In this document: piece after piece, positions 1 to 64,000 of the stretch
Layout: each line of letters begins with the position of its first letter
How positions within the stretch are numbered: the first letter of the stretch is position 1
Origin: a virus
Length of the DNA: 64,000 nt
Strand: one strand, 5' to 3'
IMG/VR virus record: IMGVR_UViG_3300037826_000057
Location: 13,054-77,053 of that record
Notes under the pieces: generated by a model
Seen by the model: the letters and a program-made list of their open reading frames with translations, nothing else
Told to the model about the DNA's origin: nothing
The model's database searches: none
Translations under genes and position numbers: made by a program

Positions 1-12
1 CTTGGTAGAAAT

Positions 13-669
13 GTGCATAATATGATTGAAGCAGAAGCTAATGGAGAGGATAATGTATTAAAAAAGTACAGGGATAAACTAGCTAGGCAATTGGACAACA
101 CAGATATAAAGTTTTATCGTGGGCAGTATATTGGTAAACTGCTTAAAACTTTAAATAAGTGTTATTATAATTATTTAGCAATTGATGAAAAACTTGCACC
201 TGTTATTGCTTCAGAGGAGCGTTTTTCAATACCTTATGATGATGGTGTAAAAGTTGTAGGTGTGTTTGACCAATTGCGTGAGGGCAATATAATTATGGAA
301 TGGAAGTCTTCACGCAAGAAACCAAAAGAGGTTTACTTGAAGGCTGATTTACAGGCAACAGTGTATACCTGGGCTTATATGCAGACACACAAACAAAAGC
401 CCAAGTTTTATTATGTGCATCTGAGGTCTGGTGGGGTGTATGAAGTAATAAGAGAAGATTTTTCATTAATGCATAGATTGTTTGAGGAGTATATAAGGGA
501 TTTTAGAAATAATGAATGGACAAAACAACGCAGCGCAAGAAAATGCCAATACTGTTGGTACAATGGGTACTGTTTTGAAGATGGCGAAGGTAGTGAATTG
601 CTCTTTTCAGCAGTGGGAAGCCCTAAAAAACGTAAATCTAAATCATCCATTGACTTCTTTTCGTATTGA
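13..669 (+). CDS. PD-(D/E)XK nuclease (Cas4/RecB-like exonuclease), probably starting before the window
   Basis: Motifs SEERF, VGVFDQL, IMEWKS, LQATVY and a C-terminal C-x2-C-x5-C (KCQYCWYNGYC). Confidence 0.8.
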   Translation: MHNMIEAEANGEDNVLKKYRDKLARQLDNTDIKFYRGQYIGKLLKTLNKCYYNYLAIDEKLAPVIASEERFSIPYDDGVKVVGVFDQLREGNIIMEWKSSRKKPKEVYLKADLQATVYTWAYMQTHKQKPKFYYVHLRSGGVYEVIREDFSLMHRLFEEYIRDFRNNEWTKQRSARKCQYCWYNGYCFEDGEGSELLFSAVGSPKKRKSKSSIDFFSY

Positions 670-853
670 TTTAGATATTGCTTTGGAGAAAGTAAATTTA
701 AATTCTGCACAGAGGTTAGCAGTTAAATTAGTTAAACAGGGAAAGGGTTTAGACTCAAAGAAAATGAATGAACATTATAAGACAGCTTGTATAGCTATAG
801 CTAAGTATTTGGGCGAAGATTATTTTTCTTATTTTAATGACAGAAATGTATGA
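512..853 (+). CDS. Hypothetical protein, possible sigma region 4-like HTH; true start probably downstream
   Basis: IDLDIALEKVNLNSAQRLAVKLVKQG pattern; ATGA overlap with the next ORF. Confidence 0.4.
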   Translation: MNGQNNAAQENANTVGTMGTVLKMAKVVNCSFQQWEALKNVNLNHPLTSFRIDLDIALEKVNLNSAQRLAVKLVKQGKGLDSKKMNEHYKTACIAIAKYLGEDYFSYFNDRNV

Positions 854-1032
854 AAATGTGTGAAATTTGTGGAAGCCCTAGTGAAGAGCGTATATGTGAT
901 TTGTGTTCTGAGCTTTTAGAGTCTGTGGACCAAAAAACTTTAAATGTATTTCTACATTCAATGCGTAAAAAGCGTAGGGATAGACCAAAGAAAGTAGAGA
1001 GGGAAATGGAAGATTATGAAGATTTTGCGTAG
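850..1032 (+). CDS. Small zinc-finger protein
   Basis: CEIC...CDLC; overlaps both neighbouring genes. Confidence 0.6.
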   Translation: MKMCEICGSPSEERICDLCSELLESVDQKTLNVFLHSMRKKRRDRPKKVEREMEDYEDFA

Positions 1033-2818
1033 AGAGTTTTATAATGTGTCACGCGGGGATGTTTTTTCAATTATTCCGCTTGGAGATGTGCATATAGGCA
1101 ATGCAGCTTGTGATGAAGAGTTGTTGGACGAAACTATTGCAGAAATTAAAAATAGACCAAACACTTATTGGGTTGGTCTCGGCGATTATTGCTTATCAGA
1201 AGATACTGAAATTTTAACTTCTGAGGGTTGGAAAGGTGTACGGCAAATGGTTGAATCTCCTTCTGAAGTTGTGGTATATGATAAGAATAAAAGAGAATGT
1301 AAATTAGAGAAAATTAATAAACTTTGGGTTAATCCAGTTAGAGATGAAACATTAGTGAATTTAAAAAGCGGTCACGTTGATGCTTTAGTTACTAAAAACC
1401 ATAAAATTCTAACTAATTATTATGATTATAAAGGCGGTTGGAACGCCTATGAAGATGTAAAGGCTAAAGAATTTTTAGATATAAATAGAGAATTTTCTTG
1501 GCGTGTTCCAGTAACGCCAGTCTCTTGGGTTGGTAAAAAGCCAGAAATTTCTATAGATTGGGTCAGGTTAAAGGCATGGATTGACACGGAAGGACATGAG
1601 GAGCAGCGAGGTAACTACTGTAGAATTGAAATATCTCAGTCAATAGAGGCTAACCCGAAATTAGTTGAGAGAATAGAAGCTCTTATTGAACGACTTAATT
1701 TAACTCCATATGAACATGTTAGGAATTGGGGAATTAAAACCTGGAGGTTTAATGCTAAAGACACCCAGAGAATTCATGAGCATATAGGGCGCAAAGGGGA
1801 GAGGCTTGATTGGTTAATGAATGCACCAGTTGAATACCTTGAAGTTTATTTTAACGTGCTTATGGATGGGGACGGAACGTGGTCAAGAAACACTTTCGCT
1901 CAGAAAGAAAAACCACTTGTGGATATTTTTCAAGAGCTTTGTTTCAAACTAGGATACAGGGCCAAGGTTTCTTTTAATGATAAAATGTGGAAATGTTACT
2001 TTGGTAAAAAGAGAGGTAAGCATTCTTTACTTAGAGAAACTAATAGAGTAAAATATACTGGAATTACCTGGTGTGTTAGCACTGATACTGGATATATAGT
2101 TACAAAGAGAAACAATAAGGTTACTATACTAGGAAATTGTGATTATATCCAATTAGGGGATTGGCGCAATGACCCGTCTATGCTAGCTGATTGGATAAGT
2201 ATAAATGATTTGAATGACATTTCACGTGCTGAAACAAATAGATTTATTCGCAAAGTTGAACCAATTGCTGATAAATGCTTGGCACTTGTACAGGGCAATC
2301 ATGAGGAATTAATTAAGCGTAAGTACGAGAGAGATATTTATTCGGAAATTGTTACAGGAGTTAAGCGCAAAGCTGGAATGCGCGGCGAAGATCACTTGGG
2401 TGTTGGATATTATGGTTGGTTAAGACTTGTGTTTTACAGTGATGACGGTAATCATACGCGCTCAGCTATTGATATGTGCTTGCACCACGGGTTTGTTGGT
2501 GGTAAGTTGTCTGGAGCTAAAGCCCTAAATATGGAGCGATATTTATGGACACATTCTGCTGATTTAATTCTAATGGGGCATTCACACAATACACTTTCAA
2601 TGAGGGCTACAGTAGAGGAGCTTGACCATATGGGCAATATACGCTATCATGTGCGTAGAGGTGCTTTCACTGGTACATTCCTTAGTACAACTAATGAAGG
2701 CGGCTCTTCGACTTACAGCGAGCGTGCTGGGCATTTGCCTACGCCAGTTGGAACAATTGAAGTTGTGTTGCGCCCAGGGCATTCTAATCCAAATAAACGC
2801 GTTAAAGTTATGACTTAA
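1016..2818 (+). CDS. Calcineurin-like metallophosphoesterase containing an intein
   Basis: Motifs GDVHIG, GLGD, QGNHE, HHG and MGHSH; intein splits GLGDY|CDYI. Confidence 0.88.
   Translation: MKILRREFYNVSRGDVFSIIPLGDVHIGNAACDEELLDETIAEIKNRPNTYWVGLGDYCLSEDTEILTSEGWKGVRQMVESPSEVVVYDKNKRECKLEKINKLWVNPVRDETLVNLKSGHVDALVTKNHKILTNYYDYKGGWNAYEDVKAKEFLDINREFSWRVPVTPVSWVGKKPEISIDWVRLKAWIDTEGHEEQRGNYCRIEISQSIEANPKLVERIEALIERLNLTPYEHVRNWGIKTWRFNAKDTQRIHEHIGRKGERLDWLMNAPVEYLEVYFNVLMDGDGTWSRNTFAQKEKPLVDIFQELCFKLGYRAKVSFNDKMWKCYFGKKRGKHSLLRETNRVKYTGITWCVSTDTGYIVTKRNNKVTILGNCDYIQLGDWRNDPSMLADWISINDLNDISRAETNRFIRKVEPIADKCLALVQGNHEELIKRKYERDIYSEIVTGVKRKAGMRGEDHLGVGYYGWLRLVFYSDDGNHTRSAIDMCLHHGFVGGKLSGAKALNMERYLWTHSADLILMGHSHNTLSMRATVEELDHMGNIRYHVRRGAFTGTFLSTTNEGGSSTYSERAGHLPTPVGTIEVVLRPGHSNPNKRVKVMT
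1190..2137 (+). mobile_element. Intein (316 aa) with LAGLIDADG endonuclease, in the phosphoesterase
   Basis: Starts CLSEDTEILT, block B VTKNHKI, endonuclease motifs AWIDTEGH and VLMDGDGT, ends TILGN with Cys at +1. Confidence 0.88.
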
Positions 2819-2833
2819 TATAAGGAGATAAGT

Positions 2834-3775
2834 ATGCATGTAAACAGGGTTCCAGTAGAGTATGTGATAAAAAGGAAGTTTGATCTAAAGGAAAGTGGAA
2901 CTAGGTATTTGCGCGGAATTAAACATGACAGTCTTGTTATTGATAAGAAGACAAATACTTTTCACTGGAATTCTATTGATTTACACGGAAACGCTCTAAC
3001 TTGGTTGACAAAAGTAGAAGGATATTCTGTGCGCCAAGCTCTTCAGGAACTTGAGGAGTATAGTGGAATTCCCTTTACAAAGACTTTTACAAAGTTAGAA
3101 GAACCAACACCTATTTACCAAAAATTATTAGATGCATTTTTTAAATTGGGTAAGTATAATAGAAAATATTGGTATAAAAGAGGTTATACTGATAGTACAA
3201 TAAATAAGTATAAGTTAGGATATACTGGGAAAGCGTATGTAATTCCAATTATAATTGATGGGAAACTGGATAATTTTCAATGTCGTTTAGCAGATAGTAA
3301 ACGCATGTGGAATTGGTCTAGTAGAAGCCCGTCGCTCTTTGGACTTGACCAGGTGGATAGTTCTTATGTATTTTTAACAGAGGGGCCTACAGATGCAATG
3401 GCTTTGACACAGTGTGGTCTACCAGCTATTAGCCATAATTCAGGAGCTGGTGCTTGGGATACTTCTTGGAATTCGCGTATTCTTGATTTTGATTTCATTT
3501 ATATTTTGTATGATAATGATAAAGCGGGTATACGTGGAAGCAAGAAAATTTCCAAGAAATTATTAAGTAGAGGTTATGTATTATTCTGGCCCAGCTTTTT
3601 CGCTAACGGTTATGATATAAATAAAGCTATGAATTCTATGGGCGAATCTAAAACAAAGGAGTTTATTCAAGAAGTTTTATTGGAATATGCAATACATTCT
3701 TCAGATATATCTAATCAAAGTTATGTAAGTGAAGTAAGAAAACAAATAGACAGGAAAGTAAGGAGACTATTGTAA
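2834..3775 (+). CDS. DNA primase (TOPRIM domain)
   Basis: KRGY, LTEGPTDAMAL, LYDNDKAG and YDIN motifs. Confidence 0.85.
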   Translation: MHVNRVPVEYVIKRKFDLKESGTRYLRGIKHDSLVIDKKTNTFHWNSIDLHGNALTWLTKVEGYSVRQALQELEEYSGIPFTKTFTKLEEPTPIYQKLLDAFFKLGKYNRKYWYKRGYTDSTINKYKLGYTGKAYVIPIIIDGKLDNFQCRLADSKRMWNWSSRSPSLFGLDQVDSSYVFLTEGPTDAMALTQCGLPAISHNSGAGAWDTSWNSRILDFDFIYILYDNDKAGIRGSKKISKKLLSRGYVLFWPSFFANGYDINKAMNSMGESKTKEFIQEVLLEYAIHSSDISNQSYVSEVRKQIDRKVRRLL

Positions 3776-3785
3776 GGAGATTATT

Positions 3786-4154
3786 ATGGAAAAACTAGTT
3801 GTTAATACACGCAAGCAAAATATTTTAGTGCAAGCGCCTGAAGAAGAGATTGAAGATTTAATGCGAGATTGGGCAGAAGCTTATAAACAGTATGCTCTTG
3901 CAGATACAGAGGAATTTTTGAGTATTTATCGTGCGCGTTTGGGTTTGACTAGTGATGCAGATCAGGAAGAAATAAACGCTGTTCTAGAACAGCGTTTTGG
4001 AGCGGATGGTGAAGCGATGCATAAGTTTATGTCAGAAGTTAAGGCTGAGTATGAGGATTATCGTTTAGAGGAACCGGATTGGGCAGAATGGTTTAATGAA
4101 CGCGGGTATAGTGCTGAACAGTTAGAGTATGCAGTTTCAGTGCGTGGAGCTTAA
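3786..4154 (+). CDS. Hypothetical acidic protein
   Basis: AAGGAG RBS; in the operon. Confidence 0.7.
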   Translation: MEKLVVNTRKQNILVQAPEEEIEDLMRDWAEAYKQYALADTEEFLSIYRARLGLTSDADQEEINAVLEQRFGADGEAMHKFMSEVKAEYEDYRLEEPDWAEWFNERGYSAEQLEYAVSVRGA

Positions 4155-4175
4155 GGATTTTATAAGGAGGTTATT

Positions 4176-4358
4176 ATGACTTTGAAGGAAGCTTTGGAGC
4201 ATGTTGAGGGTTTGGAAGTTGTGGAGACGGTTGTGGATGCGGATGGATTCGCTATTCTATTTGACGATGGTATTATTATTAATGTTGCTGATAATTCTAA
4301 AGTGACCCTGACCACGGGACGCGGTTGGGAAGAGCATTGGAACCAGCTAACTAGCTAG
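4176..4358 (+). CDS. Hypothetical protein
   Basis: AAGGAGG RBS. Confidence 0.65.
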   Translation: MTLKEALEHVEGLEVVETVVDADGFAILFDDGIIINVADNSKVTLTTGRGWEEHWNQLTS

Positions 4359-4368
4359 GGGATATATT

Positions 4369-4401
4369 GCTGGGAGGGGTTAATAGCTCCTCCCAGCTTT
4401 A
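4369..4401 (+). terminator. Probable intrinsic terminator
   Basis: GCTGGGAGG...CCTCCCAGC stem followed by TTTAT. Confidence 0.5.
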
Positions 4402-4403
4402 TT

Positions 4404-4598
4404 ATGCGTGTAGATATACAAGATAGGAGCGATACGGAGCGTAGAATAGCTGGAGCTTTACGCAATACTATTCATGACCACGGGCCTATAACTAAACGCT
4501 ATATAGGCTCGGCAGCCAAAAGAATTTATGGACAGTTGTTGTGTTTAGCTAAGGAACAAGAATGTAGCGAAAAAGGTGTTAAAAATGAAAAGCGTTAA
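4404..4598 (+). CDS. Hypothetical protein
   Basis: ORF in the operon, overlapping dUTPase. Confidence 0.6.
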   Translation: MRVDIQDRSDTERRIAGALRNTIHDHGPITKRYIGSAAKRIYGQLLCLAKEQECSEKGVKNEKR

Positions 4599-5034
4599 TA
4601 TGATTGCGGATAAGATTTTATTTCGTAAGAAAAGACCAGATGCAACTTTGCCCAGTAGAAAACACGAGCAAGATGCTGGGCTAGATTTACATTCAGTTGA
4701 AGAAGTCACATTAAAAAGTGGAGAAAGTAAAATTGTACATACTGGTATTGAATTAGCCAAATGTATGCCAGATTTGGTACTATTTATTTGGCCTAAGAGT
4801 GGAATGGATGCGAAATATGGTATTACTACTGGGGCCGGTGTCGTGGATTCAAATTATCGTGGAGAGATTTTAGTCTTATTAAGGAATGTAAGTGATTCAG
4901 ATTATATTATTTCTAAAGGTGAACAGGTTGCTCAATTAGTGCCAGTGTTACAGCCTAGCTTTGAGGCAGCCTGGGGCAAAGAAGTTTCTGCGAGTGAGCG
5001 CGGTGCTGATGGCGGTATAGCAAGGTCAGAATAA
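4576..5034 (+). CDS. dut: Trimeric dUTPase (start probably 4585 or 4600)
   Basis: DAGLDL, PKSG, GVVDSNYRGEI, QVAQLV and ERGADG motifs. Confidence 0.92.
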   Translation: MLKMKSVNMIADKILFRKKRPDATLPSRKHEQDAGLDLHSVEEVTLKSGESKIVHTGIELAKCMPDLVLFIWPKSGMDAKYGITTGAGVVDSNYRGEILVLLRNVSDSDYIISKGEQVAQLVPVLQPSFEAAWGKEVSASERGADGGIARSE

Positions 5035-5045
5035 AATTTTCAATT

Positions 5046-5753
5046 ATGAATGAAATTATTTGTGGAGATTGTTTGAAGTTATTACCTGGTATTCCAGATA
5101 GCTCTATAGATTTAATCCTCACAGACCCGCCCTATAATATAAGTAGGGAAAATAATTTTTCCAGTATGCAGCGTTATAATTCTTATACAGGAATTGATTT
5201 TGGCGAATGGGACTATGATTTTGACCAGGTTGGATGGATTCCATTAGCTGTGAGGAAGTTAAAATCCCCAGCTTCAATAGTTATTTGGAATAGTTGGCAG
5301 AACCTTGCAATGATTAGCGATGTGCTAGAAGATAATGCCGTATCTGTTAAGCGTGTATTAACTTGGAAGAAAAGTAATCCTATGCCAACTAATAGGGACA
5401 GGATGTTTGTAAGTTCTTTTGAGTTTGCTGTGTGGGGTACGAAAGGTACTGGTTGGACTTTTAATAGAAGGTTTGATAATTATGAAACTGGGTTCTTTGA
5501 ATACCCAAATAACAATTGCCCAGGGCACCCAACATCTAAACCAGTAGGCTTATTTAAGGAGATTGTAACTATACTTACAAACTCTGGAGACACTGTATTA
5601 GACCCATTTGTTGGTTCTGGTACTACTGGTATAGCTTGTGCTGAATTAGGCAGAAATTTTATTGGGGTAGATTTTGTGGAAGATTATTGTAATTTAGCTA
5701 AGGATAGAATAGTTGAAACAGCTAGAAATCCGAGATTATTTTATAGGGGTTAG
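5046..5753 (+). CDS. N6-adenine/N4-cytosine DNA methyltransferase (beta class)
   Basis: TDPPY, HPTSKP and LDPFVGSGTT. Confidence 0.92.
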   Translation: MNEIICGDCLKLLPGIPDSSIDLILTDPPYNISRENNFSSMQRYNSYTGIDFGEWDYDFDQVGWIPLAVRKLKSPASIVIWNSWQNLAMISDVLEDNAVSVKRVLTWKKSNPMPTNRDRMFVSSFEFAVWGTKGTGWTFNRRFDNYETGFFEYPNNNCPGHPTSKPVGLFKEIVTILTNSGDTVLDPFVGSGTTGIACAELGRNFIGVDFVEDYCNLAKDRIVETARNPRLFYRG

Positions 5754-5759
5754 TCCATA

Positions 5760-6476
5760 GTGCAGTATAAAATATATAACAATGATTGTCTAAAAGTATT
5801 GGATACATTAGAGGAGCAAAGCTTCGATTTAATAGTTGCTGATTATCCATTTAAATACTCTGATCATGAGTGGGATTATACTGGAGATAGTTTTAAAGAG
5901 TTTCTAAAACAGAGCTTAATAAAATTTAAACCTTTGTTAAAATCAAAAGCTTCTATGTTTCTAATGTTTGGTTTTGATACGGTAGCTTATGCAAAGGTTT
6001 TAGCTGATACTATAGGTTACAATTTAATTAACTGGATAATTTGGAAATTTGATACTGGTTATCATCCAACTACTAGATTCAAAAGTAGGAGTTATCATAT
6101 ACTTTGGTTAGGATTCTCAAAATGGAATTTTTACGGTGACAGGGTAAGGATTGCGCATAAGACAAATGACCCTAGAAACAATCCCAAAGGTGCTATTCCG
6201 TCAGATGTGTGGAATGATATTACAGAGGTAAAAAAGAATAGTGAAGAATATTGTGGGCACACAGGACAGAAACCTATTGAGTTAATGCAGAGATGTGTAT
6301 TAGCTACAACAAATCCAGGAGATTTGATACTAGACCCATTTATGGGTACAGGTACTACAGGTGTAGTCTGTGCTAAGTGGGATAGAGATTTTATTGGAAT
6401 CGACATTCAAGAAGAATTTTGCGAAGTTGCTGAAGAGCGCATTGAAAAAGTATTAATGCAGCCTAGACTATTATAG
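5760..6476 (+). CDS. Second beta-class DNA methyltransferase with variant catalytic motif (DYPF)
   Basis: ADYPF, PSDVW, HTGQKP and LDPFMGTGTT. Confidence 0.87.
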   Translation: MQYKIYNNDCLKVLDTLEEQSFDLIVADYPFKYSDHEWDYTGDSFKEFLKQSLIKFKPLLKSKASMFLMFGFDTVAYAKVLADTIGYNLINWIIWKFDTGYHPTTRFKSRSYHILWLGFSKWNFYGDRVRIAHKTNDPRNNPKGAIPSDVWNDITEVKKNSEEYCGHTGQKPIELMQRCVLATTNPGDLILDPFMGTGTTGVVCAKWDRDFIGIDIQEEFCEVAEERIEKVLMQPRLL

Positions 6477-6484
6477 GAGATATT

Positions 6485-6916
6485 ATGAAAATTAGATATT
6501 GTGATACAGAGGAGAATATTGAATTGCACGGCAATACATTTGATGTATATAGTGCAGAGCGTGTAGATGTGCGCCCAAATGAAACTATACAAGTTAGAAC
6601 TGACTATGAGTATTTAGCGTACAAGAAAGATCATGCAGTTTTTAAAAGTGCTATTAATAAGCAAGTTATGGATATGCATAGTGGTAGAGGATATTCTAAA
6701 CTTTTAATCCCGATTAAAAATAACACAGATAGCACAAAACATATTTATGAGGGTGATCATCTTGGAACTATTCGTTGGGCTAAGTCTATTGAGTTTACTA
6801 CAGAGGCCCAATTAGTTGAGCCAGATAGCATTGAACAAGATGAAGTTGAGCAGGATAACACTAAGCAGGATAATGTTGAGCAGGAAAAGGATAATGTTGA
6901 GCAAAACAGCGAATAA
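6485..6916 (+). CDS. Degenerate dUTPase-fold protein
   Basis: FDVYSAERVDVRPNETIQVRTD and IPIKNNTDSTKHIYEGDHLG follow the dUTPase scaffold; catalytic motifs absent. Confidence 0.55.
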   Translation: MKIRYCDTEENIELHGNTFDVYSAERVDVRPNETIQVRTDYEYLAYKKDHAVFKSAINKQVMDMHSGRGYSKLLIPIKNNTDSTKHIYEGDHLGTIRWAKSIEFTTEAQLVEPDSIEQDEVEQDNTKQDNVEQEKDNVEQNSE

Positions 6917-8603
6917 AATTTTAGAAAGGAAATATCTAAAAGAAGACGAAGATTTTGATGCGCTTTGTGCGCGTGTGGCTATGTGTGTATCTGAGGCTGA
7001 GGAAACTAAGGCAGAGCAAGATTATTTCTTTTCTAAGTTTTTTCAGTTAATGCGTAATAGATGGTTCATGCCAGCTGGACGTATTCTGGCAAACGCTGGG
7101 ACAGAAAATGGGAATTTATATAATTGTGGCGTATTAGGAATTGAGGATAGTAGGGAGAGTATTTTTGATACATTGAAGACTTCCGCTGAAGTTTTTGCGC
7201 ACGGTGGGGGCTTAGGGATTAATTTCAGTCCGTTAAGGGAATACGGCGCACCAGTATCTACAGGCGCATACGCTTCTGGCCCAGTATCTTTTATGCATAT
7301 GTTTGATAGAGCTGCTAGTGTTATGAGCCAGACCAGTCGCAGGGGTGGGTTTTTAGGGGTTTTAGAACCAGACCATCCTGATATTATAAAGTTTATTACT
7401 GCTAAGCAAGATGAAGAATCTTTACCACACTTTAATATTTCTGTGGGCATTACCGATGATTTTATGCAGGCAGTTAAAGAGGATAAAGAATGGAATCTAA
7501 TTTCAAGATATGATGGTTCTGTTGTGGAGACATTGCCAGCACGCAACCTATTTAATAAAATTGCAGAGTGTGCCTGGAATACTGGTGAGCCAGGGATTCT
7601 ATTCTTAGATAGAATCAACAGGGATAATTCTACCCCGCATTTGGGCGAGATAAAAAGTACGAATTTGTGTGGGGAAGAACCCCTCTACCCCTACGAAATG
7701 TGCGATTTAGGTAGTATCAATTTAGTAAAGATGTTAAGTGAGTCTGATGGTGAATTAGTGCTAGATGAAACCAAGCTAGTACACACTACTACTCTTGCAT
7801 TACGCTTTTTGGATAATGTACACGATGTTACATCACATATTTTGCCAGAAGTAAAAGAGGTATCTTTGTGCACACGCAAAACTGGCTTGGGAGTTATGGG
7901 ATTTGCTGATGTGTTAATGCAGCTGGAGATTCCCTATGATTCACAGGAAGCTAGAGACTTAGCCAGAATGATTTCAACTACTATAAAGAGTACGGCTTAT
8001 CAAACATCAGCTTTGTTAGCGGATATTAAATCTCCTTACCCCGCTTACGATGAAAATAAAAGTCAAAATATTTGGTATGAAAATCGCGCGGTTACACCAA
8101 CCAGAAATTCACAGATGATGTCATTGGCTCCAACGGGGAGTATAAGCTTGGCTAGCGAGGTAAATTCAGGTATCGAACCTTATTTTGCTTTGACGTATAC
8201 CAAGAATGTAACAGAAGGTGAGCACGAAACCAAATACGTGCTTAAAGAAACTAAAGCAATGCAGTATATAGAAGATTATCTTCGCAGGAATAATGTAGAT
8301 AATAGTGAGGAAATTCTTGAGAAGATTGCTGAGGCTGGTACAGCCAATGTGGAAGGTGCTCCAGAAGAATTATCCGAGATATTTAAGACTGCTCACGAAA
8401 TTAGTCCAGAAGACCACGTAAGAATGCAAGCAGCTTGGCAAAAAGATGTGGATGGGTCAATTAGTAAGACTATCAATATGCCTAATTCAGCCTCTATAAA
8501 GGATGTAGAAAGTGCCCTTATGTTGGCCTATGACCTTGATTTAAAGGGCCTTACAGTGTACAGAGATGCTTGTAGGAAGAAGCAGATTATGGAAAAGTCT
8601 TAG
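6894..8603 (+). CDS. nrdJ: Class II (adenosylcobalamin-dependent) ribonucleotide reductase
   Basis: MPAGRILANAG, NC, ASGPVSFM, RRGG, HPDIIKFI, FNISV, GEPG, TNLCGE, CDLGSINL, APTGSIS, SKTINMP and TVYRD; AAGGA RBS before the ATG at 6894. Confidence 0.9.
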   Translation: MLSKTANKILERKYLKEDEDFDALCARVAMCVSEAEETKAEQDYFFSKFFQLMRNRWFMPAGRILANAGTENGNLYNCGVLGIEDSRESIFDTLKTSAEVFAHGGGLGINFSPLREYGAPVSTGAYASGPVSFMHMFDRAASVMSQTSRRGGFLGVLEPDHPDIIKFITAKQDEESLPHFNISVGITDDFMQAVKEDKEWNLISRYDGSVVETLPARNLFNKIAECAWNTGEPGILFLDRINRDNSTPHLGEIKSTNLCGEEPLYPYEMCDLGSINLVKMLSESDGELVLDETKLVHTTTLALRFLDNVHDVTSHILPEVKEVSLCTRKTGLGVMGFADVLMQLEIPYDSQEARDLARMISTTIKSTAYQTSALLADIKSPYPAYDENKSQNIWYENRAVTPTRNSQMMSLAPTGSISLASEVNSGIEPYFALTYTKNVTEGEHETKYVLKETKAMQYIEDYLRRNNVDNSEEILEKIAEAGTANVEGAPEELSEIFKTAHEISPEDHVRMQAAWQKDVDGSISKTINMPNSASIKDVESALMLAYDLDLKGLTVYRDACRKKQIMEKS

Positions 8604-8633
8604 TTAATATCAAATTTAGAAATTTTTGGTAAA

Positions 8634-8682
8634 GAAAATCCCCGGTTACAGGTTTAGGTGGTGCCTGTAGTCGGGGATTTTC
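8634..8682 (+). terminator. Stem-loop terminator after nrdJ
   Basis: GAAAATCCCCGGTTACAGG...CCTGTAGTCGGGGATTTTC. Confidence 0.6.
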
Positions 8683-8793
8683 AGGTGGGTCTGAGGTATA
8701 TATGAGGTGGGGTTGAGGTTATGTGGAGTTTGCCTGAAAAAAATGAAAATCTGACCAAAGAATATAAGTAACGAACCTAAGAACACATAAAAA

Positions 8794-8824
8794 TAAAACC
8801 CTAACCGTAACGGTTAGGGTTTAG
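8794..8824. terminator. Bidirectional terminator between convergent blocks
   Basis: Inverted repeat TAAAACCCTAACCGT-A-ACGGTTAGGGTTTTA. Confidence 0.7.
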
Positions 8825-8829
8825 AGTGT

Positions 8830-8961
8830 TTATTGTTTTAACAATTCTAATTCTGTTGATATTAATATACCTGCTAGAAGAGCAATTGCTCTTCTGGTAT
8901 ATATTTTATGTAAGTTACCGTGATTTTTAGTTAGCGTTACACCTTCTATTTTCCCAAACAT
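8830..8961 (-). CDS. Small 43-aa hypothetical protein (not in the ORF track)
   Basis: G-rich RBS then MFGKIEGVTLTKNHGNLHKIYTRRAIALLAGILISTELELLKQ*, ending just before the terminator. Confidence 0.4.
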   Translation of the reverse strand: MFGKIEGVTLTKNHGNLHKIYTRRAIALLAGILISTELELLKQ

Positions 8962-9341
8962 TTATACCCCCCTTTAACTTGTTTAGTTAATTTTAATTTT
9001 TCGCAGCATATGGTTCCCTTTGACAAAGACCAGTATCTTGGTAAGTTTTTGATTATACCATTTTGTAATGAAAAGATGTGTAAAGGTGTCTTAGGTGGTG
9101 GTGAAATTTTTTCAGCCTGTGCTTCCCACAACTGAAGATATGCCGTATCGTAAGTACACCGATAATAATCTATTGCGTCTTGCAGGTTGGAAAATGCAAA
9201 AAGACCATATCCCTTTTCTTTTAACCATTCTGGTGGCTGTACCCATTCTCCAGGTTTGTATTGTACTTGAGCTGATATTTTGACTGTACTGGACATCAGG
9301 TACCAGTACAATAGAATGTGAAGAACTGCTATTTGTTGCAA
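8946..9341 (-). CDS. Hypothetical phage protein, 5' end uncertain
   Basis: VQYKPGEWV...GYGLFAFSNLQDA pattern; overlaps the 9112-9375 frame. Confidence 0.5.
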   Translation of the reverse strand: MQQIAVLHILLYWYLMSSTVKISAQVQYKPGEWVQPPEWLKEKGYGLFAFSNLQDAIDYYRCTYDTAYLQLWEAQAEKISPPPKTPLHIFSLQNGIIKNLPRYWSLSKGTICCEKLKLTKQVKGGYKCLGK

Positions 9342-9375
9342 ACCCGTAACTAATTTTAGTTATTCTTCCAAACAT
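9112..9375 (-). CDS. GFxTNSSSS-motif protein, possibly truncated or frameshifted
   Basis: GAGGAGG RBS; N-terminal GFATNSSSSHSIV motif. Confidence 0.45.
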   Translation of the reverse strand: MFGRITKISYGFATNSSSSHSIVLVPDVQYSQNISSSTIQTWRMGTATRMVKRKGIWSFCIFQPARRNRLLSVYLRYGISSVVGSTG

Positions 9376-9650
9376 TTTACCTCCTCTACGACATTATTAG
9401 CACACTTTATACATGTAACCGTGCAATCATGTCCACCTTGATTATATGCTACAACTACAGCATCGTATATTCTGTAGGTTTTAACTTCATCAGGATATGT
9501 TGCAATTGCTTCAACCGTATGGTAATGTTCGCAAGAACTAAAAGCAAACCTAGTTACGTAATTAAATACTATTTTGCATTCTTCACCTAACGCTACGTGG
9601 TTAGCTTCTATTTCTTGTTCCTTTTGTTTTAGTTGTTTTCCTGTCAGCAT
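9360..9650 (-). CDS. Hypothetical protein
   Basis: GGAGG RBS. Confidence 0.65.
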   Translation of the reverse strand: MLTGKQLKQKEQEIEANHVALGEECKIVFNYVTRFAFSSCEHYHTVEAIATYPDEVKTYRIYDAVVVAYNQGGHDCTVTCIKCANNVVEEVKCLEE

Positions 9651-9843
9651 TTTTTACCTCCTGTTTAATTTGGTATATGGAGTGGAAAATTCCTTTTACT
9701 ACTAAATGTGTTTTTCCGATTTCTACCTGTTCACAAGGCGCTATTACCCTGAAGTGGTAGTCAGCCAATGTTCTTAGGTCTTCCCAGGTATGCTTACCAT
9801 TTCTAATTCTTTCCAGCCTATCAAAAATAGTTTTACCAACCAT
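9601..9843 (-). CDS. Hypothetical protein
   Basis: Overlaps its neighbours in the operon. Confidence 0.55.
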   Translation of the reverse strand: MVGKTIFDRLERIRNGKHTWEDLRTLADYHFRVIAPCEQVEIGKTHLVVKGIFHSIYQIKQEVKNADRKTTKTKGTRNRS

Positions 9844-10084
9844 TTAACCACACCCTGCACCAGCACTTGGTGCAATAATACTGACCGTTTAGCTCTAATA
9901 CCATATCTGGAAAGTCTATTTCATACCAGGGAAGGCGTAATACAACTGGCAAATGTTTTCCAACTGTATGCTCACAACCACGTACTATGTTTGGAAACGT
10001 ATATATTGCAGAACAATCCTTACAAAAGGTGAAATGTTCTGCAAACCTGGTTACATTTTCAGAGTTGCAAAATATACAAGACAT
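9833..10084 (-). CDS. Zinc-binding hypothetical protein
   Basis: CIFC, CKDC and CTKC; AAGGAG RBS. Confidence 0.65.
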   Translation of the reverse strand: MSCIFCNSENVTRFAEHFTFCKDCSAIYTFPNIVRGCEHTVGKHLPVVLRLPWYEIDFPDMVLELNGQYYCTKCWCRVWLNGW

Positions 10085-10119
10085 GTTGACTCCTTATAAT
10101 TCTAATATATTCTATTGGG

Positions 10120-10950
10120 TTAATATAGAATATTTTGAGGGTTCTCTGCTTTTTCGTGAAATTCTTTTATGTCGTCTGGTAACTTTGTATTTTTTATGAA
10201 ATCTACAACACCATAGAAGCTACGTCTTTTGCAACTGGTTTTAACTGTATGTATAAATTCTCCTGGTCTTCGTAGCAACCACTCAAGAGCAGCCCAGAAG
10301 AATTCTCGCCCGTAAGAATGAAGGTATGTATTTTCACCTAATGCAGCATATAGATTGCTGCATTTTAGTGAATCCTTCCATTGGTATCTTACATTTCTGA
10401 TTTTATAATGCCCGCCTTTTACCAGGTTGTAATCTAACAACCTCGGTATTAAGAGTATCATCGAAGTAATGGGTTCATATTCTAAATACCAGGCATTATT
10501 TAGTCGCATTTTACCATACACCTGACCTGAAAATCTCGTTTGAAACCCCTTTTTCACTTTTGCTTCTTCGGTATCAAGTGAAAAATAGTCAAGAAAGATA
10601 CGGTTAGGAAACTTTAACGCTTGATATGTTTTCATATTTAATGCTCTAATTATACGATCAAGTAGTCTGTTATACTTTTTATAAAAGAACATGTTTCTAG
10701 GTATTTCAAAATTTAATAATTTTCTAGTTTGTTGCCATGTACCTGATTGTCTACGCATTAACCCAATCAGTTCTACATTTGGATTTTCTAGGTAGTTCCA
10801 GGTATCCCTAAACACCCTACTTAATTCTTCTCGACAGGTACTAGAGAAGTATAACGTAGTATTTTCATTGGTTTCAATGATGTGGGAGCAGGGGAAAATT
10901 ATAGTACCATTTCTTTCTGGGTATTTATCTACTTTTGTGGTCAAGTACAT
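10120..10950 (-). CDS. Hypothetical protein, paralog of 10965-11819
   Basis: Shared TCRE, PITSMILLIPRL and TYLHSYGREFFWAALEWL blocks. Confidence 0.75.
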   Translation of the reverse strand: MYLTTKVDKYPERNGTIIFPCSHIIETNENTTLYFSSTCREELSRVFRDTWNYLENPNVELIGLMRRQSGTWQQTRKLLNFEIPRNMFFYKKYNRLLDRIIRALNMKTYQALKFPNRIFLDYFSLDTEEAKVKKGFQTRFSGQVYGKMRLNNAWYLEYEPITSMILLIPRLLDYNLVKGGHYKIRNVRYQWKDSLKCSNLYAALGENTYLHSYGREFFWAALEWLLRRPGEFIHTVKTSCKRRSFYGVVDFIKNTKLPDDIKEFHEKAENPQNILY

Positions 10951-10964
10951 ATTATATTACCTCC

Positions 10965-11819
10965 TTAATAAGAGAGTAGGTTGAATGGGTGGTCATCGCT
11001 TAGCAACCGCATCCAATCTAAGCAGGTCGATGGTATTTTGCCTTTTTCTTTGGCCCAACCCATAAAAGATTCTACCCCATCTATTTTGCTTTTGTTTTGA
11101 GCTTCTTCTATTCTATCAAGAAGAAGTTTGGGATCGTGCATTAACCACTCTGTGAACCCCCAAAAATTCTTCTTACCGAAGTAGTTCAGGTAAGTGGTGC
11201 TAGCTAATTTTGAAAACCAATTTGTACAATGGAAATTATAGTTCTTATGAAAATAGCGCATTTGCGCTGAAGAGCCATATCTTATTCCTGTATTTACTAA
11301 TCTGGGAAGTAATGTTAAGTACGACGTAATTGGTTTATACTTTAGAAATTGAGATGGTACTTGGATTTCCCCATACCAAGTACCTGTTCTGAGTCTTTTT
11401 GTGTGGGATGTAACCCAGGCCCATTTATATACAGGTTCAACTTCCCAACCGAATTTATGTGCTTCTAAATTAAATTCATGTTGTTGAGCTAAAAGAGGGG
11501 GACATAGGCGCATTTCTGTTAAGGTATAAATAATATGTGAATAAAATCTAGAGAACTGGTCTAGTAAAGTCTTGGTTCTTTTTGATTTATTCTCTATAGG
11601 GTTACGGTAAGATGGCCCGAAATTGCGTAAAAGACCATATATTTTTACATCCTGAGCTGGTAACTGCGATGCCCATTCTTTGAAAGCATAGGAATTAGTT
11701 TCCCTACAAGATGCCAAATGGTGCAAAACCCATTTGTCTTTGTAGCGTGAAAAATACTTGTTATCTCGGTTGAAGTTTGCTTGTGTATAGTTTGTAATTC
11801 CTAACATAATGACCCCCAA
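10965..11819 (-). CDS. Hypothetical protein, paralog of 10120-10950
   Basis: SCRE, PITSYLTLLPRL and TYLNYFGKKNFWGFTEWL. Confidence 0.75.
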   Translation of the reverse strand: MGVIMLGITNYTQANFNRDNKYFSRYKDKWVLHHLASCRETNSYAFKEWASQLPAQDVKIYGLLRNFGPSYRNPIENKSKRTKTLLDQFSRFYSHIIYTLTEMRLCPPLLAQQHEFNLEAHKFGWEVEPVYKWAWVTSHTKRLRTGTWYGEIQVPSQFLKYKPITSYLTLLPRLVNTGIRYGSSAQMRYFHKNYNFHCTNWFSKLASTTYLNYFGKKNFWGFTEWLMHDPKLLLDRIEEAQNKSKIDGVESFMGWAKEKGKIPSTCLDWMRLLSDDHPFNLLSY

Positions 11820-11826
11820 TTTGTAA

Positions 11827-11852
11827 GGGGTGTGAGCGGTTACTCACACCCC
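11827..11852. other. Intergenic hairpin
   Basis: GGGGTGTGAG-CGGTTA-CTCACACCCC; no U-tract on the minus strand. Confidence 0.45.
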
Positions 11853-11885
11853 AATTTAATTCACCAACTTAATCCACAGGTTAAT

Positions 11886-12704
11886 TCACAAACTCCAGTT
11901 TTCCCGCCAGTTACCTTTCGGTCTGGTGGGAATTTCAAACCCAACCAGTTTGGCAACCATTTGCAAAACCTCTTTGACTTGGTTGGGTTCTCTCGTGACC
12001 AAAGTATTGATTAAAACTTCTTGTGGAATATATTCCACAAGAATATCATAGGTATCCTCATTGTAGCATTCTTGTGCCAATTTGAATACCAGTTTGGTCG
12101 TTTGCGGTGCCCGGTAATATACATTACTTGGAGTTCTGTATTCAACTCCAAAGGGTTGGCGGCGGTAGATTCCGGGTTTACCATATACTCCAGCGCGTTT
12201 TATACCCTCTTCACCAGAGAGGTATGTGTCCAGCAATCCAACTGTATAATCTAGAGCTTTAATGGGTTTTTCCTGGAACGGTGCTCCCAGGTGAATATGC
12301 CCACCAAAGTATCGGTATGGATGTTGAGACGCATCCATATTACTTGGGTCTTGGTCGCGTCCCCAAACCGATAGGTCTGGGTCACAACCAAAGATAGCTG
12401 CACGCTCATCCACTTCACACCACTCTAGATCAAATGGTGTGCTGGGTATCATTTTGATGGGTTTCTCCAGCACATGTTCTAGCTCATGCATATAGCCAAA
12501 CATTTCTCTTAAATTATTAACCATATTTGCTACTGTTTTTGCCGGTTGTACGTTCAGTTCCAGTGCGGCACCATCGGGAAAGAAGCGACCACACCCAATA
12601 GCTAGGTTGGTCTCCAATTCTGCCTCTTGCATAGCCATTTTAGCTGGGTAACAGGTTCCATTTTCGACTACTGGAAATTCTGGATCGCATCCTAAGGTAA
12701 TCAT
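11886..12704 (-). CDS. phiEco32-like COOH-NH2 ligase (type 2)
   Basis: LGCDPEF, DGAALELN, FGCDPD, GGHIHLG, YGKPGIYR and GVEYRTPSN. Confidence 0.9.
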   Translation of the reverse strand: MITLGCDPEFPVVENGTCYPAKMAMQEAELETNLAIGCGRFFPDGAALELNVQPAKTVANMVNNLREMFGYMHELEHVLEKPIKMIPSTPFDLEWCEVDERAAIFGCDPDLSVWGRDQDPSNMDASQHPYRYFGGHIHLGAPFQEKPIKALDYTVGLLDTYLSGEEGIKRAGVYGKPGIYRRQPFGVEYRTPSNVYYRAPQTTKLVFKLAQECYNEDTYDILVEYIPQEVLINTLVTREPNQVKEVLQMVAKLVGFEIPTRPKGNWRENWSL

Positions 12705-13108
12705 GATAGTATTTCCTCCTTATTCTGGTAGATTGGGCATTCGTTTGTATATTCACAGTACCCACATTCACTCTCCAGGTACCGCCTCTTGTAACTTTCG
12801 CAGAAGAGACGGTCAAACTTTCTGCAGTAATTTCCTTCTATCTCCTCTAGTTTATTACCGCAGTAGCAATATGCTTGCAGATATTGCTTTTGCGGTGGAT
12901 ATTGTATCTCAAACCCGCAGGATGGGCACCTGACTACCGGCTTGGTACTGCGTACTGGTTCACTCGCATTTACATTCTGCGACAGGATTTGGGGGGTTAC
13001 CCCATCATTCGTGACGGTAACTCTAACTTGTCCTGTCACCTCAAGCATGATGGTTCCCTGGGCTTTTGAAAACTTGTAACTGCAATTTGGACATGTTACT
13101 TCAATCAT
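12701..13108 (-). CDS. Multi zinc-ribbon protein
   Basis: CPNC, CPSC, CYC and CGYC; ATGA-coupled to the ligase. Confidence 0.65.
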   Translation of the reverse strand: MIEVTCPNCSYKFSKAQGTIMLEVTGQVRVTVTNDGVTPQILSQNVNASEPVRSTKPVVRCPSCGFEIQYPPQKQYLQAYCYCGNKLEEIEGNYCRKFDRLFCESYKRRYLESECGYCEYTNECPIYQNKEEILS

Positions 13109-13117
13109 GTTACCTCC

Positions 13118-13471
13118 CTATCTAAATGTCTTGTTCTTTTTTGTAGAAGTCACCCACTCAAGAGAAACTCTCACGTTCAATATGTTTGAATACCTCCTTT
13201 CCCACTTGTTTTTTATACGTTCGGATTTCTGACCATTCAAAAACCCCCTCACTTGGTTTGTTCCGATTGCAGCCCATTTTATTACCCTGAAAGGCTTACA
13301 TTGATTCCAGGGTTTTGTTTCAAAGATTAGAAAAATTGGTCTTTCCTGTTTTTCTGCAGCTTTACAAATATAAGGTATCTGAGACATTTTGCTGATACCA
13401 GCAGTTAAACTTTGTCCGGTGTTACGGATTTGTGCTCCGAATTGAATAAATTTTGTTATATCTATTCCCAT
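13118..13471 (-). CDS. Hypothetical basic protein
   Basis: ORF in the operon. Confidence 0.6.
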   Translation of the reverse strand: MGIDITKFIQFGAQIRNTGQSLTAGISKMSQIPYICKAAEKQERPIFLIFETKPWNQCKPFRVIKWAAIGTNQVRGFLNGQKSERIKNKWERRYSNILNVRVSLEWVTSTKKNKTFR

Positions 13472-13479
13472 TTTAACCC

Positions 13480-14145
13480 TTACTCAATTTCAAAGTATTT
13501 CTTTATTACGGTTACCCCGTGTGGAGAAAATTTAGCCTTTTTGGCTAATTCAAATATATACGGGTCTTTTTGCGACAGCATAATAAGAAATCGTAATTTA
13601 ATCTCTTTGTCGTTTATATCATTTTCCTTTAACATCCAGGAGTATTCTGAGACCAACAAGGAAAATAATTGGGGGAAAACTACATCCGATGTGTAACGGA
13701 TTTCATCCCCTACGAGAAACCCGAAAGGTTGAGAATTTTCCAGGGTTTGTGTGGCCATTTCTAGAATAGTCTGTTCCAGAGTGTATCTTACTGCTGGCAC
13801 AGTGGGTATATCGGTATTTTCTGAAACCTCCCAAAGGAGATTATGGTCATCTCCTTCAATTCCCATTAACTGGCCATCCGTATTAATAGTAATTTTTTTA
13901 GGTAATTCTTTAGCAAGGTCTTTTCTACCCTGCATAAATTCCTTTGCCCAGTTAACTTTCGCATTGGAAGTATAGCATACCTGGTTGGGCCTTTCTGGGT
14001 CTAAGATCAAACCTGGGCAGTGGTTTACAAAGCTGGGGTAGAATTCATCGTTAAGCTCGTATTCACCGGCTAATACGAAGAGACCGTCTGTGCCGGTGTA
14101 TTTTCCTTTTTCAGCTCTGGCTGAGTGTAGTTGTCTATAGATCAT
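13480..14145 (-). CDS. Hypothetical protein
   Basis: ATGA-coupled to the RuvB-like gene; GGAGG RBS. Confidence 0.7.
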   Translation of the reverse strand: MIYRQLHSARAEKGKYTGTDGLFVLAGEYELNDEFYPSFVNHCPGLILDPERPNQVCYTSNAKVNWAKEFMQGRKDLAKELPKKITINTDGQLMGIEGDDHNLLWEVSENTDIPTVPAVRYTLEQTILEMATQTLENSQPFGFLVGDEIRYTSDVVFPQLFSLLVSEYSWMLKENDINDKEIKLRFLIMLSQKDPYIFELAKKAKFSPHGVTVIKKYFEIE

Positions 14146-14891
14146 ATTACCTCCCTACCATTACCTGTGATTTTGACTAACCCAGATTTTTGCAGGAACC
14201 TTTCACGCTCTTGCAATTCTCTGGGTGTAACCGATAAGATGTTTGAAAGTGTCTTCTTACTACAAGCACCGCTCTCTAATGTACTCAGGTACAAACGGTC
14301 TAAATTATCTAGACCATTCTCATCTACTTGCAGATACTCCTCCAAGATTTTTGCTACATTCCCAGGTGATTCTGGATAATTTTTATAGTCCATAATCGCG
14401 GTTACCTCTTCCGCTAATTTCACACCTCTGCGTGGTATACCTTTGCACCTGGGGGCGATTATATCGGTTGATGCCTTTTTAAGGTCAGTGTGTACACCGA
14501 TAATTTGAGATAGTTCTGTTTCAGTGTACCCACCAAGACGAATTTGGTAGGTACGACTGCGCATTGGTGCTGGTAGTTTTGCACTCATATTAGACACAAA
14601 TACAAAACTTCGGTCATTCATTAGTGGATAAAACTGTTCAAAATTTCTTATGGTATGGGCTTCATCTATTACTGTCAGGTGTGCTGACGGTAAATTATTT
14701 ATGGGTGGCAGTAAGTAAGCATACATTGCTATGCATGCTACCACAAATAAAGCTAAAGCAGTTTTACCCATTCCATAATGCCCCTTTAGAAGAATGTTGA
14801 CCGGATGGTCAAAACTCTTCTCCAGCAACGCCTGCATTCTGGTCTTCTGCTTTTCCTGCCCAATATAATTACTGGGGGGATTCATACTCAA
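14142..14891 (-). CDS. RuvB-like AAA+ ATPase
   Basis: YIGQE, Walker A GHYGMGKT, Walker B IDEAH, LPAPMRSR, sensor 2 KGIPR, VDENGLDNLDRLYL and ERFLQKSGLVKITGNGR winged-helix end. Confidence 0.82.
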   Translation of the reverse strand: MSMNPPSNYIGQEKQKTRMQALLEKSFDHPVNILLKGHYGMGKTALALFVVACIAMYAYLLPPINNLPSAHLTVIDEAHTIRNFEQFYPLMNDRSFVFVSNMSAKLPAPMRSRTYQIRLGGYTETELSQIIGVHTDLKKASTDIIAPRCKGIPRRGVKLAEEVTAIMDYKNYPESPGNVAKILEEYLQVDENGLDNLDRLYLSTLESGACSKKTLSNILSVTPRELQERERFLQKSGLVKITGNGREVI

Positions 14892-15657
14892 TTACCCCTT
14901 CTGCGTTAAGTTCCTGAAGGTGTTTAGCAAATAAATCTGTATAATAAGTCACGGTCTTGCTATTTAGAGCTGGCCCCGTGTTTACCTCAAAGACCAAAAC
15001 CTCACCTTGTCTGTTTCTAGCTATATCTACCCCGCCGTAAATTAAACCAAGTGCTTCAACCGCTTTTACAGCGGTCTCTGCGCATTTTGGGTAATATTTT
15101 TCTAGGTTCACTCTCTTGTATCCCCACCCGAATTTTGAGGTTCGGATTTTTTTATGTGCGTCATCCTCTCTGGGTACTTTTCTAAAGCCCTTTACGGCTT
15201 CACCGTTTACCACGTGTACCCTTAGTTCTCTATCGGCCTCAAAAAAGGACAGGAAATATTTGCACCCGCTTTCTCTTGCTTCAGCAGGTGCTTCTACGAT
15301 TTTAATATCTGCACCTGCTTTATGGTTGATCCTTCCCCGCCCAACCAGCGGGTATAAGCTTTCATCTTGAGGTGGAATGTGGTATACCTCTGCAACTGGT
15401 ATACCATTTTCCCCCATAACTTCGACAGCGCGGTGCCCACGTACTGCCAATCTAATACTGCTTCTTGGTTGCAAGGCAAAGTCGTTTTGTGCATACGTCG
15501 AGCTTCCCCACCGCACCACAACCTTGTTATTTTCTGGTGTCTTGGTATACCCAATTCCTAGGTTTCTTGCAATTTGTTTTGCAGTTTTGGACGTTGTGCG
15601 GTGATACAACACCTTTAAGTTTCTATTTGTTTGGGGGTAAAATCTATTATATATCAT
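14869..15657 (-). CDS. ATP-grasp peptide ligase (RimK/YheCD-like)
   Basis: VVRWG, ELRVHV, LGLIYGGVDI and FEVNTGP. Confidence 0.87.
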   Translation of the reverse strand: MIYNRFYPQTNRNLKVLYHRTTSKTAKQIARNLGIGYTKTPENNKVVVRWGSSTYAQNDFALQPRSSIRLAVRGHRAVEVMGENGIPVAEVYHIPPQDESLYPLVGRGRINHKAGADIKIVEAPAEARESGCKYFLSFFEADRELRVHVVNGEAVKGFRKVPREDDAHKKIRTSKFGWGYKRVNLEKYYPKCAETAVKAVEALGLIYGGVDIARNRQGEVLVFEVNTGPALNSKTVTYYTDLFAKHLQELNAEGVIEYESPQ

Positions 15658-16799
15658 TGCACTACCTCCTCAACTTCTTGTAGCATTTTCTCAAGCTCTT
15701 CGACCGTATGAAATACATACGGGTAAAATGTATCATTGGAGGTTATTGCGTCTACCTCGTATATCGTCAGACCCGAAATTGTTTCAATGCTTTCCGCAAT
15801 ACCCACTTTTTCAGGGGTACGGAATTCTAGCATAATATCTTCTACTTGTGATAAACCTTCTTTAATTTCTTCGGTGGAGCATTCGGATAATGGTTTCTCC
15901 ATTACATATTCTGCCCAACCCTCCACCTCTGTCCATGTTAGACCTTTGAGAAATTCAATAATTATTTCTGCCTTTTCTACCACTTCTGATTTATCATTTT
16001 TGGTGTAAGTTGTATACGCTTTTGTTACATTTCTTTTACCCTTCTCCCTAGGTAAGTCAGCGGTTTCAGTGTGTTCTCCATTTGTGTATTTCTCTACGGT
16101 GTTCCAAGTGAGTTTTTCTGGTTCTCCAGTCTCTACTTGGTATCCCCAAACTTTAGGAAGATTTTCTAGCCAATACCGTAAGTTTTCTAGAGCTTCTTTT
16201 GAGGTGTTGACTACGAGCATTTCTCTGTTTTCTGTGGTCACCTTCATTTTGTGCAGTGGGTTGGTGCCTCGCACTAAAAAGAGATTATCTTTTTGAATGA
16301 TTACTAACGCAAAAGAACCCTGCCATTTTTTCGTAACTGTTTTTATACTTTCAACAGTTACGGTTTTAGATTCTGAAATCAATGCACGAAGAAAAACCTC
16401 AGAATCACATGGTTCGTGCTCGATTTCACTCACCAATTTTTTATACACTTCGGAACTCTCATAACCTCTGAAGGTTCCATTATGTGCTAGATATACATCT
16501 TCACACATAAAGGGGTGTGCACCGTCTACACCCCCGGTACCTTTTGAGATTGCTCTTACATGCCCAAGAACGTGGTTTGCATTGTTTAGGTTAGGCATAT
16601 GTTCTTGAAACAGTTCGGTCTCTAAAGCTTTAGAGGCCGTCTTACCAGATTTAAAAGAAACAGTAGGTATTGCTACCCCTGTTCCATCAGTATTACCTTG
16701 TTGTTCGCCTGTAAGCAACAAGGTTTTCATTAAGAAAGGTTTTAAGCCTTTCTGGAATTGTTGTTGTGGTTTGTGAACTATTGCGGACAGTCTACACAT
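15654..16799 (-). CDS. Class II (Ntn) glutamine amidotransferase
   Basis: N-terminal Cys2, DGTG, GHVR, AHPF, AHNG, DSE and GSFAL. Confidence 0.88.
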   Translation of the reverse strand: MCRLSAIVHKPQQQFQKGLKPFLMKTLLLTGEQQGNTDGTGVAIPTVSFKSGKTASKALETELFQEHMPNLNNANHVLGHVRAISKGTGGVDGAHPFMCEDVYLAHNGTFRGYESSEVYKKLVSEIEHEPCDSEVFLRALISESKTVTVESIKTVTKKWQGSFALVIIQKDNLFLVRGTNPLHKMKVTTENREMLVVNTSKEALENLRYWLENLPKVWGYQVETGEPEKLTWNTVEKYTNGEHTETADLPREKGKRNVTKAYTTYTKNDKSEVVEKAEIIIEFLKGLTWTEVEGWAEYVMEKPLSECSTEEIKEGLSQVEDIMLEFRTPEKVGIAESIETISGLTIYEVDAITSNDTFYPYVFHTVEELEKMLQEVEEVVQ

Positions 16800-16810
16800 T
16801 AATTACCTCC

Positions 16811-17866
16811 TTAGATTATTGTCAGGTTGGCGTACCCAGGAATGAGTTGCAAATTTTCCTCTCTGGTAAATTCATCAAACCCAAATGTATTATCCGGGTC
16901 TATGATTTCTGGACGTAAACTTTCGGGACAGTTTCTAAACCTGTAGGTGTGTCCCAGGTGCCCTCTTTGGTGTCCGTGGACACCACGCGGAAACCTCCTT
17001 GGCAGTTCCCATAATTCTTGCATTGTGGGTATATATTGTGGGGCAGGGTCTAACCACTCAATTAATTCATCGAGTGTTAAGTTGTCAGTACCCAGGGGAT
17101 TTCTGGGTAGTCTTTCGGTACCTTTCTTCCAGAAAGCCGACCGCACCAACTTTTTACTTAATTCAACCCAAGTAAATAAATACTTGGGGGTAAGCGTAGA
17201 ATTAAATAAGCGTAGTTCAGTTGTTTCCTGGGTAAAAAGTGATAATAAGTTTAACCAGACGTACCTGGCTTCGTGGTATCTGGCTCCTGAATAATTCCCT
17301 AGCGATTTAGCTAGGTTTTTTGATGATTCTAGATTGTTAATAATCTTCTCTGCGTCAAACACTTTGCGCAGGTGGCCTTTACGGTCATGCACAACGGGAG
17401 GTGAAAGCAATGGCCGGCAATAACCATAGTCTGCTCTTAACTCGCCTCGGTGCCGACCTACCTCACCACAAGCAAGTCTATAAAAACCTGCTTCTAGGTA
17501 TAATCCCACTTCCAAGATATTCTTAATTATTTCAGCTGGCAAGTCTCCGGTATGTACGTGAACGTGAATACCGGTTTGGGCATTCACGCCCTCTCCGGTA
17601 CTTTTTAGAGCAGACAACAATTGCCTAACTTGGTCTTTCCATCGTTCGTCATTTTCGGTGTCTAAAATGGGCGAAACAAATTCTCCCCCGCACTTTACCT
17701 GTCTGAAGACAGGTTTGCTGGTGCGTAAAGTACCTCCCAGCACATGAGAGTGTGACCTACATGACCCGTCTTCCACCAAACGCCAGCCAGGCGGTGTAAG
17801 GTTGCGTAGGAAGCTTTTAGCAGAGTTCCTTGCTTCAATTTCTATACCCACATTCATAATTAACAT
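16811..17866 (-). CDS. Putative amidoligase (COOH-NH2 ligase fold)
   Basis: VGIEIE, EDGS, GEFVSPIL, TGIHVHV, RYVWLN and TELRLFNST. Confidence 0.87.
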   Translation of the reverse strand: MLIMNVGIEIEARNSAKSFLRNLTPPGWRLVEDGSCRSHSHVLGGTLRTSKPVFRQVKCGGEFVSPILDTENDERWKDQVRQLLSALKSTGEGVNAQTGIHVHVHTGDLPAEIIKNILEVGLYLEAGFYRLACGEVGRHRGELRADYGYCRPLLSPPVVHDRKGHLRKVFDAEKIINNLESSKNLAKSLGNYSGARYHEARYVWLNLLSLFTQETTELRLFNSTLTPKYLFTWVELSKKLVRSAFWKKGTERLPRNPLGTDNLTLDELIEWLDPAPQYIPTMQELWELPRRFPRGVHGHQRGHLGHTYRFRNCPESLRPEIIDPDNTFGFDEFTREENLQLIPGYANLTII

Positions 17867-17875
17867 AGACCCTCC

Positions 17876-18130
17876 TTAATACTGTATTATCGCTCCATAA
17901 CATTCTTGACAAATGCGCCCATACTTTGATTGTATGGTTTGTTCAAAATCCGTGATCTGCCTGCACATGTTACAGACCACTTTTCCGGTATAGCAGTTAT
18001 TACATACTGCTACACCATTTGTATTATACATATAGCGCGGGAGCGCCCATTTCCCGCATACCTTACACTTTTTCATAATCTGCGGGTGTGTAAGGTTTGC
18101 ATATTCTTCATACTTTGAGGTGTCTATCAT
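17876..18130 (-). CDS. Double zinc-finger protein, first gene of the operon
   Basis: Four CxxC pairs; AAGGAG RBS. Confidence 0.7.
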   Translation of the reverse strand: MIDTSKYEEYANLTHPQIMKKCKVCGKWALPRYMYNTNGVAVCNNCYTGKVVCNMCRQITDFEQTIQSKYGRICQECYGAIIQY

Positions 18131-18189
18131 AAAATCACTCCTTGGTTGTTATTTATGAATTGCCGGCGCGTTTTCTTGCCGACACTCTC

Positions 18190-18218
18190 AGTATAGCGGA
18201 GCAAACTTACCGTGTCAA
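18190..18218 (-). promoter_or_regulatory. Sigma70-type promoter (class A) for the ligase operon
   Basis: TTGACA-17-TATACT. Confidence 0.8.
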
Positions 18219-18327
18219 GGGGGTTTAGAAAACCAGCCCAAATCCGCGGTTAAATTTTTTGGTAAACTGGTCTGGTAAATAACCATAAATTATCAACCAC
18301 GATTTTTGTTTGGTCAAAAGATTGCCC

Positions 18328-18356
18328 TTGACACGGTAAATTCGGCGTGTTATAGT
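18328..18356 (+). promoter_or_regulatory. Sigma70-type promoter (class A), divergent
   Basis: TTGACA-17-TATAGT with extended TG. Confidence 0.8.
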
Positions 18357-18392
18357 CAAAGCGTCGGCGGGCAAAGCCCGAAATCCGCTTAT

Positions 18393-18470
18393 AGGCCCAT
18401 AGCTCAGTCTGGTTAGAGCGTCCGGCTCATAACCGGGTGGTCACTGGTTCAAATCCAGTTGGGCCTACCA
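18393..18470 (+). tRNA. tRNA with CAT anticodon, most likely Ile2 (lysidine type); elongator Met not excluded
   Basis: Acceptor AGGCCCA/TGGGCCT, TAGCTCAG D-arm, CT-CAT-AA loop, GTTCAAATC, encoded CCA; no initiator features. Confidence 0.88.
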
Positions 18471-18490
18471 TTAACTTATAAGGAGGAAAA

Positions 18491-18907
18491 ATGCATTTTA
18501 TAGCAGAGTTTATGTGTAGTAGTAGTCTTAATTACGTAACCACAATTTCAACCTCTGAAGTGGGTTGGGAATTGTTTAGCAAATTGCAAAGGGAGTTTCC
18601 TGGTTTAAAGATAAAGAATGTACAGGGAACAATACCAGCACACTTTAAGAACGAGGTTAGTTTTGAGGTTCCGTTAGAATATGTAGCCAGGTGCCATAGA
18701 TTTACAAATGCAAATATGGTTAAAGTTATGGTGCGAGAAGCAGACCTGAATAAGTTTGTTGTAGTAGAGCGAGAGGTTCAGGAAGGTAAAACTTTTCCTG
18801 GTATGCAGCCTCATGTGTTTACCAAAGTTAGGTATAATCGCAGGATTGACCAGGAAAAGCTCCTGGCAGCTTGGGAAGCTGCTGGGTACAAGAATTACTT
18901 TGTATAA
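18491..18907 (+). CDS. Hypothetical protein
   Basis: AGGAGG RBS. Confidence 0.7.
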   Translation: MHFIAEFMCSSSLNYVTTISTSEVGWELFSKLQREFPGLKIKNVQGTIPAHFKNEVSFEVPLEYVARCHRFTNANMVKVMVREADLNKFVVVEREVQEGKTFPGMQPHVFTKVRYNRRIDQEKLLAAWEAAGYKNYFV

Positions 18908-18916
18908 GGAGGTAAA

Positions 18917-19504
18917 ATGTCCTATTGGTATTTTAATTTGAGTAAGTTCAACGTTGAATTGCCGGAGCGTTATCAAGAGGCAGGCTTCTCTATTAAGAGA
19001 GTTTCACACCACCAATGGTATAACGATACTTTCCTAATAGGGAAGAAGAATTCAGGTGTTCAAGGGTGCCTGGCTCCGTTCCCAGGCACCTGTGGTACAG
19101 GTGTTGCATTCAAGGTTAGGGGGGATAGAAATCAAATTGACGAAGTATTGGCGGTAATTGAGTGTGTAGCGGCTCAAATGAAGTTTAGTAGTCTGATGTA
19201 TTCTACTACACTTCGACCAGCATATTACGATCTTCGCAAGGTGCTTGAAGAGAGGGGGTATGTAAAAGAAGTATCCCGTCGGAACCGTAGGTATTCGCGC
19301 AAAGGTAGACCAGTAGTGTTTTATACAAAGTATGGACTTCACCCCATATACGGAACCACCAGAGAAGAAGAAGCGGAGTACCATCAAACGGGATATAAAC
19401 AGGAATATTTAAGGATGCATTTAGAGACCGCTCTCGCAGCGGTGCAAAATGCAGATAAAGAGTTAGCAATCAGTACGTTAGAAAATTTATTAAAGGAGGT
19501 ATAA
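18917..19504 (+). CDS. Hypothetical protein, possible GNAT-like fold
   Basis: AGGAGG RBS; PFPGTCG and LRKVLEERGY pattern. Confidence 0.5.
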   Translation: MSYWYFNLSKFNVELPERYQEAGFSIKRVSHHQWYNDTFLIGKKNSGVQGCLAPFPGTCGTGVAFKVRGDRNQIDEVLAVIECVAAQMKFSSLMYSTTLRPAYYDLRKVLEERGYVKEVSRRNRRYSRKGRPVVFYTKYGLHPIYGTTREEEAEYHQTGYKQEYLRMHLETALAAVQNADKELAISTLENLLKEV

Positions 19505-19505
19505 T

Positions 19506-19925
19506 ATGTCAGTACCGTATACCGTACTAGTTGCACTGGTAATCGTAAGTAGCGTGTGGGTTGGGATCCCAGTAGTCGAAAACAACTGGGATCACGTCCA
19601 AGAGAGAAACCACACCGACGCTTACGAACTTAAGCAAGATTTCCTAACCGGGAATCTTTCAGAGTACGAAGTATGGTACTCTTTGAAAAAGGGTACTGTA
19701 TTAGTACTGGCAAGGACGGATAATGGTTTGTTCTTGGGTGTAATAGTGAGAATCTTTGAGTTCCGAAATGGTAGCCTGCGTGTACTCGATTCTGATACTG
19801 GGTATGTATGCACCGCTATGGTGCACCCGTATGGATATTGGAGGTACATACAGAAGCGAGATTCTTATGCACCAATGATACTGGGTTCGCCAATGTACCA
19901 CCTACTGTTTAGGTGGTTTGAATAG
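19506..19925 (+). CDS. Membrane-anchored or secreted hypothetical protein
   Basis: Hydrophobic N-terminus; AAGGAGG RBS. Confidence 0.65.
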   Translation: MSVPYTVLVALVIVSSVWVGIPVVENNWDHVQERNHTDAYELKQDFLTGNLSEYEVWYSLKKGTVLVLARTDNGLFLGVIVRIFEFRNGSLRVLDSDTGYVCTAMVHPYGYWRYIQKRDSYAPMILGSPMYHLLFRWFE

Positions 19926-19933
19926 TGTGTTGT

Positions 19934-20018
19934 GCCGGTGTGGTGGAATCTGGTAGACACCGGGGACTTAAAATCCCCTGATCGCAAGGTCGTGAGGGTT
20001 CGACTCCCTCCACCGGCA
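19934..20018 (+). tRNA. tRNA-Leu (TAA), CCA not encoded
   Basis: GCCGGTG/CACCGGC acceptor, GGGGA-CTTAAAA-TCCCC anticodon arm, long variable arm, GTTCGACTC. Confidence 0.92.
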
Positions 20019-20029
20019 CTTGTTTAAAA

Positions 20030-20103
20030 GCCCTGGTAGCTCAATTGGATAGAGCACCGGACTTCTAATCCGGTGGTTGCTGGTTCAAATCCAGCCCAGG
20101 GTA
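20030..20103 (+). tRNA. tRNA-Arg (TCT), CCA not encoded
   Basis: GCCCTGG/CCAGGGT acceptor, CCGGA-CTTCTAA-TCCGG arm, GTTCAAATC. Confidence 0.92.
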
Positions 20104-20134
20104 TCGTAGGATTTTAATAATTAAAGGAGGTATC

Positions 20135-20440
20135 ATGGTCATATTTGGGCCTAAAAATAAAGAACAACAGGTTTTCCGAGTAGAGCGGGTTCAGCCACCG
20201 GAACCGCCAGTACCTGAGGAAGTTGAACGTGAAATAGGTGAGGGTGGGGTAGGTGAGGGTGTGGTGGGTGAGGGTAGGGCGGGTGAATTTGAACCACCTG
20301 AGCGTCAACCTGCTCAATTTGATGGTGCGCCGGAAGTGTCTCTCCGAGAACCAGACAACCTGGAAAATTGGAGAGAAATAACATTTGGTAGTTTCAATTT
20401 CTGGGTGAAAGAAGAGAATGAAGAGGTAGAAAATGAATAA
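20135..20440 (+). CDS. Acidic low-complexity protein
   Basis: AAGGAGG RBS; (V/I)GEGx repeats. Confidence 0.6.
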   Translation: MVIFGPKNKEQQVFRVERVQPPEPPVPEEVEREIGEGGVGEGVVGEGRAGEFEPPERQPAQFDGAPEVSLREPDNLENWREITFGSFNFWVKEENEEVENE

Positions 20441-20696
20441 AATACTGTACTTTACGATGTTATGGTTTTTGCTGGGGTTGATACCTAGTGTATCCACCGC
20501 ATTACACATATATTGTCTCTTGGAATATGAAACCGTGAAAGATATTATTACATGGGGTAGACTAATTTTCTTTTTCCTATGCCTACCTTCCAACCTAGTT
20601 GTATTATTGACAATTCTCTTATTATTCTTGGTGCAGAGAATTGGAAGAATTGTCAAAGATGTTGAAAGCTGGTTTAGCCAGCCAATTTTCAAATAA
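20433..20696 (+). CDS. Small membrane protein (two hydrophobic segments)
   Basis: Hydrophobic stretches; GAGG RBS. Confidence 0.6.
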   Translation: MNKILYFTMLWFLLGLIPSVSTALHIYCLLEYETVKDIITWGRLIFFFLCLPSNLVVLLTILLLFLVQRIGRIVKDVESWFSQPIFK

Positions 20697-21024
20697 TCTG
20701 GTAAAAGAATCGCGCAGTTACGCAAAACCCTCACCTCATGCAGCATGTGCTTCATGGCATGTGCATGCATGAGGTGGGAATGTTATAATAAGGTAAAGAT
20801 ATTTAGAGCTTGCGTAACGAACCAAAAAATTTTTACCAGCTCTCCCAAGCCTGGTAGACTACCTTCTTTTATATAACGCGCATGCGCGCGCATGTGCATG
20901 TACAGTATAAGGTAGATTAACTACGGGGTAGGTTAATTAGAAGGTAACTTAATCTTGGTTAATACCGAATTTCATTTAGTCACAATCAATCAACCAAGAC
21001 TTTTAGCTGGTTTTTTAAACCCCC

Positions 21025-21053
21025 TTGACACGGTAAGTCTAGTGTGTTATAGT
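21025..21053 (+). promoter_or_regulatory. Sigma70-type promoter (class A)
   Basis: TTGACA-17-TATAGT; 21006-21038 matches 18205-18237 (minus strand) at 32 of 33 nt. Confidence 0.82.
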
Positions 21054-21120
21054 AAAAGCGTCGAACAAGGCAGGCCGAGAGGCTAAAAAATTATTTACCA
21101 GACCTAAAGGAGGTCACAGA

Positions 21121-21513
21121 ATGAACGTTAAACTAGTTATGAACCAAGATTCAATTAAAAGCAGCGCGGTAAAGGTAAAAACGCAGACGGTCTTCATCAA
21201 TGGAGAAGAGAACGAGTTCGCGTCTTTCGTAGATACCGCGTACATCCCTCATGGGGTGTACGAGGAATTAGAGAAAGACCCTGAGGAATCAGTGGTTTTG
21301 ACCTTTACCGACGAAGAGCCAGAAGACAACCTTCTTTACCAGGAGATGGTCGAAGAGAGGGAAACCAAGAACACCCGAGTTTTGAACCACAACACCATCT
21401 ATTTAGATGGTGAGGCTCTCTCAAGTCTGGCGGTTGGTATTAGAGGTATCTATGTGCAAAAAGACTCTTTCGACAAGGCATTTGATGGTGACCTCTGGTT
21501 AGCCATTTCCTAG
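21121..21513 (+). CDS. Hypothetical acidic protein
   Basis: AAGGAGG RBS; followed by a hairpin. Confidence 0.72.
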   Translation: MNVKLVMNQDSIKSSAVKVKTQTVFINGEENEFASFVDTAYIPHGVYEELEKDPEESVVLTFTDEEPEDNLLYQEMVEERETKNTRVLNHNTIYLDGEALSSLAVGIRGIYVQKDSFDKAFDGDLWLAIS

Positions 21514-21517
21514 TAGT

Positions 21518-21578
21518 TTAAACCCAAACCCTGGGCACAACCGGGTAAGTTGTGCCTGGGAGTTTGGGTTTAAGCTTT
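21518..21578 (+). terminator. Long hairpin, probable terminator
   Basis: TTAAACCCAAAC...GGGCACAAC / GTTGTGCCT...GTTTGGGTTTAA. Confidence 0.6.
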
Positions 21579-21601
21579 TAAGTATGATATGAGGAGGTAA
21601 A

Positions 21602-22042
21602 ATGGCTAGAGAACGCGGTAAGGACAACATATTCACAGAGAAAGACCTGTGTCTGGTGATTCATCGGGCGGAACGCACCGCCTACGTAGTAGGTGGGCGC
21701 GGTCAGGCAGAGAAGGTAGTAGACATGCTCGGTAAAGATGAATGTTTGAAATTCACCTGGAGAGGTGATGAACAATACTTTAAGCCACTGTTATACCGCT
21801 CCAGCCGGCGCTTATCTGCGGGTATAAGTTCGGATAACAAAATGGTTGATTCTGTGGTGATTATGTTCAACGAATCTAAATTTGACATCCGGTTTGTGAA
21901 ACCGGGTGTACAAGGGGTAGAAAAGAGAATACCTACGACTGGTAAGGAGGAAGCCTTTCGCGACTTACCAACAGGTGTTTCAGTGAAGGAGTATCTTAAG
22001 AAACGATATAACGGTCAGGTAGACGCTTGGCCGGTAGAGTAG
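21602..22042 (+). CDS. Hypothetical protein
   Basis: GAGGAGG RBS. Confidence 0.7.
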   Translation: MARERGKDNIFTEKDLCLVIHRAERTAYVVGGRGQAEKVVDMLGKDECLKFTWRGDEQYFKPLLYRSSRRLSAGISSDNKMVDSVVIMFNESKFDIRFVKPGVQGVEKRIPTTGKEEAFRDLPTGVSVKEYLKKRYNGQVDAWPVE

Positions 22043-22051
22043 GGAGGTAGA

Positions 22052-22432
22052 ATGAACCAGGGAAAGAAGTTACGTAAAGCTTTTAAAGTATTGTATCAAG
22101 GTAACTGGATTAGAGGTTTGGATGACGGCGAGGACGTCCGGGTCTCGGTAATGACAATCATTCAAACTTCTTATTTAAGGTCTAACGCGACCCGGAACAA
22201 GAAGACCATCGCGGAGGATGTCGCTAACCTGTTATCATTTAGTTGTCGCGGTCTCTCTTTAGTGGGGGAGATAGAAGTGGAAAGTGATCTTACCCAACGC
22301 GAGAAAGGTGTTGGGTATACGGGGAAGACCTACTATGTACGGTTGCGTACCCGGGGTATGCGCAACTGGGACTTCGGTCGAGTTTTTGCGGTGAGGACAC
22401 GTTCTAACCTTACGCAGATGACCTGGCTATAG
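22052..22432 (+). CDS. Hypothetical protein
   Basis: GGGAGG RBS. Confidence 0.7.
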   Translation: MNQGKKLRKAFKVLYQGNWIRGLDDGEDVRVSVMTIIQTSYLRSNATRNKKTIAEDVANLLSFSCRGLSLVGEIEVESDLTQREKGVGYTGKTYYVRLRTRGMRNWDFGRVFAVRTRSNLTQMTWL

Positions 22433-22470
22433 TCTGGGGTAAGTTTCTCTCTTAACCAAAGGAGGTAGAA

Positions 22471-22923
22471 ATGAACGAGCAAAAATATCTGAGTGACGAA
22501 ACAATTGACCGTTTGCGTAACCTGCATAATGTCAACCGTCTTGAGGTTCAAGACTGGGGAGATATTTCCCTAGTCTTGGGGTATGAAATTAAGTCTGACC
22601 AGGCTTATGTCGTTAAGATTGATGAAATTGAAGGTGTGTTCGTTTTGCTGCCTAAAACCTTCTTAGAGGAGTTCAGCCGCAATGATGAAATTGAAGTTTG
22701 CGGGTATTACCTCTGGGAGCGGTGGGGTAGTAAACGGTTTATGCTTGGGCCTAAAGAGCATATGGGTTCAATTAATAAAATAGCACGGTGTCATTCTTGG
22801 ACAGTCGAACTTGACAAGCACCGTGTTCGCCACAGTACCCGTGATATATCTGAAATCAAGTGCGAAGTTGATACCGCACGTGAGTATGAACGTCGCATTA
22901 CCGTAAGAATCGAAAAGATTTAA
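22471..22923 (+). CDS. Hypothetical protein
   Basis: AAGGAGG RBS. Confidence 0.7.
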   Translation: MNEQKYLSDETIDRLRNLHNVNRLEVQDWGDISLVLGYEIKSDQAYVVKIDEIEGVFVLLPKTFLEEFSRNDEIEVCGYYLWERWGSKRFMLGPKEHMGSINKIARCHSWTVELDKHRVRHSTRDISEIKCEVDTAREYERRITVRIEKI

Positions 22924-22981
22924 TATTCTGACTTTAATATTCTAACCCCACTCTTAATCGAGTGGGGTTAAGGAGGTAGAA

Positions 22982-23362
22982 ATGAATGAGGTAGAACGAG
23001 CCAAGAACAAATTTCTCAAGAGGGTAAACAAATACACCGCGGGAATTTTCGAGTTTGAGAGTTCGGTCCAACTGGCGAGAGCGACAAGAACCCGGTTGGA
23101 TAAAACTAGGGAAATAACGCATTATGGTGTCACATTGGAGGCTGTCAAACTTGACGGTAGTACATATGCTTACCGTTGTCTGTGTGACGGTAAACGCACC
23201 GGTTGGCAGGTTGACAATGCTCGTTGGTTGCTAGACTTTTTCACCCGGTGCATTTACAGGGTGGAAGAGGAGAGAAAAACCTTCGACATGGTAGGTTTCC
23301 GGAAGGTTCCGGAATGGGAAAATATTCTTGGGATTTCTTACCAGGATTTGATTAGCTCTTAG
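22982..23362 (+). CDS. Hypothetical protein
   Basis: AAGGAGG RBS preceded by the hairpin TAACCCCACTC/GAGTGGGGTTA. Confidence 0.7.
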   Translation: MNEVERAKNKFLKRVNKYTAGIFEFESSVQLARATRTRLDKTREITHYGVTLEAVKLDGSTYAYRCLCDGKRTGWQVDNARWLLDFFTRCIYRVEEERKTFDMVGFRKVPEWENILGISYQDLISS

Positions 23363-23377
23363 CAGGGAGGTATAAGG

Positions 23378-23983
23378 ATGAAGAAGGTATGCACGAAGCA
23401 GGTCTGTTACTCAGACATTTTGGAATCCCTTTACACCAAGCCGGGTTCGCCCGGTGAGGAGGTGGGGATTTACTCAGACTTTCTACCTGGAAGTTTGGGT
23501 ACTCTAATCCTCGGCGAAGAAACCGAGGAAGAGTGGCTTGACCAGCACTTTGAAAATACCGTAGCCTGGGAATTGGAGAATGCAGGTTACACCGTGGTAG
23601 GTGAAGTTAATGGAAAACCATGGGATGAATTGTTTTACGTAAACGACCGGATTGAGGAATCTTTACAAGGGCGCGAGGTTAGAATCAGACGGGTATATGC
23701 AAGTGATGGGTTGTATACTCGTCATATTTGGGTGTTTTTGTGGGACAGTATTGCAAATCGGTGGTTAACCTCTAGACAACTCATTCAACCGGTTGGGCCT
23801 TGCTTGGAGTTTTCCACCTCTTCAGAGGTGGAAAAGTATTACGGGTATGAAACGGATGGTTGGTGCCCCTGCAACCATTGTCGGATGAAGGAAGACCTGG
23901 TAGAATGGACAAGTAATGTATTCTACCAAATTAGTTTTACCCACATTGAATGGAGTGAAGCAGGTGAAATTAAACCATATTAA
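23378..23983 (+). CDS. Hypothetical protein
   Basis: GGGAGG RBS; CPCNHC motif. Confidence 0.7.
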   Translation: MKKVCTKQVCYSDILESLYTKPGSPGEEVGIYSDFLPGSLGTLILGEETEEEWLDQHFENTVAWELENAGYTVVGEVNGKPWDELFYVNDRIEESLQGREVRIRRVYASDGLYTRHIWVFLWDSIANRWLTSRQLIQPVGPCLEFSTSSEVEKYYGYETDGWCPCNHCRMKEDLVEWTSNVFYQISFTHIEWSEAGEIKPY

Positions 23984-24014
23984 AAATAGTTTAAGGTGAA
24001 AATAGGAGGTAAAA

Positions 24015-24365
24015 ATGAAACCAACTTTGGAAGACGTTGCTGGGGGTATACTAATATTCTTGATTATTGGTGTACCCTGTATTATTTTTTTAGACGCTTG
24101 GATACCAAAACACGGTACTCAGGAAGTAGCGGTTCTCAAAAAGATAGTAGTACCCAAAGACAATATTGAGTTTAAGGTTGAGGTTGGTGGTGAGTTAAAA
24201 ACGGTATATTCGTGGTCTCGGTCTAGGTGTGTTTACTTTTTTGAACATAGGGGCCGGGTGCTGCGAGTAGTCGCGCCAGACCATTATATAAGAAATAGAA
24301 TTACCGTAAGCTACAAAATCTCGAAAATATGGGGTGCTTACGAGTATAGGTTGGTAATTAAATAA
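24015..24365 (+). CDS. Membrane-anchored hypothetical protein
   Basis: AGGAGG RBS; N-terminal hydrophobic helix. Confidence 0.7.
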   Translation: MKPTLEDVAGGILIFLIIGVPCIIFLDAWIPKHGTQEVAVLKKIVVPKDNIEFKVEVGGELKTVYSWSRSRCVYFFEHRGRVLRVVAPDHYIRNRITVSYKISKIWGAYEYRLVIK

Positions 24366-24382
24366 ATAGAAGCAGCAGTATC

Positions 24383-24419
24383 AATAACTCCAGGTATAAA
24401 AGCCTGGAGTTTATTTTTT
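24383..24419 (+). terminator. Intrinsic terminator
   Basis: AACTCCAGG...CCTGGAGTT followed by TATTTTTT. Confidence 0.75.
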
Positions 24420-24467
24420 GCCGAGTGTAAGGTATATAACCAAAGCGTTATAACCACCAGTAATAAT

Positions 24468-24562
24468 ATTTCGGTGTTAAATTGAAAGTATCTCGGTGCT
24501 AAAATCTAAAAGTTTCGGTGCTAAAATTCTAATATCTCGGTATTAAAATTCTGGTATCCCGG
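24468..24562. repeat. Degenerate tandem repeat, about 21-22 bp unit (TCTCGGTGCTAAAATT core), 4-5 copies
   Basis: TCGGTGTTAAA, TCGGTGCTAAAA (twice), TCGGTATTAAAA. Confidence 0.7.
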
Positions 24563-24629
24563 CCCCGAAAAGAGAGTAAAAACCACCTAAAAACCCACCT
24601 AATATAGTAATTAAGTTACCAATAACACA

Positions 24630-24895
24630 GGATAAGATGGTAGTAAGTAATAGTAAGTATAAAACAGTGGTGGTATAAAGTGGTGGTATAGAAAGGTATG
24701 CGGTATAGATAGGTGATTATGGTATAGATATAGAGTGGGGTTATGGTATAAGATGGTGGTATAGGATGGGGGTGAAGCGGTCGGTATAGGATGGTGGTTA
24801 TGGGGTATCAGGTCAACAACCTTACACATACATACCCACAAGTACATACCCACAAGTATGCACCAACACCCCACACCACCATACCAAACTACCTG
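24630..24895. repeat. G-rich GGTATAG tract followed by a C/A-rich tract
   Basis: 24630-24810 has very few C; 24815-24895 has very few G. Confidence 0.7.
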
Positions 24896-25124
24896 GTAAG
24901 CACATCGCGCAGTTACACGCACACCGAGCCTAGATATTTACCATATTTATAGTTACTGTGGCACTGGTGGGTGCAACCTTCTTGCTAAAACCTCCTATAG
25001 AAACCAGATTCTCCTCTAGCGCAAACCAGATTCTCTGGTAACGCACCCCTGCGCTTACACGTGTATATACCGGTTGAATACCTACTCCACGTTAGGTGCT
25101 AGGTATAAATAAATAGGTGGAAGC

Positions 25125-25272
25125 GGGTTGGTACTGGGAAATTGGTACTAAGGAGTTGGTACTGAGGAGTTGGTACTGGCCTGATAACGAAAATACGTGC
25201 GGAGACCAGTATATATCTAAACCAGTATATATGAAGACCAGTATATATGAAGACCAGTATATATAGAGACCG
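25125..25272. repeat. Short tandem repeats (TTGGTACT x4; ACCAGTATATAT x4)
   Basis: Read directly from the sequence. Confidence 0.7.
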
Positions 25273-25520
25273 TAGTGAGGCCCTACCTACAGAGTAATAA
25301 CCTAATACAGACATTCTAATCAGGTATATATAATTGTGCATAGATTTTAATTGTGCATAAGTTGGGATTTTATCTGAGTAATGAACCTACCTCTTTTGGG
25401 TAATGAACCTACCCCCTATCCTGGCGATAAGCCTTTTTATATACACGTGTGCGCATGTGCTAAACTGACGCATGATCCTGGCATGTGTGTTGCCTAACGC
25501 CAGTACACTCTCCAGTACAC

Positions 25521-25548
25521 TTGACAATGCGTCAGCATGTGCTATAAT
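25521..25548 (+). promoter_or_regulatory. Sigma70-type promoter (class B)
   Basis: TTGACA-16-TATAAT with extended TG. Confidence 0.8.
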
Positions 25549-25554
25549 AACGCT

Positions 25555-25641
25555 ATGTTAAAGAAAAGCCCACTCCGAAGCAGAAACCGGCGGTCTCTTG
25601 TCCGCCAAGTAGGAGACCGGGCCAAGATAACCGGGAGGTGA
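25555..25641 (+). CDS. Candidate leaderless 28-aa basic peptide
   Basis: ATG 6 nt after TATAAT; MLKKSPLRSRNRRSLVRQVGDRAKITGR*; TGATG-coupled to a 16-aa ORF. Confidence 0.3.
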   Translation: MLKKSPLRSRNRRSLVRQVGDRAKITGR

Positions 25642-25730
25642 TGATTAAAGATGCTACGTTGGTCGTAACACAATTTAGTATTCTAGGGTAAGTTGCGGGG
25701 GAAGTCCCCATTTAACAAGGAGAAACCAGA

Positions 25731-25919
25731 GTGAAACTCGTTAATGAAGGAAAAGAAATTTCAATTTCACAGGTAACCTTAGACTTCATCTACCACTCAC
25801 TGGTAGTACAGTCCGAGGTAGAAGAAAATTCAATGTTACCCGACGATGTTGTTCGTCAGGAAATGTTGGAGGTAGCCGATTTAATTAGGGAAGTCTTAGT
25901 TGAGGAGAAACCAAAGTGA
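25731..25919 (+). CDS. Hypothetical acidic protein
   Basis: AAGGAG RBS, GTG start. Confidence 0.65.
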   Translation: MKLVNEGKEISISQVTLDFIYHSLVVQSEVEENSMLPDDVVRQEMLEVADLIREVLVEEKPK

Positions 25920-26044
25920 GGATTCACATTCGAATAGAAGAAACCCACGCGCAGGAATTGGAAGAAAAAGATAGAAACCGAGCGAGAAGGTTACGCTCAG
26001 AAAGAAGAAAGCGTCAAGCGGTTAAGAAAGGAGAAAGTAAATAA
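25916..26044 (+). CDS. Small basic 42-aa protein (not in the ORF track)
   Basis: GAGGAG RBS; GTGA and TAATG overlaps; MRIHIRIEETHAQELEEKDRNRARRLRSERRKRQAVKKGESK*. Confidence 0.55.
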   Translation: MRIHIRIEETHAQELEEKDRNRARRLRSERRKRQAVKKGESK

Positions 26045-26340
26045 TGTATTGCCAAATGTGTAACAAGACCGGTCCCGGTGTAGAAGTGAGAAAAAAGCAC
26101 CGGCGTGCGCTATGCATTAAATGTGCAATGCAAACACCAAGAAAGGTAAGTAAACAGGAATTCTTGGAAGTAATGTGGGGTGAGCATCTAAGTGAGGTGC
26201 CTTCTCACATTAAACGGGAATTCTATCAGGATTATATGCTTAGCCAGAATACCCTGGTTAAGTATATCCTGTATTCCTGCTCAGATGTTCATACCGAACA
26301 ACAAGCATACCGGCGGATTGTAGATAGGATTGAGGTGTAA
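26044..26340 (+). CDS. Zinc-finger hypothetical protein
   Basis: CQMC...CIKC; AAGGAG RBS. Confidence 0.68.
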   Translation: MYCQMCNKTGPGVEVRKKHRRALCIKCAMQTPRKVSKQEFLEVMWGEHLSEVPSHIKREFYQDYMLSQNTLVKYILYSCSDVHTEQQAYRRIVDRIEV

Positions 26341-26374
26341 CCGTAAAAATTTTTCGCGGTTACACGTAGGAATT

Positions 26375-26414
26375 AGAGGGTAAGTAGTTAATTCTACTTG
26401 CCCTTTTTTATTTT
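26375..26414 (+). terminator. Intrinsic terminator
   Basis: AGGGTAAGTAG...CTACTTGCCCT followed by a T-tract. Confidence 0.75.
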
Positions 26415-26451
26415 GCCGACCGGAAAAGCCTAATAACGAACCTAGTACTTA

Positions 26452-26622
26452 CTCTGGTATAATCCTGCTTTAGTATAATCCTGCTCTGGTGTAACTCTTC
26501 TTGGTATAACTCTTCTTGATATAATCTTACTCTGGTGTAATTCTTCTCGGTATAACTCTTTTTGGTATAATAATACTGTTAGTATAATAATATTACTAGT
26601 ATAATAATGCTATTAACATAAT
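26452..26622 (+). repeat. Eleven tandem 15-17 bp units, each with a TATAAT-like hexamer
   Basis: Hexamers at 26458, 26474, 26490, 26505, 26520, 26536, 26551, 26566, 26583, 26600 and 26617. Confidence 0.8.
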
Positions 26623-26691
26623 AATGAACCTTACATGCGCGTGCGCGTGTGCTTGTAATATAGGATGGACAATCGACTATTTGACGCCAGC

Positions 26692-26719
26692 TTGACAATG
26701 CCACAGAACATGCTATAAT
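26692..26719 (+). promoter_or_regulatory. Sigma70-type promoter (class B)
   Basis: TTGACA-16-TATAAT with extended TG; shares TTGACAATGC and TGCTATAATA with the 25521 promoter. Confidence 0.8.
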
Positions 26720-26770
26720 AGGCTTGCGTTAAGGAAAGATTTAGTAAGAAGAATTAACCAGGAGGTTAGC

Positions 26771-26980
26771 ATGATTCGGTCAGATGTTCATACAACCGGT
26801 AGCATAGAGCACAACGAAATCATTCTCACGCGCGGTATGGATTGTTATGCCGCACTCACAACCTCCCGGGAATATAACCGGGAGATGCAAATGTACCATC
26901 GGCATTTCATTCTTCTGGTTGAGGGATATGACGACGACATTCCTCAACCAGATTGGAATGCTGATTACCAGGGGGTATAA
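26771..26980 (+). CDS. Hypothetical protein
   Basis: AGGAGG RBS. Confidence 0.68.
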   Translation: MIRSDVHTTGSIEHNEIILTRGMDCYAALTTSREYNREMQMYHRHFILLVEGYDDDIPQPDWNADYQGV

Positions 26981-26981
26981 G

Positions 26982-27203
26982 ATGCAGGTCAAGATTGAGA
27001 TAAACGGATACGGGCCTCTGGTCAATGATCTGGCCGAGGTATTAAAGCGGGACTTACAAAAGTCCATAGAAACGTATTATACGGTCAGGAAAGAATTCGA
27101 TGAATACCTCGCGCAAGAATGCGCAGAGGTTAGTATTGAAAGCACGGTAAGACTGAATGACGGTCTTACTGGTGCTCAGGCAAATATCGAGATAGTTGAG
27201 TAG
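26982..27203 (+). CDS. Hypothetical protein (MQVKIEING...)
   Basis: AGGGGG RBS; start reassigned from 26847. Confidence 0.62.
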   Translation: MQVKIEINGYGPLVNDLAEVLKRDLQKSIETYYTVRKEFDEYLAQECAEVSIESTVRLNDGLTGAQANIEIVE

Positions 27204-27212
27204 GGAGGTATA

Positions 27213-27482
27213 ATGTACAAGTTGTTCAAGCTTACACAGGAAAAGATTTTCCAGGTTGAAGACCGCAAGGTTAAGATGTATATAAGTAAGAACCGTGAGA
27301 CGGTTAAGGTAACGTTAACGGATATGCAAGGCCGGGTACTTGCTACCCGGCACTTCTCCAGGGGTTGGCGACCTCGGCATTGGAACCTGACCACCTGTAA
27401 GGGCGGTTGGGATGCTGAGTTGAGTTATACCGTGGGGCGTGGAGCAGGGATCCACCGGTCAAGTATGTTTTTAGATTTGTAG
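27213..27482 (+). CDS. Hypothetical protein
   Basis: GGGAGG RBS. Confidence 0.68.
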   Translation: MYKLFKLTQEKIFQVEDRKVKMYISKNRETVKVTLTDMQGRVLATRHFSRGWRPRHWNLTTCKGGWDAELSYTVGRGAGIHRSSMFLDL

Positions 27483-27499
27483 GTAGGAGGTAAAAAATC

Positions 27500-27529
27500 G
27501 AGAGGGTGAAATTCCCTCTCTTTTATTTT
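27500..27529 (+). terminator. Intrinsic terminator
   Basis: GAGAGGG-TGAAATT-CCCTCTC followed by TTTTATTTT. Confidence 0.75.
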
Positions 27530-27929
27530 ACCCCTGCTAGTGAATATATAACGAACCTAGCACCAAATACCCTCTCCAAAATATTCTATGGTAAGAGGTT
27601 CTATGGTAAGAGGTTCTGTGGTAAAAGTTCCCCGCGCTTACATATTACAACCTCTCTGGTAATTAGCTTCTCCAGCAGCTAGCTTTTCTGGTAAATACTT
27701 CCCCGCGTTACACGTAACCCATATTCTGGTTAGTAGTTAAACTTACAATTTATTTTTCAATCTTGTGACAATTTCTTAAAATTTCAGAAATAGCGGTAAA
27801 AGTCAGAAATAGCGGTAAAGGCTTTGCGCGGTTACACTCAGGCTTGAGCTGGTAACGCACCGCCTGGTTAACACATTGCCGCAAGAAATCTTGCTACAAC
27901 AGAATCCGCTTGCAATATTAATTGTAGCA

Positions 27930-28433
27930 AAAAAATATAACAAAGTATCATTATAATGCAATAACAAAAAGACACCACAAAGTATAACTATATTGTAACA
28001 TTAATTACAGTAAAGAAATTTTGTAAAATATAATTGTATTACAATATGGTGTGTAGTACAATTAAATATACATTACTGATATATTATACGATAAAATATG
28101 TATGAAAGTAAGTATGTAATGAACCAGAAAATTGCCAAAAGAATTGTATCAAATAAACACCGCAAAACACAATTATACTGTAATTAATATTACAGTAAAG
28201 AAATATAACAAAGTATCATTATACTGTAATCTGGTTTGTAGTACAATTAAATATATATCTTCTGATATACTATGCGATTAAATATGTATACAATTAAATA
28301 TTATATAATCAGATATATAATACAATTAAATATGTATGCAATTAAATATATATAACGAACCGGGGAATTGCCAAGGGAATTGCAATCATAAGATACACTG
28401 GCAATTGATACACTGGCAATTGATACACTGGCA
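27930..28433. repeat. AT-rich degenerate direct duplication plus three 15-bp GATACACTGGCAATT repeats
   Basis: ATATAACAAAGTATCATTATA, GTAGTACAATTAAATATA and TAAYGAACC...AATTGCCAA each occur twice; triple repeat at 28392-28433. Confidence 0.72.
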
Positions 28434-28673
28434 TGTATATATAAGGAGGGATACAATTATAGGGGGATTGTAAGATAAACTTGTAAAAGCTTTTAGAATG
28501 CATGAAATGTTATGCACTTGCAAAAAAGCATTGCATTGCTAAGCATAAAATAGCTTGAAATCGCCTGAAATCGCCTTAAAAGTGTAGCTTTTGCAAAATA
28601 TCATTGCAAAAGTTAGCAATTTTAGGGAATTTGGGAATATCCGACGGTTTTAACATTACTGCGTATTTTACGC

Positions 28674-28701
28674 TTGCGATATTCTACTATCCCGCTATAA
28701 T
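28674..28701 (+). promoter_or_regulatory. Probable sigma70-type promoter
   Basis: TTGCGA-16-TATAAT. Confidence 0.55.
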
Positions 28702-28707
28702 TGTAAG

Positions 28708-28915
28708 CGTTCTTTAATAATTAAATAGCTTTGGACTTATTCAACGCGCGGGCGTATGTGGCGCTAGCACTTTTACGAAACGGGTTCCGTAGCCCGACGC
28801 ACAAGCTCATAGTTGCGCACAATGAGCGAGCGAGAGCAGCTTCAACGATTTACGACGGCTCCACATGTGACGCGCGGATTGTCCAGGCGCGTTTGTTTGG
28901 ATTTTCTAGCTTATG
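28708..28915 (+). ncRNA. Candidate structured non-coding RNA or long 5' leader
   Basis: GC-rich island with nested pairings TGGAC/GTCCA, ATGTGG/CCACAT, CGGGT/GCCCG and GCTCAT/ATGAGC; no RBS-supported ORF. Confidence 0.4.
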
Positions 28916-28923
28916 GGAGTAGA

Positions 28924-29070
28924 ATGATGAAATGCCGTAACTGTGGCAAAACATACTCGAAACATGAACGTGATGAAATGCTGGCGTATATGTTTGTCGG
29001 CGCGCCGGATGAGGATTACATAGTCCTTATTGAGGGATTGTGTATAGACTGTTGGCCGGAATACTATTAA
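28924..29070 (+). CDS. Small zinc-finger protein (MMKCRNCG...CIDC)
   Basis: GGGAG RBS; start reassigned from 28813. Confidence 0.62.
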   Translation: MMKCRNCGKTYSKHERDEMLAYMFVGAPDEDYIVLIEGLCIDCWPEYY

Positions 29071-29080
29071 GGGGGATAAG

Positions 29081-29278
29081 ATGAAAAAGATTAAACGTAT
29101 CTTAATTGTGATAGTGTTGGCTTTGCCCTTAATCCTCTCCGCCGTAGCTTGCGATGACGAGGACGGCGACGGGGATGTAAGTATCGGACGGGAAGCATGC
29201 GTAGCGGCATGCTCCCTCCAGTACGAACGCGGCAGCGAAAGCTGGCATAGTTGCACTTCATTATGCCCAGCTGATTAA
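29081..29278 (+). CDS. Small lipoprotein
   Basis: Basic N-terminus, hydrophobic core, lipobox AVA-C, then an acidic linker and four further Cys. Confidence 0.75.
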   Translation: MKKIKRILIVIVLALPLILSAVACDDEDGDGDVSIGREACVAACSLQYERGSESWHSCTSLCPAD

Positions 29279-29319
29279 TCTTAACGATAGATCAAATAAG
29301 AATAGTAAAGGAAAAGACA

Positions 29320-30183
29320 ATGACAATCCAGATGGAAAAGCTCGAGAGTCTGTTAGCTAAAGAACACATTAACGCTCTGGATGTAATCGGAGCGTTAGAC
29401 TACTGCCTCAATGCCAAGGCAGTAGAATTTGAAATACTCAATAACTCCAGAAAAGCCTGGGGCAAGCCGATAAGAAGCACGCCGACAAGGCTTGCCCAAA
29501 AAGGCACGCTATACAGCAAGGACGGGGAAGTAGTGCAAGCTTCCCCAAGCAGCACTAAAGGCGCAACTAGCACTTTTAAGAGTGCAAGGAAAGATAACGG
29601 AAAAGAGTATGCGGCTATCCTCTTGGATTCACTATTGCCAAATGAAAGCAGCAAGTTAGCTGCTATGTTGGCAATAGTCGATGATGTAGACTTCACAAAA
29701 GTCCTTGGAAAAGAAGCGGGGCAAGCAGCTGAAAAGCTGGCAAAGGCAACAGTAGAATTGTTCTTTTGTCAAGTGGAAGTAAACAACGAACGCTTGCCCA
29801 GCAAAGTATCACGAAAATCCCAAGCTATGGGCGATTCCGACGCCCAAGCTGAAGCCGACGAGAGCTCGCTCACTCCGGCGCAACGCGCCGCCAATCGTAT
29901 AGCGCGATTGAAGGGCAACGAGCTGCCCTATAGCGAGAGCGAACAAGCCGACGAACAAGCCGACGAACAAGCTGGCGAACAAGCCGATTTCAATGCCGAT
30001 GAACTCGACGAACTCACTGACGTGAAGTATATCGGAACGTCAACGGCAGAAAAGCTGTTATCGCACGGCTGGACGCTGGATCAAATTAACGTCCAGTATA
30101 AGCTGCATGGCGAGCTTCCGCCGGAAGTACAAGAAATTGTATCCGCTAAGGCGGCAGACAATCTTAAAAAAGAAATTGAATAG
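29320..30183 (+). CDS. Hypothetical protein with C-terminal helix-hairpin-helix DNA-binding motif
   Basis: ELTDVKYIGTSTAEKLLSHG; EQAD repeat linker encoded by 12-nt repeats at 29941-29988. Confidence 0.7.
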   Translation: MTIQMEKLESLLAKEHINALDVIGALDYCLNAKAVEFEILNNSRKAWGKPIRSTPTRLAQKGTLYSKDGEVVQASPSSTKGATSTFKSARKDNGKEYAAILLDSLLPNESSKLAAMLAIVDDVDFTKVLGKEAGQAAEKLAKATVELFFCQVEVNNERLPSKVSRKSQAMGDSDAQAEADESSLTPAQRAANRIARLKGNELPYSESEQADEQADEQAGEQADFNADELDELTDVKYIGTSTAEKLLSHGWTLDQINVQYKLHGELPPEVQEIVSAKAADNLKKEIE

Positions 30184-30186
30184 CAT

Positions 30187-30225
30187 AAAATATGGGCAAG
30201 TGTAAAAGCTTGCCCATATTTTTTT
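30187..30225 (+). terminator. Intrinsic terminator (bidirectional potential)
   Basis: AAAATATGGGCAAG...CTTGCCCATATTTTTTT. Confidence 0.8.
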
Positions 30226-30344
30226 GTGGCAATAAACTAAATAAGCATTATAATAATCTAATATATAATAAGATAGATTATTATAATAAGATAGATAGAT
30301 ACAACGGATATATTATAAAATACTAACATATTATAAAATATCTA

Positions 30345-30453
30345 GGTATTTTTTAATGCGTGCATATTTTTTAATACTGCGGTATTTTTTAATATGAGGG
30401 TATTTTATAATACTGTGATATTTTTTAATACTGCGGTATTTTTTAATATCACG
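30345..30453. repeat. Six copies of an 18-19 bp unit (GGTATTTTTTAATACTGC)
   Basis: Read directly from the sequence. Confidence 0.75.
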
Positions 30454-30712
30454 GTCTATTTTATTTTGTAGATAAACTTGCAATCCCCCCTATTGACCGT
30501 AAAAAAAGCCTACCGTGCTGTGGCGCCGGCCCCATGTGAACCCCTTACACGCCACAACCAAAAATCCCAAAGTTCATGCCAATCCCAAAGTTGGTAACCG
30601 CAGAGTGGGTAGGATCATAAAGTTGGTAGGATCACAAAGTAGGTAACCGTAAAATTGGTAACTATATTGGTGTATATTATATATCAGTGTATATTATATT
30701 GGTATTTGTATA

Positions 30713-30991
30713 TTAATACCTTTTATAACTTATTCTTATCTCTAGTTCTGTGCTGTTATCTAGGGCTGTGTTTACTTCTTCTATTTTATCTAGTATTTCT
30801 TGCAGCATTTTATCACGGGTTTTTCTACTTTGGTTTATTTTTTCTTCGGTCTCTCTTATTGTTCTGCGTGCGCTGCTAGCTCTTCTGGTGTCTGCTTTCA
30901 ATAGTTCCTCCCAGCTTATATTTTCCTTACCTAATTTTTCCTCATTTAATCCCGCCTTACTTGATTTTGCCCTATCGCACATCGGACACAC
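30713..30991 (-). CDS. Hypothetical coiled-coil protein next to the holin-like gene
   Basis: AAGGAGG RBS, GTG start. Confidence 0.55.
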   Translation of the reverse strand: MCPMCDRAKSSKAGLNEEKLGKENISWEELLKADTRRASSARRTIRETEEKINQSRKTRDKMLQEILDKIEEVNTALDNSTELEIRISYKRY

Positions 30992-30998
30992 CTCCTTA

Positions 30999-31310
30999 TT
31001 AGGTACCTACTTCCTTGTAGGTACCTAATTGTTCCAGTATTTTGTTTAATACTGAATTTAATTCTTGGCTGAGTTTTAGGTATTTTTTGGTTTGTTCGTT
31101 CTCGTGCTCGGCCAGCTCTCTTAGTAGTTCTACTTCTCTATCCCTTGCCTGAATTATTACATCTCTGACGGATTTAGATAGTTCTTGTTTGCATTTTAGA
31201 ACCTTTCTATACTCACGCCAGAGGTATATTACAGCCCATCCCAAACCAATAACCATAATACCCAAAGGCCCGTATCCAAGCAATATACTCTCTAATGTTA
31301 ATTCTTGCAA
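30999..31310 (-). CDS. Holin-like protein (BhlA/UviB-like architecture)
   Basis: One N-terminal membrane helix (GYGPLGIMVIGLGWAVIYLW) plus coiled coil; end of the late operon. Confidence 0.55.
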   Translation of the reverse strand: MQELTLESILLGYGPLGIMVIGLGWAVIYLWREYRKVLKCKQELSKSVRDVIIQARDREVELLRELAEHENEQTKKYLKLSQELNSVLNKILEQLGTYKEVGT

Positions 31311-31435
31311 ACTTATAACCTCCTGGACTTATAAATTTTTTTTCAATTATAAAAAATTTACACTTAGAGATTTTTACACTTATAGATTTTTACACTTATA
31401 AGTTTTTAGATTTACAATCTAGCAAATTTGTTATT

Positions 31436-31482
31436 TTGTAAATTTATAATCTTGTAAATTTATAATCTTGTAAATTTATAAC
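31436..31482. repeat. Three copies of TTGTAAATTTATAATC
   Basis: Read directly from the sequence. Confidence 0.65.
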
Positions 31483-31491
31483 CTGTTAAAT

Positions 31492-31854
31492 TTATGCCTT
31501 AACTTCTATAATCTTATCTAATAGCTGCCAGTCCTGAATACTAAATTCACCAGAAATATTCTCTAAATCTATTTCCGGGGGTGTAAAGTCTATATCTACT
31601 TCCTGTGCTAAAAGCTCTGAAAATTCTTGAGCAAACTTTCTAGCTTCTACACTATCAGCTTTAATACTTATACCCTTAGTAGTTTTTGTAGCGTATTTTT
31701 TAATTAGTTTTTCACGCTCTTTTTCTATAATTTCAATTTCATCAAAAATAACCTGAAGTTCTTTATTTAATTTATAACTTTGTACTGCGCTCATATTTGC
31801 CTGTACTAACTTACCTAATGCTTGCCTTGCATTCCAAATGTCTAATAATTGCAT
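31492..31854 (-). CDS. DUF1617-like protein downstream of the tail fibre
   Basis: SYKLNK...EKEREKLIKKY...ELLAQEVDI pattern and gene position. Confidence 0.6.
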   Translation of the reverse strand: MQLLDIWNARQALGKLVQANMSAVQSYKLNKELQVIFDEIEIIEKEREKLIKKYATKTTKGISIKADSVEARKFAQEFSELLAQEVDIDFTPPEIDLENISGEFSIQDWQLLDKIIEVKA

Positions 31855-31897
31855 TTTATTATCCTCCTTTGTTAAATTCTACCTTACTAATTTACTG

Positions 31898-34426
31898 TTA
31901 CTGCCACATTACCCACACATTAACATATACTGTGTCTGTGCCACTCGTTTGGTCAATTGTAAGTTTGCCTGTGGAGTAAAGCGTTAAGTTAACCTGATTA
32001 GTTCCATCATTAAATATAGAAGATGTATCAGAACCAGAGCTTGGAGTGTCCAGAGCTAGCTCAGCGTTACTAGTGTTGCTCGATCTGTCGGTAGCAACAA
32101 AAAATGCATTAAGTCCATATTGCACATCATTACTCCCATCAGGAATAATAGTAGTTTCCCCGCCTCCACTGACACTGCCTTCCCAGTAAAGGAACCCGCC
32201 GAAATCTTTGTAACCGTGCATAAGCCCTAATGGGTCAGTAGGCCCGATGCCGATGTTACCATCGTGATTAATAGTCAAATATTCAGTAGGCCCACCACCC
32301 GTACCATTTTCTCGTGCATATAAACCAAACTTAAATCCCTCATTCCCATTCGACCAATTCTCAGTAGCCTTAGCAACAAAGAATTTTCTAGGACTATCCC
32401 ATTCCGTTCCGTCATAACCTTGTAAGGCGAAGTTTAAAATCTCATCCCCATCTTGAATGGCAGCCGGAGAGCCTAGAGTGCCCCTTGCTCTTTTTGCAAT
32501 AAATCTAGGAATACTAACAAATGTATCGCCAGCGGTGGCTACTGTGAAGTCTAAAAGCCCTGAACTGCTATCTTCTCTTCTTAATGTAGCAACTTTATTA
32601 TCACTTGTCACAACATCTAATTTCGCCCCCATCACCGCAATATCCCCAGCCGCATCAAACACAATTCGCTCATCGCTGGCACCAATGCCGATCCAAGCAG
32701 CATCTTGCATTTGAATATTATTTATACCGGTTATATTATCACTATCGTCTATAGAGATTCCACAATCTTGTAATGTATCAGTACCATCCCATCTAGCTAT
32801 TGTATTATCTGTACCAAGCCCAGTTAAGTCCGTACCCCCGCCCCCAGCTCCAAGATCAGTCCAAGAACCGCCAGAATCTTTAAATTCTATATTTCCAGCA
32901 TTATCTCTTAAACCATACCCCATAGAACCTTCAGTGGCACCCCAATTAATATAGGAATTAGTTGATAATTCTACATGATCAGTAAATATACACCGATCAT
33001 CAAATGTTATATCTGGTGTATCACCACCGCCAGCACCAGGCGCAAATCCAGCACTTATAGTACAATCAGAAATTGTAATGCCTTCTAAATCACCGCCAGC
33101 AAAAAAGTCTCCGAGAACAGCTAAATCAGTATGTGGATTTGTGGTTTTGATACCTAAACGCTTATCTGTAGTGTCCCAGTATAAGTTAGAATTATCTTCT
33201 GATAGTTCACCATCATCACTAGCAAATAATACTGAACCAGAAGTAAATATATCTATTTCCCTATCAGTATCTACAAAGATACTACCTTCGGCTGCGTGGC
33301 TGCGCACAACCCAGCCTACGCGCATAGCAAAATTTGGGTGTGTTGGTTTTACATTTGTTAGTTCTCCAGGTGTAGTTGCACTTATGTATAACGTATCACC
33401 CGCAGACCAAGAAGAAGTATCTAGTTCTCTAACACGCCCATAGGTTGTTGCATACCCAACTGCATTATTATTAATAGTATTTTGGGTAACTACAGCAATC
33501 CCGCGCAAGGTGGATAAAGCATCTGCTTGTGCTAATTGTACTTGTGGGTTATCTCCAGTAGAACCAGAAACATATACAACATCACCATTATTTAGTGTAG
33601 AACCTTCTGCATTCTTAACCCTTATCAAGTTTTCATTTCCGATATTTAAAGTAATATCTTCATTATCATTATAGTAGGAAAGAGTATTACTCTCTGCAGA
33701 ATAAAATAACCTGGCCTCTTGCCAATCCGGGTTAGGGTTTTGTGGTGTAAAATCAAGATAGTTTACAGCTCCACTAATGGTAGTACCGCCAGCACTTGTT
33801 AGACCGCCTAAAAATGGGCGTATATCTTTCTCAATGTATGCGCCCCAGTTCTCTGTATCCCAACCAATACCAGAAGCAGAAGGCGTTAATTGTAAGGTGC
33901 AAACCGGCAAACTCCCAGATGGTACAGAAGGTGCCTCTGGACTTACAGATTCAGTGCCAGTTTTAATATTTACCGTTCCACCAGATGTAAGATAAACCAG
34001 GTCTTTGCGGTTATTTGTACTGGGGGCAGAGATTGTACTGGTAATAGCACCATCAAATTCTAACCTTTCTGTATCAGAATAATGCCACACACCAGAAGCA
34101 ACGTGTATAGACATATCTCTAGGTGTATTTGGGGTGGGTTCAAACCATCTGGCAACTTTTTGCCAGTAGCGTATTCTATTTAAGTTATCAACCAGAGAAG
34201 AATGCCCTGAAGTAATAGGTGTTTGTGCTTCTGTAGTATCATAAGTCACCAAGCGTTGATTAAGCTGGCCAATAACACCTCTCCAGGGTAACCCAGACCC
34301 ACCAGCTGGGCCTTCATCGCCACCAAATACTAGCTTTCCACCCTGTATAGCACCTAAAGTCTCTTCTCTTGTACGCGCTTCTATAAAATCTACTAATGTT
34401 TCACTAAATCTTCTAGTTTTGCTCAT
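31898..34426 (-). CDS. Tail fibre / receptor-binding protein
   Basis: G/S/T/D-rich; fibre repeats RLGIKTTNP and GNIGIGPTDP; gene position. Confidence 0.8.
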   Translation of the reverse strand: MSKTRRFSETLVDFIEARTREETLGAIQGGKLVFGGDEGPAGGSGLPWRGVIGQLNQRLVTYDTTEAQTPITSGHSSLVDNLNRIRYWQKVARWFEPTPNTPRDMSIHVASGVWHYSDTERLEFDGAITSTISAPSTNNRKDLVYLTSGGTVNIKTGTESVSPEAPSVPSGSLPVCTLQLTPSASGIGWDTENWGAYIEKDIRPFLGGLTSAGGTTISGAVNYLDFTPQNPNPDWQEARLFYSAESNTLSYYNDNEDITLNIGNENLIRVKNAEGSTLNNGDVVYVSGSTGDNPQVQLAQADALSTLRGIAVVTQNTINNNAVGYATTYGRVRELDTSSWSAGDTLYISATTPGELTNVKPTHPNFAMRVGWVVRSHAAEGSIFVDTDREIDIFTSGSVLFASDDGELSEDNSNLYWDTTDKRLGIKTTNPHTDLAVLGDFFAGGDLEGITISDCTISAGFAPGAGGGDTPDITFDDRCIFTDHVELSTNSYINWGATEGSMGYGLRDNAGNIEFKDSGGSWTDLGAGGGGTDLTGLGTDNTIARWDGTDTLQDCGISIDDSDNITGINNIQMQDAAWIGIGASDERIVFDAAGDIAVMGAKLDVVTSDNKVATLRREDSSSGLLDFTVATAGDTFVSIPRFIAKRARGTLGSPAAIQDGDEILNFALQGYDGTEWDSPRKFFVAKATENWSNGNEGFKFGLYARENGTGGGPTEYLTINHDGNIGIGPTDPLGLMHGYKDFGGFLYWEGSVSGGGETTIIPDGSNDVQYGLNAFFVATDRSSNTSNAELALDTPSSGSDTSSIFNDGTNQVNLTLYSTGKLTIDQTSGTDTVYVNVWVMWQ

Positions 34427-34441
34427 AAATCATACCTCTAG

Positions 34442-36121
34442 TTAAGTTGTTTCACTTTCCACATAATCTGCACCTTCTATTTCCGTAATTTGAACATCGC
34501 TTGGTATACCATCACACCTATGTTCATAATTTTGTAGGTCATCTGTAAATTGAATCGCGCAAGACTGCCCTGTATTAGCACCAATAAATGTACCCGCCTC
34601 ATTTAATGATGCTCCCATTGCACGATATATACACTTACTAGGCCAAGGTGTAGTTGATTCCCTTGTTATAGAATCTGCACTACCTGGTGCTGTGTAGAAT
34701 GCACCTTGCCCACCATTAACAGTTACAAACTGTGTACCACTTCCAGAAGCTAAAAGTGGTGGAGTTTTTAAATCCGTAATGACAGAACCAGATGGTAAAT
34801 TGGGTAAAACTGTTTGTGCATTTGGCCACCCACTATATAATACACATTGTTTATAAGGCCCCAAAGTACCATATAAATAGACTTTACCTTGCATCTCCGC
34901 GTGAGGGTAAATATACCCAGAACCAGGAGCAACAAACCCTATACCAGAAGCTAGTGTATTTGCTTCTACTTCTAACATTATAGGTGATGTAGCTGGATAT
35001 ACACTACCTGTGACATATAGCTGAGTTCCAGCTCTGTCTAACCCCCTTGGTTTCACAGGAAAATCTAAATCTGGATTGCGTTTCCAAACACTAAGCCAAT
35101 CTGTCCCGTCATTATCTGAATAACTTACTATCACAAATGTACCGTGAAATGTTATACACCCTGCTTTATCATTAATAGTATTAATATCATCACGCGATAT
35201 GGTACCATCCATATCTGTATCACGGTAAACATTTACACTAGTACCGTCTTCATCGACAATAAACCTTTTACCATCAAAATCTACTCCAAAAGGTGCTTGG
35301 GCAATACGTGGTTTATCTACAAATGTACTTACACCGTAAGGTGTATAATCCGCTTCTTCAAATTGATTCTTTGTATAAGCTAAATCTCCATTTGAATCCC
35401 GCGTCCAAAATTTATGGTCACAACCCCAGGCCGGTGCTAAAAAACTACCATAAGGTGCCGTATCTTTTATTTCCCAATTTGAAAGCCCAAATCTAATATA
35501 GTCATCTTCGTTTATACTAAATTCATATCGTGAAAAACTAGCTAATTGACTTTCAGAGAATGGTCTCACACTACAAACGTAACCAAATTTTGGTATAAAT
35601 TCCTGACGCCATGAGTTTCCACCATCAAAGGAAACCCATACGCCATAGTAGTCCTCATAACTTAACGTTTGATACAAAACACCATTATATGAATTTAAAT
35701 CTCTAATTTTCCATTCATCTGGGTGACTGTCTGAGACTTCATTATGCGAATCAAATAATAGAGTTGGTTGTCCATCTTCCTCTCTTATTCTATAAATTTG
35801 AGCAGCTACATAAGTTGTTCTATCATAACCATCAATCTCTTCCCATTGTACGTTGACTGCCGTCAAAATATGTGCATTACAAAAGGTCATTTGACTATAT
35901 GGTCTAACAGTCACAAATTCTTCATCAAAATCATCATAATGATCTGTGGTATATTCCTGTACTCTAATTTCTGTTAGGTTTTTACTAAACATATTAAATT
36001 TATAAAAATATTGTATGCCAGAATGAATATAAATACTACCAGTACTATCATCTGGAGCAATCCGAATTCTATCTAACAGCACCGGGGCTTCAAAACGCGT
36101 TATTTCTGTATAAGTAGCCAT
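34442..36121 (-). CDS. Tail tip protein, beta-propeller-like
   Basis: Asp-box SFDGGNSW; gene position. Confidence 0.65.
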   Translation of the reverse strand: MATYTEITRFEAPVLLDRIRIAPDDSTGSIYIHSGIQYFYKFNMFSKNLTEIRVQEYTTDHYDDFDEEFVTVRPYSQMTFCNAHILTAVNVQWEEIDGYDRTTYVAAQIYRIREEDGQPTLLFDSHNEVSDSHPDEWKIRDLNSYNGVLYQTLSYEDYYGVWVSFDGGNSWRQEFIPKFGYVCSVRPFSESQLASFSRYEFSINEDDYIRFGLSNWEIKDTAPYGSFLAPAWGCDHKFWTRDSNGDLAYTKNQFEEADYTPYGVSTFVDKPRIAQAPFGVDFDGKRFIVDEDGTSVNVYRDTDMDGTISRDDINTINDKAGCITFHGTFVIVSYSDNDGTDWLSVWKRNPDLDFPVKPRGLDRAGTQLYVTGSVYPATSPIMLEVEANTLASGIGFVAPGSGYIYPHAEMQGKVYLYGTLGPYKQCVLYSGWPNAQTVLPNLPSGSVITDLKTPPLLASGSGTQFVTVNGGQGAFYTAPGSADSITRESTTPWPSKCIYRAMGASLNEAGTFIGANTGQSCAIQFTDDLQNYEHRCDGIPSDVQITEIEGADYVESETT

Positions 36122-37476
36122 TACAATACCTTCTTGTTAGTCCAAGTCAAACCTTTATCCGTTGACTTGTATATCCAAATTCCATGAAAGTTAACATCCC
36201 CTGCTAAACAATATACATAACCATCAGGATCAACCACAACACCGGGCCAATATAAATCTGATTCCACTACACCTGCATCTTGGTCAGATGGTGTACCCAT
36301 AGTTTGTTTTTCCCAAGAATCTCCACTATCCATTGTCGAATATATTCCACCCTCACAAGCTGCCCATACCTCTTTATCATCTGGTACAGCAATATCATAA
36401 ACCTTAGTATTATTTAAAGCTGTTTGTGCCCACGTCGTTCCGTCTGTTGTCTTATATACACCTTTACCCCAAGTTCCAGCATATAATGGTGATAAAGGTT
36501 CGGGGGGTACATGTTCCCTGTCCCAGCCCCAAAATCTTCCAAATTTTTCATCTAAAGTAAGTTCTACTGTATATCCGCTATCTGAATTATAAGTTGAAGT
36601 AAGACCTGTTATTAAGCAATCAGACCTGCTATATCCAGAAGTTGGTTCGTACACATCTACAGTTTGTGCAATTTTATAATCAGGATTGCCCTGCATCTCT
36701 ATAATTTTTACATCCAGGGGTTTAGAAAAATGTTCAACCATATCTTCCGCTATATCTTCAGCTAGAGCGGGGTTATGTATTTGTCCCGTACCAGCTGCTG
36801 CAGTACGCACTTCTCCCGGTAATAAATAACTATTACTTTTATATTCTTCAACTGCAAAACCATTACCAAATACTACAACTCTATTTCTTAAAGTAGAATC
36901 ACTAAATTTTCTTTCAAAACTAATAAAATTTCTAAGTGTATGGTCAGGTGTTTGCTTGCGGTACACCTCATGGATATTAACAGAACCATCATGATTAGCA
37001 AATACTTGATAAGGTGTCATCTCTAAAGTAGTTGTTATTGCTTGCCAAGCATTTACCCGTGACCATCCATATCCAGGATAAACTTTGGTTTCAGTATAAA
37101 TATTTGTATCTACATTTGAAATTCCACTTTTATTTAAAAATTTTGTAATCCATGCAACTGTGTTTTCCCCATCAGAAGTGTAATTATCTGTTAACCAGTA
37201 ATCGTCTGTGCGAATAAGAACATCACTACAAATTAATGTGGAATCAACCGGCATGCGCTTTTTAACACGCTCTTGGGTATAACCTGTAAATACTAGTGTC
37301 CCACACTCATAAAATTCTACATCTTGATAGGGTTCAATAGTAATTGGTAAGTCTGGTGCCATCTGTAATTCTAATTCAGCGATAGGATTTATCAGACTAT
37401 GCTTGCGACTACTTGAGACCACATAGTCTGATAAATCGTTTCCATCAACTTTTAATGTAATAGTAGGATTTCGCAT
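36121..37476 (-). CDS. Tail hub-like protein with C-terminal Asp-box repeats
   Basis: LRNRVVVFG shared with 37504-38502; TTDGTTW, TMDSGDSW and STDKGLTW. Confidence 0.7.
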   Translation of the reverse strand: MRNPTITLKVDGNDLSDYVVSSSRKHSLINPIAELELQMAPDLPITIEPYQDVEFYECGTLVFTGYTQERVKKRMPVDSTLICSDVLIRTDDYWLTDNYTSDGENTVAWITKFLNKSGISNVDTNIYTETKVYPGYGWSRVNAWQAITTTLEMTPYQVFANHDGSVNIHEVYRKQTPDHTLRNFISFERKFSDSTLRNRVVVFGNGFAVEEYKSNSYLLPGEVRTAAAGTGQIHNPALAEDIAEDMVEHFSKPLDVKIIEMQGNPDYKIAQTVDVYEPTSGYSRSDCLITGLTSTYNSDSGYTVELTLDEKFGRFWGWDREHVPPEPLSPLYAGTWGKGVYKTTDGTTWAQTALNNTKVYDIAVPDDKEVWAACEGGIYSTMDSGDSWEKQTMGTPSDQDAGVVESDLYWPGVVVDPDGYVYCLAGDVNFHGIWIYKSTDKGLTWTNKKVL

Positions 37477-37503
37477 TATTTAACTCGTATTCCTTAACTT
37501 GCG

Positions 37504-38502
37504 TTATTTAACCAAGTCCATAGACATTGAATATCCTTCTTCAGCAGAAAGTCGATGATTTATTGCATAAACAAACCATAAATCATTATTACCAGTATAA
37601 CTTTCATTCACTAAAACTGTATCTCTAACTCTAATATTTGGGTCGCCTTCTGCATCAATACGCATAAACTCTGTTAGTCTGTTATATAAATTTAAATTAT
37701 AACTAGCTGCATCATCTGCCATAGATTGCTGGTCAATTAACTCGCTAGACACTATAGCGGTTTTATAGAAAGTGCTTGGTGTATTTGGTAAATATGGGCT
37801 GGAAGTTTTCGCTTCAGCTTTTATTCCATCTTTTCCAAACACAACTACCCTATTTCTTAAGTTATCAGTATTATAACCATAATCAACCAATATAATATTA
37901 CCGGAATCTCCAGTAGTAAATTCATGCGCATCTGAAGTTTTACCCTCAGCAGGTTCTGGTAAAACCCTAGAAAAATAAACAACATCATCCTCTGCATAAC
38001 AATTATAAGCTAAAATATGGCAAATAGTTCTAATTGCATCCCAAGTTGACATTAAATTAAATTCTGCTGGCCCCTGTACACCAAAAGTGTAATTACTAGT
38101 ATCCAAGTCAAAACTAGCGTAAGCATCAATTTGAGCTTCACTTAAGAGGTCAGAAATTAAATTTTCTGCTTGAATATTGCGCCTACTCCAGGGATTTTCA
38201 ATATTAGGTGAAACCAACCAATGCTCAGTTGCTAGTTTCATTACATCTCTTCCACTTATTTCATAAGTTCCCGGCAAGCGTGTATATACAATTTCATCGA
38301 CAAACCCAGAAAAGATTGTAGTATGGTTATTATCAAATCCCATATCTATGGTAATTTCATCGTTTAATGTGACATCTTTAGTATCCTCTACTGTAATAGT
38401 GCACCTTGAACAAGTTTGCTTATGTCCCTCTTGCACCTCTACCTCAAGTATGTCCAAAGACTGTGCACCAATTGTCACATCAGCATACAAATCACGAATC
38501 AT
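37504..38502 (-). CDS. Tail hub / baseplate protein (XkdQ/gpD-like)
   Basis: IFSGFVDEI, ISGRD, LRNRVVVFG and GDPNIRVRDTV. Confidence 0.72.
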   Translation of the reverse strand: MIRDLYADVTIGAQSLDILEVEVQEGHKQTCSRCTITVEDTKDVTLNDEITIDMGFDNNHTTIFSGFVDEIVYTRLPGTYEISGRDVMKLATEHWLVSPNIENPWSRRNIQAENLISDLLSEAQIDAYASFDLDTSNYTFGVQGPAEFNLMSTWDAIRTICHILAYNCYAEDDVVYFSRVLPEPAEGKTSDAHEFTTGDSGNIILVDYGYNTDNLRNRVVVFGKDGIKAEAKTSSPYLPNTPSTFYKTAIVSSELIDQQSMADDAASYNLNLYNRLTEFMRIDAEGDPNIRVRDTVLVNESYTGNNDLWFVYAINHRLSAEEGYSMSMDLVK

Positions 38503-38836
38503 CTTTTGTAATCTCCATTGTTACTCTATATACCGGTGTATTCCTACTAATATCCTGTAAACGCTCCGCTTCAAAGTTATGTATATAAATATCACCTTGC
38601 GCTCCCTGGTCAGAAGTTAAAGAAATACCAGAAGCATTGTTAATAATAGGTAAAATTCTTGAGGAATACCCACTAAAAACTACAAATGTAATATCGCGTT
38701 TATAACTTTTTCTTCCAGCGTCATGAATAATAGTCTTATTAGAATCTAATATATCTATTTCACTACTTCTACGCTCTACCTTCCAACCAGTGTCCTGTTC
38801 AACATAAATTCTTTCTCCATTAAGATACCAAGCCAT
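38492..38836 (-). CDS. Distal-tail-like protein
   Basis: Immediately downstream of the tape measure gene. Confidence 0.55.
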   Translation of the reverse strand: MAWYLNGERIYVEQDTGWKVERRSSEIDILDSNKTIIHDAGRKSYKRDITFVVFSGYSSRILPIINNASGISLTSDQGAQGDIYIHNFEAERLQDISRNTPVYRVTMEITKDDS

Positions 38837-38883
38837 ATCTACCTCCTAATATTATTGTCGCCCGCCATTAGTATTTCCTAATA

Positions 38884-41800
38884 TTACCGTGTGCCGGTTC
38901 TATTACCATCTGAGCGCAGAGTGGAAATTAACGCTCTCTCCAATACGCGCTTAACATATGTAGCAATAACTCTACCATCAAGTGTAACCGTATTCTGTAT
39001 TGTAAAATTACCTTGCATATCTGGTATGTCAACTTTTACCTGTTGAGGTTGTTGTGGTGCGGGACTATGCAATGCCTTCTTTCCACCTTGCTCAGGCCCC
39101 ATTATATATTGCTGCCATAAAGCAGTAATTTTATTTAAGGCTTCAGTAAAACCAGTAGCCCCACCTTCACTCTTTTTCAAATCTTCTTCAACATCCGGCG
39201 GTGTCCAAGCACCTGGCTGGAATATATTTTCCCAGCCTCCTCCTGGTGTTACTTTCATTGCATCATCAACCATATAATCTGGGCGTTGTGGTTGTGCCGA
39301 TGTATCACCAGGATGCCAATATTGTTCGCGCATCCAATCAGGTTCTTCTTTTCTAGGTTGAGGTATATTCTCATGCCTAGAACCTGCCTGCATTTTATCT
39401 ATACCTTCGCTTACATAATCACCTAAATTAGCCAAATTTTGAATATCTGATTCAACTAAGAATTGCCCAAGCGGGTTTTCAGATTGCATCCCTGTAAATA
39501 CTTCTTCCCAGGGGTCTTCAAACTTATCAATCAAAGTTAATGCTCCCTGGCGATCCCAATCTTGGGCTGGTGGTGGGGTATAACCTTGTTCTCTAAGTAC
39601 AGCAATAATTTCTTGCAACCTAGCAGCTTGTGTTTGCGATATACCCAGACTTTCTGCTAGCTGTTGTGTGGTCATTTCTGTATTTTGTGCTGTTTGCTCA
39701 GTTGGTGGTTGTAGTGCTTGCAATTCAGGTAATTCTGGATACCCACCGCCCTCACCTTCTTGATAGAACATTGAAGTAAGTGGTACCCAGAATCTTGAAC
39801 CAGATGGAATATTCCACATACCTTCTAATTGCTTTTCTTCAGTTTCCTTTATGTCCTGCAATGTGAAAAGCATTGCCTGGTTTGTAGAATACAATCTTTG
39901 TAAAGTATTATTCTCACCTAATAATAAGTTGAATTGCTCACCTTCTTCTTGTAAGTATTGTTGAGGCGATTGCCCACGCAAGCGTGATAGATATTCAACC
40001 CAATATCTATTTCTACGTGCAATTTCACCCATTTTACTGGGGTCAACATCTTGCAAGCGTTTAACATTAAATGCATCTTCTTGCGAACTCTTTAAATCTT
40101 TAAACTCAGTTTTAGCAGCGTCAACAAACTGTTTCATTACATCTTCAACCCATTGGAAATTTTCACCAGCAAGTGCAGCCCATTTTTCAATATCCTCAAA
40201 CGCACTATCTGGTATACCAAGTTCTTCTGCAAATTGTGTTTGAAGTTCGCGTGCTTTAGCCAGAACTTGGTCAAATTCTTTTTGGGTCAATTCACTAAAA
40301 TCAGAATATCCCGGAATACCACCAAATTGTGCTTGCTGTGTTTCCTGACGCAATCTATCTAGAATAGGCTTAAATTCTTCTACAGCCAAAGCCCGCTGTT
40401 GTTCTAGTCTGCGTTGCTCTGCTGCTAATGCTGCTCTTTTTTCAGCATTTTCTACTTCTTTTAATTGTTTGCGTAAATCTTCTAAACGCGCATCATATTG
40501 TGCAATTGCTAATGCCTGGTCAGTAATAAATTGCACATTCTCATCTGACCAGTCTGCCATTTCTGTACCTATTTGTGTATAAGTAGAAGCTGCATCTTGA
40601 ATAACACTATTATTGGCTTCTGCTGACCTTGTGTATGCATCCCAAATAGGTAACATTTGATTTACCAGGGAAGTCATACGCTCTATTTTATTGTTATAGG
40701 CACTTGCACTTTCAATTTCCCCAGACGCGAATTCAAAAGGCATCTCTTCACGCTCTTCTTCAAAAGCTGACATCAAGCCGGGTTCAAATTGTTGTTGATA
40801 GCCTAAATATCTTTTTTGGGTTTTAGAAGCACCAAAACCAAAATCAATCTCTTGACCCTCTAATTCAGTAATTTCCTTATTTAATTCCCTAATAACTTCT
40901 TGCATCTCTTCTACTTGGGCAATTTCTGGTGGAGCAATACCTAAAATTTTACGTGCAAATTTACCACCAAAGCCAACACTACTAAGTGTTGACATAACAG
41001 TCATAAGCTTACCCAGACCACCTTCTATGTCACCAAGATTTTGTTGATATTCTTCAAGATTTTCACTGTTCCAAGAAACAAGTCTACCAACACGCACCCA
41101 ATTCTTAGCAAAACCAAGTAATCCGCCCCCGCCTGGTTTGGTTACTTCCTCAAACCTTTGTTTTAATTCTGCTCTTCTAGCAACAAGCTCTTCACGCGAA
41201 GCTCCAGAAATATCTTTCTGAAGCAGGTCTTGTAACTCACCGCTTTTTTGCACATAACCAACAAATGCTTCTGCAATAGCTGCACCAACCAATGAACCAC
41301 CAGGCCCACCAACAAGCCCACCAAGAATGGCACCAACGACACTACCGCCAAATCTACCTGCAGCTTGGTCTAAATCTTCACGCCCCATAGCAGCTTTCGC
41401 TAAATGTGTAGCACCTACTGCTAATCCTGGGCCAGCCATATTCAAGGTCTTCAAACCAATATATTTAGCACGCTCACCTAAAGACATACTAACTTGATTT
41501 GAATATTGGCGCTTTTTAGATAAATTAGCCAATGCACCCGCACCAATAGTACCACTACCAAAACCCAGGCGCTGAGGGATAGCAAACTCCCTACCTAACG
41601 CCCAAGCACTACCAACTCCTGCTAATGCGGTAGCTGTTGGCCCAAGTACATCAATAAGGTTATTTAAAGCATCAACTAATGCTGTTACAGAATCAACTGC
41701 ATCAGTAAGAAAATCAATAAATCCACCCTCATTACCTAAAGTTTGTCCTAAGGATTTAAAGCTGTTATTTAATTCTTTTAAGGCCTGGCGAAGTGTATCA

Positions 41801-43641
41801 GTCTTTTTACCTAAAGCTTCCTGAGCATCGCCCTGAGCATTTGTACTTGTTTGCATTAACTGCATTGAACGGTCATAGCTTCGAATGAAAGCCTCAATCT
41901 GGGCTTTGCGCCGAGAACCGCCCAAAGCACTTGCTATTTTACCAAGTTCGCGTTCATCAATAATGCCTGTTTGGAAGCGCGTATATATTTCTTCAAGAAT
42001 CTCTGGTAACTCGCGCATACCACCATCAATAACATCTTCTACAGCAATACCAAATTCCGAAAGCGCCTTTCTTGCTTTTGGTTGTCTAATTGTTGCAAAT
42101 AAAGAACGCAATGAATTAGCACTTTGCTGCGCAGACAGGTTTGTTGTTTCCGCCATTGTGGCAATATAAGCTGTCAGCTCGTCAACATTAACCCCAGCAC
42201 CAGCTGCAGCAGCTGATGTTGTAGCAAAGCCCTTACCCAAAGCTTCTAAACTAACCTGAGCCTCTTTGCTTACAGCAACCCATCTATCAAGTAATTGTTC
42301 ACCTTCTAGTAATTCATCACCAGTAGATGTTAAACTAGAACCCAACTGTCTCAAAGAGCTTGTTAAAATATCTGTAGATTCGGTCATATCCAACTCTGCT
42401 AACCTGGCAAGCTTTGTCGCATCCTCAAAAATCTGCATGCCAGCAGCAAATCTATCCATACCTTCTACAGTACCACCAATCTGTAAAGCTTTATTGACAG
42501 CATCCATAGAATCTGTTACATCTACACCAACCTCACGTGCAACAGTAGCTATATTATCAAAATATGAATTGATAACTTCTGATGAAGTACCTGTAGTAAT
42601 GGCAAGGTCTGCCATTTCATCTTCTAGATTTATCATTGTATCTAGAAGTTCTTGGGCTTTACTAAATGCACCGAATACAATACCTACAGAAATACCCCAC
42701 TGAGCAACCTTGGCTATATTCCGAGTAATCATGTCATCAAATGCTCGGAACCTGGTTGAAGTATCACCTAAGGCTCTTCCAAACCTATCAAAATGGAAAG
42801 TAGCAGTAGAAACTGCTTCCCCAGCTTGTCCAGACCTAAAGGAGAACCTGGTTACACCATTGACTGCATCGGTACTAGCACTTTGTAAATGCTCCATACT
42901 GAGGCCCATTTCATTAATTCTTTGCTTAAATTGTTCTAAGCGTCTTGGCCCCAATTTGGTTTCCAGTACATCTCTAGCCGAAGTTTGTGGGAGTTCTTCA
43001 AAATCTTTTGAGGAAGCTCTATATCGTGCTTGCTCTTTGCGTAAGTACGTTATACCTTCAGCAGTTTCTTTAATTACATCTGCCTGGATATTCCAAGCTT
43101 TGTTAACAGCATCAAGCTTTGGTTTTAAATTAGCTAGACTAACATCCATGCCCTTATATTTAGCTTGCATGTCTGAAAGAGCTAATTCTAAGCTTGTTCT
43201 TAAATCAAGAGCACCACCACCCTTAAATAAGTCTTGGAATTGTCTGCGTGAACCGGATACCTGTACACCTAAATCCTTTGGGATAATATTTTGTACATTT
43301 GTAATATCCTTGAAAAATCCAGAGCCTCTAAATCCCTGACTAAACTGCGTTGGAGCCTGAGCCTTTATCTGTTGGAAAGATTTGCGTATGGTATAACCCA
43401 TGCGCTTAGCAGCTGTACTGACACCCTCAAACTTAGATAGTAATCTATCTAGTTCTTCAATGTCATCTGCTCCTGTGTAAAGGCTTCTAGCCCTTTTACG
43501 CTCCAACTCATTTAAGGTATCATTTAACTTTTTGGCGTCCTTTTGTAAATTCTTAATGGACGTGCCAGACTGTTGAGCACTTTGAGCTATTTTTATAAGT
43601 TGTTGTGCGTAACTCTTTACCTGTTGTATGTCATTCGCCAT
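38884..43641 (-). CDS. Tail tape measure protein
   Basis: 1585 aa, helical, TP901-type core (STDILTSSL, SANSLRSLF), Gly-rich hydrophobic segments; follows the chaperone genes. Confidence 0.92.
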   Translation of the reverse strand: MANDIQQVKSYAQQLIKIAQSAQQSGTSIKNLQKDAKKLNDTLNELERKRARSLYTGADDIEELDRLLSKFEGVSTAAKRMGYTIRKSFQQIKAQAPTQFSQGFRGSGFFKDITNVQNIIPKDLGVQVSGSRRQFQDLFKGGGALDLRTSLELALSDMQAKYKGMDVSLANLKPKLDAVNKAWNIQADVIKETAEGITYLRKEQARYRASSKDFEELPQTSARDVLETKLGPRRLEQFKQRINEMGLSMEHLQSASTDAVNGVTRFSFRSGQAGEAVSTATFHFDRFGRALGDTSTRFRAFDDMITRNIAKVAQWGISVGIVFGAFSKAQELLDTMINLEDEMADLAITTGTSSEVINSYFDNIATVAREVGVDVTDSMDAVNKALQIGGTVEGMDRFAAGMQIFEDATKLARLAELDMTESTDILTSSLRQLGSSLTSTGDELLEGEQLLDRWVAVSKEAQVSLEALGKGFATTSAAAAGAGVNVDELTAYIATMAETTNLSAQQSANSLRSLFATIRQPKARKALSEFGIAVEDVIDGGMRELPEILEEIYTRFQTGIIDERELGKIASALGGSRRKAQIEAFIRSYDRSMQLMQTSTNAQGDAQEALGKKTDTLRQALKELNNSFKSLGQTLGNEGGFIDFLTDAVDSVTALVDALNNLIDVLGPTATALAGVGSAWALGREFAIPQRLGFGSGTIGAGALANLSKKRQYSNQVSMSLGERAKYIGLKTLNMAGPGLAVGATHLAKAAMGREDLDQAAGRFGGSVVGAILGGLVGGPGGSLVGAAIAEAFVGYVQKSGELQDLLQKDISGASREELVARRAELKQRFEEVTKPGGGGLLGFAKNWVRVGRLVSWNSENLEEYQQNLGDIEGGLGKLMTVMSTLSSVGFGGKFARKILGIAPPEIAQVEEMQEVIRELNKEITELEGQEIDFGFGASKTQKRYLGYQQQFEPGLMSAFEEEREEMPFEFASGEIESASAYNNKIERMTSLVNQMLPIWDAYTRSAEANNSVIQDAASTYTQIGTEMADWSDENVQFITDQALAIAQYDARLEDLRKQLKEVENAEKRAALAAEQRRLEQQRALAVEEFKPILDRLRQETQQAQFGGIPGYSDFSELTQKEFDQVLAKARELQTQFAEELGIPDSAFEDIEKWAALAGENFQWVEDVMKQFVDAAKTEFKDLKSSQEDAFNVKRLQDVDPSKMGEIARRNRYWVEYLSRLRGQSPQQYLQEEGEQFNLLLGENNTLQRLYSTNQAMLFTLQDIKETEEKQLEGMWNIPSGSRFWVPLTSMFYQEGEGGGYPELPELQALQPPTEQTAQNTEMTTQQLAESLGISQTQAARLQEIIAVLREQGYTPPPAQDWDRQGALTLIDKFEDPWEEVFTGMQSENPLGQFLVESDIQNLANLGDYVSEGIDKMQAGSRHENIPQPRKEEPDWMREQYWHPGDTSAQPQRPDYMVDDAMKVTPGGGWENIFQPGAWTPPDVEEDLKKSEGGATGFTEALNKITALWQQYIMGPEQGGKKALHSPAPQQPQQVKVDIPDMQGNFTIQNTVTLDGRVIATYVKRVLERALISTLRSDGNRTGTR

Positions 43642-43644
43642 ATA

Positions 43645-43938
43645 CTAACCCTCTATATCGTTTGGGTCTATAATAAATTCAAATTCGTTTTCCTTTTTGT
43701 CGTCAAATACTCTATCAAACCAATCATCCAATTTGTCTGGAAATAGCCAAATACTTCTCGGTGGGCGCTTATCTTCTGGTAACTGCATAAAAGAATCTAT
43801 TTGCATTTGCTTGCGGCAACAAAATGAAATAGTATGAGGATATGATTTAACGTCTTTTAAATCTTCATGAATACTCAATCCTAAATTTTTAGCGATAAGC
43901 CAGGAATTTCTAAACTCATCGCTTACAGCTATTTTTTT
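43645..43938 (-). CDS. Tail assembly chaperone, -1 frameshift extension (gpT-like)
   Basis: The -1 frame is open from the A AAA AAA slippery site (43932-43938): KIAVSDEFRNSWLIAKNLGLSIHED...PEDKRPPRSIW. Confidence 0.8.
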   Translation of the reverse strand, partial: KKIAVSDEFRNSWLIAKNLGLSIHEDLKDVKSYPHTISFCCRKQMQIDSFMQLPEDKRPPRSIWLFPDKLDDWFDRVFDDKKENEFEFIIDPNDIEG

Positions 43939-44639
43939 AATTCGCTCCCATCAAGTTCAAGGTCAATATACCCATTAACAACCTGTTGTTTTAAATGCGA
44001 AGCTGCGTTATCAAATGCTTCAAAAGAGCTAAAAGCTTTTTGTGTCATTTGTTCATCTTTAAATGTACCTAAATAAGTCTGCCAAAGATTAAACACTTCT
44101 AGCATTTCAGCGCGGCAAAGAGAATCAATAACCGAGCTTTCAAATACTTCGGTTAAAGTATCTTTATGCAAGCCCTTTAATTCCTTTTTACGCTGTTCAA
44201 TCAACTTATTTAATTCTTGCATTACAGCTTCTTCTACACGCTTATCATACGTATCTAACTCTTCCTGGTAGGCTTCCTGAGCCTCTAGAGATGCGTTAGA
44301 ATCGGGTTTAGACGGGTAGGTAGGTAGTTGGGCTTGGTTGCGTGCTCTCTGCCTTAAATCGGCAACCTCAGCAATTACAATAGCATTCTTTAATTCCTCA
44401 TTAGAGAATTCCTCATAGTCAGGTAGCATTGTTTCATGCTCGATTGTATTTTGCTTTTTTAATTTCTTACGTAAGCGTTTACTTGCTCGCAATGCTTCGC
44501 GCCTAGCTTTTTCTAAATCAGCATCACCAATAACCCTTTGATATAAGATAACTGGTTCGTCATCAATTTTTACCACTTCACCATCTTCATCCTTAATCGT
44601 TAGTACCTTGTCCCACTTAAACAAATTTTCCAAATTCAT
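43929..44639 (-). CDS. Tail assembly chaperone (gpG-like)
   Basis: Between the major tail and tape measure genes; AGGAGG RBS before MNLENL; ends in a slippery sequence. Confidence 0.8.
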   Translation of the reverse strand: MNLENLFKWDKVLTIKDEDGEVVKIDDEPVILYQRVIGDADLEKARREALRASKRLRKKLKKQNTIEHETMLPDYEEFSNEELKNAIVIAEVADLRQRARNQAQLPTYPSKPDSNASLEAQEAYQEELDTYDKRVEEAVMQELNKLIEQRKKELKGLHKDTLTEVFESSVIDSLCRAEMLEVFNLWQTYLGTFKDEQMTQKAFSSFEAFDNAASHLKQQVVNGYIDLELDGSELKK

Positions 44640-44659
44640 TCCTATCCTCCTACCTAAAA

Positions 44660-44701
44660 TAAAAACAGGGAGCATCCACCTTTTATAAGATAGATGCTCC
44701 C
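44660..44701 (-). terminator. Intrinsic terminator after the major tail gene
   Basis: GGGAGCATC...GATGCTCCC followed by TGTTTTT on the minus strand. Confidence 0.65.
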
Positions 44702-44767
44702 TTTAAATATACTTCTCCTTATATGAGCATTACAGCTTTATATTAAATTGTTATTGCATTGAGGTTA

Positions 44768-45976
44768 TTACATTGAGCCAGAATATACTGTTAAATTACC
44801 ATCAACAGATTTGAACCCAAAGGTCTGTGTAACATTTTCTCCAACATTGGATGTATGCCCCTCAGATGTAATCTGAATTTCATCAATATACAATGTTTTC
44901 AAAACTGTACCAGAACCATCTCCACATCTATCAACCTGCGGGTCTTGGATTTCAATTTTCAGGTCAATGCCTGAAGCTGTAAATTCGCAGCTCCTAAATT
45001 CTGTCACACCGGAAGGAGTGAGTTCGCCTGTCGTGAATAGAGCAATAAGCTCTGTATCAGTATCAAGCACCTCAATATCCCCGGTGACCTCAGGAGTCTG
45101 TACGGTCGTACCAACAACACTCTTTGTGCCCATTTCTTTAACAACTGTGTTAGGGAATGTTCCACGAATGGATACAGACTGCACCCTCTCAATATCATTT
45201 GAAGAAATGGTTACCGGAATATCCTTTCCATACACAGCAGCTGGCATAGTATCATCACTGACATTCGACCAGTTATTTCCAGCCGGGTCAGCGTGGTAAA
45301 CTACAACTAGCATTGTATTAACGGTGTCAGCAAACGAAAGACTATCACCGCTTACACTATACTCCCCGGAACTTGGATTGGAATCAACCTCGTCCAGATA
45401 TGTACCGTCGAGAATAACACTAATGCAGTAATTTCCGCTCTTAAGCTCTGTTGGAGTTTCCGTTAGAGTGACTGGGCTTGAACTAGCAGCTGTACTATCA
45501 AAAGTATCCACTAGAACATCGTACTTAAACCAGGTCTTCTCATTGCCGGAAACGGTGTACTCCTCTGTAGCTTCACCATCTACCGAATAAGAAAATGTAA
45601 AATCTGTAACCTGGGCCTTTTTAACATGTACACTCTTAACATAATCAGATATATCTTTGTCCTTGACTACACCAATAAGATCAACCTCACCTAAGTTGGT
45701 GATGTCAACACCACCAGCCGGGTAATTAGAAGGGTCTGTACCAGTTAGTGCGGAATACAACTTTACACCAACATCCATAGCCTGAAACGTCGCAGTCACT
45801 TCTGGAATATCAGTAACAGAACCAGCCTTATTGGGATTGCCAAGCTCATTAATATCTGTGTTAGGAAAATCAACAGGCATATCTAAGCGTTGAATGCGGG
45901 CTGCAAGGTAGTCTTCAAACGACCCAACAACCTTCAATGCCATGTGCTGATAAGGAATTGAAACTCGTCTTGGCAT
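44768..45976 (-). CDS. Major tail (tube) protein
   Basis: Acidic, beta-rich, internal duplication (INELGN / VKEMGT); lies between tail terminator and chaperones. Confidence 0.78.
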   Translation of the reverse strand: MPRRVSIPYQHMALKVVGSFEDYLAARIQRLDMPVDFPNTDINELGNPNKAGSVTDIPEVTATFQAMDVGVKLYSALTGTDPSNYPAGGVDITNLGEVDLIGVVKDKDISDYVKSVHVKKAQVTDFTFSYSVDGEATEEYTVSGNEKTWFKYDVLVDTFDSTAASSSPVTLTETPTELKSGNYCISVILDGTYLDEVDSNPSSGEYSVSGDSLSFADTVNTMLVVVYHADPAGNNWSNVSDDTMPAAVYGKDIPVTISSNDIERVQSVSIRGTFPNTVVKEMGTKSVVGTTVQTPEVTGDIEVLDTDTELIALFTTGELTPSGVTEFRSCEFTASGIDLKIEIQDPQVDRCGDGSGTVLKTLYIDEIQITSEGHTSNVGENVTQTFGFKSVDGNLTVYSGSM

Positions 45977-45988
45977 TATCTGTTCCTC

Positions 45989-46423
45989 CTATTCAAAATA
46001 TGTGAAGAAGGTTATTCGACTTCTCCAATAAAATTTATCTACAAGTTCGTCAAAGACATGCACGGGTTTAAGTTTTCTTTTCTGAACTTCTAAAATACCT
46101 ATTTGAGAGGGAGAGGTATTAGGCGGAAAACCTTCATCATAATCATATACTGGAATACCGCATTCAAGCTCAGAATAAATATCATAAGCTAAGTTATTGC
46201 GCTGTGCTTTATTTTCAGCAAACACATCAATACGCCACAAGCGCGTATCTAACTCACAACCGCCCATTTCAAATGGTGTAGCCTCAATATCCAATTCCGT
46301 AATAGATACCGTAGGCAAAACCAAATCTGTTTGCGGAAACCCATCCTCCACATTTACAGAATCAGGTACTAAATCCTGCAACCAGTAGTATATTGAAATC
46401 TCCTCTTTACGAAGTTGTTGCAT
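45989..46423 (-). CDS. Tail terminator / completion protein
   Basis: FP...LPTVSI, WRIDVFAENKAQRNNL; gene position. Confidence 0.7.
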   Translation of the reverse strand: MQQLRKEEISIYYWLQDLVPDSVNVEDGFPQTDLVLPTVSITELDIEATPFEMGGCELDTRLWRIDVFAENKAQRNNLAYDIYSELECGIPVYDYDEGFPPNTSPSQIGILEVQKRKLKPVHVFDELVDKFYWRSRITFFTYFE

Positions 46424-46441
46424 TAAAACCTCCGAAAATTA

Positions 46442-47308
46442 CTACATGCCGCCAAAAATATCGCCTGTTGGTAAACGCTCTCCAACCCCTATTTTCGGGC
46501 CAAAACGCCCATCAATAACTAACTGATACCAAACAGTACCAGCTTGCTCGTGGCGTTGAACGGCATATTGCTTTCCACCTGACGTACCGATAGCGGTACG
46601 ACCGACACCAACTTTTACAACTCTGTCTTTTCTTTGTTGTTGGTCAAATGCATATTGTAAATCAGAGCGCATTTGTTGTGTAGCATCTTGTAAACTGTCA
46701 GCAATAATTCCAGGTGCTTGGGCGCGTGTATTTTCTACAAACGGATAACCTTGAAAGGTTGGATAAGCACCCTGGCCCATATTACCCTCTTCAATTAGAT
46801 ACCAGTAAGGAGCTTGTTCTCCCCAATAATCCAGACGCCTTCTAATTACCTCTTCATAAGACGGTAAATCTTCAAACCATTTTGCGTATTTATAACTCGC
46901 TGTACCTTCTCTAGAAGGCTTATAAATACCGTATGTCCAAGCAAATAACCTTTCAGAATGTGACTTCATTGCGGTCTTAGGCCCCCAAGCTGCTCTCTGA
47001 CCTTCAATCAATTCTGTAGGCCCGCCAAGAAGACTTTCATTAACCACGCGAAAATCCCTTAAATTCATAGATACCCAGACATGCCCAGGCTTTTTTAGAT
47101 TTTCTATTAATCGCTCCTTAAGTGGGGGGTAGTTGAATTCCGTTACTATAGTACAAGCATTATTAGCTTGTCTTATTAACTCATTTTGAATTCTTATTTC
47201 GGCAGTATCTTTAGCATTGCGCTTAACTAATCTTTCTAAATCAAGGCCATAAAACTGTTTGCCGAAACCCTCCCACTTATGGAGCAAATTACGTAATTCT
47301 CTAAACAT
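46442..47308 (-). CDS. Putative neck / tail completion protein
   Basis: APYWYLIEEG motif; gene position. Confidence 0.5.
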   Translation of the reverse strand: MFRELRNLLHKWEGFGKQFYGLDLERLVKRNAKDTAEIRIQNELIRQANNACTIVTEFNYPPLKERLIENLKKPGHVWVSMNLRDFRVVNESLLGGPTELIEGQRAAWGPKTAMKSHSERLFAWTYGIYKPSREGTASYKYAKWFEDLPSYEEVIRRRLDYWGEQAPYWYLIEEGNMGQGAYPTFQGYPFVENTRAQAPGIIADSLQDATQQMRSDLQYAFDQQQRKDRVVKVGVGRTAIGTSGGKQYAVQRHEQAGTVWYQLVIDGRFGPKIGVGERLPTGDIFGGM

Positions 47309-47550
47309 TAACGCTTATCCACTAAACCCTCAATATCATCTGCAAGCAGTAATCTAGCCGCTGAACGCACATAATCATTATAAGAATCTAGAATATATTT
47401 GCGAACCTGAGCAAATTCTTCACTGTCTTCGTTCATTACATCCTCCACTTTTGAAAGTAGGATAGCTAGGTGCCGCTGCTTGCGTCTAGAAAGTGTGGAA
47501 ATAATTCCTAATACATCCAATCCATTGATTTCGTATGTGTGAACTGCCAT
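47308..47550 (-). CDS. Hypothetical protein
   Basis: GGAGG RBS. Confidence 0.65.
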   Translation of the reverse strand: MAVHTYEINGLDVLGIISTLSRRKQRHLAILLSKVEDVMNEDSEEFAQVRKYILDSYNDYVRSAARLLLADDIEGLVDKR

Positions 47551-47580
47551 AATTTCCTCCCTGGCATTAACCTTTATTCT

Positions 47581-48021
47581 CTAACCTTTATCTTCCAATA
47601 ATGTTACCGTTATCCTATTTGGTTCCGGTACACCTTTGATTGCATAATTTTTCATATACATTTCCTTTGCGTCCACCTCATAATGGTGTGAATTCCGAAC
47701 AGCAGTAAGATTGTACCCACTCAAACCTACCGTAGCTTGGCAATCACCTTCATGCACTTTCCCGCCCTCAGACCAAAGGGGCTGTTCTGAAGAAAACCAC
47801 CTAACGTGTGCTAATACGGGATAAGCAGAAATAGTATTTATCCAATAATTACCATCACAAGTTTCACAAAAAGGGTCTGTTGAAAGATTAGTAGTTGGGT
47901 CTAGTGAGCATTGAGAACACGCCTCACCACTTACCTCAACATAAATAGTAATCTCTCTACCAATAGTATTTCTAATTTCATCTATTGTTTCTTTTGTATT
48001 TGAAGGAAATGTTATATTCAT
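47581..48021 (-). CDS. Putative head-closure protein with a zinc motif
   Basis: CSQC...CETC; gene position. Confidence 0.55.
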   Translation of the reverse strand: MNITFPSNTKETIDEIRNTIGREITIYVEVSGEACSQCSLDPTTNLSTDPFCETCDGNYWINTISAYPVLAHVRWFSSEQPLWSEGGKVHEGDCQATVGLSGYNLTAVRNSHHYEVDAKEMYMKNYAIKGVPEPNRITVTLLEDKG

Positions 48022-50486
48022 ATCACTCGTTTAAAAATCTTATCCCATTGCTTGCCAATTTCAGACCACTTAAACTTATCCCGGGTAACAAAATTATAAA
48101 TTTTGTCGGCATATTTTTGGCGCGTAGTATCATCATACATAACTTGCAGAGATTTTGCTACCGCATCTGGCGAAACAACCTTACCCTCAGTTAGAATGTC
48201 AGGATAAGTATAATTGTATGAAATAGGAATCTTATACATCACATCATCTGGGTATATTGTCTTATAGGCAGAACTATTAGGTACAATTTGTGCCCTATGG
48301 CACGCTGCTTGTTCCATAGAAGTATTATGAAGAATCACACCATTACCTACAAAGCTGTGAGAATCTCTGACAGAAATATCCATAACTTCCTGACGTCCTA
48401 ATTTTTCTATATCTCTAACTTGTGTGAAAATATAATTTTCTGTATGAACATAATATTGTCGTCTAGCTCTAGAGGATTCTCTAAGAGGTACCTCAATAAG
48501 TTTCCTAAACAACTTCTCCTCAAAACCGCCAACTGTTACTTTATATTGTGGGAAATTACCAGCCTCTCGTTGTGGGTATGTGTTGAAAGTTGCAAATATG
48601 TGATTAGTCCTCAAAATATAGAGAATTTGCCAAGCCAGTTGTTTTGATACAGTGGTAACAGACCAAGAACCGTTACTAGATTTATGTCCGTCGCCCTTGA
48701 AATATCCCCTCAAAAGTGGTCCTAGGCTTGTCGCTGACTTCCAAAGGAGATTATGTAGCCTCTTATTGTTTGCCCCACTCCCACATAAAGCGGTTAAAAA
48801 ATCTCCTAAAATGGAAGAGCAACAATCTAGAGCACTACGATTGCCTGTTTCTTTTCTATAGGCGGTTGCATATACATTAAATGCTTTTCTCAAATAGACT
48901 TTAAATCTTTTAGCTACTTGTAGTTCATTCCCGTGAAGTGAGAGTTCTACTTTATTATAACTATAAGAACCTTCTGCTAGATACCAACCTAAAAACTCTA
49001 AAAAGTCAGAGTCAATTTTAATAAACCTATTAACTCTATTTGGTTGGGGGAGTTCAAAGTCTTCCCCGTATTTGGTTAGTATTTCTTTAGCTACTAAATT
49101 AGACTCTGTGCTTTCATCCGCGGGAATAAATTCACCACTAATTATTTTCCTAGCATTTTCAATAACCTTTTTCGTAGTATTAAACTCTTTCATTAATGAA
49201 GATATAGAAAACTTACGGTTTAGCCCGGAATAGCCGTGTTTATTCCAAATATGCTTAGAATCGTAATCAATAGTATCTCCACTAACAAACTCTGCCAAGT
49301 CCAAATATTCCGGCAACGGCTCTTTCCAATCTGGTATTGGCACTCCTATAAAGTCACCTACCGTTATTTCAGATAATGGAAGCCATTTAGTGTCTTTTTC
49401 TGAGTAGTCGGTATTGCTAGGTTGTCCCATGTATTTAATTGTTAAGAAAGGGTGCTGTTTAGTAACTACAACGTCCGGAATGCCTCTACCGGATACAGAA
49501 TAAGCAGTATCAACTCTACCAATCTTATCCAAAACATCATAGAACTTACCATTATGAGAGAGAACTCTATCCCCAATTGACAAGTCTTCCATTTTTACAC
49601 TTCCAGAGTCAGTCAAGATTTCTGTGCTTGGGTCAACACATAGCCCCCAACCTTCACCCATTGAGGTATTGAGGCCGACATCAGCAGCATTATAGATATA
49701 ATTCAATCTTTCATCACTTACATAAGAGTCTGGGCCTAATTCGAGTGATGTAAGTAGCAACCGCTTCTCAATACCATAACGCTTACACAAACGAATAACT
49801 GACCAACCCATATCTTTTTCACCCATATGACAATATAGCTTCACATTGTCTGGTTTACCTTCTGCAAACTTAGCAAAGCCCTTAATTGTAAGGTCAATGC
49901 GTTTACGCGGTTGATTGCGATTCGCATTTAAAACCACAAAATCTCCTGGAAAGACACCATTTAAATAAGCCCTAGCCTCTGTCATATTCATTGGAAAGAA
50001 AGTTTCTGTGTCAAGGCCGTGTGGCACAATACCAATATCTGCTTTTGGAAAATAGTCAGTAATTGCACTCTTTCCAAATTCTGTATAAGCATATGGGTGT
50101 GATAATTCAACCAAACGTTCAACCCACTCCCTATCTAAAGGTTTGGCATCTACCGGAAAATAAGTAACAATTGGCTTATCAATCTCACGCAACCTAAACA
50201 AATACTTATATAAAACCCAGGTATCATTTAAGATGAAAATAAAATCTGGGTCAACATTATTAACCAAGCTGTCTAAACGCCCAAACCCATATAGGTCACC
50301 CCCAAGCATCGCGGGGTACATTTTGTGATCTGCGGGGTATGGGTCACCTTTGTAATTAATAGCTAAGTGATGAATATCATAATCATCCGGCAAATTATCA
50401 ATAATACTATGCACCACCCTAGCAAAACCTGTAGCAACTCCACCATCACCAATAAAAAGCCCTGTAATCCTTCCCTTATTATCCAT
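48018..50486 (-). CDS. GT4-family glycosyltransferase containing an intein
   Basis: TGFARV, PHGLD, NRNQPRKRID and YNAADVGLNTSMGEGWGL|TSMEQAAC. Confidence 0.9.
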   Translation of the reverse strand: MDNKGRITGLFIGDGGVATGFARVVHSIIDNLPDDYDIHHLAINYKGDPYPADHKMYPAMLGGDLYGFGRLDSLVNNVDPDFIFILNDTWVLYKYLFRLREIDKPIVTYFPVDAKPLDREWVERLVELSHPYAYTEFGKSAITDYFPKADIGIVPHGLDTETFFPMNMTEARAYLNGVFPGDFVVLNANRNQPRKRIDLTIKGFAKFAEGKPDNVKLYCHMGEKDMGWSVIRLCKRYGIEKRLLLTSLELGPDSYVSDERLNYIYNAADVGLNTSMGEGWGLCVDPSTEILTDSGSVKMEDLSIGDRVLSHNGKFYDVLDKIGRVDTAYSVSGRGIPDVVVTKQHPFLTIKYMGQPSNTDYSEKDTKWLPLSEITVGDFIGVPIPDWKEPLPEYLDLAEFVSGDTIDYDSKHIWNKHGYSGLNRKFSISSLMKEFNTTKKVIENARKIISGEFIPADESTESNLVAKEILTKYGEDFELPQPNRVNRFIKIDSDFLEFLGWYLAEGSYSYNKVELSLHGNELQVAKRFKVYLRKAFNVYATAYRKETGNRSALDCCSSILGDFLTALCGSGANNKRLHNLLWKSATSLGPLLRGYFKGDGHKSSNGSWSVTTVSKQLAWQILYILRTNHIFATFNTYPQREAGNFPQYKVTVGGFEEKLFRKLIEVPLRESSRARRQYYVHTENYIFTQVRDIEKLGRQEVMDISVRDSHSFVGNGVILHNTSMEQAACHRAQIVPNSSAYKTIYPDDVMYKIPISYNYTYPDILTEGKVVSPDAVAKSLQVMYDDTTRQKYADKIYNFVTRDKFKWSEIGKQWDKIFKRVI
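48324..49640 (-). mobile_element. Intein (439 aa) with LAGLIDADG endonuclease, in the glycosyltransferase
   Basis: CVDPSTEILT, VTKQHPF, LGWYLAEGS, LRGYFKGDG, ends ILHN with Thr at +1. Confidence 0.9.
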
Positions 50487-50505
50487 TGTTTTTCTCCTTT
50501 AATAA

Positions 50506-51246
50506 TTACTTTTCACCAAGTAATTTTTGCCAATAAGCGTGTTGAAAGTCAGCTGTCTGATTTAAGAGTCTTGGATTGAACCAATTAATCCAATCCCCTA
50601 TAATACCTTTTCTGCGCCAACGGTCATTACGCTTTTCCTCACCAGGTTTTCTACCTGATTTGTTTTTAAAAGAATGCTTTTCACAAATATGCTCGATTCT
50701 TCTATCTGTAACCTTAATACCTAAGAAGTCAGAAATTTCCCGTACTTGCTTCTGAATATCCTGCTTCATCCATTCATAAGAAGTCCAAATATATCCTGAA
50801 TTTGTATGCCTTTTCTCTCCACCAGAATATGTACTAGCTCCTTTTTGCATCATATCAAGCATGCGCTTAGTATTATCTACGAATGCCTGGTTTTCTATAG
50901 TGCTTAAAATCGCTTCCTGGTCTGAGTTAAAATTCTGAGGCTTACCAAATCTATCATAACGCGCGTGGAATGCACGCGACACACCACGGTCTCTTGGATT
51001 TCTTACCACTCCAATCACATAATAATTATGCGGAACCAATGCTTCAAATATTTCATCTTGTGTAACGTGATGATATTTGACGATTCTTGCATTGTGCATA
51101 TAATCCCTAACCACATCAAGCTTTGAATTCAAATGCCGCCTATCAATCTCTGGACTTGTGTCCATATTATACAAATCCTTCAAAAGATAATGCAGCCATC
51201 TAGAACCCACACGCATCTCCGAAGTAATAATAATCTTTTTATTCAT
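50506..51246 (-). CDS. PAPS-dependent sulfotransferase
   Basis: 5'-PSB loop SEMRVGSRWL, 3'-PB RNPRDRGVS, SYE and C-terminal RKGIIGDWINWF. Confidence 0.88.
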   Translation of the reverse strand: MNKKIIITSEMRVGSRWLHYLLKDLYNMDTSPEIDRRHLNSKLDVVRDYMHNARIVKYHHVTQDEIFEALVPHNYYVIGVVRNPRDRGVSRAFHARYDRFGKPQNFNSDQEAILSTIENQAFVDNTKRMLDMMQKGASTYSGGEKRHTNSGYIWTSYEWMKQDIQKQVREISDFLGIKVTDRRIEHICEKHSFKNKSGRKPGEEKRNDRWRRKGIIGDWINWFNPRLLNQTADFQHAYWQKLLGEK

Positions 51247-52108
51247 AAGTTCTACCCTTTAATAACTTCCTAAAAGCTGCCCTATGTGAATCTTGCCAAT
51301 GTTTTAAGGTATAATTATTTGAAATTTTTCTAAGTTTCTGCTGGTCGTGTTCGTCATCTAAGCATTTCTTAATTGCTTCAGACATAGACTCAAAATTACC
51401 AGCCTTAAAATACCTTACCCCTTCCTGCTCCCCAAATTCGTCCAACATACCAACACCCTTGGGAATGACTAATTTTACTCCACAAGCCAATGCTTCCAAT
51501 GGAGGTATTGGTATACCCTCTATTAACGACGTACATAAATAAATTTGTAACGACCTAAAAAACCTTGGCATATTCCCGCCTGTTACATGCCTGTGTTTTA
51601 CTGGCCACCCGCGCCCCACAACTCTAAAATCTATATCATTTGATAATTTACTATTACTAAGAGCCTTAACTAGATGTAACCCCTTTCTATTTCCTTCTGT
51701 TACGTAACCCGCCAACCCCACAATTGGTTTAGTAACCTTTTTACCAATGGTAAATCTACTATGATCAACATACGGGGTAACTTTACATACTAAAGCGCGT
51801 GTCTGTGTTTTAAGTAACTCCATATATTGATCTGCGCATGTAGTACAAATATCATATTCTTTCGCCAACTTTCGCCAGCGTCTAGACTTAGCAGACTTTT
51901 CATTATAATGACTAAACCAAGCACCTGTAAATGTTTTATACTTTTTTGGTGCCAAACCCTGAAGATAACACATCCCATAATTTATATCTGCACTTTGGTC
52001 CGGGTTTCTCCCAATAGAATAACTGGGTTGCCCCCTCACTAGGCCCCGACCAAGTCTTGGAACTATTTTTCCACTATTTGGGCGTTTGACTAATACTCTT
52101 ACTTGCAT
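51239..52108 (-). CDS. GT4-like glycosyltransferase
   Basis: RKG and TSLIEGIPIPPLEALACG. Confidence 0.85.
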   Translation of the reverse strand: MQVRVLVKRPNSGKIVPRLGRGLVRGQPSYSIGRNPDQSADINYGMCYLQGLAPKKYKTFTGAWFSHYNEKSAKSRRWRKLAKEYDICTTCADQYMELLKTQTRALVCKVTPYVDHSRFTIGKKVTKPIVGLAGYVTEGNRKGLHLVKALSNSKLSNDIDFRVVGRGWPVKHRHVTGGNMPRFFRSLQIYLCTSLIEGIPIPPLEALACGVKLVIPKGVGMLDEFGEQEGVRYFKAGNFESMSEAIKKCLDDEHDQQKLRKISNNYTLKHWQDSHRAAFRKLLKGRTYE

Positions 52109-53064
52109 TTGTATTTCCGTATTATATCTGATACACGATTGCGAATAGCTTCAAAACTATAATATTTTTTTATAAATTCAAATCCTCTTTCACGTTGGCG
52201 CTTATAATAGTTTTCATCTTGTATCAATCTAACTCCTAACTCTACAGCGCGTTGTGTATCAAAAGGATCACATAAAGGGTGTCCAGTTGGATTAGTCCAC
52301 ATACTACCAACCATTGGAGTTCCTATTATAGCGTGTGCTAGTCCGTGTCTGTTTTGTGCATGCGCAGCATACATATCTACGCCAATTAAAGATGTGCCTA
52401 TAATTTTTATAAATTCCCGGTAATTAACTCGCGGATTGAATTTTATATTAGATATACTTGTTAATTTAGCTGTCCTCTTAGTATTGTTTCTTGGTAAAAA
52501 ATATACAATTCTAGCGTTCGTTGCGCTATTTATTCCAGCTAGAACAGCTATATTTTGCATAGTTCTATTCGGCTCGCTCTTGTGATCAACAGTGAGAATA
52601 TATTTCTTTTTTGGCAAAGACCTATATTTTTTGTATGCAGTAGTAGGACCTATTGGTGAGGGCAACCATTCCCCAGGAACCCCTGTAAGATTAGAGTACA
52701 AGTTTGCAGCTTGCCTAGTGCGTGCCGCTATTACATCACAATAATTTTTAATGTCCTTAAGTCTAGTTATACCTTTATTATGATTTAAAAACTTTTCTAG
52801 ATGTGGGTCTGGCATTGCAACAATTAAAGCATTCGGACGGGCGTCTCTTAAATGTTTTAGATGTAAAGAATTAAAAAATAAATTAACTAAAAAAACATCG
52901 TAATTATTTAGAACTTTTCTACCTATTGGAGTCTTTTCCCAATAAAGTCTATGACATTCTAACGCTCTTGGCAGAGCCGAAATACCAACAACTGGTTTTT
53001 CTGGATGCTTAAATTTTTCAATGCGTTTTTTAGATTTGTATACATATGCAACACGCTCAAACAT
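52099..53064 (-). CDS. GT-B fold glycosyltransferase-like protein
   Basis: HAIIGTPMVGS and RERGFEFIKKYYSFEAI C-terminal pattern. Confidence 0.62.
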   Translation of the reverse strand: MFERVAYVYKSKKRIEKFKHPEKPVVGISALPRALECHRLYWEKTPIGRKVLNNYDVFLVNLFFNSLHLKHLRDARPNALIVAMPDPHLEKFLNHNKGITRLKDIKNYCDVIAARTRQAANLYSNLTGVPGEWLPSPIGPTTAYKKYRSLPKKKYILTVDHKSEPNRTMQNIAVLAGINSATNARIVYFLPRNNTKRTAKLTSISNIKFNPRVNYREFIKIIGTSLIGVDMYAAHAQNRHGLAHAIIGTPMVGSMWTNPTGHPLCDPFDTQRAVELGVRLIQDENYYKRQRERGFEFIKKYYSFEAIRNRVSDIIRKYKCK

Positions 53065-53595
53065 TTATAACCACTTTCCAGCTACATTACTGTCTATAAA
53101 ATTAACTGGTTTATATTTCAATTTGCATTCTTTAGCCAACCATTTTAACGTTGATTTTGGATAATGTAAAAGAGCTTGAAAATCTAACATATAGTATTCT
53201 ACATCTTTGGATTTAATCGCGGACAAAATCATAAGATACGCTTTCTGTATATTTTCCAAACCTTTTCTATAAGTATTTACATGTTTGCGCCTAGAAGTTT
53301 GTGAACTTATTGTACTTTTCCAATCTCTTATAGGCACGATTATTACAGGCTTATATCCAACCGCTTCAAACTTTTCAATATATGTTTCTAAATCCGGCCA
53401 CGCATTTGCGTGTGGAAAGCTCCTTCTTAATACCACATCTTCTTTATCTTGTAAAAATTTTTCCAGATTATTAAGGTGCTTGTCAATTTCTTGTTTATGT
53501 GTGTATTGCCCATAAACACCCCACTTAACCAAAATTTTAGCAAGTAAGCGCGTACCAGAACTTTCGGAGCCTGCAATTAAATATGCTTTAGGCAT
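53065..53595 (-). CDS. Sulfotransferase-like protein
   Basis: IAGSESSGTRLL loop, IRDWKSTISS and FQALLHYP. Confidence 0.72.
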   Translation of the reverse strand: MPKAYLIAGSESSGTRLLAKILVKWGVYGQYTHKQEIDKHLNNLEKFLQDKEDVVLRRSFPHANAWPDLETYIEKFEAVGYKPVIIVPIRDWKSTISSQTSRRKHVNTYRKGLENIQKAYLMILSAIKSKDVEYYMLDFQALLHYPKSTLKWLAKECKLKYKPVNFIDSNVAGKWL

Positions 53596-54325
53596 AACCT
53601 TCTCTAAAATTATATGGTGCCCTGAAACCTTCTAGAGCTTGGCGTGATGTTCCATATAGTTTTCCATTCAATAGTTCATCAAGCAACTCTTCATCTCTAT
53701 CTAACATATCTCTAGCTGTGCGCCCAGCACCCAAATTGGAGTATTGAATTTCATCATCGCGCCAACTTTGTAAATCCCAGGTACTATTTTTTAGCTCGGC
53801 ACTCTTAATAATAATAGCTGCCTGTACCACAATCGGCGCTTCATCTGCGAATTCAATTGTTGGTGGTGCAGATTCTTTAAAAGTGCGTTTAGAATTTCTA
53901 CTAATGTTACCTTCTGAATCAACTTTATACTTTCTACGCCACCTGCGTCCAAGAACTTTGACAGCATCGAGTAAAGAATTTCTCAAAAGTTCTTTAGAAA
54001 ATGTATAATCATCCGGGTCTATATCTCCAAGAAACCTGCGTAGAGATGGAATTAAATAATCTAAATCAGTGTATGTAAATTCAACTACTGTGAATGTACC
54101 GCTTTCTACGTAAGCAACTCCGCCCGAATAACCAAACATTGTCCACTCATGCTCACCCTCACCAGAAGCTAAATAGTTTGCATAATAAGTTTTGTTATCC
54201 TGTTTAACTGGTGTTAGCTGGCGGTTAGCTCCGCCTGGTGTCATCAATGTTCCTGATGCTGTAGTTATAGCATGGTCAAAGTTAGCGGTTATTCTGACAG
54301 TTTCTTGAACTTCATACTTTGGCAT
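53588..54325 (-). CDS. Head-tail adaptor with N-terminal Ig-like domain
   Basis: LRRFLGD...FSKELL, WRDDEIQYS; gene position. Confidence 0.62.
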   Translation of the reverse strand: MPKYEVQETVRITANFDHAITTASGTLMTPGGANRQLTPVKQDNKTYYANYLASGEGEHEWTMFGYSGGVAYVESGTFTVVEFTYTDLDYLIPSLRRFLGDIDPDDYTFSKELLRNSLLDAVKVLGRRWRRKYKVDSEGNISRNSKRTFKESAPPTIEFADEAPIVVQAAIIIKSAELKNSTWDLQSWRDDEIQYSNLGAGRTARDMLDRDEELLDELLNGKLYGTSRQALEGFRAPYNFREGYA

Positions 54326-54327
54326 AT

Positions 54328-54831
54328 TTACCCACCTTTCTTCTGAAGCTCGCTGAGAGCTTCCTTGATAGTATCAATTGTATTAACTGGTCTATTTAAA
54401 TCTTTAGCAATTTTTAACATACGTTTGACTGGAACCGGTGACGTGAAAGAATCCAGGCGTGTCTTCCAAGCAAAGTATGGTTTCTGCAAGAGTTCTCTTA
54501 GCTCTTTATCAGTAACCTCATTTACAGAAATTTCTTCCTCAATTTCTTCATCATAAGGCGCAACTAAACCATTTTCCAGTAACAACTTATTAGCGCGTCT
54601 AAAATATTCATCCTCTGCTTCAGTCCAACAAGTTACAATAACATCTTCTTTATCAATTTCTGGGTCAGCGGGGTCACCTTCTAAAATTATAGATTCAGGT
54701 GTACCCCCAAAAGCATCCAGAACATCAACACAGACCTTACCCTTAATAGGCTTAATATACTGTGAAACTGGTTCACCTTTAGCTTGGGCTTGTCTAAGAG
54801 TATCATAATAAGCCTTATTAAATTCTCGCAT
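54328..54831 (-). CDS. Hypothetical protein downstream of the capsid gene
   Basis: GGAGG RBS. Confidence 0.7.
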   Translation of the reverse strand: MREFNKAYYDTLRQAQAKGEPVSQYIKPIKGKVCVDVLDAFGGTPESIILEGDPADPEIDKEDVIVTCWTEAEDEYFRRANKLLLENGLVAPYDEEIEEEISVNEVTDKELRELLQKPYFAWKTRLDSFTSPVPVKRMLKIAKDLNRPVNTIDTIKEALSELQKKGG

Positions 54832-54929
54832 TAAATACCTCCATTAAAAAATCCCACCATCCTTTTAAATAAGGTAGGCTGTACAACAACATTTAACCTA
54901 CAAGGCACCTACCCTCACAACCCTATTTA

Positions 54930-55000
54930 TTAAGCTAAGCTTGTAATGTCGAGCACATAAATTCCCATCGCGTTATCTACAATCATCCCGAATTGCTGAT
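54930..55000 (-). CDS. Major capsid protein exon 3 (true 3' exon of intron 2)
   Basis: With T55576 it reads YQQFGMIVDNAMGIYVLDITSLA*; follows the terminal G at 55001. Confidence 0.85.
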
Positions 55001-55575
55001 CGCTGTGTTATTCAAGAAGCTTCGGTTTGCTTCTTACTCTCATTATCGCTAATGAGGCCGGACTATACTATCACCCTTTCGGGGGCACCCCTCTAGTCTC
55101 TGGACCTTGCCCATTTAAGAGCCTTGGCTGCTGATTGTCTGCAATTAAGATTTTCAGATTACGTTTGCCTTTTCAAGCTCCGCTTACTATCTTAATATAC
55201 TCAGATGTTCCAGCAATTTGAGTGCTTGCTTAATAAGTATTTCTACTTATTAGCTGCCTCTTTTAGCTCTGCTTCCTTGACATTTAGTATTTTTAAAAAT
55301 CTATTTACAAATGTATATTCTCTGAAATTTATACTGGTGTGGCATTCTTTACATAGTGTGATACCGTTGTCTACTTCATATACCAGCTCTGGATAGTCTC
55401 TTTTTGGTAGTATATGGTGTCCGTGCAAACAACAATTTTTATCTCCACACATTTGACAAGTATAATTATCCCTTTTTAAAACTGTAGAATGTCAAGTTAT
55501 TTAGTTACGCTAAGCTAGTAATATCTAGTACATAAATTCCCATAACATTATCTACAAGCATGCTAAAATTTTGAA
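55001..55575 (-). mobile_element. Group I intron 2 in the major capsid gene, with a duplicate 3' exon and an HNH remnant in loop L1
   Basis: P1: exon AGCUGU with guide GCAGCU (55252-55257), U-G at the splice site; P2 AAUAAGUA-GAAA-UACUUAUU; P AAUUGCUGGAA; Q AAUCAGCAG; R CAGAGACUA; S GUAUAGUCC; P9 CUCAUUA-GCGA-UAAUGAG; terminal G. Confidence 0.88.
55243..55491 (-). pseudogene. 5'-truncated HNH homing endonuclease
   Basis: VLKRDNYTCQMCG...HGHHI...NGITLCKECH; in-frame TGA at 55492-55494 directly upstream. Confidence 0.8.
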
Positions 55576-56252
55576 ACAGCTCCAGGTACCAATCAGGGGG
55601 CGTGGGGTTCATGTCTTCCCACTGTTTCCATTTTGGTTCACCATAGGTAATAAATTCGCCCACGTTCTCGCCAATGACAAGCACGTAGCGGTTGGGAATC
55701 TGTGCCTCGTAATCAACTAAGTTATTCCAAACCTGGTCAAGAGCGACAATATCAGCGCCATACCAATTGTCCATCCAACCAGTTTCATAAATCTCCCTAA
55801 TACCTTCACGATAAGCAAACTTGCTGGAGTCAGAATCCTGGTGCCGACCGCCAAACTGCGTAATCGGGCCTAGACCTCTGCGCGTTCCAACAACTGCCCT
55901 AACACTACCGACCTTATAACGAATCTCGTCAATAGCGTTTCGGAGCATTGTATCAGTTAAGTTAGCGCCAGCCGTATAATTATCGGGAGTATTGCTACCA
56001 TCCCAAATATTAGCTAACGCTGTGAAAACACGATTCACATAAAAATCCTGCAACTTAGCCTGCATTTCCCGACGAATGTCGGCAACCGTACCAAGCTCAC
56101 CGGATTCCAGTTCCCACAAATTAGCCTTAACCTTAATATCAGCTCCGTCCAGCATGTAGTTCACACGGTCTTCAACCGTAATCTCGCTAGCCAGGTGCAC
56201 CGAACCAGGAACCAAGGTTCTAACCTCAATACCCTTACGCACCTTCTTTACT
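55505..56252 (-). CDS. Major capsid protein exon 2 (55576-56252), reading through into the intron-borne C-terminus (55505-55575)
   Basis: Follows portal, protease and decoration genes; no RBS of its own; joins exon 1 in frame (GDAL-VKKVRKG) to give 304 aa. Confidence 0.85.
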
Positions 56253-57091
56253 CAATTTTGTTACTCTATCTAATGATAGGAGCAAGATATTTCTACTTGC
56301 CTCTGCATATTACTATACAGTTCGGACTATCTCATCACCTCTATTCGGAGGGTTTACCGTATGGATATAATTTATATTCAAAACTGGGTAATATGTAGTC
56401 TTTAATACCATTAATAAACCTGTCGTAACTTGTACTTCTCAAAATTAAATAGTATTTAATTCCTGTTTTACTTTGAGAGTGTTTTCTTACATTGAACTCT
56501 AAATTTAACTTGTTTTTGATTGTTCTTTTTAGTAACCAATTATTAGCATAATCATGACTTAATGTTGCTAAAGTTACTACTGGTGTACATTCATAATGTT
56601 TGTCTTTATAGTATCTGTCAGTTCTAACATTACTTCCATCATCCATAAATAGTATAGCCAGCGATTCCCAATCAAATAATTTCAAATAATGTGTATCAAA
56701 TACTTTGTGGTTATAATGGTATAATCTTGTTCTTACTTTTGTATATAGTGGGTGGGTATGTGTTGTCGTTTTAAGAATGTTTTTTCGTCCCTTTCGGGAT
56801 TCATTTATTGTGTAGAGATTTACATTTGTGATATTTTCTAAAATGTTTTTTCTCCACTCTGCATAATCTCTATGGTCATCTGTTACTGTTGCTTCAAAAC
56901 GACAATTTTTACCGTGGTAGTATACACCGCCATCACCATAACAAAATGCAACTACATATTTTAAAAGTTCTTTTTTATCCATAGTCTCTACACCTCTCAT
57001 AACGAGTTGGCACGGGATTGTCCACTTGGGAGTTTCCCCGTTTTTAGGTAAATTTTCTATAATAATTACTTATTAAAGCCCCAATAAGTTT
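56253..57091 (-). mobile_element. Group I intron 1 in the major capsid gene (839 nt)
   Basis: P1 GCCCU/GGGGC with U-G; P2 UAAUAA-GUAA-UUAUUA; P AAAACGGGGAA; Q AAUCCCGUG; R UAGAGACUA; S GAUAGUCC; terminal G at 56253; splicing restores the frame. Confidence 0.9.
56341..57000 (-). CDS. Intron-encoded LAGLIDADG homing endonuclease
   Basis: AFCYGDGGV and LAILFMDDGS, ending ILPSFEYKL; lies between the R and S elements; likely start at MDKK (56982). Confidence 0.88.
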   Translation of the reverse strand: MRGVETMDKKELLKYVVAFCYGDGGVYYHGKNCRFEATVTDDHRDYAEWRKNILENITNVNLYTINESRKGRKNILKTTTHTHPLYTKVRTRLYHYNHKVFDTHYLKLFDWESLAILFMDDGSNVRTDRYYKDKHYECTPVVTLATLSHDYANNWLLKRTIKNKLNLEFNVRKHSQSKTGIKYYLILRSTSYDRFINGIKDYILPSFEYKLYPYGKPSE

Positions 57092-57258
57092 AGGGCATCG
57101 CCGGGTTCGAGACGCCGGGTGTCCAGCATCAAACCGACAATATTTTCTGTTACATGCCGTGGGTCAATATATTCCGTGATAAGGGAGGCCAAAGCATCGC
57201 GCTTGTTCTTATCCTGCGCCATTGCAGCATAAGCCTTCTTAAATTTCTTCTTATTCAC
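57092..57258 (-). CDS. Major capsid protein exon 1
   Basis: AGGAGG RBS, GTG start; ends at the U of the P1 U-G pair. Confidence 0.85.
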
Positions 57259-57268
57259 TTTTTACCTC

Positions 57269-57850
57269 CTACGGGGCCAATGTTCTGAACGTTAGAGCGT
57301 AAGTGTCACTGTCAAAACGCTCCGTAACAGCGACCGCGTCTTTACCATTCTGAGTGACAGTCAACTTGCCTGCGTTCGCCTCGCTTTCATTTGAAGCGTC
57401 AGCAGCATACAAGGACGTACCAGGTGTCTGCATAGAAGCGTCGTAGATATACTGACCGGAAGGAACAGTATAAACTCCGCCGCCCATAGCCAAAGCCTGG
57501 TGTCCGCTCGGAATAGTCACACTCTCCTGATACCCTGGATAAGTGAGATAAATCGTCTTACCAGTAACAGGCGCATTGGTATCCCGATCAAATGTCTGCC
57601 GCAAACCATACGAATAGCTTGGCCAATACACAATCGGTGTTTCACGATTATCAACTGGCCACGTCAGAACATACTTTGCCTCACTAGCTTCAGAAGCATC
57701 ATCAGGCAACTTCACACCGGGAACATCCTCAAGACGCCCCGTTAGGTCACTATTGTAACCAGGGTGGGAGGTAAACAGAACCATGCGACCTTCAGTAATA
57801 TCTTCGGTCGTCACGACTCCAGTAACATCAGACTGCTTGTTAATTTCCAT
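57269..57850 (-). CDS. Putative head decoration / minor capsid protein
   Basis: Lies between the scaffold and capsid genes. Confidence 0.6.
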   Translation of the reverse strand: MEINKQSDVTGVVTTEDITEGRMVLFTSHPGYNSDLTGRLEDVPGVKLPDDASEASEAKYVLTWPVDNRETPIVYWPSYSYGLRQTFDRDTNAPVTGKTIYLTYPGYQESVTIPSGHQALAMGGGVYTVPSGQYIYDASMQTPGTSLYAADASNESEANAGKLTVTQNGKDAVAVTERFDSDTYALTFRTLAP

Positions 57851-57863
57851 TATGTAACCTCCA

Positions 57864-58991
57864 CTAATCCAATTCTTCGCGCAGACCTTTCAACAGGGCT
57901 TCCTGTGTGGAAAAATCCTGTGGGCCAGAAAGGTCTGGTACATCATTATCGCTAGAAGCAGAAGCTTCCTTAGAACGCACCTTTTCAAGCATCGAGAGCA
58001 TTTCAGCAAAAGCATCCTCGGACATAGTAGCCCAACGGGTAGCCTTTTCCTGAAGCTCTTCGTCAGTTGGTTCATAACCAGCATCTTTCAGCTTTTCTAG
58101 GCGCTCGGAAAGAACCTCTGCTCGACGGTCAGCTTCTTCGCGATCTTGCTTATACTCGCGCAATTCAGCCAACTCGTCTGTAAGCTCTTCATACTCTTCT
58201 TGCAATTCATCTTTTTCATCACTAATAGTATCAAACTGGTCTCTTAGAGTATTGAGCTTATTTCTAAGTTCTTCAAGTTTTTCCATATCGTCATCTCCAT
58301 CACTAGATTCAGCTTCATCAACACCAAGTAGAGAAAGCATATTTTCATTAGTATCTTCCAACATACTAATAATTTCATTAATAGCATCTTGGTTGAGTTC
58401 CTCTTTCTCAAGAAGCCTACGTAAAGCGGAAATTGCATCAGATTTTTCACTCAAAATCTTATTAATTTCCTTTTCTGTATCTTCATCAATGTTTTTTGAA
58501 GCTACTCTTACAACCGGGGTGCGACCTGCATATGCCGGATTCCCAACAATAGTTGCTGCTCTGAGTACCGGGTCTTGCAACCATTCTACACCATCATCAT
58601 CCATTGAAGATTCAGTGTATGCAAGCTCCCAAGAAATATTAATAGGTTCTCCATTAGAACTCATTTCTTTGAGCATACGGTAATCATTAGGGCGTTCATT
58701 AGCCCAAATAGCAGCGCGTCCATTTACCTGGTTTGATTCTCTCTGGAGTTCAACAATGGGGCCTAAAGGCTTTGCACCTTCGTGCCCACGCTGAATTTCA
58801 TCTTCTGCCATCTTAATTGGCATATGAATTCCTGTATCAACCAGGTAGGATAACTTTTCTGTAGGAATTCCTACATTGTTACCATTAGGTTGGTCATCCG
58901 TAAGAATGAAGTCTAGCCACCCCAGATTGCCGTCATCTAATGAAGCATTAGCTTCAAAACTAGCTTCACTTTCAAACTTTACTCTCTTCAT
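57864..58991 (-). CDS. Prohead protease / scaffold protein
   Basis: GHEGAKPLG, ISWEL and IVGNPAY, then an acidic coiled coil. Confidence 0.75.
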   Translation of the reverse strand: MKRVKFESEASFEANASLDDGNLGWLDFILTDDQPNGNNVGIPTEKLSYLVDTGIHMPIKMAEDEIQRGHEGAKPLGPIVELQRESNQVNGRAAIWANERPNDYRMLKEMSSNGEPINISWELAYTESSMDDDGVEWLQDPVLRAATIVGNPAYAGRTPVVRVASKNIDEDTEKEINKILSEKSDAISALRRLLEKEELNQDAINEIISMLEDTNENMLSLLGVDEAESSDGDDDMEKLEELRNKLNTLRDQFDTISDEKDELQEEYEELTDELAELREYKQDREEADRRAEVLSERLEKLKDAGYEPTDEELQEKATRWATMSEDAFAEMLSMLEKVRSKEASASSDNDVPDLSGPQDFSTQEALLKGLREELD

Positions 58992-60502
58992 TCTTCCTCC
59001 GTTTTATTTCCTTCATCTGGCTCCTGCTGATTCGGCTCTTGCTGGTTTTTACCAACATCTTGTGGTTCTGGACTATATGGTACTGGTGCGTATTCCTTTA
59101 GCCCGTGCTCTTCCATCTTCTCCCTCTCAAGCTTCATACGCTCCATAACCGCATCAAAGTCCAAATTGGCCATTTCAGCAAAATCAGTTCTGGAAATAAT
59201 ACCGTCTTCATAGAGAACCTGCCCCGCGCTGACAAGTTCATCCAAACTCTGCAATCTAATTGGAGGATACTTGGGTTGCGGAATGCCACTTAAACCATTA
59301 CGCTCTTTTATTTCTTCATACAAATATTTTGGGTATTCCAGTAAATCTGAGCGCAATGATTCAATTGTATTAATGGGCGGAAGCATAGCTATTTCTGAGC
59401 TGCTTGTACCACTCCGCATAGTTTCTCCAGAAACTACAATACGCGGAATACCTAATGCAGCCAGAATATCTTCATTTACTGACTGATACTTGGTATCACT
59501 AAGTAGTGTTTTGGTATCTGGAGTCACCCATTCAATATCCAATGTATGGTTACTGAATAGTTGAAAAACTCGTTCCTTATTATACTTCTTACCACGCCAG
59601 CGAATTTGTTTCTTCAAATCTGCGACAATATCTTCGTCACTCTCTGTTAGCGGATACTCGTCATTCCCCAACTTAAATAGTTGAATAGCAGAAATAACCC
59701 GCGCAGCAATTGCATAATCCATTTTCCGTAGATTACGCTTATGCATAAAAAGTTCCAAAGCTGGTTTTAAATATGGAGTAGGATAAACTGAGCCAGATTT
59801 GACATTGCGGCGAATAATTACAGGCGTATTTTCTAATTTAAAATATTCTTTACCCCTATTATTGCGTACCGCATCAACAAAATCTGGGTATTGTTCCTTT
59901 AGAATCTGATAGGTTTCCTTATCTTGAAACCCATCCATATACTCACCTTTATTCTCAATAAAATATCTATCTTCTTCTGATAATTTTACTAAAACTAATA
60001 GACGGTTTGGCAAAGGTGTTTTGCGCAACTCAATACTTTTCGGGTCGCGCAACCAAATACTGGTTGGAACCTCATAAGTACCACGCAACCTTGGGTGAAT
60101 TTGCACACCAGGCACTCTTTCCCAGGTAGCTTCGGGGATAACTAAACCAGACAATAGATATTCTAGAGCCGCGTTTTTTAAAAAACGCTGTAATTCGTCA
60201 TCAACATATTGATAAACCAGTAGCTCATTATCAGAGCAAGTTTTTGGGTCAACATTATAGCCGTTTATACCAATATCAACTTGCTTATTGATAACGTTAT
60301 TTGCGATACCGTCATGCTCATAGAAAAATCTGCACAATTCAATGACTTTTTGGAAGTCATCCGGTACCTCCATTTTATCTATAATGTTTGCATTATCTTC
60401 ACTTAAGCTCCAAGCAGGTGTAAATGCATTTCCGTTATGCGGAGCAAAAGTAGCAGCAAACATGCGTTCTGGTTTATTTTCTTGCTTATTTTCTTTTGGC
60501 AT
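58988..60502 (-). CDS. Portal protein
   Basis: 504 aa after the terminase; CRFFYEHDGI, PYLKPAL and DILAALGIP. Confidence 0.82.
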   Translation of the reverse strand: MPKENKQENKPERMFAATFAPHNGNAFTPAWSLSEDNANIIDKMEVPDDFQKVIELCRFFYEHDGIANNVINKQVDIGINGYNVDPKTCSDNELLVYQYVDDELQRFLKNAALEYLLSGLVIPEATWERVPGVQIHPRLRGTYEVPTSIWLRDPKSIELRKTPLPNRLLVLVKLSEEDRYFIENKGEYMDGFQDKETYQILKEQYPDFVDAVRNNRGKEYFKLENTPVIIRRNVKSGSVYPTPYLKPALELFMHKRNLRKMDYAIAARVISAIQLFKLGNDEYPLTESDEDIVADLKKQIRWRGKKYNKERVFQLFSNHTLDIEWVTPDTKTLLSDTKYQSVNEDILAALGIPRIVVSGETMRSGTSSSEIAMLPPINTIESLRSDLLEYPKYLYEEIKERNGLSGIPQPKYPPIRLQSLDELVSAGQVLYEDGIISRTDFAEMANLDFDAVMERMKLEREKMEEHGLKEYAPVPYSPEPQDVGKNQQEPNQQEPDEGNKTEEE

Positions 60503-60505
60503 ATT

Positions 60506-63244
60506 CTACAAAATCCCCCAACGTGGTTTATAAAGCTCTGGGCGCTGTTGCCATTCAAAACTGTTCAACTCAAATTTTAAATAATATCCAATAACTGCAC
60601 ACAAAAAAGCTGAAAGATTATGGTCTTCACCTTTTCTAATACCACCTCTAGGCGTTGTTGTCCTGAAAACTAACTCGCCAGAAGGCGTGCGCCTGTATGT
60701 AGTTCTCTCTAACTCATTAATAAGACTTTCGTCTTTCCAAGTTAATTTGTAACGATGGTTATTTAACTTAGATTGTAAGAGTTCCATTCCAAATTGTTTA
60801 GCTCTTACCTCAACCTCTTTACCCTCTTCATCAATACCTACTGGTATTGAAGACCTAAATTCAATAGGCACCACCCTTTCTTGATAATGCTTGTGTGAAT
60901 ATTTTGGGTCATTGCGCAAATGCTGTACAACCGCCTTACCTGAATGTCCAGCATCAATCGCTAACATATCTGGACTATAATGAGAATCTAACTTATCTAT
61001 TATACCTTCTTGCTTATGGTAATCAACAGAATTAAGACGAATTCTTGCTAAATATTTCCAGGAATCAGAGCGTTTATAACGATACCAAATTAAAATAATA
61101 GTGGGATCAGTGTAACCTAAATCAATACCAAATATTAACTCAGAAATATTGCGTGGCTTCTTTGGTAGCGCATTAAATAATCTTAGCAGGTAACTTGGGT
61201 CTTTATTTAATTTTTGCCCATAGACTGAACCAGTAAATACATCATAATTACCAATTAACATGCGTTCACGGTCAAACATAGCATAGGATGGTATGCCGTG
61301 TTCACCTAAAATTAAATGCACATAATCTTCACTATCCTTACCACCATACTGTTTCAAATTACGCGCATCCATTTCTTCGGTGTAGCGTGGGTTATCAAAA
61401 GCGGATATACGATGTTTAGTATATTTTTCATCTTTCTGGTCTGCATAATACAGGACATTGTTTTCTCGCAGACCGGTTGGCACACCAGAGACAATTAGCT
61501 GGCTACCTTCTTGCCATTCATTCAAGCAAGGCATTAATTCAGTAAATGTGCCATAGGGGTAAAACCCCGCCTCGTCCAAAAGAATTATTGGGACATGCAA
61601 TCCGACAACATTTGCACCAGTACCAGACTGTCCAGCAATGCGACAATCAATTACCGCCCCATTGTGCAGCTTAATAGTAAAACTCTGTGAATTTATACCA
61701 GTACGCCCTGTATAGTGCTGAAGTAAACTATGGGTTCTATACCAGCGTCTAAGCCTAAGAAAAACCGGTTCAAGATGAACACGGCTAGGTACAGTATATA
61801 CAATTGTTTCATCCCAAAAAGTGTTTAAAGTATACCAAACTAAACGATCAATCAGTGAGACGGTATTGTGGGAGTAAATATCATCAACTACATGGGTATT
61901 ATTTGGATTTACCTCATACCCATAAGTTGTTTTTGTCCCAATAGGCTTAATTCTTTTTACTGGTACCCACCGAATATTAGCTGACTCGAACTTTTCAAAT
62001 AGATCATCTTTGTTTTCAACTTTTTTAGCGGTATAAAAAGTTGGGTAATATCTTAGTTTTCTTTTTCGTGGGGTTCCATTACAGGAATTTGAATCCAGAT
62101 AATAATAGTCGGAATAATTAGATAATGGCAAAACATCTGCTTGGTTAGCTTTGTTCTCTGATGATGACATTAATTTCTCAGCAGACTGTTTTTTTCTTTT
62201 AATAGAAAAGTTAATATTCTCAACAAAATTTTTTACGTTTTTATACCCCTTGATACTCAAACTATGTTTACCGTGATAACCATTATCTGAGAAAGAGTAA
62301 CTGCAAACAATCCCAAATCTTAACAATAAGTGATGTAAGTCTCGAATTAGTAATTCTGACGAAGAACAATAACCTATTTCAGTGTCACACGCCCATCCAT
62401 CACCATCAAATAACGTAGATAAAAATAAAGCAAGGTCTTTTTTCTTTAATTTAAAAAGTTCTCTTGGAATATGCTTATCATAAGAATGTTTATACCTTAG
62501 GTTAAACTCTTCTAATAGTTTATAATAGGCTCCCTTTTTATAATCCCTAGTAGTAAGAAAATACATATTGGCTTGATTGTTATCCAATATCTCTTCTCTT
62601 ACTTCCATACCTTTAGCTTGGGCATATTCATAGATATATTCTTTAAGTTTTTCTTCCGAGGTAGTTATAGAACCAGTTTTATAGGTACCCTCAGATATAA
62701 ATAGTCCTAATATCCTTAAGTCTTCCTCTGGTAAACTGTACTCACCAAAATATGGAAGCTCTTTGGGAACAGCTATTAAATCTCCCTCTTTTAAATCTTC
62801 AGCATTTACCCAGCCCGTATTAGTAAGAAATGGGTGATTGTAGGTGACCTCGGTAGTAAACCCTTTTTTTAGAAAAATCTTTAATACTGGCTGTTCACCA
62901 TTTTCAATAAAAATTGGTTTACTTATTTCTTGTTTCCATTCTCTGTTTATGGATACTATTGTATCTAAAGAATTACCCCACTCCTTAATAGTTTTATATT
63001 CACCAGTCTTGGGGTTTAATATCCTTGCATTTCCACTGAAACATTTTCCAACAGCTCTAGCGCAACACATAGAAACATACTTATTAAAATCACATAGGAA
63101 TTCTTTTTGGTAATCAGTATATTCCCATTCTTCATCCTCTTCATCTAAATCAAAGGAACGAATAAATTCTCCGCACCAGACAGGATGCCTTAATATTTCT
63201 AATAATGCTAATTCCTTTTCACTTAATTTCTCTAATAGTGGCAT
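60506..63244 (-). CDS. terL: Terminase large subunit containing an intein
   Basis: YQ, Walker A ARAVGK|T, Walker B ILLDEA, SGVPTG, nuclease FGIDLG and EDHNLSA. Confidence 0.92.
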   Translation of the reverse strand: MPLLEKLSEKELALLEILRHPVWCGEFIRSFDLDEEDEEWEYTDYQKEFLCDFNKYVSMCCARAVGKCFSGNARILNPKTGEYKTIKEWGNSLDTIVSINREWKQEISKPIFIENGEQPVLKIFLKKGFTTEVTYNHPFLTNTGWVNAEDLKEGDLIAVPKELPYFGEYSLPEEDLRILGLFISEGTYKTGSITTSEEKLKEYIYEYAQAKGMEVREEILDNNQANMYFLTTRDYKKGAYYKLLEEFNLRYKHSYDKHIPRELFKLKKKDLALFLSTLFDGDGWACDTEIGYCSSSELLIRDLHHLLLRFGIVCSYSFSDNGYHGKHSLSIKGYKNVKNFVENINFSIKRKKQSAEKLMSSSENKANQADVLPLSNYSDYYYLDSNSCNGTPRKRKLRYYPTFYTAKKVENKDDLFEKFESANIRWVPVKRIKPIGTKTTYGYEVNPNNTHVVDDIYSHNTVSLIDRLVWYTLNTFWDETIVYTVPSRVHLEPVFLRLRRWYRTHSLLQHYTGRTGINSQSFTIKLHNGAVIDCRIAGQSGTGANVVGLHVPIILLDEAGFYPYGTFTELMPCLNEWQEGSQLIVSGVPTGLRENNVLYYADQKDEKYTKHRISAFDNPRYTEEMDARNLKQYGGKDSEDYVHLILGEHGIPSYAMFDRERMLIGNYDVFTGSVYGQKLNKDPSYLLRLFNALPKKPRNISELIFGIDLGYTDPTIILIWYRYKRSDSWKYLARIRLNSVDYHKQEGIIDKLDSHYSPDMLAIDAGHSGKAVVQHLRNDPKYSHKHYQERVVPIEFRSSIPVGIDEEGKEVEVRAKQFGMELLQSKLNNHRYKLTWKDESLINELERTTYRRTPSGELVFRTTTPRGGIRKGEDHNLSAFLCAVIGYYLKFELNSFEWQQRPELYKPRWGIL
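61865..63043 (-). mobile_element. Intein (393 aa) with LAGLIDADG endonuclease, in the TerL Walker A motif
   Basis: CFSGNARIL, VTYNHPF, LGLFISEG, LSTLFDGDG, ends YSHN with Thr at +1. Confidence 0.92.
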
Positions 63245-63245
63245 A

Positions 63246-63866
63246 TTATTTCATTGGTGGGCCAACGTCTTCTAAATTCTTATTATTTACTATATCCTCT
63301 TCACTTACTACAAACATTTTTTGACAACGCTCACAATTCAGTTCTATTTTATAACTATCTGGATATAAAAACCAGGTCTTTGCGAGTAGCATATTACATT
63401 GTGGGCAGTAAATTTCAGTTAGTCTTTTATCTAAAAAAGCTTTACCGCGCTTCTTTAAATTTTCAATAAAATCTACAACAGTCTCTTGACCAGAATCCTG
63501 GCGTGATTTGCGTGTAATATTTAAATCATCCTGTAAAGAGGAAAGGTCAGATCGCAACCTATGAATCTCTCTGTTAATCTTTCCAAAATTACCCCAAAGA
63601 GATTCTTCTCTAGCCTCTTCTAAATCTTCTTCAAGTTTCTTTAATGTAACAAATGCCCTGGCCAACTCATTTAGAGTTAGACGGTCATTAGCAGTCATGT
63701 TATCTAAGTCATAGTCCTTTTTGAAATCTTCAATGACACTTTTTACAGTTAATGGTTCATTGTCACTGTTTATTTCCTCAACTATTTCCTTTAACTCTTC
63801 ATCCGATTTATCCCTATATTGTGGTAAATTTCTAATTGAATTTACCGTTACCCTACGTTTTGCCAT
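63246..63866 (-). CDS. Putative terminase small subunit
   Basis: Directly upstream of terL; helical, LQDDLNITRKSR, C-terminal CPQC/CERC. Confidence 0.6.
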   Translation of the reverse strand: MAKRRVTVNSIRNLPQYRDKSDEELKEIVEEINSDNEPLTVKSVIEDFKKDYDLDNMTANDRLTLNELARAFVTLKKLEEDLEEAREESLWGNFGKINREIHRLRSDLSSLQDDLNITRKSRQDSGQETVVDFIENLKKRGKAFLDKRLTEIYCPQCNMLLAKTWFLYPDSYKIELNCERCQKMFVVSEEDIVNNKNLEDVGPPMK

Positions 63867-64000
63867 AATTTATAACGAGTTTGCTATCTTATATAATATA
63901 TCTTCTTTATGCTGGAAATAATCCCAGCCCCAGGGGTCAACTGTAAATAATGTTAATCCTAATGCACGATTACCATTTTGCTTATTCCATTTGTTAATTT

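Follow-up and report, generated by a model that had tools for sequence, protein, structure and literature searches.

The question raised by this locus is what a short oriented word, TAAYGAACC, does in the long spacers that separate early transcription units in an uncultured phage from a tidal flat. The first-pass annotation had listed nine copies in non-coding DNA, four of them ahead of alternating purine-pyrimidine (RY) tracts and promoters and three behind terminators, and had suggested an oriented protein-binding or recombination site that organises gene cassettes. All nine coordinates were exact (Table 1), and all nine copies lay in non-coding DNA, which makes up 11.9% of the genome. The strand bias and the excess over a shuffled background were likewise borne out: nine copies were found on the + strand and none on the − strand, both in the whole 77,053-bp phage genome and in the window (the entire 64,000-nt stretch analysed), and 100 shuffles of the window gave a mean of 1.19, with none reaching nine. 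In a position-weight scan the nine copies scored at least 17.3 and all other sites at most 15.9. They represent seven independent loci rather than nine, S3 and S4 being a 22-bp tandem pair and S8 and S9 part of a larger duplication. Several other degenerate 9-mers with at least three G/C also number nine, so the case for the motif was built on placement and conservation and not on count.

The word is 9–12 bp long, non-palindromic and asymmetric, with the extended form R-TAAYGAACC-(T). Every copy stood at an operon boundary in a long spacer, with none within operons and none in the structural arm, and the copies spanned 20 kb of the genome. A whole-genome scan found no copy in − strand operons and none upstream of the replication, modification and structural operons. 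Seven of the nine copies were clearly co-directional with the flanking + strand units. The other two lie in a convergent (S1) and a divergent (S2) gap, where the polarity of transcription is inseparable from that of the genome.

Table 1. Motif copies, RY tracts, promoters, terminators and arrays, in order of position in the window
Feature	Position	Strand	Remarks
S1 (TAACGAACC)	8769..8777	+	convergent gap after RNR gene
S2	20815..20823	+	divergent gap; RY tract 1 52 nt on; −35 of P21025 201 nt on
RY tract 1	20876..20904	.	29 nt, CG/CA type; TTTATATA ahead of tract
P21025, unit U1	21025..21053	+	sigma-70-type, TTGACA-17-TATAGT, 11/12
U1 intrinsic terminator	24386..24411	+	
Two possible decayed copies (TAACCAAAG, 6/9; TAACCACC)	24437..24459	+	inferred by reading the sequence
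S3 + S4 (TAATGAACC twice)	25379..25409	+	22-bp tandem unit; −35 of P25521 111–133 nt downstream
RY tract 2	25438..25460	.	23 nt; TTTTTATATA ahead of tract; ends 60 nt before P25521 −35
P25521, unit U2	25521..25548	+	consensus 12/12, TG-extended
U2 intrinsic terminator	26375..26406	+	tail TTTATTTTGCC
S5	26434..26442	+	27 nt past U2 terminator; spacer NC2 starts here
Tandem arrays, 16- and 17-bp units	26448..26625	+	families D8, D10, D12; bracketed by S5/S6
S6	26622..26630	+	ends tandem arrays; 1 nt before RY tract 3; 61 nt before P26692 −35
RY tract 3	26632..26652	.	21 nt; ends 39 nt before P26692 −35
P26692, unit U3	26692..26719	+	consensus 12/12, TG-extended
U3 intrinsic terminator	27500..27520	+	tail TTTTATTTTACC
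S7	27549..27557	+	28 nt past U3 terminator; spacer NC3 starts here
S8	28117..28125	+	within AT-rich duplicated block (repeat family D16)
S9	28353..28361	+	paralogue of S8; 312 nt before P28674 −35; at left edge of a GGT/ACC-poor zone
RY run, 13 nt	28431..28443	.	chance level; left out of architecture
P28674, unit U4	28674..28701	+	10/12

The surroundings of the copies largely agreed with the annotation. All four sigma-70 promoters were present, and the tandem arrays lay between S5 and S6 as described, each 16- or 17-bp unit containing a TGnTATAAT-like word. That the motif follows a terminator held for S5 and S7 and was imprecise for S1: in the convergent gap this copy is reached 18 nt after the end of a − strand terminator (8822→8796), and a + strand terminator (8872–8899) follows it at ~95 nt. 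Of the two possible decayed copies, both below the position-weight threshold, the first starts 25 nt past the U1 terminator. No copy was found behind the U4 terminator (~30196–30225). As for the RY tracts, the coordinates of all four were exact and those of 29, 23 and 21 nt were exceptional as a set, since of 100 simulated genomes just the top 5 had a longest tract of 19–24 nt; the fourth, at 13 nt, was not distinguished from chance, which would give ~12 tracts of at least 12 nt.

Two related phages were compared. In G001, an 80-kb relative with 57% portal identity, eight copies of TATCTAACC (full form GGTATCTAACCT) were found. None is on the − strand; seven belong to the syntenic early region, and the eighth follows the RNR gene, like S1. 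The two spellings were exclusive, TAAYGAACC being absent from G001 and TATCTAACC from our genome. In the phage fragment L088, TAACGAACC was kept twice, beside an amidoligase 39% identical. Spelling thus co-varied among the relatives, with TAAYGAACC in our phage and L088 and all eight G001 sites re-spelled in concert. The distance from the end of the terminator stem to the motif was 27 and 28 nt in our phage, 29 and 25 nt in G001 and 25 nt in L088; the linker from T-tail to motif measured 15–16 nt in four of five cases, its length being kept and its sequence not. From the motif to the −35 the gap was 27 nt in both L088 and G001, within a range of 27–312 nt across the phages compared. The proposal of an oriented, selected cis element was therefore upheld by the recurrence of sequence, strand and terminator/promoter position in two related phages, and what is new here is a motif element that, by sequence comparison, is conserved between phages. 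A protein-binding site would fit this recurrence, the concerted re-spelling included.

The earlier claim of RY tracts ahead of promoters was borne out by position too: the long tracts, of CG/CA type, precede strong promoters, and the relative G001 has one as well, a perfect palindrome of 28 nt that stands 12 nt ahead of a −35. Judged from these positions, the tracts that separate the last motif copy from the promoter are probably a second conserved element, which may be an operator or else DNA that responds to supercoiling (as Z-DNA or a cruciform). The palindrome in the relative and the preceding TTTATATA suggest that they may be protein sites instead of Z-DNA, and GCATGTGC-like words also occur inside promoter spacers.

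The motif is most likely the docking site of a regulator rather than a chance repeat. More specifically, we tentatively favour the docking of a lineage-specific factor that sets a polar boundary between units, in the manner of a stoperator. R-TAAYGAACC-(T) would be recognised by a sequence-specific trans-acting factor, which is most likely to be a phage-encoded DNA-binding protein. The sites stand at both edges of the spacers, filled with repeats, that separate + strand units, one lying ~27 bp past each intrinsic terminator and at least one upstream of the next sigma-70 promoter, and a further one closes the long replication/RNR operon. The bound factor would act as a polar roadblock against read-through from the upstream unit and against transcription begun within the promoter-like spacer arrays, halting both ahead of the next strong promoter or of the convergent operon. 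The tandem copies, 22 bp or about two helical turns apart, with a third unit in natural variants (a 22-nt insertion behind 25382 in samples X2, X3 and X5), would be consistent with cooperative binding.

Some observations count against a boundary of this kind. The sites stand behind good intrinsic terminators, where a roadblock would be partly redundant, the distance to the promoter is variable, the U4 terminator is without a copy, and the phage looks lytic, unlike those with stoperators. In addition, one X2 contig skips 26592–26690 and would lose S6 and RY tract 3, so this pair may be dispensable. As to the factor itself, Pfam searches of ~60 ORFs gave no match to an HTH, sigma, repressor or integrase family, none to parABS and none to a phage RNA polymerase or sigma domain; the early ORFs had no PHROG match, and many small ORFs were without any family assignment. 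A 146-aa protein (21602–22042) was the sole early protein common to the three phages, and its structural model was weak (pLDDT 60), with no fold match.

A bolder form of the polar boundary, which we think unlikely, is that a lineage-specific factor docked on the oriented 9–12-bp word physically couples termination to insulation or polymerase hand-off and represents an undescribed type of boundary. If so, the word would sit ~27 bp past each terminator, with the following −35 lying 27 bp downstream of it in the compact form, and the repeat-array spacers and Z-DNA-prone tract would be parts of a device between two docking sites.

Other explanations were weighed against the docking of a regulator. 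The motif might serve a strand-fixed step on DNA (a T5-type nick, a replication initiator or primosome box, or a packaging/ejection signal), an unlikely reading as well. Such a step would account for the absolute strand use, nine to none here and eight to none in G001, including the copies in the convergent and divergent gaps; the phage encodes its own Pol A, DnaB, DnaG-like primase and RecA and a possible initiator gene, and the inverted arrays of spacer NC1 look origin-like. However, initiator boxes would be expected to cluster as in an origin and not to be spread over 20 kb, and neither nick nor replication sites would be expected to keep a fixed spacing from terminators and promoters. Inteins and introns apart, the ORFs scanned contained no HNH or other nickase domain, and preferred molecule ends were not visible in the contigs, a data type that hardly shows ends.

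A phage-specific promoter or start element has a somewhat slimmer chance. By this account a phage factor would redirect the host RNA polymerase, and a middle-mode restart just past each early terminator would double each sigma-70 promoter. The oriented, short, intergenic word differs in spelling between relatives as phage-specific promoters do, all copies but S1 point at downstream + strand genes, and TTT(A/G)CC followed by 15–16 unconserved nt and the motif, in the post-terminator copies, resembles −35/−10 spacing; the TTTRCC block, however, is the terminator tail itself. A terminator hairpin follows within 18–30 nt of S1 and of its G001 counterpart, the position-weight scan showed no conserved element at a fixed distance downstream, and a spacer would have no need of two or three copies. 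The motif is also missing just where middle or late promoters would be needed, upstream of the replication, modification and structural operons, and no sigma factor or phage RNA polymerase was found among the ~60 ORFs.

It is improbable that the motif serves as a recombination seam, with spacers or cassettes being exchanged, duplicated and deleted at a conserved short linker in the manner of PeSL elements. Contigs from four other tidal-flat samples, assembled from public runs, provided the variation data, and 15 of 33 joints were listed. Spacers varied in the population by repeat-unit indels. Each spacer is flanked by direct motif repeats, the number of 22-bp motif units differs among samples, and PeSL elements provide a precedent for shuffling (PMC2839356). 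Among the joints listed, only one spacer indel adjoins a motif, a 120-bp one starting at 27561, 3 nt past S7, in four samples, and ~0.7 joint ends near a motif would be expected by chance. The two gene-level deletions (22041–23383 and 22476–22969) ended at gene junctions inside operon U1, away from the motif, and there was no motif-to-motif joint among the 15 of 33 listed, which lends no support to the earlier idea that cassettes are gained and lost by recombination at the motif. Moreover, 9–12 bp is too short for RecA-type exchange, Pfam searches of ~60 ORFs found no site-specific recombinase, and an exact word kept beside a protein at 39% identity points to a reader rather than to homology for exchange.

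The motif could also be a functionless remnant of one ancestral terminator-spacer-promoter cassette that was repeatedly duplicated, which is very improbable. With their leaders, the two consensus promoters show 74% similarity (repeat family D13), the U2 and U3 terminator tails resemble each other, and S8 and S9 are part of a simple duplication. Yet the flanks and the 16-nt linker have fully diverged between copies while the 9–12-nt word is exact in all, the eight G001 copies share one different spelling, and L088 has our spelling despite deep protein divergence. Just as improbable is the management of supercoiling by motif and RY tract together, with a topoisomerase or barrier site closing a topological domain and the tract, flipping to Z-DNA or a cruciform, absorbing negative supercoils behind a strong promoter: the motif does stand just past terminators, where positive supercoils accumulate, the tracts stand upstream of the three strongest promoters, and the G001 palindrome precedes a −35, but a topoisomerase preference for the word has no support, and the tracts, given the GCATGTGC-like words, could equally be operators.

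The elements of this locus were compared with known systems. It is established that alternating CG/CA tracts switch to the Z form when transcription makes the DNA negatively supercoiled, and Z-DNA-forming alternating purine-pyrimidine tracts occur upstream of active promoters (twin-domain supercoiling). The CG/CA runs of 21–29 nt upstream of the three strongest promoters resemble these tracts and differ from them in the perfect palindrome of the relative and the TTTATATA reported ahead of them. Strand-specific nick sites occur in T5-like and some Pseudomonas phages. Like the motif, they are short conserved words on one DNA strand only; unlike it, they are not known to keep a set spacing to terminators and promoters, and the ORFs scanned here gave no nickase.

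PeSL (promoter-early stem-loop) cassettes of T4-type phages consist of a promoter and a terminator stem-loop and mediate shuffling (PMC2839356). The present spacers are similar in being repeated compact modules with a strong sigma-70 promoter and a terminator stem-loop, placed between small early genes without assigned function in a hypervariable region. They are dissimilar in that the conserved word is separate from promoter and stem-loop (25–29 nt past the stem and 27–312 nt before the −35) and flanks long repeat-filled spacers, and in that gene indels lay off the motif among the joints listed.

Stoperators of Cluster A mycobacteriophages are asymmetric, oriented with transcription, co-vary with their repressor and block elongation (PMC6550527), and L5-type phages carry ~30 of them, a 13-bp site for a gp71-type repressor (PMC6550527). 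In our phage there are nine copies of 9–12 bp, confined to boundaries ~27 nt from intrinsic terminators instead of being scattered through operons, and none in the late/structural arm; repressor, integrase and partition genes were not found among the ~60 ORFs, and the phage looks lytic. Both sets of sites are asymmetric, short, multi-copy and intergenic. A prevailing orientation relative to transcription may be another common trait, judged from the seven co-directional copies, S1 and S2 standing in convergent and divergent gaps and the oppositely transcribed − strand operons carrying no copies. A block to elongation may be common to both, being only proposed for the phage here, and in each set the consensus varies from one related phage to another, in Cluster A in step with the repressor.

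The window was the right-hand 64 kb of one virus record of 77,053 bp. Its - strand carried genes for a tape-measure protein, an intein-bearing terminase and a portal protein, as well as an operon with a phiEco32-type amidoligase/ATP-grasp; its + strand carried a replication module (Pol A, RecA, DnaB, a DnaG-like primase, three DNA methylases, dUTPase and RNR). All public sequencing runs with this DNA were tidal-flat metagenomes, and no RNA run was among those listed. The early stretch (~18-31 kb) was a series of + strand units built of small ORFs, for which no family was found in Pfam or PHROGs. The units had sigma-70 promoters of consensus or near-consensus sequence, four of which (those of units U1 to U4) were confirmed, and ended at intrinsic terminators. 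Non-coding spacers of 0.3-1.4 kb lay between them, packed with many different short tandem arrays, some being rows of TGnTATAAT-like words. A search of 8000-31500 against Rfam detected three tRNAs and nothing else; contigs of many other organisms from the metagenome runs stacked at these tRNA genes. One trinucleotide pair, GGT/ACC, occurring 2,424 times in the genome, was absent from 1,562 bp spanning U4. This was the longest such gap by far among all trinucleotide pairs, and the last motif copy (28353) sat at its GGT-poor left approach. The coordinates of the features are collected in the table.

Coordinates of features in the window, and of promoter repeats in pieces of the relative G001
Feature	Position	Strand	Remark
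Motif TAAYGAACC	8769, 20815, 25379, 25401, 26434, 26622, 27549, 28117, 28353	+	
RY tracts 1 to 3	20876-20904, 25438-25460, 26632-26652		29, 23 and 21 nt
Short RY run	28431-28443		13 nt
Promoters of U1 to U4	21025, 25521, 26692, 28674	+	
tRNA Met-CAT	18393-18470	+	flanking first early unit
tRNA Leu-TAA	19934-20019	+	flanking first early unit
tRNA Arg-TCT	20030-20103	+	flanking first early unit
146-aa ORF	21602-22042	+	
42-codon ORF	25916-26044	+	
CGCGGTTACAC-type word	26338-26368, 27810-27840		repeat family D3
GGT/ACC gap	28784-30344		
Tandem array	30340-30460		18-bp unit
Tandem array	31340-31480		16-bp unit
Promoter-enclosing inverted repeats of G001	L082 84-112, 964-992, 3480-3508; L083 777-805		

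The first-pass annotation had proposed that the word TAAYGAACC was an oriented protein-binding or recombination site organising gene cassettes. Its nine positions were exact. In the window as in the whole genome the word occurred nine times, always on the + strand, and every copy fell in non-coding DNA, which makes up 11.9% of the genome. When both strands were scanned with a weight matrix, the nine copies scored at least 17.3 and the next best sites at most 15.9. The fuller form was R-TAAYGAACC, followed by T in six of the nine copies. Independent loci numbered seven, 25379/25401 being a 22-bp tandem and 28117/28353 a larger duplication. A few other degenerate 9-mers likewise occurred nine times; the raw count is less special than a single-pattern shuffle implies, and the case draws its strength from placement and conservation. 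A literature search for the motif words returned primers only.

Portal homologues were plentiful in metagenomes, and ~30 closer relatives were found among long Logan/ENA contigs. Megablast of the region against phage records gave no match, and the portal protein reached only 22-27% identity in such records (Microcystis phage MaeS and the Bacillus phage Slash group). The one near-complete relative compared, G001 (80,112 bp, portal 57% identical), contained no TAAYGAACC. Its eight copies of TATCTAACC, in full GGTATCTAACCT, were confined to the + strand, with seven in the syntenic early region and one after RNR; TATCTAACC was absent from the present phage genome. The two spellings had the outer letters GTA...AACCT in common and differed in three central letters. 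The RNR copy of G001 was located ~110 nt downstream of the stop codon of RNR, with the A-rich side of a terminator hairpin ~20 nt away; this place is equivalent to that of the copy at 8769. A third phage, L088, known from a 5.4-kb metagenome contig alone (amidoligase 39% identical), had TACAATAACGAACC twice, in the same orientation. TAAYGAACC, TAWYKAACC and GTANNNAACCT were not enriched in distant portal relatives (43-44% identity). Another relative piece, L090, contained the conserved early protein and no recognisable motif, and G002 contained structural genes only. Scans of IMG/VR gave G001 at most, whether the query was the conserved early protein, the amidoligase or a 201-aa early protein.

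The exact word amid fully diverged flanks, the joint re-spelling of all copies in G001 and the spelling kept in L088 despite deep protein divergence argue for selection by one trans-acting reader, not mere shared spacer ancestry. The feature is real and conserved, and on these sequence comparisons the protein-site part of the proposal appears to be right. That the motif has no function of its own is a view weakened by the uniformity of the eight G001 copies and by the L088 spelling.

Terminator-motif distances were measured from stem ends called by a scanning tool. The gap was 27 and 28 nt in the present phage; G001 had gaps of 29 and 25 nt, and L088 one of 25 nt. In all but one of these five cases the T-tail ended (A/G)CC and was followed by 15-16 nt whose length, not sequence, was kept. 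A decayed-looking copy (6/9 letters, read by eye) was located 25 nt past the U1 terminator. Three copies had been described as following a terminator, which held for two (terminators ending at 26406 and 27520), whereas the copy at 8769 was no simple follower: in the gap downstream of RNR, where two operons converge, it was placed 18 nt past a - strand terminator, with a + strand one ~95 nt ahead. From motif to -35, L088 and one G001 copy had a gap of 27 nt; this gap was 61, 111, 201 and 312 nt in the present phage and 119 nt for another G001 copy. These spacings in three phages indicated a general layout of terminator, ~27 nt, motif, spacer, motif, (RY tract) and promoter. The fixed terminator distance, together with co-orientation with the + strand units, pointed to a role in transcription.

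The perfect purine-pyrimidine (RY) alternations all lay where first reported. The three long tracts were jointly exceptional, and each was preceded by a TTTATATA word, whereas the 13-nt run was ordinary. In G001, 12 nt upstream of a -35, a 28-nt RY tract formed a perfect palindrome, indicating that this element was conserved too. The positions of the tracts fit a predicted role in managing supercoiling, in which the motif may also take part. A strand-fixed DNA transaction (nick, replication box or packaging polarity) is a less likely alternative. Copies in convergent and divergent gaps fit equally a polarity set by transcription and one set by the genome; such a transaction leaves the spacing to terminators and promoters unexplained. 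A phage-specific promoter is unlikely: none of the operons in need of such a promoter has the word, and the two copies in syntenic places (8769 and the G001 RNR copy) face a terminator. A sigma-70 -10 or -35 element, ECF -35, IHF site, NtcA box, LexA box, DnaA box, Chi-like site, tRNA T-arm remnant and three-frame stop signal were dropped on reading the sequence, as were a MotA-type box, for want of a -10 at a constant distance, and a mobile-element target-site duplication, the spacers being mutually unrelated.

Natural variants were obtained by comparing contigs from four other tidal-flat samples over 18000-31500. The spacers were hypervariable, with loss or gain of repeat units at 25120-25194, 28298-28347, 30254-30501 and 30575-30757. 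In three samples a third 22-bp motif unit, spelled TAAC, was present at 25382, indicating that both the Y-position spelling and the copy number vary in nature. The segment 27561-27680, starting 3 nt past motif 27549, was missing in all four other samples, and one sample's contig skipped 26592-26690, which would delete motif 26622 and RY tract 3. At the gene level, 22041-23383 was replaced by 31 nt (loss of three early genes) and 22476-22969 was missing (one early gene), indicating that the early ORFs are dispensable accessory genes. Both variants ended at gene junctions within an operon, away from the motif, and no motif-to-motif joint was found among the joints listed; the recombination-site claim was thus unsupported. 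For ~30 joint ends in spacers, chance alone would put ~0.7 within 5 nt of a motif and a single match was observed, so this joint was no evidence for a recombination seam. Such a seam is a weakened explanation, the gene-level breakpoints listed lying away from the motif.

The spacers contained other words and repeats. TGGTA occurred 25 times on the + and four times on the - strand in spacers of 24412-28673, a second and more numerous strand-biased word; in G001 spacers (pieces L082, L083 and L084) CGGTTA/GGTTAA was biased 9 to 1-2. A core like CTGGTAA, common to both phages' second words, suggests a second reader, possibly conserved. The CGCGGTTACAC-type word had five looser copies besides the two tabulated and appeared as GCGGTTAC in G001 spacers, another conserved spacer element. 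Early promoters of G001 lay within an inverted repeat, with GGTTAA ahead of the -35 and TTAACC in the spacer, an arrangement resembling a dimeric repressor's operator; the G001 boundary word likewise has TAACC as its 3' half. Two tandem arrays, of GGTATTTTTTAATnnnnn (~six times) and of TTTTTACACTTATAGA / TGTAAATTTATAATCT, were placed in the gaps separating U4 from the structural operon and lacked the boundary motif.

Among ~60 ORFs no HTH, sigma, RNA polymerase, integrase or free-standing nickase domain was detected. The only early protein common to the present phage, G001, L088 and two further relative pieces (L089 and L090) was the 146-aa one, a candidate reader by position: in the relatives its gene was the first after the first early promoter. 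It had a conserved VVGGxGxAE core and matched no family; no fold was assigned (AlphaFold pLDDT 60, best structure-search Z 3.3), and an ESM Atlas search gave nothing usable (scores at most 0.77). The 42-codon ORF overlapped both neighbours via GTGA and TAATG. Its peptide has a beta-strand-like N-terminus and a tail very rich in arginine; it recalls ribbon-helix-helix proteins or N-type arginine-rich motifs and is possibly a nucleic-acid binder. The early ORFs of units U0-U4 also included two for zinc-ribbon proteins.

With low to moderate confidence, the motif is taken to be a polar boundary site, for which we infer the following mechanism. A putative reader at the motif would back up each terminator, and the bound factor would keep incoming polymerases away from the strong promoters and from the convergent operon downstream of RNR; these polymerases may include those starting in the spacer arrays. 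If a factor docks there, the 10-bp word and a small set of early ORFs would give a handle on how strong, closely packed early units avoid mutual interference. The closest described system is the stoperators of Cluster A mycobacteriophages. These are asymmetric, oriented with transcription, vary together with their repressor and stop elongation (PMC6550527); the analogy is one of mechanism, not membership. Unlike stoperators, the putative sites of the present phage are few and confined to operon boundaries, and no repressor or lysogeny genes were found among the ~60 ORFs scanned. Docking of a factor would mean stoperator-like control of boundaries, fixed in orientation, in a phage that looks lytic and is far removed from mycobacteriophages; the fixed spacing to intrinsic terminators would be an added feature that we have not seen described.

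Follow-up and report, generated by a model that had tools for sequence, protein, structure and literature searches.

Five co-oriented genes of a 77-kb uncultured siphophage from a tidal flat, located on the minus strand at 48018-53595 with capsid and neck genes on one side and tail genes on the other, appear to form a late cytoplasmic module which would make and sulfate a glycan. Virion proteins are the likeliest acceptor, and we give this reading a probability of about 0.5. There is good support for sulfation of a glycan made by the phage, while the sugar chain itself, the attachment of the sulfate to sugar and the acceptor are what we infer. Positions refer to the window, i.e. the whole stretch of 64,000 nucleotides analysed, in which the cluster and its flanks are as follows.

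53588..54325, minus strand: putative head-completion/neck protein, 245 aa, upstream of the cluster (gene order)
53065..53595, minus strand: ST176, minimal sulfotransferase-fold protein, 176 aa (fold and motifs; no sequence-family match)
52099..53064, minus strand: GT321, GT-B fold glycosyltransferase-like enzyme without EX7E, 321 aa (AF2/Foldseek)
51239..52108, minus strand: GT289, GT1/GT4-type glycosyltransferase, EX7E intact, short N-terminal domain, 289 aa (Pfam)
51237..53394, strand not applicable: exchanged tract, 2,158 bp (99.7 % identity to phage locus L002)
50506..51246, minus strand: ST246, predicted SULT-type PAPS-dependent sulfotransferase of a putatively phage-only family, 246 aa (Pfam and motifs)
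48018..50486, minus strand: GT4 precursor, 822 aa, core neck-slot gene in relatives (PHROG and Pfam), with N-extein 49641-50486, intein 48324-49640 and C-extein 48018-48323
48324..49640, minus strand: predicted LAGLIDADG intein, 439 aa (Pfam, motifs, orthologue comparison)
47581..48021, minus strand: CxxC...CxxC protein, 146 aa, downstream of the cluster, kept in relatives

Organization of the gene cluster

The initial annotation had described three glycosyltransferases and two sulfotransferases here, and the five ORFs were found as claimed. The junctions it listed, overlapping at 53588-53595, 52099-52108, 51239-51246 and 48018-48021 and abutting at 53064/53065, were reproduced exactly; the single gap is of 19 nt (50487-50505). 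Its naming of the flanking genes as adaptor and head-closure genes agrees with gene order but not with any family or PDB sequence match, none of which was obtained for the 245-aa and 146-aa proteins. The 245-aa protein carries an N-terminal extension of 85 aa, seen only in the window and in L002.

The cluster is tightly packed within the structural operon, with no internal terminator above chance and the sole strong terminator after the major tail gene. The late co-expression with structural genes proposed earlier is thus plausible from the arrangement of the genes. None of the five enzymes has a transmembrane segment (highest KD19 value 1.38). ST176, GT321, GT289 and ST246 are very basic (pI 9.6-10.1) and the GT4 extein is acidic (pI 5.95).

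The absence of PAPS synthesis genes, noted before for the window, extends to the whole 77-kb genome, in which APS kinase, ATP sulfurylase and PAPS reductase were all absent. ORFs of the cluster, its neighbours and the rest of the window and genome, apart from small early ORFs at 18-30 kb, were scanned for lipid-carrier transferases, flippases and polymerases, and none was found. Neither were integrase or lysogeny genes found among the scanned ORFs, nor any prophage copy.

Sulfotransferases

ST246 is predicted by family score and motifs to be a PAPS-dependent sulfotransferase. It matched Pfam Sulfotransfer_1 (PF00685) with E 3e-23 and 83 bits (cut-off 22), and the 5'-PSB loop, the 3'-PB R-x7-S, the catalytic Lys/His and the C-terminal RKGxxGDW are all present, the last, as RRKGIIGDW, in the full form previously reported. 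R12, G14, S15, W17, K57, H59, R82, S90, R212, K213, G214 and D218 were invariant over 26 sequences, and the top PDB sequence matches were cytosolic small-molecule SULTs. All 86 homologues are metagenomic, some on contigs of 50-99 kb, the size of phage genomes. A tblastn search of 50,697 phage records gave no match. No homologue was present among 185,579 prokaryote species genomes; as far as these sequences indicate, the family is phage-only.

The earlier assignment of ST176 as a sulfotransferase is favoured by fold and motifs but not by a sequence-family match. No match was obtained in Pfam, PHROGs or NCBIfam or in a profile search of PDB sequences, the hhalign comparison with the ST246 family was not significant (probability 1.6 %), and only three homologues were found. 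Its AF2 model (pLDDT 82) matched sulfotransferase clusters in the Atlas with TM 0.68-0.86. The best VIA matches were sulfotransferase domains (Z 10.9, 10.3, 9.9 and 9.7), those with Z 10.3 and 9.9 being tyrosylprotein sulfotransferases, and P-loop kinases followed within about 1 Z unit (at most 9.6). A P-loop without Lys (GSESSGTR), RRSFPH and R90-x7-S98 were recognised. The identification as a sulfotransferase-fold protein, based on the model and these motifs, is moderately secure.

Glycosyltransferases

Of the two enzymes annotated as GT-B, GT289 is assigned to GT4/GT-B by its predicted C-terminal domain, which matched Glyco_trans_1_2 (PF13524; 1e-13, 51.9 bits) and Glycos_transf_1 (PF00534; 6.5e-11, 42.5 bits), and by its intact EX7E motif (EGIPIPPLE). 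GT321 had no family match. Its AF2 model (pLDDT 90) retrieved with Foldseek the GT4 enzymes BshA, PimB' and MshA (E 3e-11, TM 0.72), which use small or lipid acceptors. GT321 has no EX7E that would place it in CAZy GT4, the motif region reading DMYAAHAQNRH; D230, Y232, H235, R239 and H240 are invariant. The annotation thus holds for the modelled fold of GT321 but not for an EX7E motif, and the protein is filed as probable GT-B fold only. Homologues of GT321 and GT289 are also paired in an unrelated phage locus (L025).

The family of the third enzyme, GT4, was correctly named (PHROG 2170 at 1e-35), but its description was incomplete, as an intein of 439 aa had been overlooked. The 822-aa ORF consists of a 383-aa GT4 interrupted within EX7E, between L282 and T722, by a Hint and LAGLIDADG insertion (aa 283-721). 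Joining the exteins across the junction restores EX7E (E-GWGLTSM-E), and the intein-free orthologue in L002 matched PF00534 with 34 bits (cut-off 26.4). The ORF is accordingly classed by sequence as a putative retaining glycosyltransferase of CAZy GT4/GT-B.

The insert has the features of a class 1 LAGLIDADG intein, predicted to splice: C1, block B TKQH, two LAGLIDADG motifs, C-terminal HN and Thr+1, with Pfam matches to Intein_splicing, Hint_2 and LAGLIDADG_3. The orthologues in L002 and L003 lack exactly aa 283-721, and an in-frame intein-free allele was found in two other metagenomes (runs X2 and X5), so that the intein is polymorphic for presence and absence. An intein occupies the same EX7E site in about 60 of the best 150 database representatives; no description of it was found in the literature. 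Like the LAGLIDADG inteins of phage terminases and replication proteins, it is of class 1, carries a homing endonuclease, sits at a catalytic-motif site of a conserved gene and is polymorphic in the population, the difference being that the host protein here is a glycosyltransferase. A glycosyltransferase can therefore be a major home for inteins, which, we argue, implies strong selection on the enzyme in these phages.

Related loci and cassette exchange

GT4 is fixed in the neck slot in six of six lineages and additionally in L021. The genes on either side of it in the window, L002, L005, L006, L060 and L021 are those of the 245-aa and 146-aa proteins or their homologues, and the L003 contig covers the junction of GT4 with the 146-aa gene only. 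Its identity across relatives, 40-61 %, is about that of portal and capsid. Homologues within head modules also occur in isolated phages, among them S-CBS4 (portal-GT-GalT-MTase), Microcystis Mae-JY09 (capsid-GT-adaptor) and Pontimonas phiPsal1 (capsid-GT-MTase-GT2-neck).

The proposal that a glycan is both built and sulfated is upheld by the neighbourhoods of the ST246 family: of 15 non-redundant phage loci with a member, 13 have recognisable glycan genes no more than 10 kb from it. These genes include NeuB, a CMP-transferase, DUF115-type ulosonic-acid transferases, GT2 and FkbM methyltransferases, and further accessory genes of relatives code for an NKWYS capsule protein and a weakly WaaZ-like Kdo transferase. 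The family adjoins GT4 in three lineages. In three lineages other than that of the present phage, an APS-kinase-like gene stands beside it.

The gene content of the island varies between relatives. A tract of 2,158 bp, covering the 3' two-thirds of ST176 and the whole of GT321 and GT289, is 99.7 % identical to L002, whereas the phage is otherwise about 60 % identical and the flanks 50-70 %. The tract forms its own unitig, with identical ends, in runs X3 and X4. On this sequence comparison, the 2.2-kb cassette is one that phages have exchanged recently. The variable content and the exchange together fit diversifying selection on an exposed structure.

Proposed function and alternatives

In the module proposed, the three GT-B enzymes would assemble a short glycan from host nucleotide sugars, GT4 gaining activity only once its intein splices and EX7E is rejoined, and the two sulfotransferases would add sulfate esters using host PAPS. 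The acceptor would be one virion protein of the phage, or several, assembling in the compartment and at the stage in which the enzymes work, and the result an anionic, variable sugar coat on the particle. Virion proteins are preferred as target since the core GT4 occupies the neck slot, the five enzymes are soluble and genes for a lipid carrier, flippase or polymerase were not seen. A search for an acceptor motif was negative: long Ser/Thr runs are absent from the structural proteins, and Ser plus Thr reaches 20-21 % only in the 193-aa and 402-aa proteins. Against a virion target, the basic charge of four of the five enzymes would suit DNA as substrate too, and a divergent ThyA-like gene occurs in the genome, as does an amidoligase cluster.

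Lipid-linked precursors of host glycans, at the inner membrane face, would likewise be within reach of soluble enzymes. It is conceivable, although unlikely, that the target is a glycan of the host envelope (LPS, capsule, S-layer or cell-wall polymer), which the enzymes would remodel late in infection, acting on lipid- or nucleotide-linked precursors at the cytoplasmic face; one purpose might be to prevent re-adsorption of progeny to debris or to cells already infected. The accessory genes of relatives (NKWYS, FkbM, GT2, NeuB and the WaaZ-like gene) are typical of surface-polysaccharide loci, the variable island resembles O-antigen diversity, and the small or lipid acceptors of the nearest structural matches of GT321 point the same way. 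Such remodelling is difficult to reconcile with the lack of an initiating transferase, flippase, polymerase or membrane protein among the scanned ORFs and with a GT4 fixed in a structural module across lineages, unlike a moron. With neither lysogeny genes among those ORFs nor a prophage copy, classic serotype conversion is unlikely.

DNA hypermodification, in which a hydroxymethylated pyrimidine would be glycosylated and then tailored, protecting against host nucleases, is quite improbable. Phage GT-A and GT-B enzymes do glycosylate DNA, adding mono- to oligosaccharides to 5hmC or 5hmU; ThyS-like or 5mYOX genes frequently accompany their clusters, which sometimes hold several such enzymes and can neighbour structural genes (bioRxiv 10.1101/2023.12.21.572611). 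The ThyA-like protein of the present phage keeps its Cys and Asn, and the amidoligase/ATP-grasp cluster is of phiEco32 type. However, packaging and head genes separate the cluster from the ThyA-like gene (genome 2411-3082), at a distance of at least about 13 kb, whereas the published clusters need a nearby 5mYOX or ThyS partner (bioRxiv 10.1101/2023.12.21.572611), taken here as a 5mYOX/TET gene or ThyS-like hydroxymethylase within 10 kb of the glycosyltransferase; that study does not mention sulfotransferases. The genome contains no C5-methyltransferase and gave no Tet_JBP match, the latter a weak point since the control for it gave a match in no genome. The genes lie in the late structural operon, DNA modification normally being early or middle, the conserved GT4 extein is acidic, and GT321 resembles GT4 enzymes rather than the T4 beta-GT. 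To our knowledge, no sulfated DNA base has been described.

That the sulfotransferases act elsewhere, on protein tyrosines (as TPST/RaxST) or a small metabolite, independently of the glycosyltransferases, is highly improbable: the tyrosylprotein sulfotransferase and SULT matches favour it, but any sulfotransferase would give such fold matches, members of the ST246 family stand beside glycan genes in nearly every locus and beside GT4 in three lineages, and ST176 shares one exchanged tract with two glycosyltransferases.

Comparison with known systems

Glycosylation of virions is known from the mycobacteriophages Che8 and Rita (Freeman 2023, cited in PMC11256854 and PMC12582341). In these, capsid and tail proteins receive glycans in the cytoplasm from soluble glycosyltransferases that the phage encodes, giving a glycan shield; no sulfotransferase is known to be involved, and the hosts are actinobacterial. 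In the present phage such a shield is predicted from the genes. The glycosyltransferase genes of Che8 are near the right genome end (PMC11256854) and not in a head-neck operon as here. In Cluster J mycobacteriophages, 8-10 genes form an island that separates capsid from head-tail connector genes, the same slot as here, with several glycosyltransferases and tailoring enzymes; inteins and capsid introns also abound in these genomes. The tailoring enzymes are SAM methyltransferases and a Ser/Thr kinase instead of sulfotransferases, and the authors left the target of the island open (PMC3706429). No sequence relationship between that island and the present cluster was detected. The premise of the initial annotation, that glycosyltransferases in structural operons glycosylate the virions of some actinophages, should be amended in view of the Che8 location and the Cluster J target.

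In S-CBS4 (gp014-016), Mae-JY09 and phiPsal1 glycosyltransferases lie, as here, among portal, capsid and neck genes, and S-CBS4 gp014 is a true GT4 homologue (37 % identity over 95 % of its length). In these phages they are accompanied by a galactosyl/GT2 transferase and a SAM methyltransferase, with no sulfotransferase and no intein.

The role of phage sulfotransferases 'remains unclear' in the literature (PMC10580990), and no publication describing a sulfated glycan of phages was found. As a tentative wider picture, held at less than even odds, tailed phages of marine sediment may coat their particles with a sulfated glycan, including nonulosonic acid in some relatives, made entirely by phage enzymes in the cytoplasm. 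Its composition would be shuffled between co-occurring phages by cassette exchange, like an O-antigen serotype, and the core GT4 would be a hotspot for homing inteins. Animal mucus, algal cell walls and marine gels all have sulfated glycans as their main polyanions. The locus offers a compact, testable set of five genes with natural variants, in the form of alleles that have or lack the intein and phages that have or lack the cassette. A sulfated coat on the virion, if true, would change views on phage attachment to particles and mucus, on the ways in which phages escape aggregation or grazing, and on how they are recognised.

Genomic context of the cluster

The sequence derives from an IMG/VR viral contig of 77,053 bp, estimated to be 96% complete, of which the window comprises bases 13054-77053, and the sequencing-run records give tidal-flat metagenomes as the habitat. 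A siphovirus-type late region, running on the minus strand between 63866 and about 31900, includes the five genes studied here, hereafter named after family and length.

Gene order of the late region (minus strand)
Start: TerS-like protein, TerL with an intein, portal, protease-scaffold, 193-aa protein
Next: intron-split capsid gene, 167-aa and 245-aa proteins, five-gene cluster
After the cluster: 146-, 80-, 288- and 144-aa proteins, 402-aa major tail protein
End: 1,585-aa tape measure, distal tail genes

Genes of the cluster (minus strand, in order of transcription)
53065-53595, ST176, putative sulfotransferase
52099-53064, GT321, predicted glycosyltransferase
51239-52108, GT289, glycosyltransferase
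50506-51246, ST246, sulfotransferase
48018-50486, GT4 precursor (822 aa)

The coordinates of these open reading frames and every junction between them, as given in the initial annotation, were correct on re-checking. The sole strong terminator lies directly after the gene of the 402-aa major tail protein; the numbers of hits in the promoter and terminator scans were those expected by chance. Profile searches against PDB sequences with the flanking 245-aa and 146-aa proteins returned no significant match, and the labels adaptor and head closure are accordingly tentative. The 245-aa neck protein (53588-54325, minus strand) has an extra N-terminal domain of ~85 aa (residues 1-85), beta-rich in appearance and found only in the window and in the comparison phage locus L002, the two phages with the ST176-GT321-GT289 cassette; relatives of the protein have 163-166 aa. 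The structural proteins neighbouring the cluster have pI values of 4.2-5.1. Two group I introns lie in or beside the capsid gene (55039-55290 and 56253-57091, both minus strand), one scoring 53.9 bits on Rfam RF00028 and the other carrying a LAGLIDADG_2 ORF (56341-57000) and missing from L002, to which a patch at 55005-55203 is 95-99% identical.

The remaining genome codes for PolA, RecA, DnaB, ribonucleotide reductase, three N6/N4 DNA methylases, a divergent ThyA-like protein and a phiEco32-type amidoligase/ATP-grasp cluster. The ThyA-like protein (223 aa, L020:2411-3082 in coordinates of the full genome record, outside the window) retains both the catalytic Cys and an Asn of the dUMP type, and may be either a genuine ThyA or a dUMP hydroxymethylase. 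The amidoligase cluster (10120-17866, minus strand) consists of amidoligase_2, a class II glutamine amidotransferase, a RimK-like ATP-grasp protein, a RuvB-like protein and a phiEco32-type COOH-NH2 ligase; its product may be a peptide or a base modification.

Among isolated phages, Microcystis phage MaeS and the Bacillus Slash/Basilisk group come closest in portal and capsid, at just 22-30% identity. As to the host, the ST246 family has no relative in prokaryote genome contigs, and the capsid protein matched two MAG contigs only, labelled Bathyarchaeota and Pseudoxanthomonas. Neither label was accepted as the host, both contigs being most likely mis-binned phage DNA.

Sulfotransferases and glycosyltransferases

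ST246 is a clear member of Sulfotransfer_1 (Pfam, 3e-23). In an alignment of 26 homologues, the invariant residues include the 5'-phosphosulfate loop (R12, G14, S15, W17), the catalytic K57/H59, the 3'-phosphate residues R82/S90 and the RKG..D motif. All 86 homologues of the family are metagenomic, some on contigs as long as a phage genome (50-99 kb), and none was found in 185,579 prokaryote species (one genome each). Neither ST246 (tblastn) nor the cluster region (blastn) matched any of 50,697 deposited phage records.

ST176 is the weakest assignment of the five, having a predicted sulfotransferase-type fold (Atlas TM 0.68-0.86) without a sequence-level link: there are three homologues in total, and neither hhalign against ST246 nor a profile search against PDB sequences gave a significant result. 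VIA Z scores were 10.9 for an olefin-synthase sulfotransferase domain, 10.3 for TPST1 and 9.7 for Stf1 and NDST1; kinases scored 9.6 at most. Its motifs are a phosphate loop minus the kinase lysine, and R-x7-S.

GT289 matches a GT1-type C-terminal domain and keeps EX7E. GT321 matched no family and nothing significant in a profile search against PDB sequences; its predicted fold is GT-B (pLDDT 90), nearest to BshA, PimB' and MshA, and another invariant residue set stands in place of the EX7E region. An unrelated phage contig (L025) has a counterpart of the GT321-GT289 pair in its head module, with 39% and 45% identity. ST176, GT321, GT289 and ST246 all have a pI of 9.6-10.1, and the GT4 extein one of 5.95.

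The GT4 intein

The 822-aa protein had been described as a GT4 enzyme. The family identity held, but the description was incomplete: a 383-aa GT4 is split by a 439-aa intein that had been missed.

48324-49640, minus strand, GT4 intein, start GEGWGL/CVDPS, end VILHN/TSMEQ (slash, intein boundary)

The intein has a block B TKQH and two LAGLIDADG motifs, and is inserted exactly within EX7E (E-GWGL/TSM-E). Precisely this segment is missing from the GT4 orthologues of L002 (399 aa) and L003 (395 aa). In a full-database phmmer search, about 60 of the best 150 representatives proved to be GT4 proteins of 700-1,000 aa carrying an intein at the same site (pattern GEGxGL/C...HN/[TSC]xxE), so the intein allele is widespread. 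The phage population itself is polymorphic for it, as contigs from independent tidal-flat runs show. Run X2 contains an allele lacking 48322-49644, with six different letters at the joint, at a depth of 52 versus 71 for the intein-bearing allele, and run X5 has the same intein-free joint. The intein-free allele is in frame, codes for 383 aa and reads GEGWGL-I-SMEQ, Ile replacing the splicing nucleophile Thr of the intein allele. No published account of GT4 inteins was found.

The genome has two further inteins, one in the Walker A motif of TerL and a probable one in a metallophosphatase; none of the three is closely related to either of the others. The TerL ORF (60506-63244, minus strand) contains a 393-aa LAGLIDADG intein at ~61865-63043, within Walker A (AVGK/C...SHN/T); the L002 orthologue (517 aa) has none. 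The apparent third intein, of ~316 aa (GLGDY/CLSEDTEIL...VTILGN/CDY), lies in a 600-aa metallophosphatase-like ORF (1016-2818, plus strand), has a sub-threshold LAGLIDADG_3 match and ends in GN, not HN.

Counterparts of the cluster genes in related phages

The comparison set, drawn from IMG/VR and metagenomes, comprised 15 non-redundant loci of at least 5 kb with an ST246-family gene, plus the GT4-bearing relative L021; the contexts of most of the 86 ST246 homologues lie outside the set. GT4 is a constant member of the structural module: in the window, L002, L005, L006, L060 and L021 it lies between the 245-aa and 146-aa homologues, while the contig of L003 begins within the island and has the GT4-146-aa junction only. 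GT4 identity across relatives (40-61%) is similar to that of portal and capsid.

The sulfotransferase is likewise retained in the relatives, yet its position shifts. It lies immediately upstream of GT4 in the window, L002 and L003, and in L005, L006, L012, L039 and L060 it ends a glycan-gene array of varying content between TerS and TerL (last but one in L005).

Accompanying genes in relatives
L005 and L060 array: nucleotidyl- and CMP-transferase, RraA-like aldolase, NeuB (1.6e-53), two DUF115-type transferases, GT2-like protein, FkbM methyltransferase
L006/L008 lineage: adenylyltransferase-like domain fused to an APS-kinase-like domain, sugar nucleotidyltransferase, GT2s, DUF115 protein, FkbM
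L003: methyltransferase and two unknown genes

The APS-kinase-like domain matched Pfam at 7e-21 and TIGR00455 at 2.5e-24, the latter under the equivalog cut-off. In the distant phages L004, L010, L011, L044 and L050, the sulfotransferase is accompanied by GT1/GT2, FkbM, NeuB-type or APS-kinase-like genes. The DUF115/Maf-like genes were set aside as a sign of a protein acceptor, since the calls are under the Pfam cut-off and weakly resemble WaaZ too. The isolated cyanophage Synechococcus phage S-EIVl (KJ410740.1) has a GT4 homologue (35% identity) and, ~8 kb from it, an annotated sulfate adenylyltransferase gene, and may serve as a culturable model of phage sulfate activation.

Exchange of a cassette between phages

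Across the late region, DNA identity between the window and L002 is 50-70%. From 53394 to 51237, only 7 of 2,158 positions differ. This cassette contains the 3' two-thirds of ST176 and the whole of GT321 and GT289, the latter two proteins being 100% identical, and was recently exchanged between phages. An assembly chimera was considered and rejected because of runs X3 and X4, in which the cassette forms a separate unitig with exactly the same ends. In both runs its depth matches that of the two flanking phage types added together (587 versus 549 + 28 in X4; 43 versus 29 + 15 in X3), and thus both phages coexist and have the cassette in common. In run X2 (51245; 52355-52387), the cassette depth of 90 was below that of the window-type flanks (109-121), and loose contig ends lay inside GT321; more cassette variants probably circulate in the population.

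Probable acceptor of the glycan and sulfate

Membrane segments are absent from all five proteins, and no lipid-carrier transferase, flippase or polymerase was found in the ORFs scanned with Pfam or PHROG, the small early ORFs at 18-30 kb being outside the scan. The chemistry must therefore be cytoplasmic, with an acceptor present there late in infection. The absence of a PAPS synthesis gene, first noted for the window, extends to its whole genome (no APS kinase, ATP sulfurylase or PAPS reductase), so host PAPS must be drawn on. In the favoured reading, a glycan would be built and sulfated in the cytoplasm, late, on virion proteins.

Virion proteins are the most economical acceptor, with a probability of about 0.5, because of the core position of GT4 among neck genes, the presence of its homologues in the head modules of cyano- and actinophage isolates, the Cluster J mycobacteriophage island in the same genomic slot (PMC3706429) and the virion glycosylation of Che8-type phages, proven in work that PMC11256854 cites. 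The sulfate is probably added onto the glycan, as the almost constant pairing of the ST246 family with glycan genes suggests.

Modification of host glycan precursors would agree with the gene families found in the relatives but is unlikely, the export machinery being lacking. Phage DNA is a somewhat less probable acceptor still, yet a serious candidate: phage glycosyltransferases are known to glycosylate DNA (bioRxiv 10.1101/2023.12.21.572611), and both the ThyA-like gene and the pI of 9.6-10.1 of four cluster enzymes would fit, but no C5-methyltransferase gene and, as a weak negative, no TET/JBP gene was found, the ThyA-like gene is distant from the cluster and the cluster genes are late. Direct sulfation of a protein or small molecule, to which generic fold matches only point, is the least likely.

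In published work (PMC10580990, PMC8290583), phage sulfotransferases are classed among the auxiliary metabolic genes, their role unknown, and no published account of a sulfated phage glycan was found. Glycosyltransferase islands in structural modules of phages are known, and the layout in the window is a variant of them. New are the two sulfotransferases, one of them from a large phage-only family, the link to PAPS-supply and nonulosonic-acid genes in relatives, the cassette exchange and the intein within the core GT4.

Follow-up and report, generated by a model that had tools for sequence, protein, structure and literature searches.

A group I intron in a phage capsid gene carries an in-frame copy of the exon that follows it

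The main capsid gene of a tidal-flat phage is interrupted 23 codons before its end by a group I intron of the mobile type (intron 2). As we read the sequence, the P1 loop of this intron holds a re-coded, in-frame replacement for those 23 codons with its own stop, followed by a decayed HNH gene. The architecture recurs in related capsid genes, with patterns of conservation and covariation in its exons and RNA helices. The window, a stretch of 64,000 nucleotides, had earlier been read without database searches. That sequence-only reading proposed an intact group I intron with an in-frame stand-in for exon 3 in its L1 loop, and held that spliced and unspliced messages both encode a full-length capsid protein; the layout and coordinates hold, and both messages are indeed predicted to give a complete HK97-fold protein.

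Organization of the capsid locus

All features of the locus lie on the minus strand (Table 1), and the capsid gene follows portal and scaffold-like genes. The structural model of P0002, an intron-less homolog with 78% identity, matches HK97, P4 and other phage capsids as well as encapsulins (probability 1.0, E about 1e-7, TM-scores about 0.5), at a moderate model confidence (pLDDT 66.9), and the gene product is thus a predicted HK97-fold major capsid protein encoded within a head-gene module. The tail of the protein is modelled as two beta-strands, and conservation reaches 90% or more at eight of its positions; a product truncated before the tail would probably be defective.

Exon 1 aligns to residues 1–55 of the intron-less homologs and exon 2 corresponds to residues 56–279 (tblastn). 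The 5' splice site of intron 1, after U57092, was placed by homology to the motif GDALVKKVRKG, and its junction gives back ..DAL-VKKVRKG... Intron 1 yields two RF00028 matches, one on either side of its ORF (32.5 and 27.4 bits, both below the Rfam threshold), and the ORF itself scores 65.5 bits against Pfam PF03161; the same intron is 99.8% identical in L001.

Table 1. Features of the capsid locus, in window coordinates except for the last row
Feature	Coordinates	Strand	Remarks
Capsid exon 1	57092..57258	-	GTG start 57258; ends ..GAUGCCCU
Intron 1, group I with LAGLIDADG ORF (57000-56341)	56253..57091	-	Terminal G 56253
Capsid exon 2	55576..56252	-	Last six bases AGCUGU (55581-55576) are the 5' strand of P1
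Intron 2, group I	55575-55001	-	RF00028 match and splice-site/guide pairing
Spare exon, first 71 nt of intron 2	55505..55575	-	In frame with exon 2; product FQNFSMLVDNVMGIYVLDITSLA and stop (UAA, 55507-55505)
HNH endonuclease remnant (putative)	55243..55491	-	PF01844
P1 3' strand	55252..55267	-	GCUAAAA (extension), GAG, internal guide GCAGCU (55257-55252)
Ribozyme core, P2 to P9	55001..55251	-	Terminal G 55001
True exon 3	54930..55000	-	With T of 55576 encodes YQQFGMIVDNAMGIYVLDITSLA; stop 54932-54930
Predicted ligated junction	55576/55000	-	GGAGCTGT-ATCAGCAA; read-through GGAGCTGT-TTCAAAAT
Spare exon of L003	4665-4735		Homologous to the window spare exon

The spare exon (55575-55505) and the true exon (55000-54930) are identical at 55 of 71 nucleotides; with the shared first T included, 16 of 72 positions differ. 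Eight codons show synonymous differences only, the encoded tails differ in five amino acids, and the copies find each other at a blastn E-value of 1.5e-13 in a search within the 77-kb genome. The GC content of third codon positions (GC3) is 0.48 for the true exon, compared with 0.22 for the spare copy. The extent of the match, the eight synonymous codons and the contrast between AT-ending codons in the intron-borne copy and more GC-ending codons in exon 3 had all been pointed out beforehand, and each stands. In the window, the spare tail carries Y-to-F, G-to-S, I-to-L and A-to-V changes at four of the eight best-conserved positions of the tail, which suggests that it may be a poorer tail than the true one.

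Ribozyme, splice sites and endonuclease remnant

Intron 2 matches the group I covariance model RF00028 at 55290-55039 (model positions 1-253; 53.9 bits, E 6.8e-11), above the curated gathering cut-off of 50 bits, in a search that the sequence-only reading had recommended. Base-pairing of the guide GCAGCU (55257-55252) to exon AGCUGU (55581-55576) sets U55576 opposite G55257, and the resulting P1 helix is present in the minimum-free-energy fold. The helix extends into the spare exon, where UUUUAGC (55568-55562) pairs with GCUAAAA (55267-55261), and spare codons 3-5 double as the P1-extension strand. L1 is unusually long, at about 320 nt from the 5' splice site to the guide. Terminal G55001 precedes the 3' exon, and exon ligation restores the reading frame: joining 55576 to 55000 gives ..ELYQQFGMIVDNAMG.., whose junction encodes the family consensus ..ELYQQFGM... 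Alignment with intron-less relatives, likewise recommended, identifies this predicted spliced tail as the type found in 118 of 120 of them.

The same intron and spare-exon layout is present in L003, a relative whose capsid is 71% identical, and P1 covaries between the two loci: AGCUGU/GCAGCU in the window is AGUUGU/GCAACU in L003, the exon C-to-U change being offset by a guide G-to-A change. This covariation backs the guide and splice sites first assigned. The cores differ at 9 of 259 positions (96.5% identity), with none of 76 predicted pairs broken, one double compensatory change and three wobble/Watson-Crick switches, and the class-2 introns show exon/guide covariation of the same kind (GACAU/GUGUC versus GAUAU/GUAUC). 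Compensatory changes in both P1 and core argue that splicing is under selection and that the intron 2 ribozyme is real and constrained, as far as comparative evidence can tell, and we infer that splicing occurs at 55576/55000; none of the sequencing runs on record that contain the locus is an RNA run. Splicing had been called optional. Both messages do encode a full protein, but selection on the ribozyme itself suggests that splicing is probably not dispensable in evolutionary terms.

The HNH ORF of intron 2 is 69 aa long, in a frame that is open from 55491, has its first ATG at 55452 and terminates within the guide/P2 region. It retains the HNH motif (PF01844 at residues 1-42, scoring 29.3 bits where the cut-off is 21.4), and aligns only to residues 93-164 of the 207-aa HNH protein of L027 (50% identity, E 2e-24). 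A TGA at 55494-55492 shuts the frame upstream and the first ATG falls inside the C-x-x-C knuckle, leaving neither the DNA-binding region nor the complete first Cys knuckle of a full-length enzyme; in other metagenome contigs the frame runs on upstream. We read the gene as a 5'-truncated remnant. Neither its remnant state nor the P1-extension role of the spare codons had been recognized in the sequence-only reading.

Recurrence and role of the spare exon

Two further group I introns, inserted elsewhere towards the 3' ends of capsid-family genes, also carry a spare exon, a layout seen in six further contigs from other samples. At all eight loci with an intron near the 3' end, spanning three different insertion sites, the spare exon is intact and in frame, with its stop at the homologous codon and no ORF left truncated. 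Some 90% of related loci have no intron and a single encoded tail; in three intron-less loci that only tail is the class-2 spare-type VTPP tail, which implies that a spare-type tail is able to function alone. P0107 (..ELFQSFSM..) is a candidate third class-1 carrier beside the window and L003; its lineage was not found in IMG/VR, where two core patterns matched the L003 contig and no other. Deposited phage genomes gave no capsid homologs and only short intron-core matches, and a metagenome scan with the P7 pattern returned only four human-gut contigs, with unrelated introns lacking a tail duplication. Exchange of DNA among these phages is frequent.

The sequence-only reading took both copies to have been under protein-level selection. 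A low dN/dS measured from copy to copy within one genome is not in itself proof of selection on the spare exon, because the divergence could predate capture from another functional allele; that argument is insufficient, and firmer support is given by the intactness of the copies and comparisons of one spare exon with another. The spare exons of the window and L003 differ by 5.5 synonymous and 5.5 non-synonymous changes, against a neutral expectation of about 20% synonymous in this test of 11 substitutions, with no indel and the stop kept. In class 2, pN/pS is 0.20 among spare exons and 0.18 among true exons. Beyond the first six codons the pooled pS between copies is 0.90 and pN 0.10, and where the amino acid is the same the codons are identical at 52 of 133 positions, against 55 expected for independent draws; synonymous sites thus look randomised while the peptide has been kept. 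Deliberate over-recoding, with pS above the saturation level, was considered and rejected, since plain saturation gives such codon counts. Class-2 spare exons differ less from the true exon of their own genome (pN 0.11) than from those of other genomes (0.18), with synonymous sites saturated, and the two tails differ at few positions.

Class 1 is less clear-cut. The spare tail of L003 alters five of the eight most conserved positions, D to N among them, and the changes in both loci suggest that the class-1 copy is less constrained than the true exon. Identity between the window and L003 is 96.5% in the core and 83% in the spare exon, pointing to differing recent histories that complicate arguments from rates, and what looks like purifying selection could have been acquired by recombination with functional alleles that lack the intron. 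Homogenisation of the class-1 spare with its own exon was rejected, the L003 spare having 28 differences to its own distal exon and 24 to the window's.

The explanation that we prefer, and hold to be moderately probable, is that the spare exon serves an essential late gene as a buffer when splicing is slow or fails under coupled translation. Should the ribozyme act first, the guide GCAGCU would bind exon AGCUGU, the start of the spare exon would lengthen the helix, and exons 2 and 3 would be joined to give the canonical tail. Should ribosomes arrive first, as is to be expected with transcription and translation coupled in bacteria, they would translate past the 5' splice site, unwind P1 and terminate at the UAA of the spare exon, yielding a full-length capsid protein with five conservative substitutions instead of a subunit without two core beta-strands. 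The spare exon would in this way free an essential, very highly expressed late gene from dependence on splicing speed and so lower the cost of carrying the intron; the lower cost would account for the presence of a spare exon in each 3'-end intron of this capsid family. We infer that the spare tail is translated and assembled into capsids. Translation into a bacterial group I intron disturbs its folding, and in-frame stops just past the 5' splice site are usual (PMC3984707).

A different account, unlikely in our estimation but with several observations in its favor, makes the spare exon a footprint of the origin or movement of the element, left by one-sided or illegitimate break repair, as for mitochondrial mobile endonuclease ORFs (mORFs) that bring in a foreign gene end immune to the endonuclease, and hitch-hiking with no present role in the phage; only spliced mRNA would matter, and the copy would look intact because it is young or refreshed by recombination. 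The layout is that of published mORF gene hybrids, with an in-phase C-terminus, an endonuclease ORF and the native C*-terminus, in which the inserted C-terminus has 64-81% DNA identity and 94-100% protein identity (PMC3630166), and one-sided illegitimate repair is seen in T4 intron homing (PMC2988022). Divergence between the copies is highest just after the splice site (44% versus 26%), as expected for target-site immunity or RNA pairing, either of which can explain these changes with no benefit at the protein level. The frequent exchange of DNA fits as well, as does the change of half of the most conserved positions in the class-1 spare tail. Left unexplained are eight of eight copies at three independent sites with no indel or stop despite synonymous saturation, and class-2 spares that match the tail of their own genome in amino acids, not in codons; the spare copy also outlives the endonuclease gene, which is decayed in the window and absent from L003.

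It is quite improbable that the ribozyme no longer splices and that the proximal tail is the sole tail, as in a true mORF-type hybrid, with the distal exon decaying. The distal exon is intact, consensus-matching and in the right phase at eight of eight loci, and in L003 its protein is 100% identical to the tail of the intron-less relative P0018; the Rfam score exceeds the cut-off, and P1 and core have taken compensatory changes with no pair broken. These observations outweigh the long L1, the decayed endonuclease gene and the intron-less VTPP loci, in which a spare-type tail has become the sole tail. Programmed production of two isoforms, both needed (for example at different capsid positions) and set in ratio by the balance of splicing and translation, is very improbable: both reading frames are maintained, and in compact versions the spare-exon stop lies 1-11 nt from the guide, which would make translation and P1 formation mutually exclusive, but about 90% of related loci make do with a single tail and no intron, the class-2 tails differ at few positions, and there is no sign of distinct structural roles. 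Finally, although several strain variants share the same samples, an assembly chimera of two strains, a danger that the sequence-only reading had itself raised, is a negligible prospect, since in X2, an independent run from a tidal flat, linked unitigs span the entire locus at an even depth of about 110x and with 0 differences, L003 and six further contigs with other introns from other samples have the same layout, and the copies share no identical run long enough to mislead a 31-mer assembly graph.

Beyond this locus, we suggest tentatively, and with rather less confidence than we place in the buffering role itself, that exon-carrying or 'self-insured' group I introns are a general, undescribed class of mobile introns in viral capsid genes, in which the replacement exon doubles as a P1-loop hairpin, every transcript is subject to competition between translation and splicing, either outcome yields a complete protein, and the spare tail can outlast the intron. 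If so, such introns would drive allele replacement at capsid C-termini, with the VTPP tails as footprints, and capsids of two C-terminal isoforms are predicted. By current understanding, a bacterial or phage protein gene tolerates a group I intron only when splicing outpaces coupled translation; a working replacement exon would lift this constraint and would account for the persistence of an intron in the most highly expressed late gene of the phage. The proposal joins two elements that have been handled separately, the self-splicing intron and the endonuclease ORF that brings a foreign gene end with it. It also matters for annotation, as gene callers overlook the intron and present the unspliced ORF as a whole capsid gene, and native tails are then mixed with intron-borne ones in phylogenies of such genes. 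With three insertion sites in one family, the idea is open to comparative and bench tests.

Comparison with known introns and gene hybrids

Searches of the literature turned up no account of an intron with a spare exon inside it. The mobile introns of T4 td, nrdB and nrdD and of cyanophage Pf-WMP3 (I-PfoP3I), with an endonuclease gene in a peripheral loop (PMC3428280; PMC3984707), share with the capsid introns a group I core, a U-G pair at the 5' splice site, a terminal G, an HNH or LAGLIDADG ORF, an in-frame intron stop and an essential phage gene as host. They differ in having a short stretch with no relation to the gene ahead of the stop, so that unspliced mRNA gives a truncated protein, whereas here that stretch is a full 23-codon replacement that also forms an L1 hairpin. 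Self-splicing introns that, like the introns here, interrupt a major capsid gene are reported for Cluster J mycobacteriophages (PMC3706429) and Lactobacillus myophages (PMC6669764), whose titles and abstracts make no mention of a duplicated downstream exon.

In collaborative homing, a free-standing endonuclease acts with an ORF-less intron, and the two are proposed to fuse by illegitimate recombination (PMC3984707). The full endonuclease gene of the L027 intron, the truncated gene of the window and the absence of one in L003 are consistent with such gain and loss within an intron, and the capsid introns appear to follow an endonuclease decay cycle; the model neither predicts nor explains the exon copy.

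The closest published analogue is the mORF of fungal mitochondria, in Allomyces macrogynus atp6 and in Glomus sp. atp6, atp9, cox2 and nad3 (PMC3630166), and C-terminal duplications of cob and atp6 are described in Endoconidiophora (PMC6279837). In both systems the gene core is followed by an in-phase copy of the C-terminus with its own stop, an endonuclease ORF and then the native C-terminus; the inserted copy is much diverged in DNA and nearly identical in protein, and the insertions lie near gene 3' ends. mORFs are free-standing, with no ribozyme, and merely displace the native C-terminus, which in atp6 and cox2 is not transcribed. In the phage gene, what separates the two copies is a complete group I ribozyme with splice sites to match, by which the native tail could be restored; ribozyme and native tail are both conserved, and the host is a phage capsid gene, not a mitochondrial one. 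Bounded as it is by a group I core and splice sites, the capsid element is not filed as an mORF, and by analogy it would work like one to which a ribozyme has been added.

Architecture of the capsid gene

The source record of the window is a 77-kb IMG/VR virus, estimated to be 96% complete, and the sequencing runs holding the window are exclusively tidal-flat metagenomes. The capsid gene is preceded by a portal gene and a scaffold-like gene, and belongs to a large family of ~302-aa proteins (750 matches at E <=0.001). The structural model of P0002, an intron-less homolog with 78% identity, has the HK97 fold and matches HK97, P4, and other phage capsids at probability 1.0, so that the name capsid is justified by this prediction. 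A cluster of three tRNA genes is present on the plus strand of the window (18393–18467, 19934–20018, and 20030–20103).

Two group I introns split the capsid gene into three exons (see table). Intron 1 is inserted after codon 55, and its 219-aa ORF (57000–56341, minus strand) splits the core, leaving both halves below the Rfam threshold. There is no exon copy inside the window's intron 1, and a 99.8% identical intron is present in the locus L001. The homologous proteins P0009 and P0150 begin at or just before the first exon 2 residues, which suggests that other lineages have an intron at this site.

Coordinates of the capsid gene features in the window, and spare-exon introns of the capsid family
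Feature	Position or insertion site	Strand	Details
Exon 1	57258–57092	-	Capsid gene
Intron 1	57091–56253	-	Group I, LAGLIDADG ORF; sub-threshold Rfam halves; PF03161 65.5 bits
Exon 2	56252–55576	-	Capsid gene
Intron 2	55575–55001	-	Group I, carries spare exon
Exon 3	55000–54930	-	Capsid gene, last exon
Class 1 (window, L003)	..GAGCTGT, ~codon 279		HNH remnant / none; RF00028 53.9 / 59.1 bits; spare exon 24 codons, stop included
Class 2 (L018, L043, L052, L055)	~13 codons upstream of window's site		LAGLIDADG ORF in L018; RF00028 34–42 bits in three loci, no match listed for L055; spare exon 32–35 codons, stop included
Class 2 intron in L018	3300–4161
Class 3 (L027/L028, L086)	~6 codons downstream of window's site, after ..QQFG		Spare exon ~17–18 codons
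Class 3 intron in L027	3356–4164		Full 207-aa HNH; RF00028 44.6 bits

The sequence-only reading described intron 2 as a group I intron that opens with its own copy of the last capsid exon, and this observation stands in every detail. The core matches Rfam RF00028 at 55290–55039, above the curated threshold of 50 bits; the guide GCAGCU (55257–55252) pairs with AGCUGU (55581–55576), with U55576 facing G55257, and the terminal G is G55001. The 71-nt copy at the intron start is identical to exon 3 at 55 of 71 nt, with eight codons differing only synonymously and five amino acid differences; both close with TAA at the homologous codon, and the copy has a lower GC3 (0.22) than exon 3 (0.48). Joining 55576 to 55000 at the predicted junction would give ..ELYQQFGMIVDNAMG.., the tail type of 118 of the 120 best homologs; only P0001, which has the window type, and P0107 depart from it. 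Against a chimeric assembly, the independent run X2 yields a chain of unitigs that spans the locus, free of differences and at ~110x depth.

Intron 2 also contains a 69-aa HNH ORF (PF01844), which the sequence identifies as a remnant: its frame is open only from 55491, preceded by a TGA, its first ATG sits within the first Cys knuckle, and it aligns to residues 93–164 of its 207-aa homolog in the L027 intron. Contigs of runs X2, X4, and X5 part from the window at 55484–55490 and extend the HNH frame upstream (..CQTEEWKIWR..), indicating that the same samples also contain a version of the intron whose endonuclease gene is longer. The series of full-length (L027), longer (reads), truncated (window), and absent (L003) HNH forms looks like the usual endonuclease decay, and the truncated and ORF-less forms still keep ribozyme and spare exon.

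A second phage and exchange between genomes

The same layout is present in L003, a locus whose capsid is 71% identical in protein to that of the window. A full-length capsid ORF ending ..ELFLNFGMLVNKVMG..* is directly followed by a group I core without an endonuclease ORF, and 3' of the core is a second tail, YQQFGMIIDRAQG..*. The L003 exon is AGUUGU and its guide GCAACU, a C-to-U change relative to the window that is offset by a compensating G-to-A. Across the 259 positions of the core, the window and L003 differ at 9; these include one double compensatory change (G-C to A-U) and three wobble/Watson-Crick switches, with the remaining differences unpaired and none of the 76 predicted pairs broken. 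Comparison of L003 with the intron-less P0018 gives 93% identity upstream and 100% over the distal exon. Together, these comparisons identify the distal exon as the native tail, support the splice sites as proposed, and place the class 1 ribozyme under structural selection.

Identity between the window and L003 is 55–70% over the backbone, 83% for the spare exon, and 74% for exon 3. It rises to 95–99% in the core, which has abrupt boundaries at the 3' splice site and close to the guide. The core seems to have been exchanged or homogenized without its spare exon. Further downstream, a 2.2-kb block (window 51240–53440, L003 ~6560–8760) containing part of a 176-aa ORF and 321-aa and 289-aa ORFs is ~100% identical, and therefore indicates a recent cassette exchange between these phages. 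Moreover, a variant of the core (window 55004–55258) reaches ~525x in run X3 compared with ~30x for flanking capsid sequence, with loose ends at 55129 and 55222 that run into other contexts; the core, or its modules, therefore appears to be common to many or several genomes of that community.

Spare-exon introns elsewhere in the capsid family

A survey of 83 loci of the capsid family, mostly from IMG/VR, revealed another two group I introns close to the 3' end, both of which open with a copy of the respective 3' exon in frame. The spare exon is intact in all eight independent loci, and in none of the eight is the ORF truncated at the insertion site. The class 2 guide sits 1–2 nt 3' of the spare stop, and exon and guide covary: three loci have GACAU/GUGUC and L055 has GAUAU/GUAUC. 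In class 3 (L027) the guide GCCGAA pairs with exon UUCGGU, and the HNH gene is homologous to the window's remnant. P0152, a 343-aa capsid homolog, departs from the family consensus past ..GMIIDK and continues with ~50 unrelated residues; it may represent yet another 3'-near insertion, without a spare exon.

A signature of class 2 (V or C for P, ..M.VTPP..) is found in 4/4 carriers and 0/55 PTPP loci. M.VTPP is the only tail in three loci lacking the class 2 intron, L075 (=L099), L103, and L086, of which L075 and L103 are intron-less. This is consistent with loss of the intron leaving the spare tail behind; either intron loss or gene conversion from a spare exon is the probable source of these tails.

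Constraint on the spare exon and its possible role

The window and L003 spare copies are each other's closest relatives (12/72 nt different, versus 16–28 for other pairs) and have common derived states at codons 1, 3, 4, 7, 11, 16, and 20, which points to a single class 1 duplication that moves with the intron. Of the changes between them, 5.5 are synonymous and 5.5 non-synonymous (~20% synonymous would be the neutral expectation); there are zero indels and the stop is retained. This suggests purifying selection, as had been proposed for the protein level, although few changes lie behind the test and conserved positions are altered: the window spare tail departs at four of the eight tail positions conserved at >=90% in the family (Y to F, G to S, I to L, and A to V, all conservative), and that of L003 at five. 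With the classes pooled, spare and true exons past the first six codons have a pS of 0.90 and a pN of 0.10, and at same-amino-acid positions 52 of 133 codons are identical, compared with 55 expected under independent draws. In class 2, pN/pS is about equal between spare exons (0.20) and between true exons (0.18); in amino acids, spare exons resemble the tail of their own genome more closely (pN 0.11) than those of other genomes (0.18), despite saturated synonymous sites.

The spare exon may also have a role in the RNA. P1 is recovered in isolated folds of the 5' regions of the window, L003, L018, and L055, and in compact versions the spare exon is predicted to form the closing hairpin (z-scores -3.6, -3.0, and -3.1). 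Window UUUUAGC (55568–55562, spare codons 3–5) is predicted to pair with GCUAAAA (55267–55261), adjoining the guide, and the AGC-to-GGC change in L003 leaves a G-U pair in this helix. Early spare codons would thus be under double constraint, accounting for the density of differences from exon 3 in the first 14 nt (seven, versus nine in the other 57). The same pattern would be expected if the exon 2/spare junction were immune to the endonuclease of the intron itself.

The best reading is that the spare exon is a buffer for capsid production: whichever comes first, ribozyme or ribosome, a complete capsid subunit would result. Of the fail-safe and two-isoform roles offered by the sequence-only reading, the former is favored, with the spare tail a back-up and not an equal partner. 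Conservation of the ribozyme speaks for a continuing preference for the canonical tail, and the weaker conservation of the class 1 spare tail fits a back-up role. The main rival takes the spare copy for a footprint that the element's assembly or movement left behind and that is tolerated. A single illegitimate crossover joining L1 of an intron to the 3' flank from an intron-less allele would be enough to create the spare copy, and T4 provides a documented case of one-sided illegitimate repair (PMC2988022).

Group I introns in capsid genes are already known (PMC3706429), and our literature search found no description of an intron carrying its own downstream exon. Folding of bacterial group I introns is disturbed by translation into the intron, and most have an early in-frame stop (PMC3984707), such that unspliced mRNA yields a truncated product; here, in contrast, the stretch before the stop replaces all remaining codons, which form two beta-strands in the P0002 model. 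The nearest parallel in the literature is the mORF gene hybrid of fungal mitochondria (PMC3630166; PMC6279837), in which a C-terminus inserted in phase is followed by an endonuclease ORF and the native C-terminus is displaced, the copies being 64–81% identical in DNA and 94–100% in protein (PMC3630166). That hybrid is without a ribozyme, whereas the window element has one.
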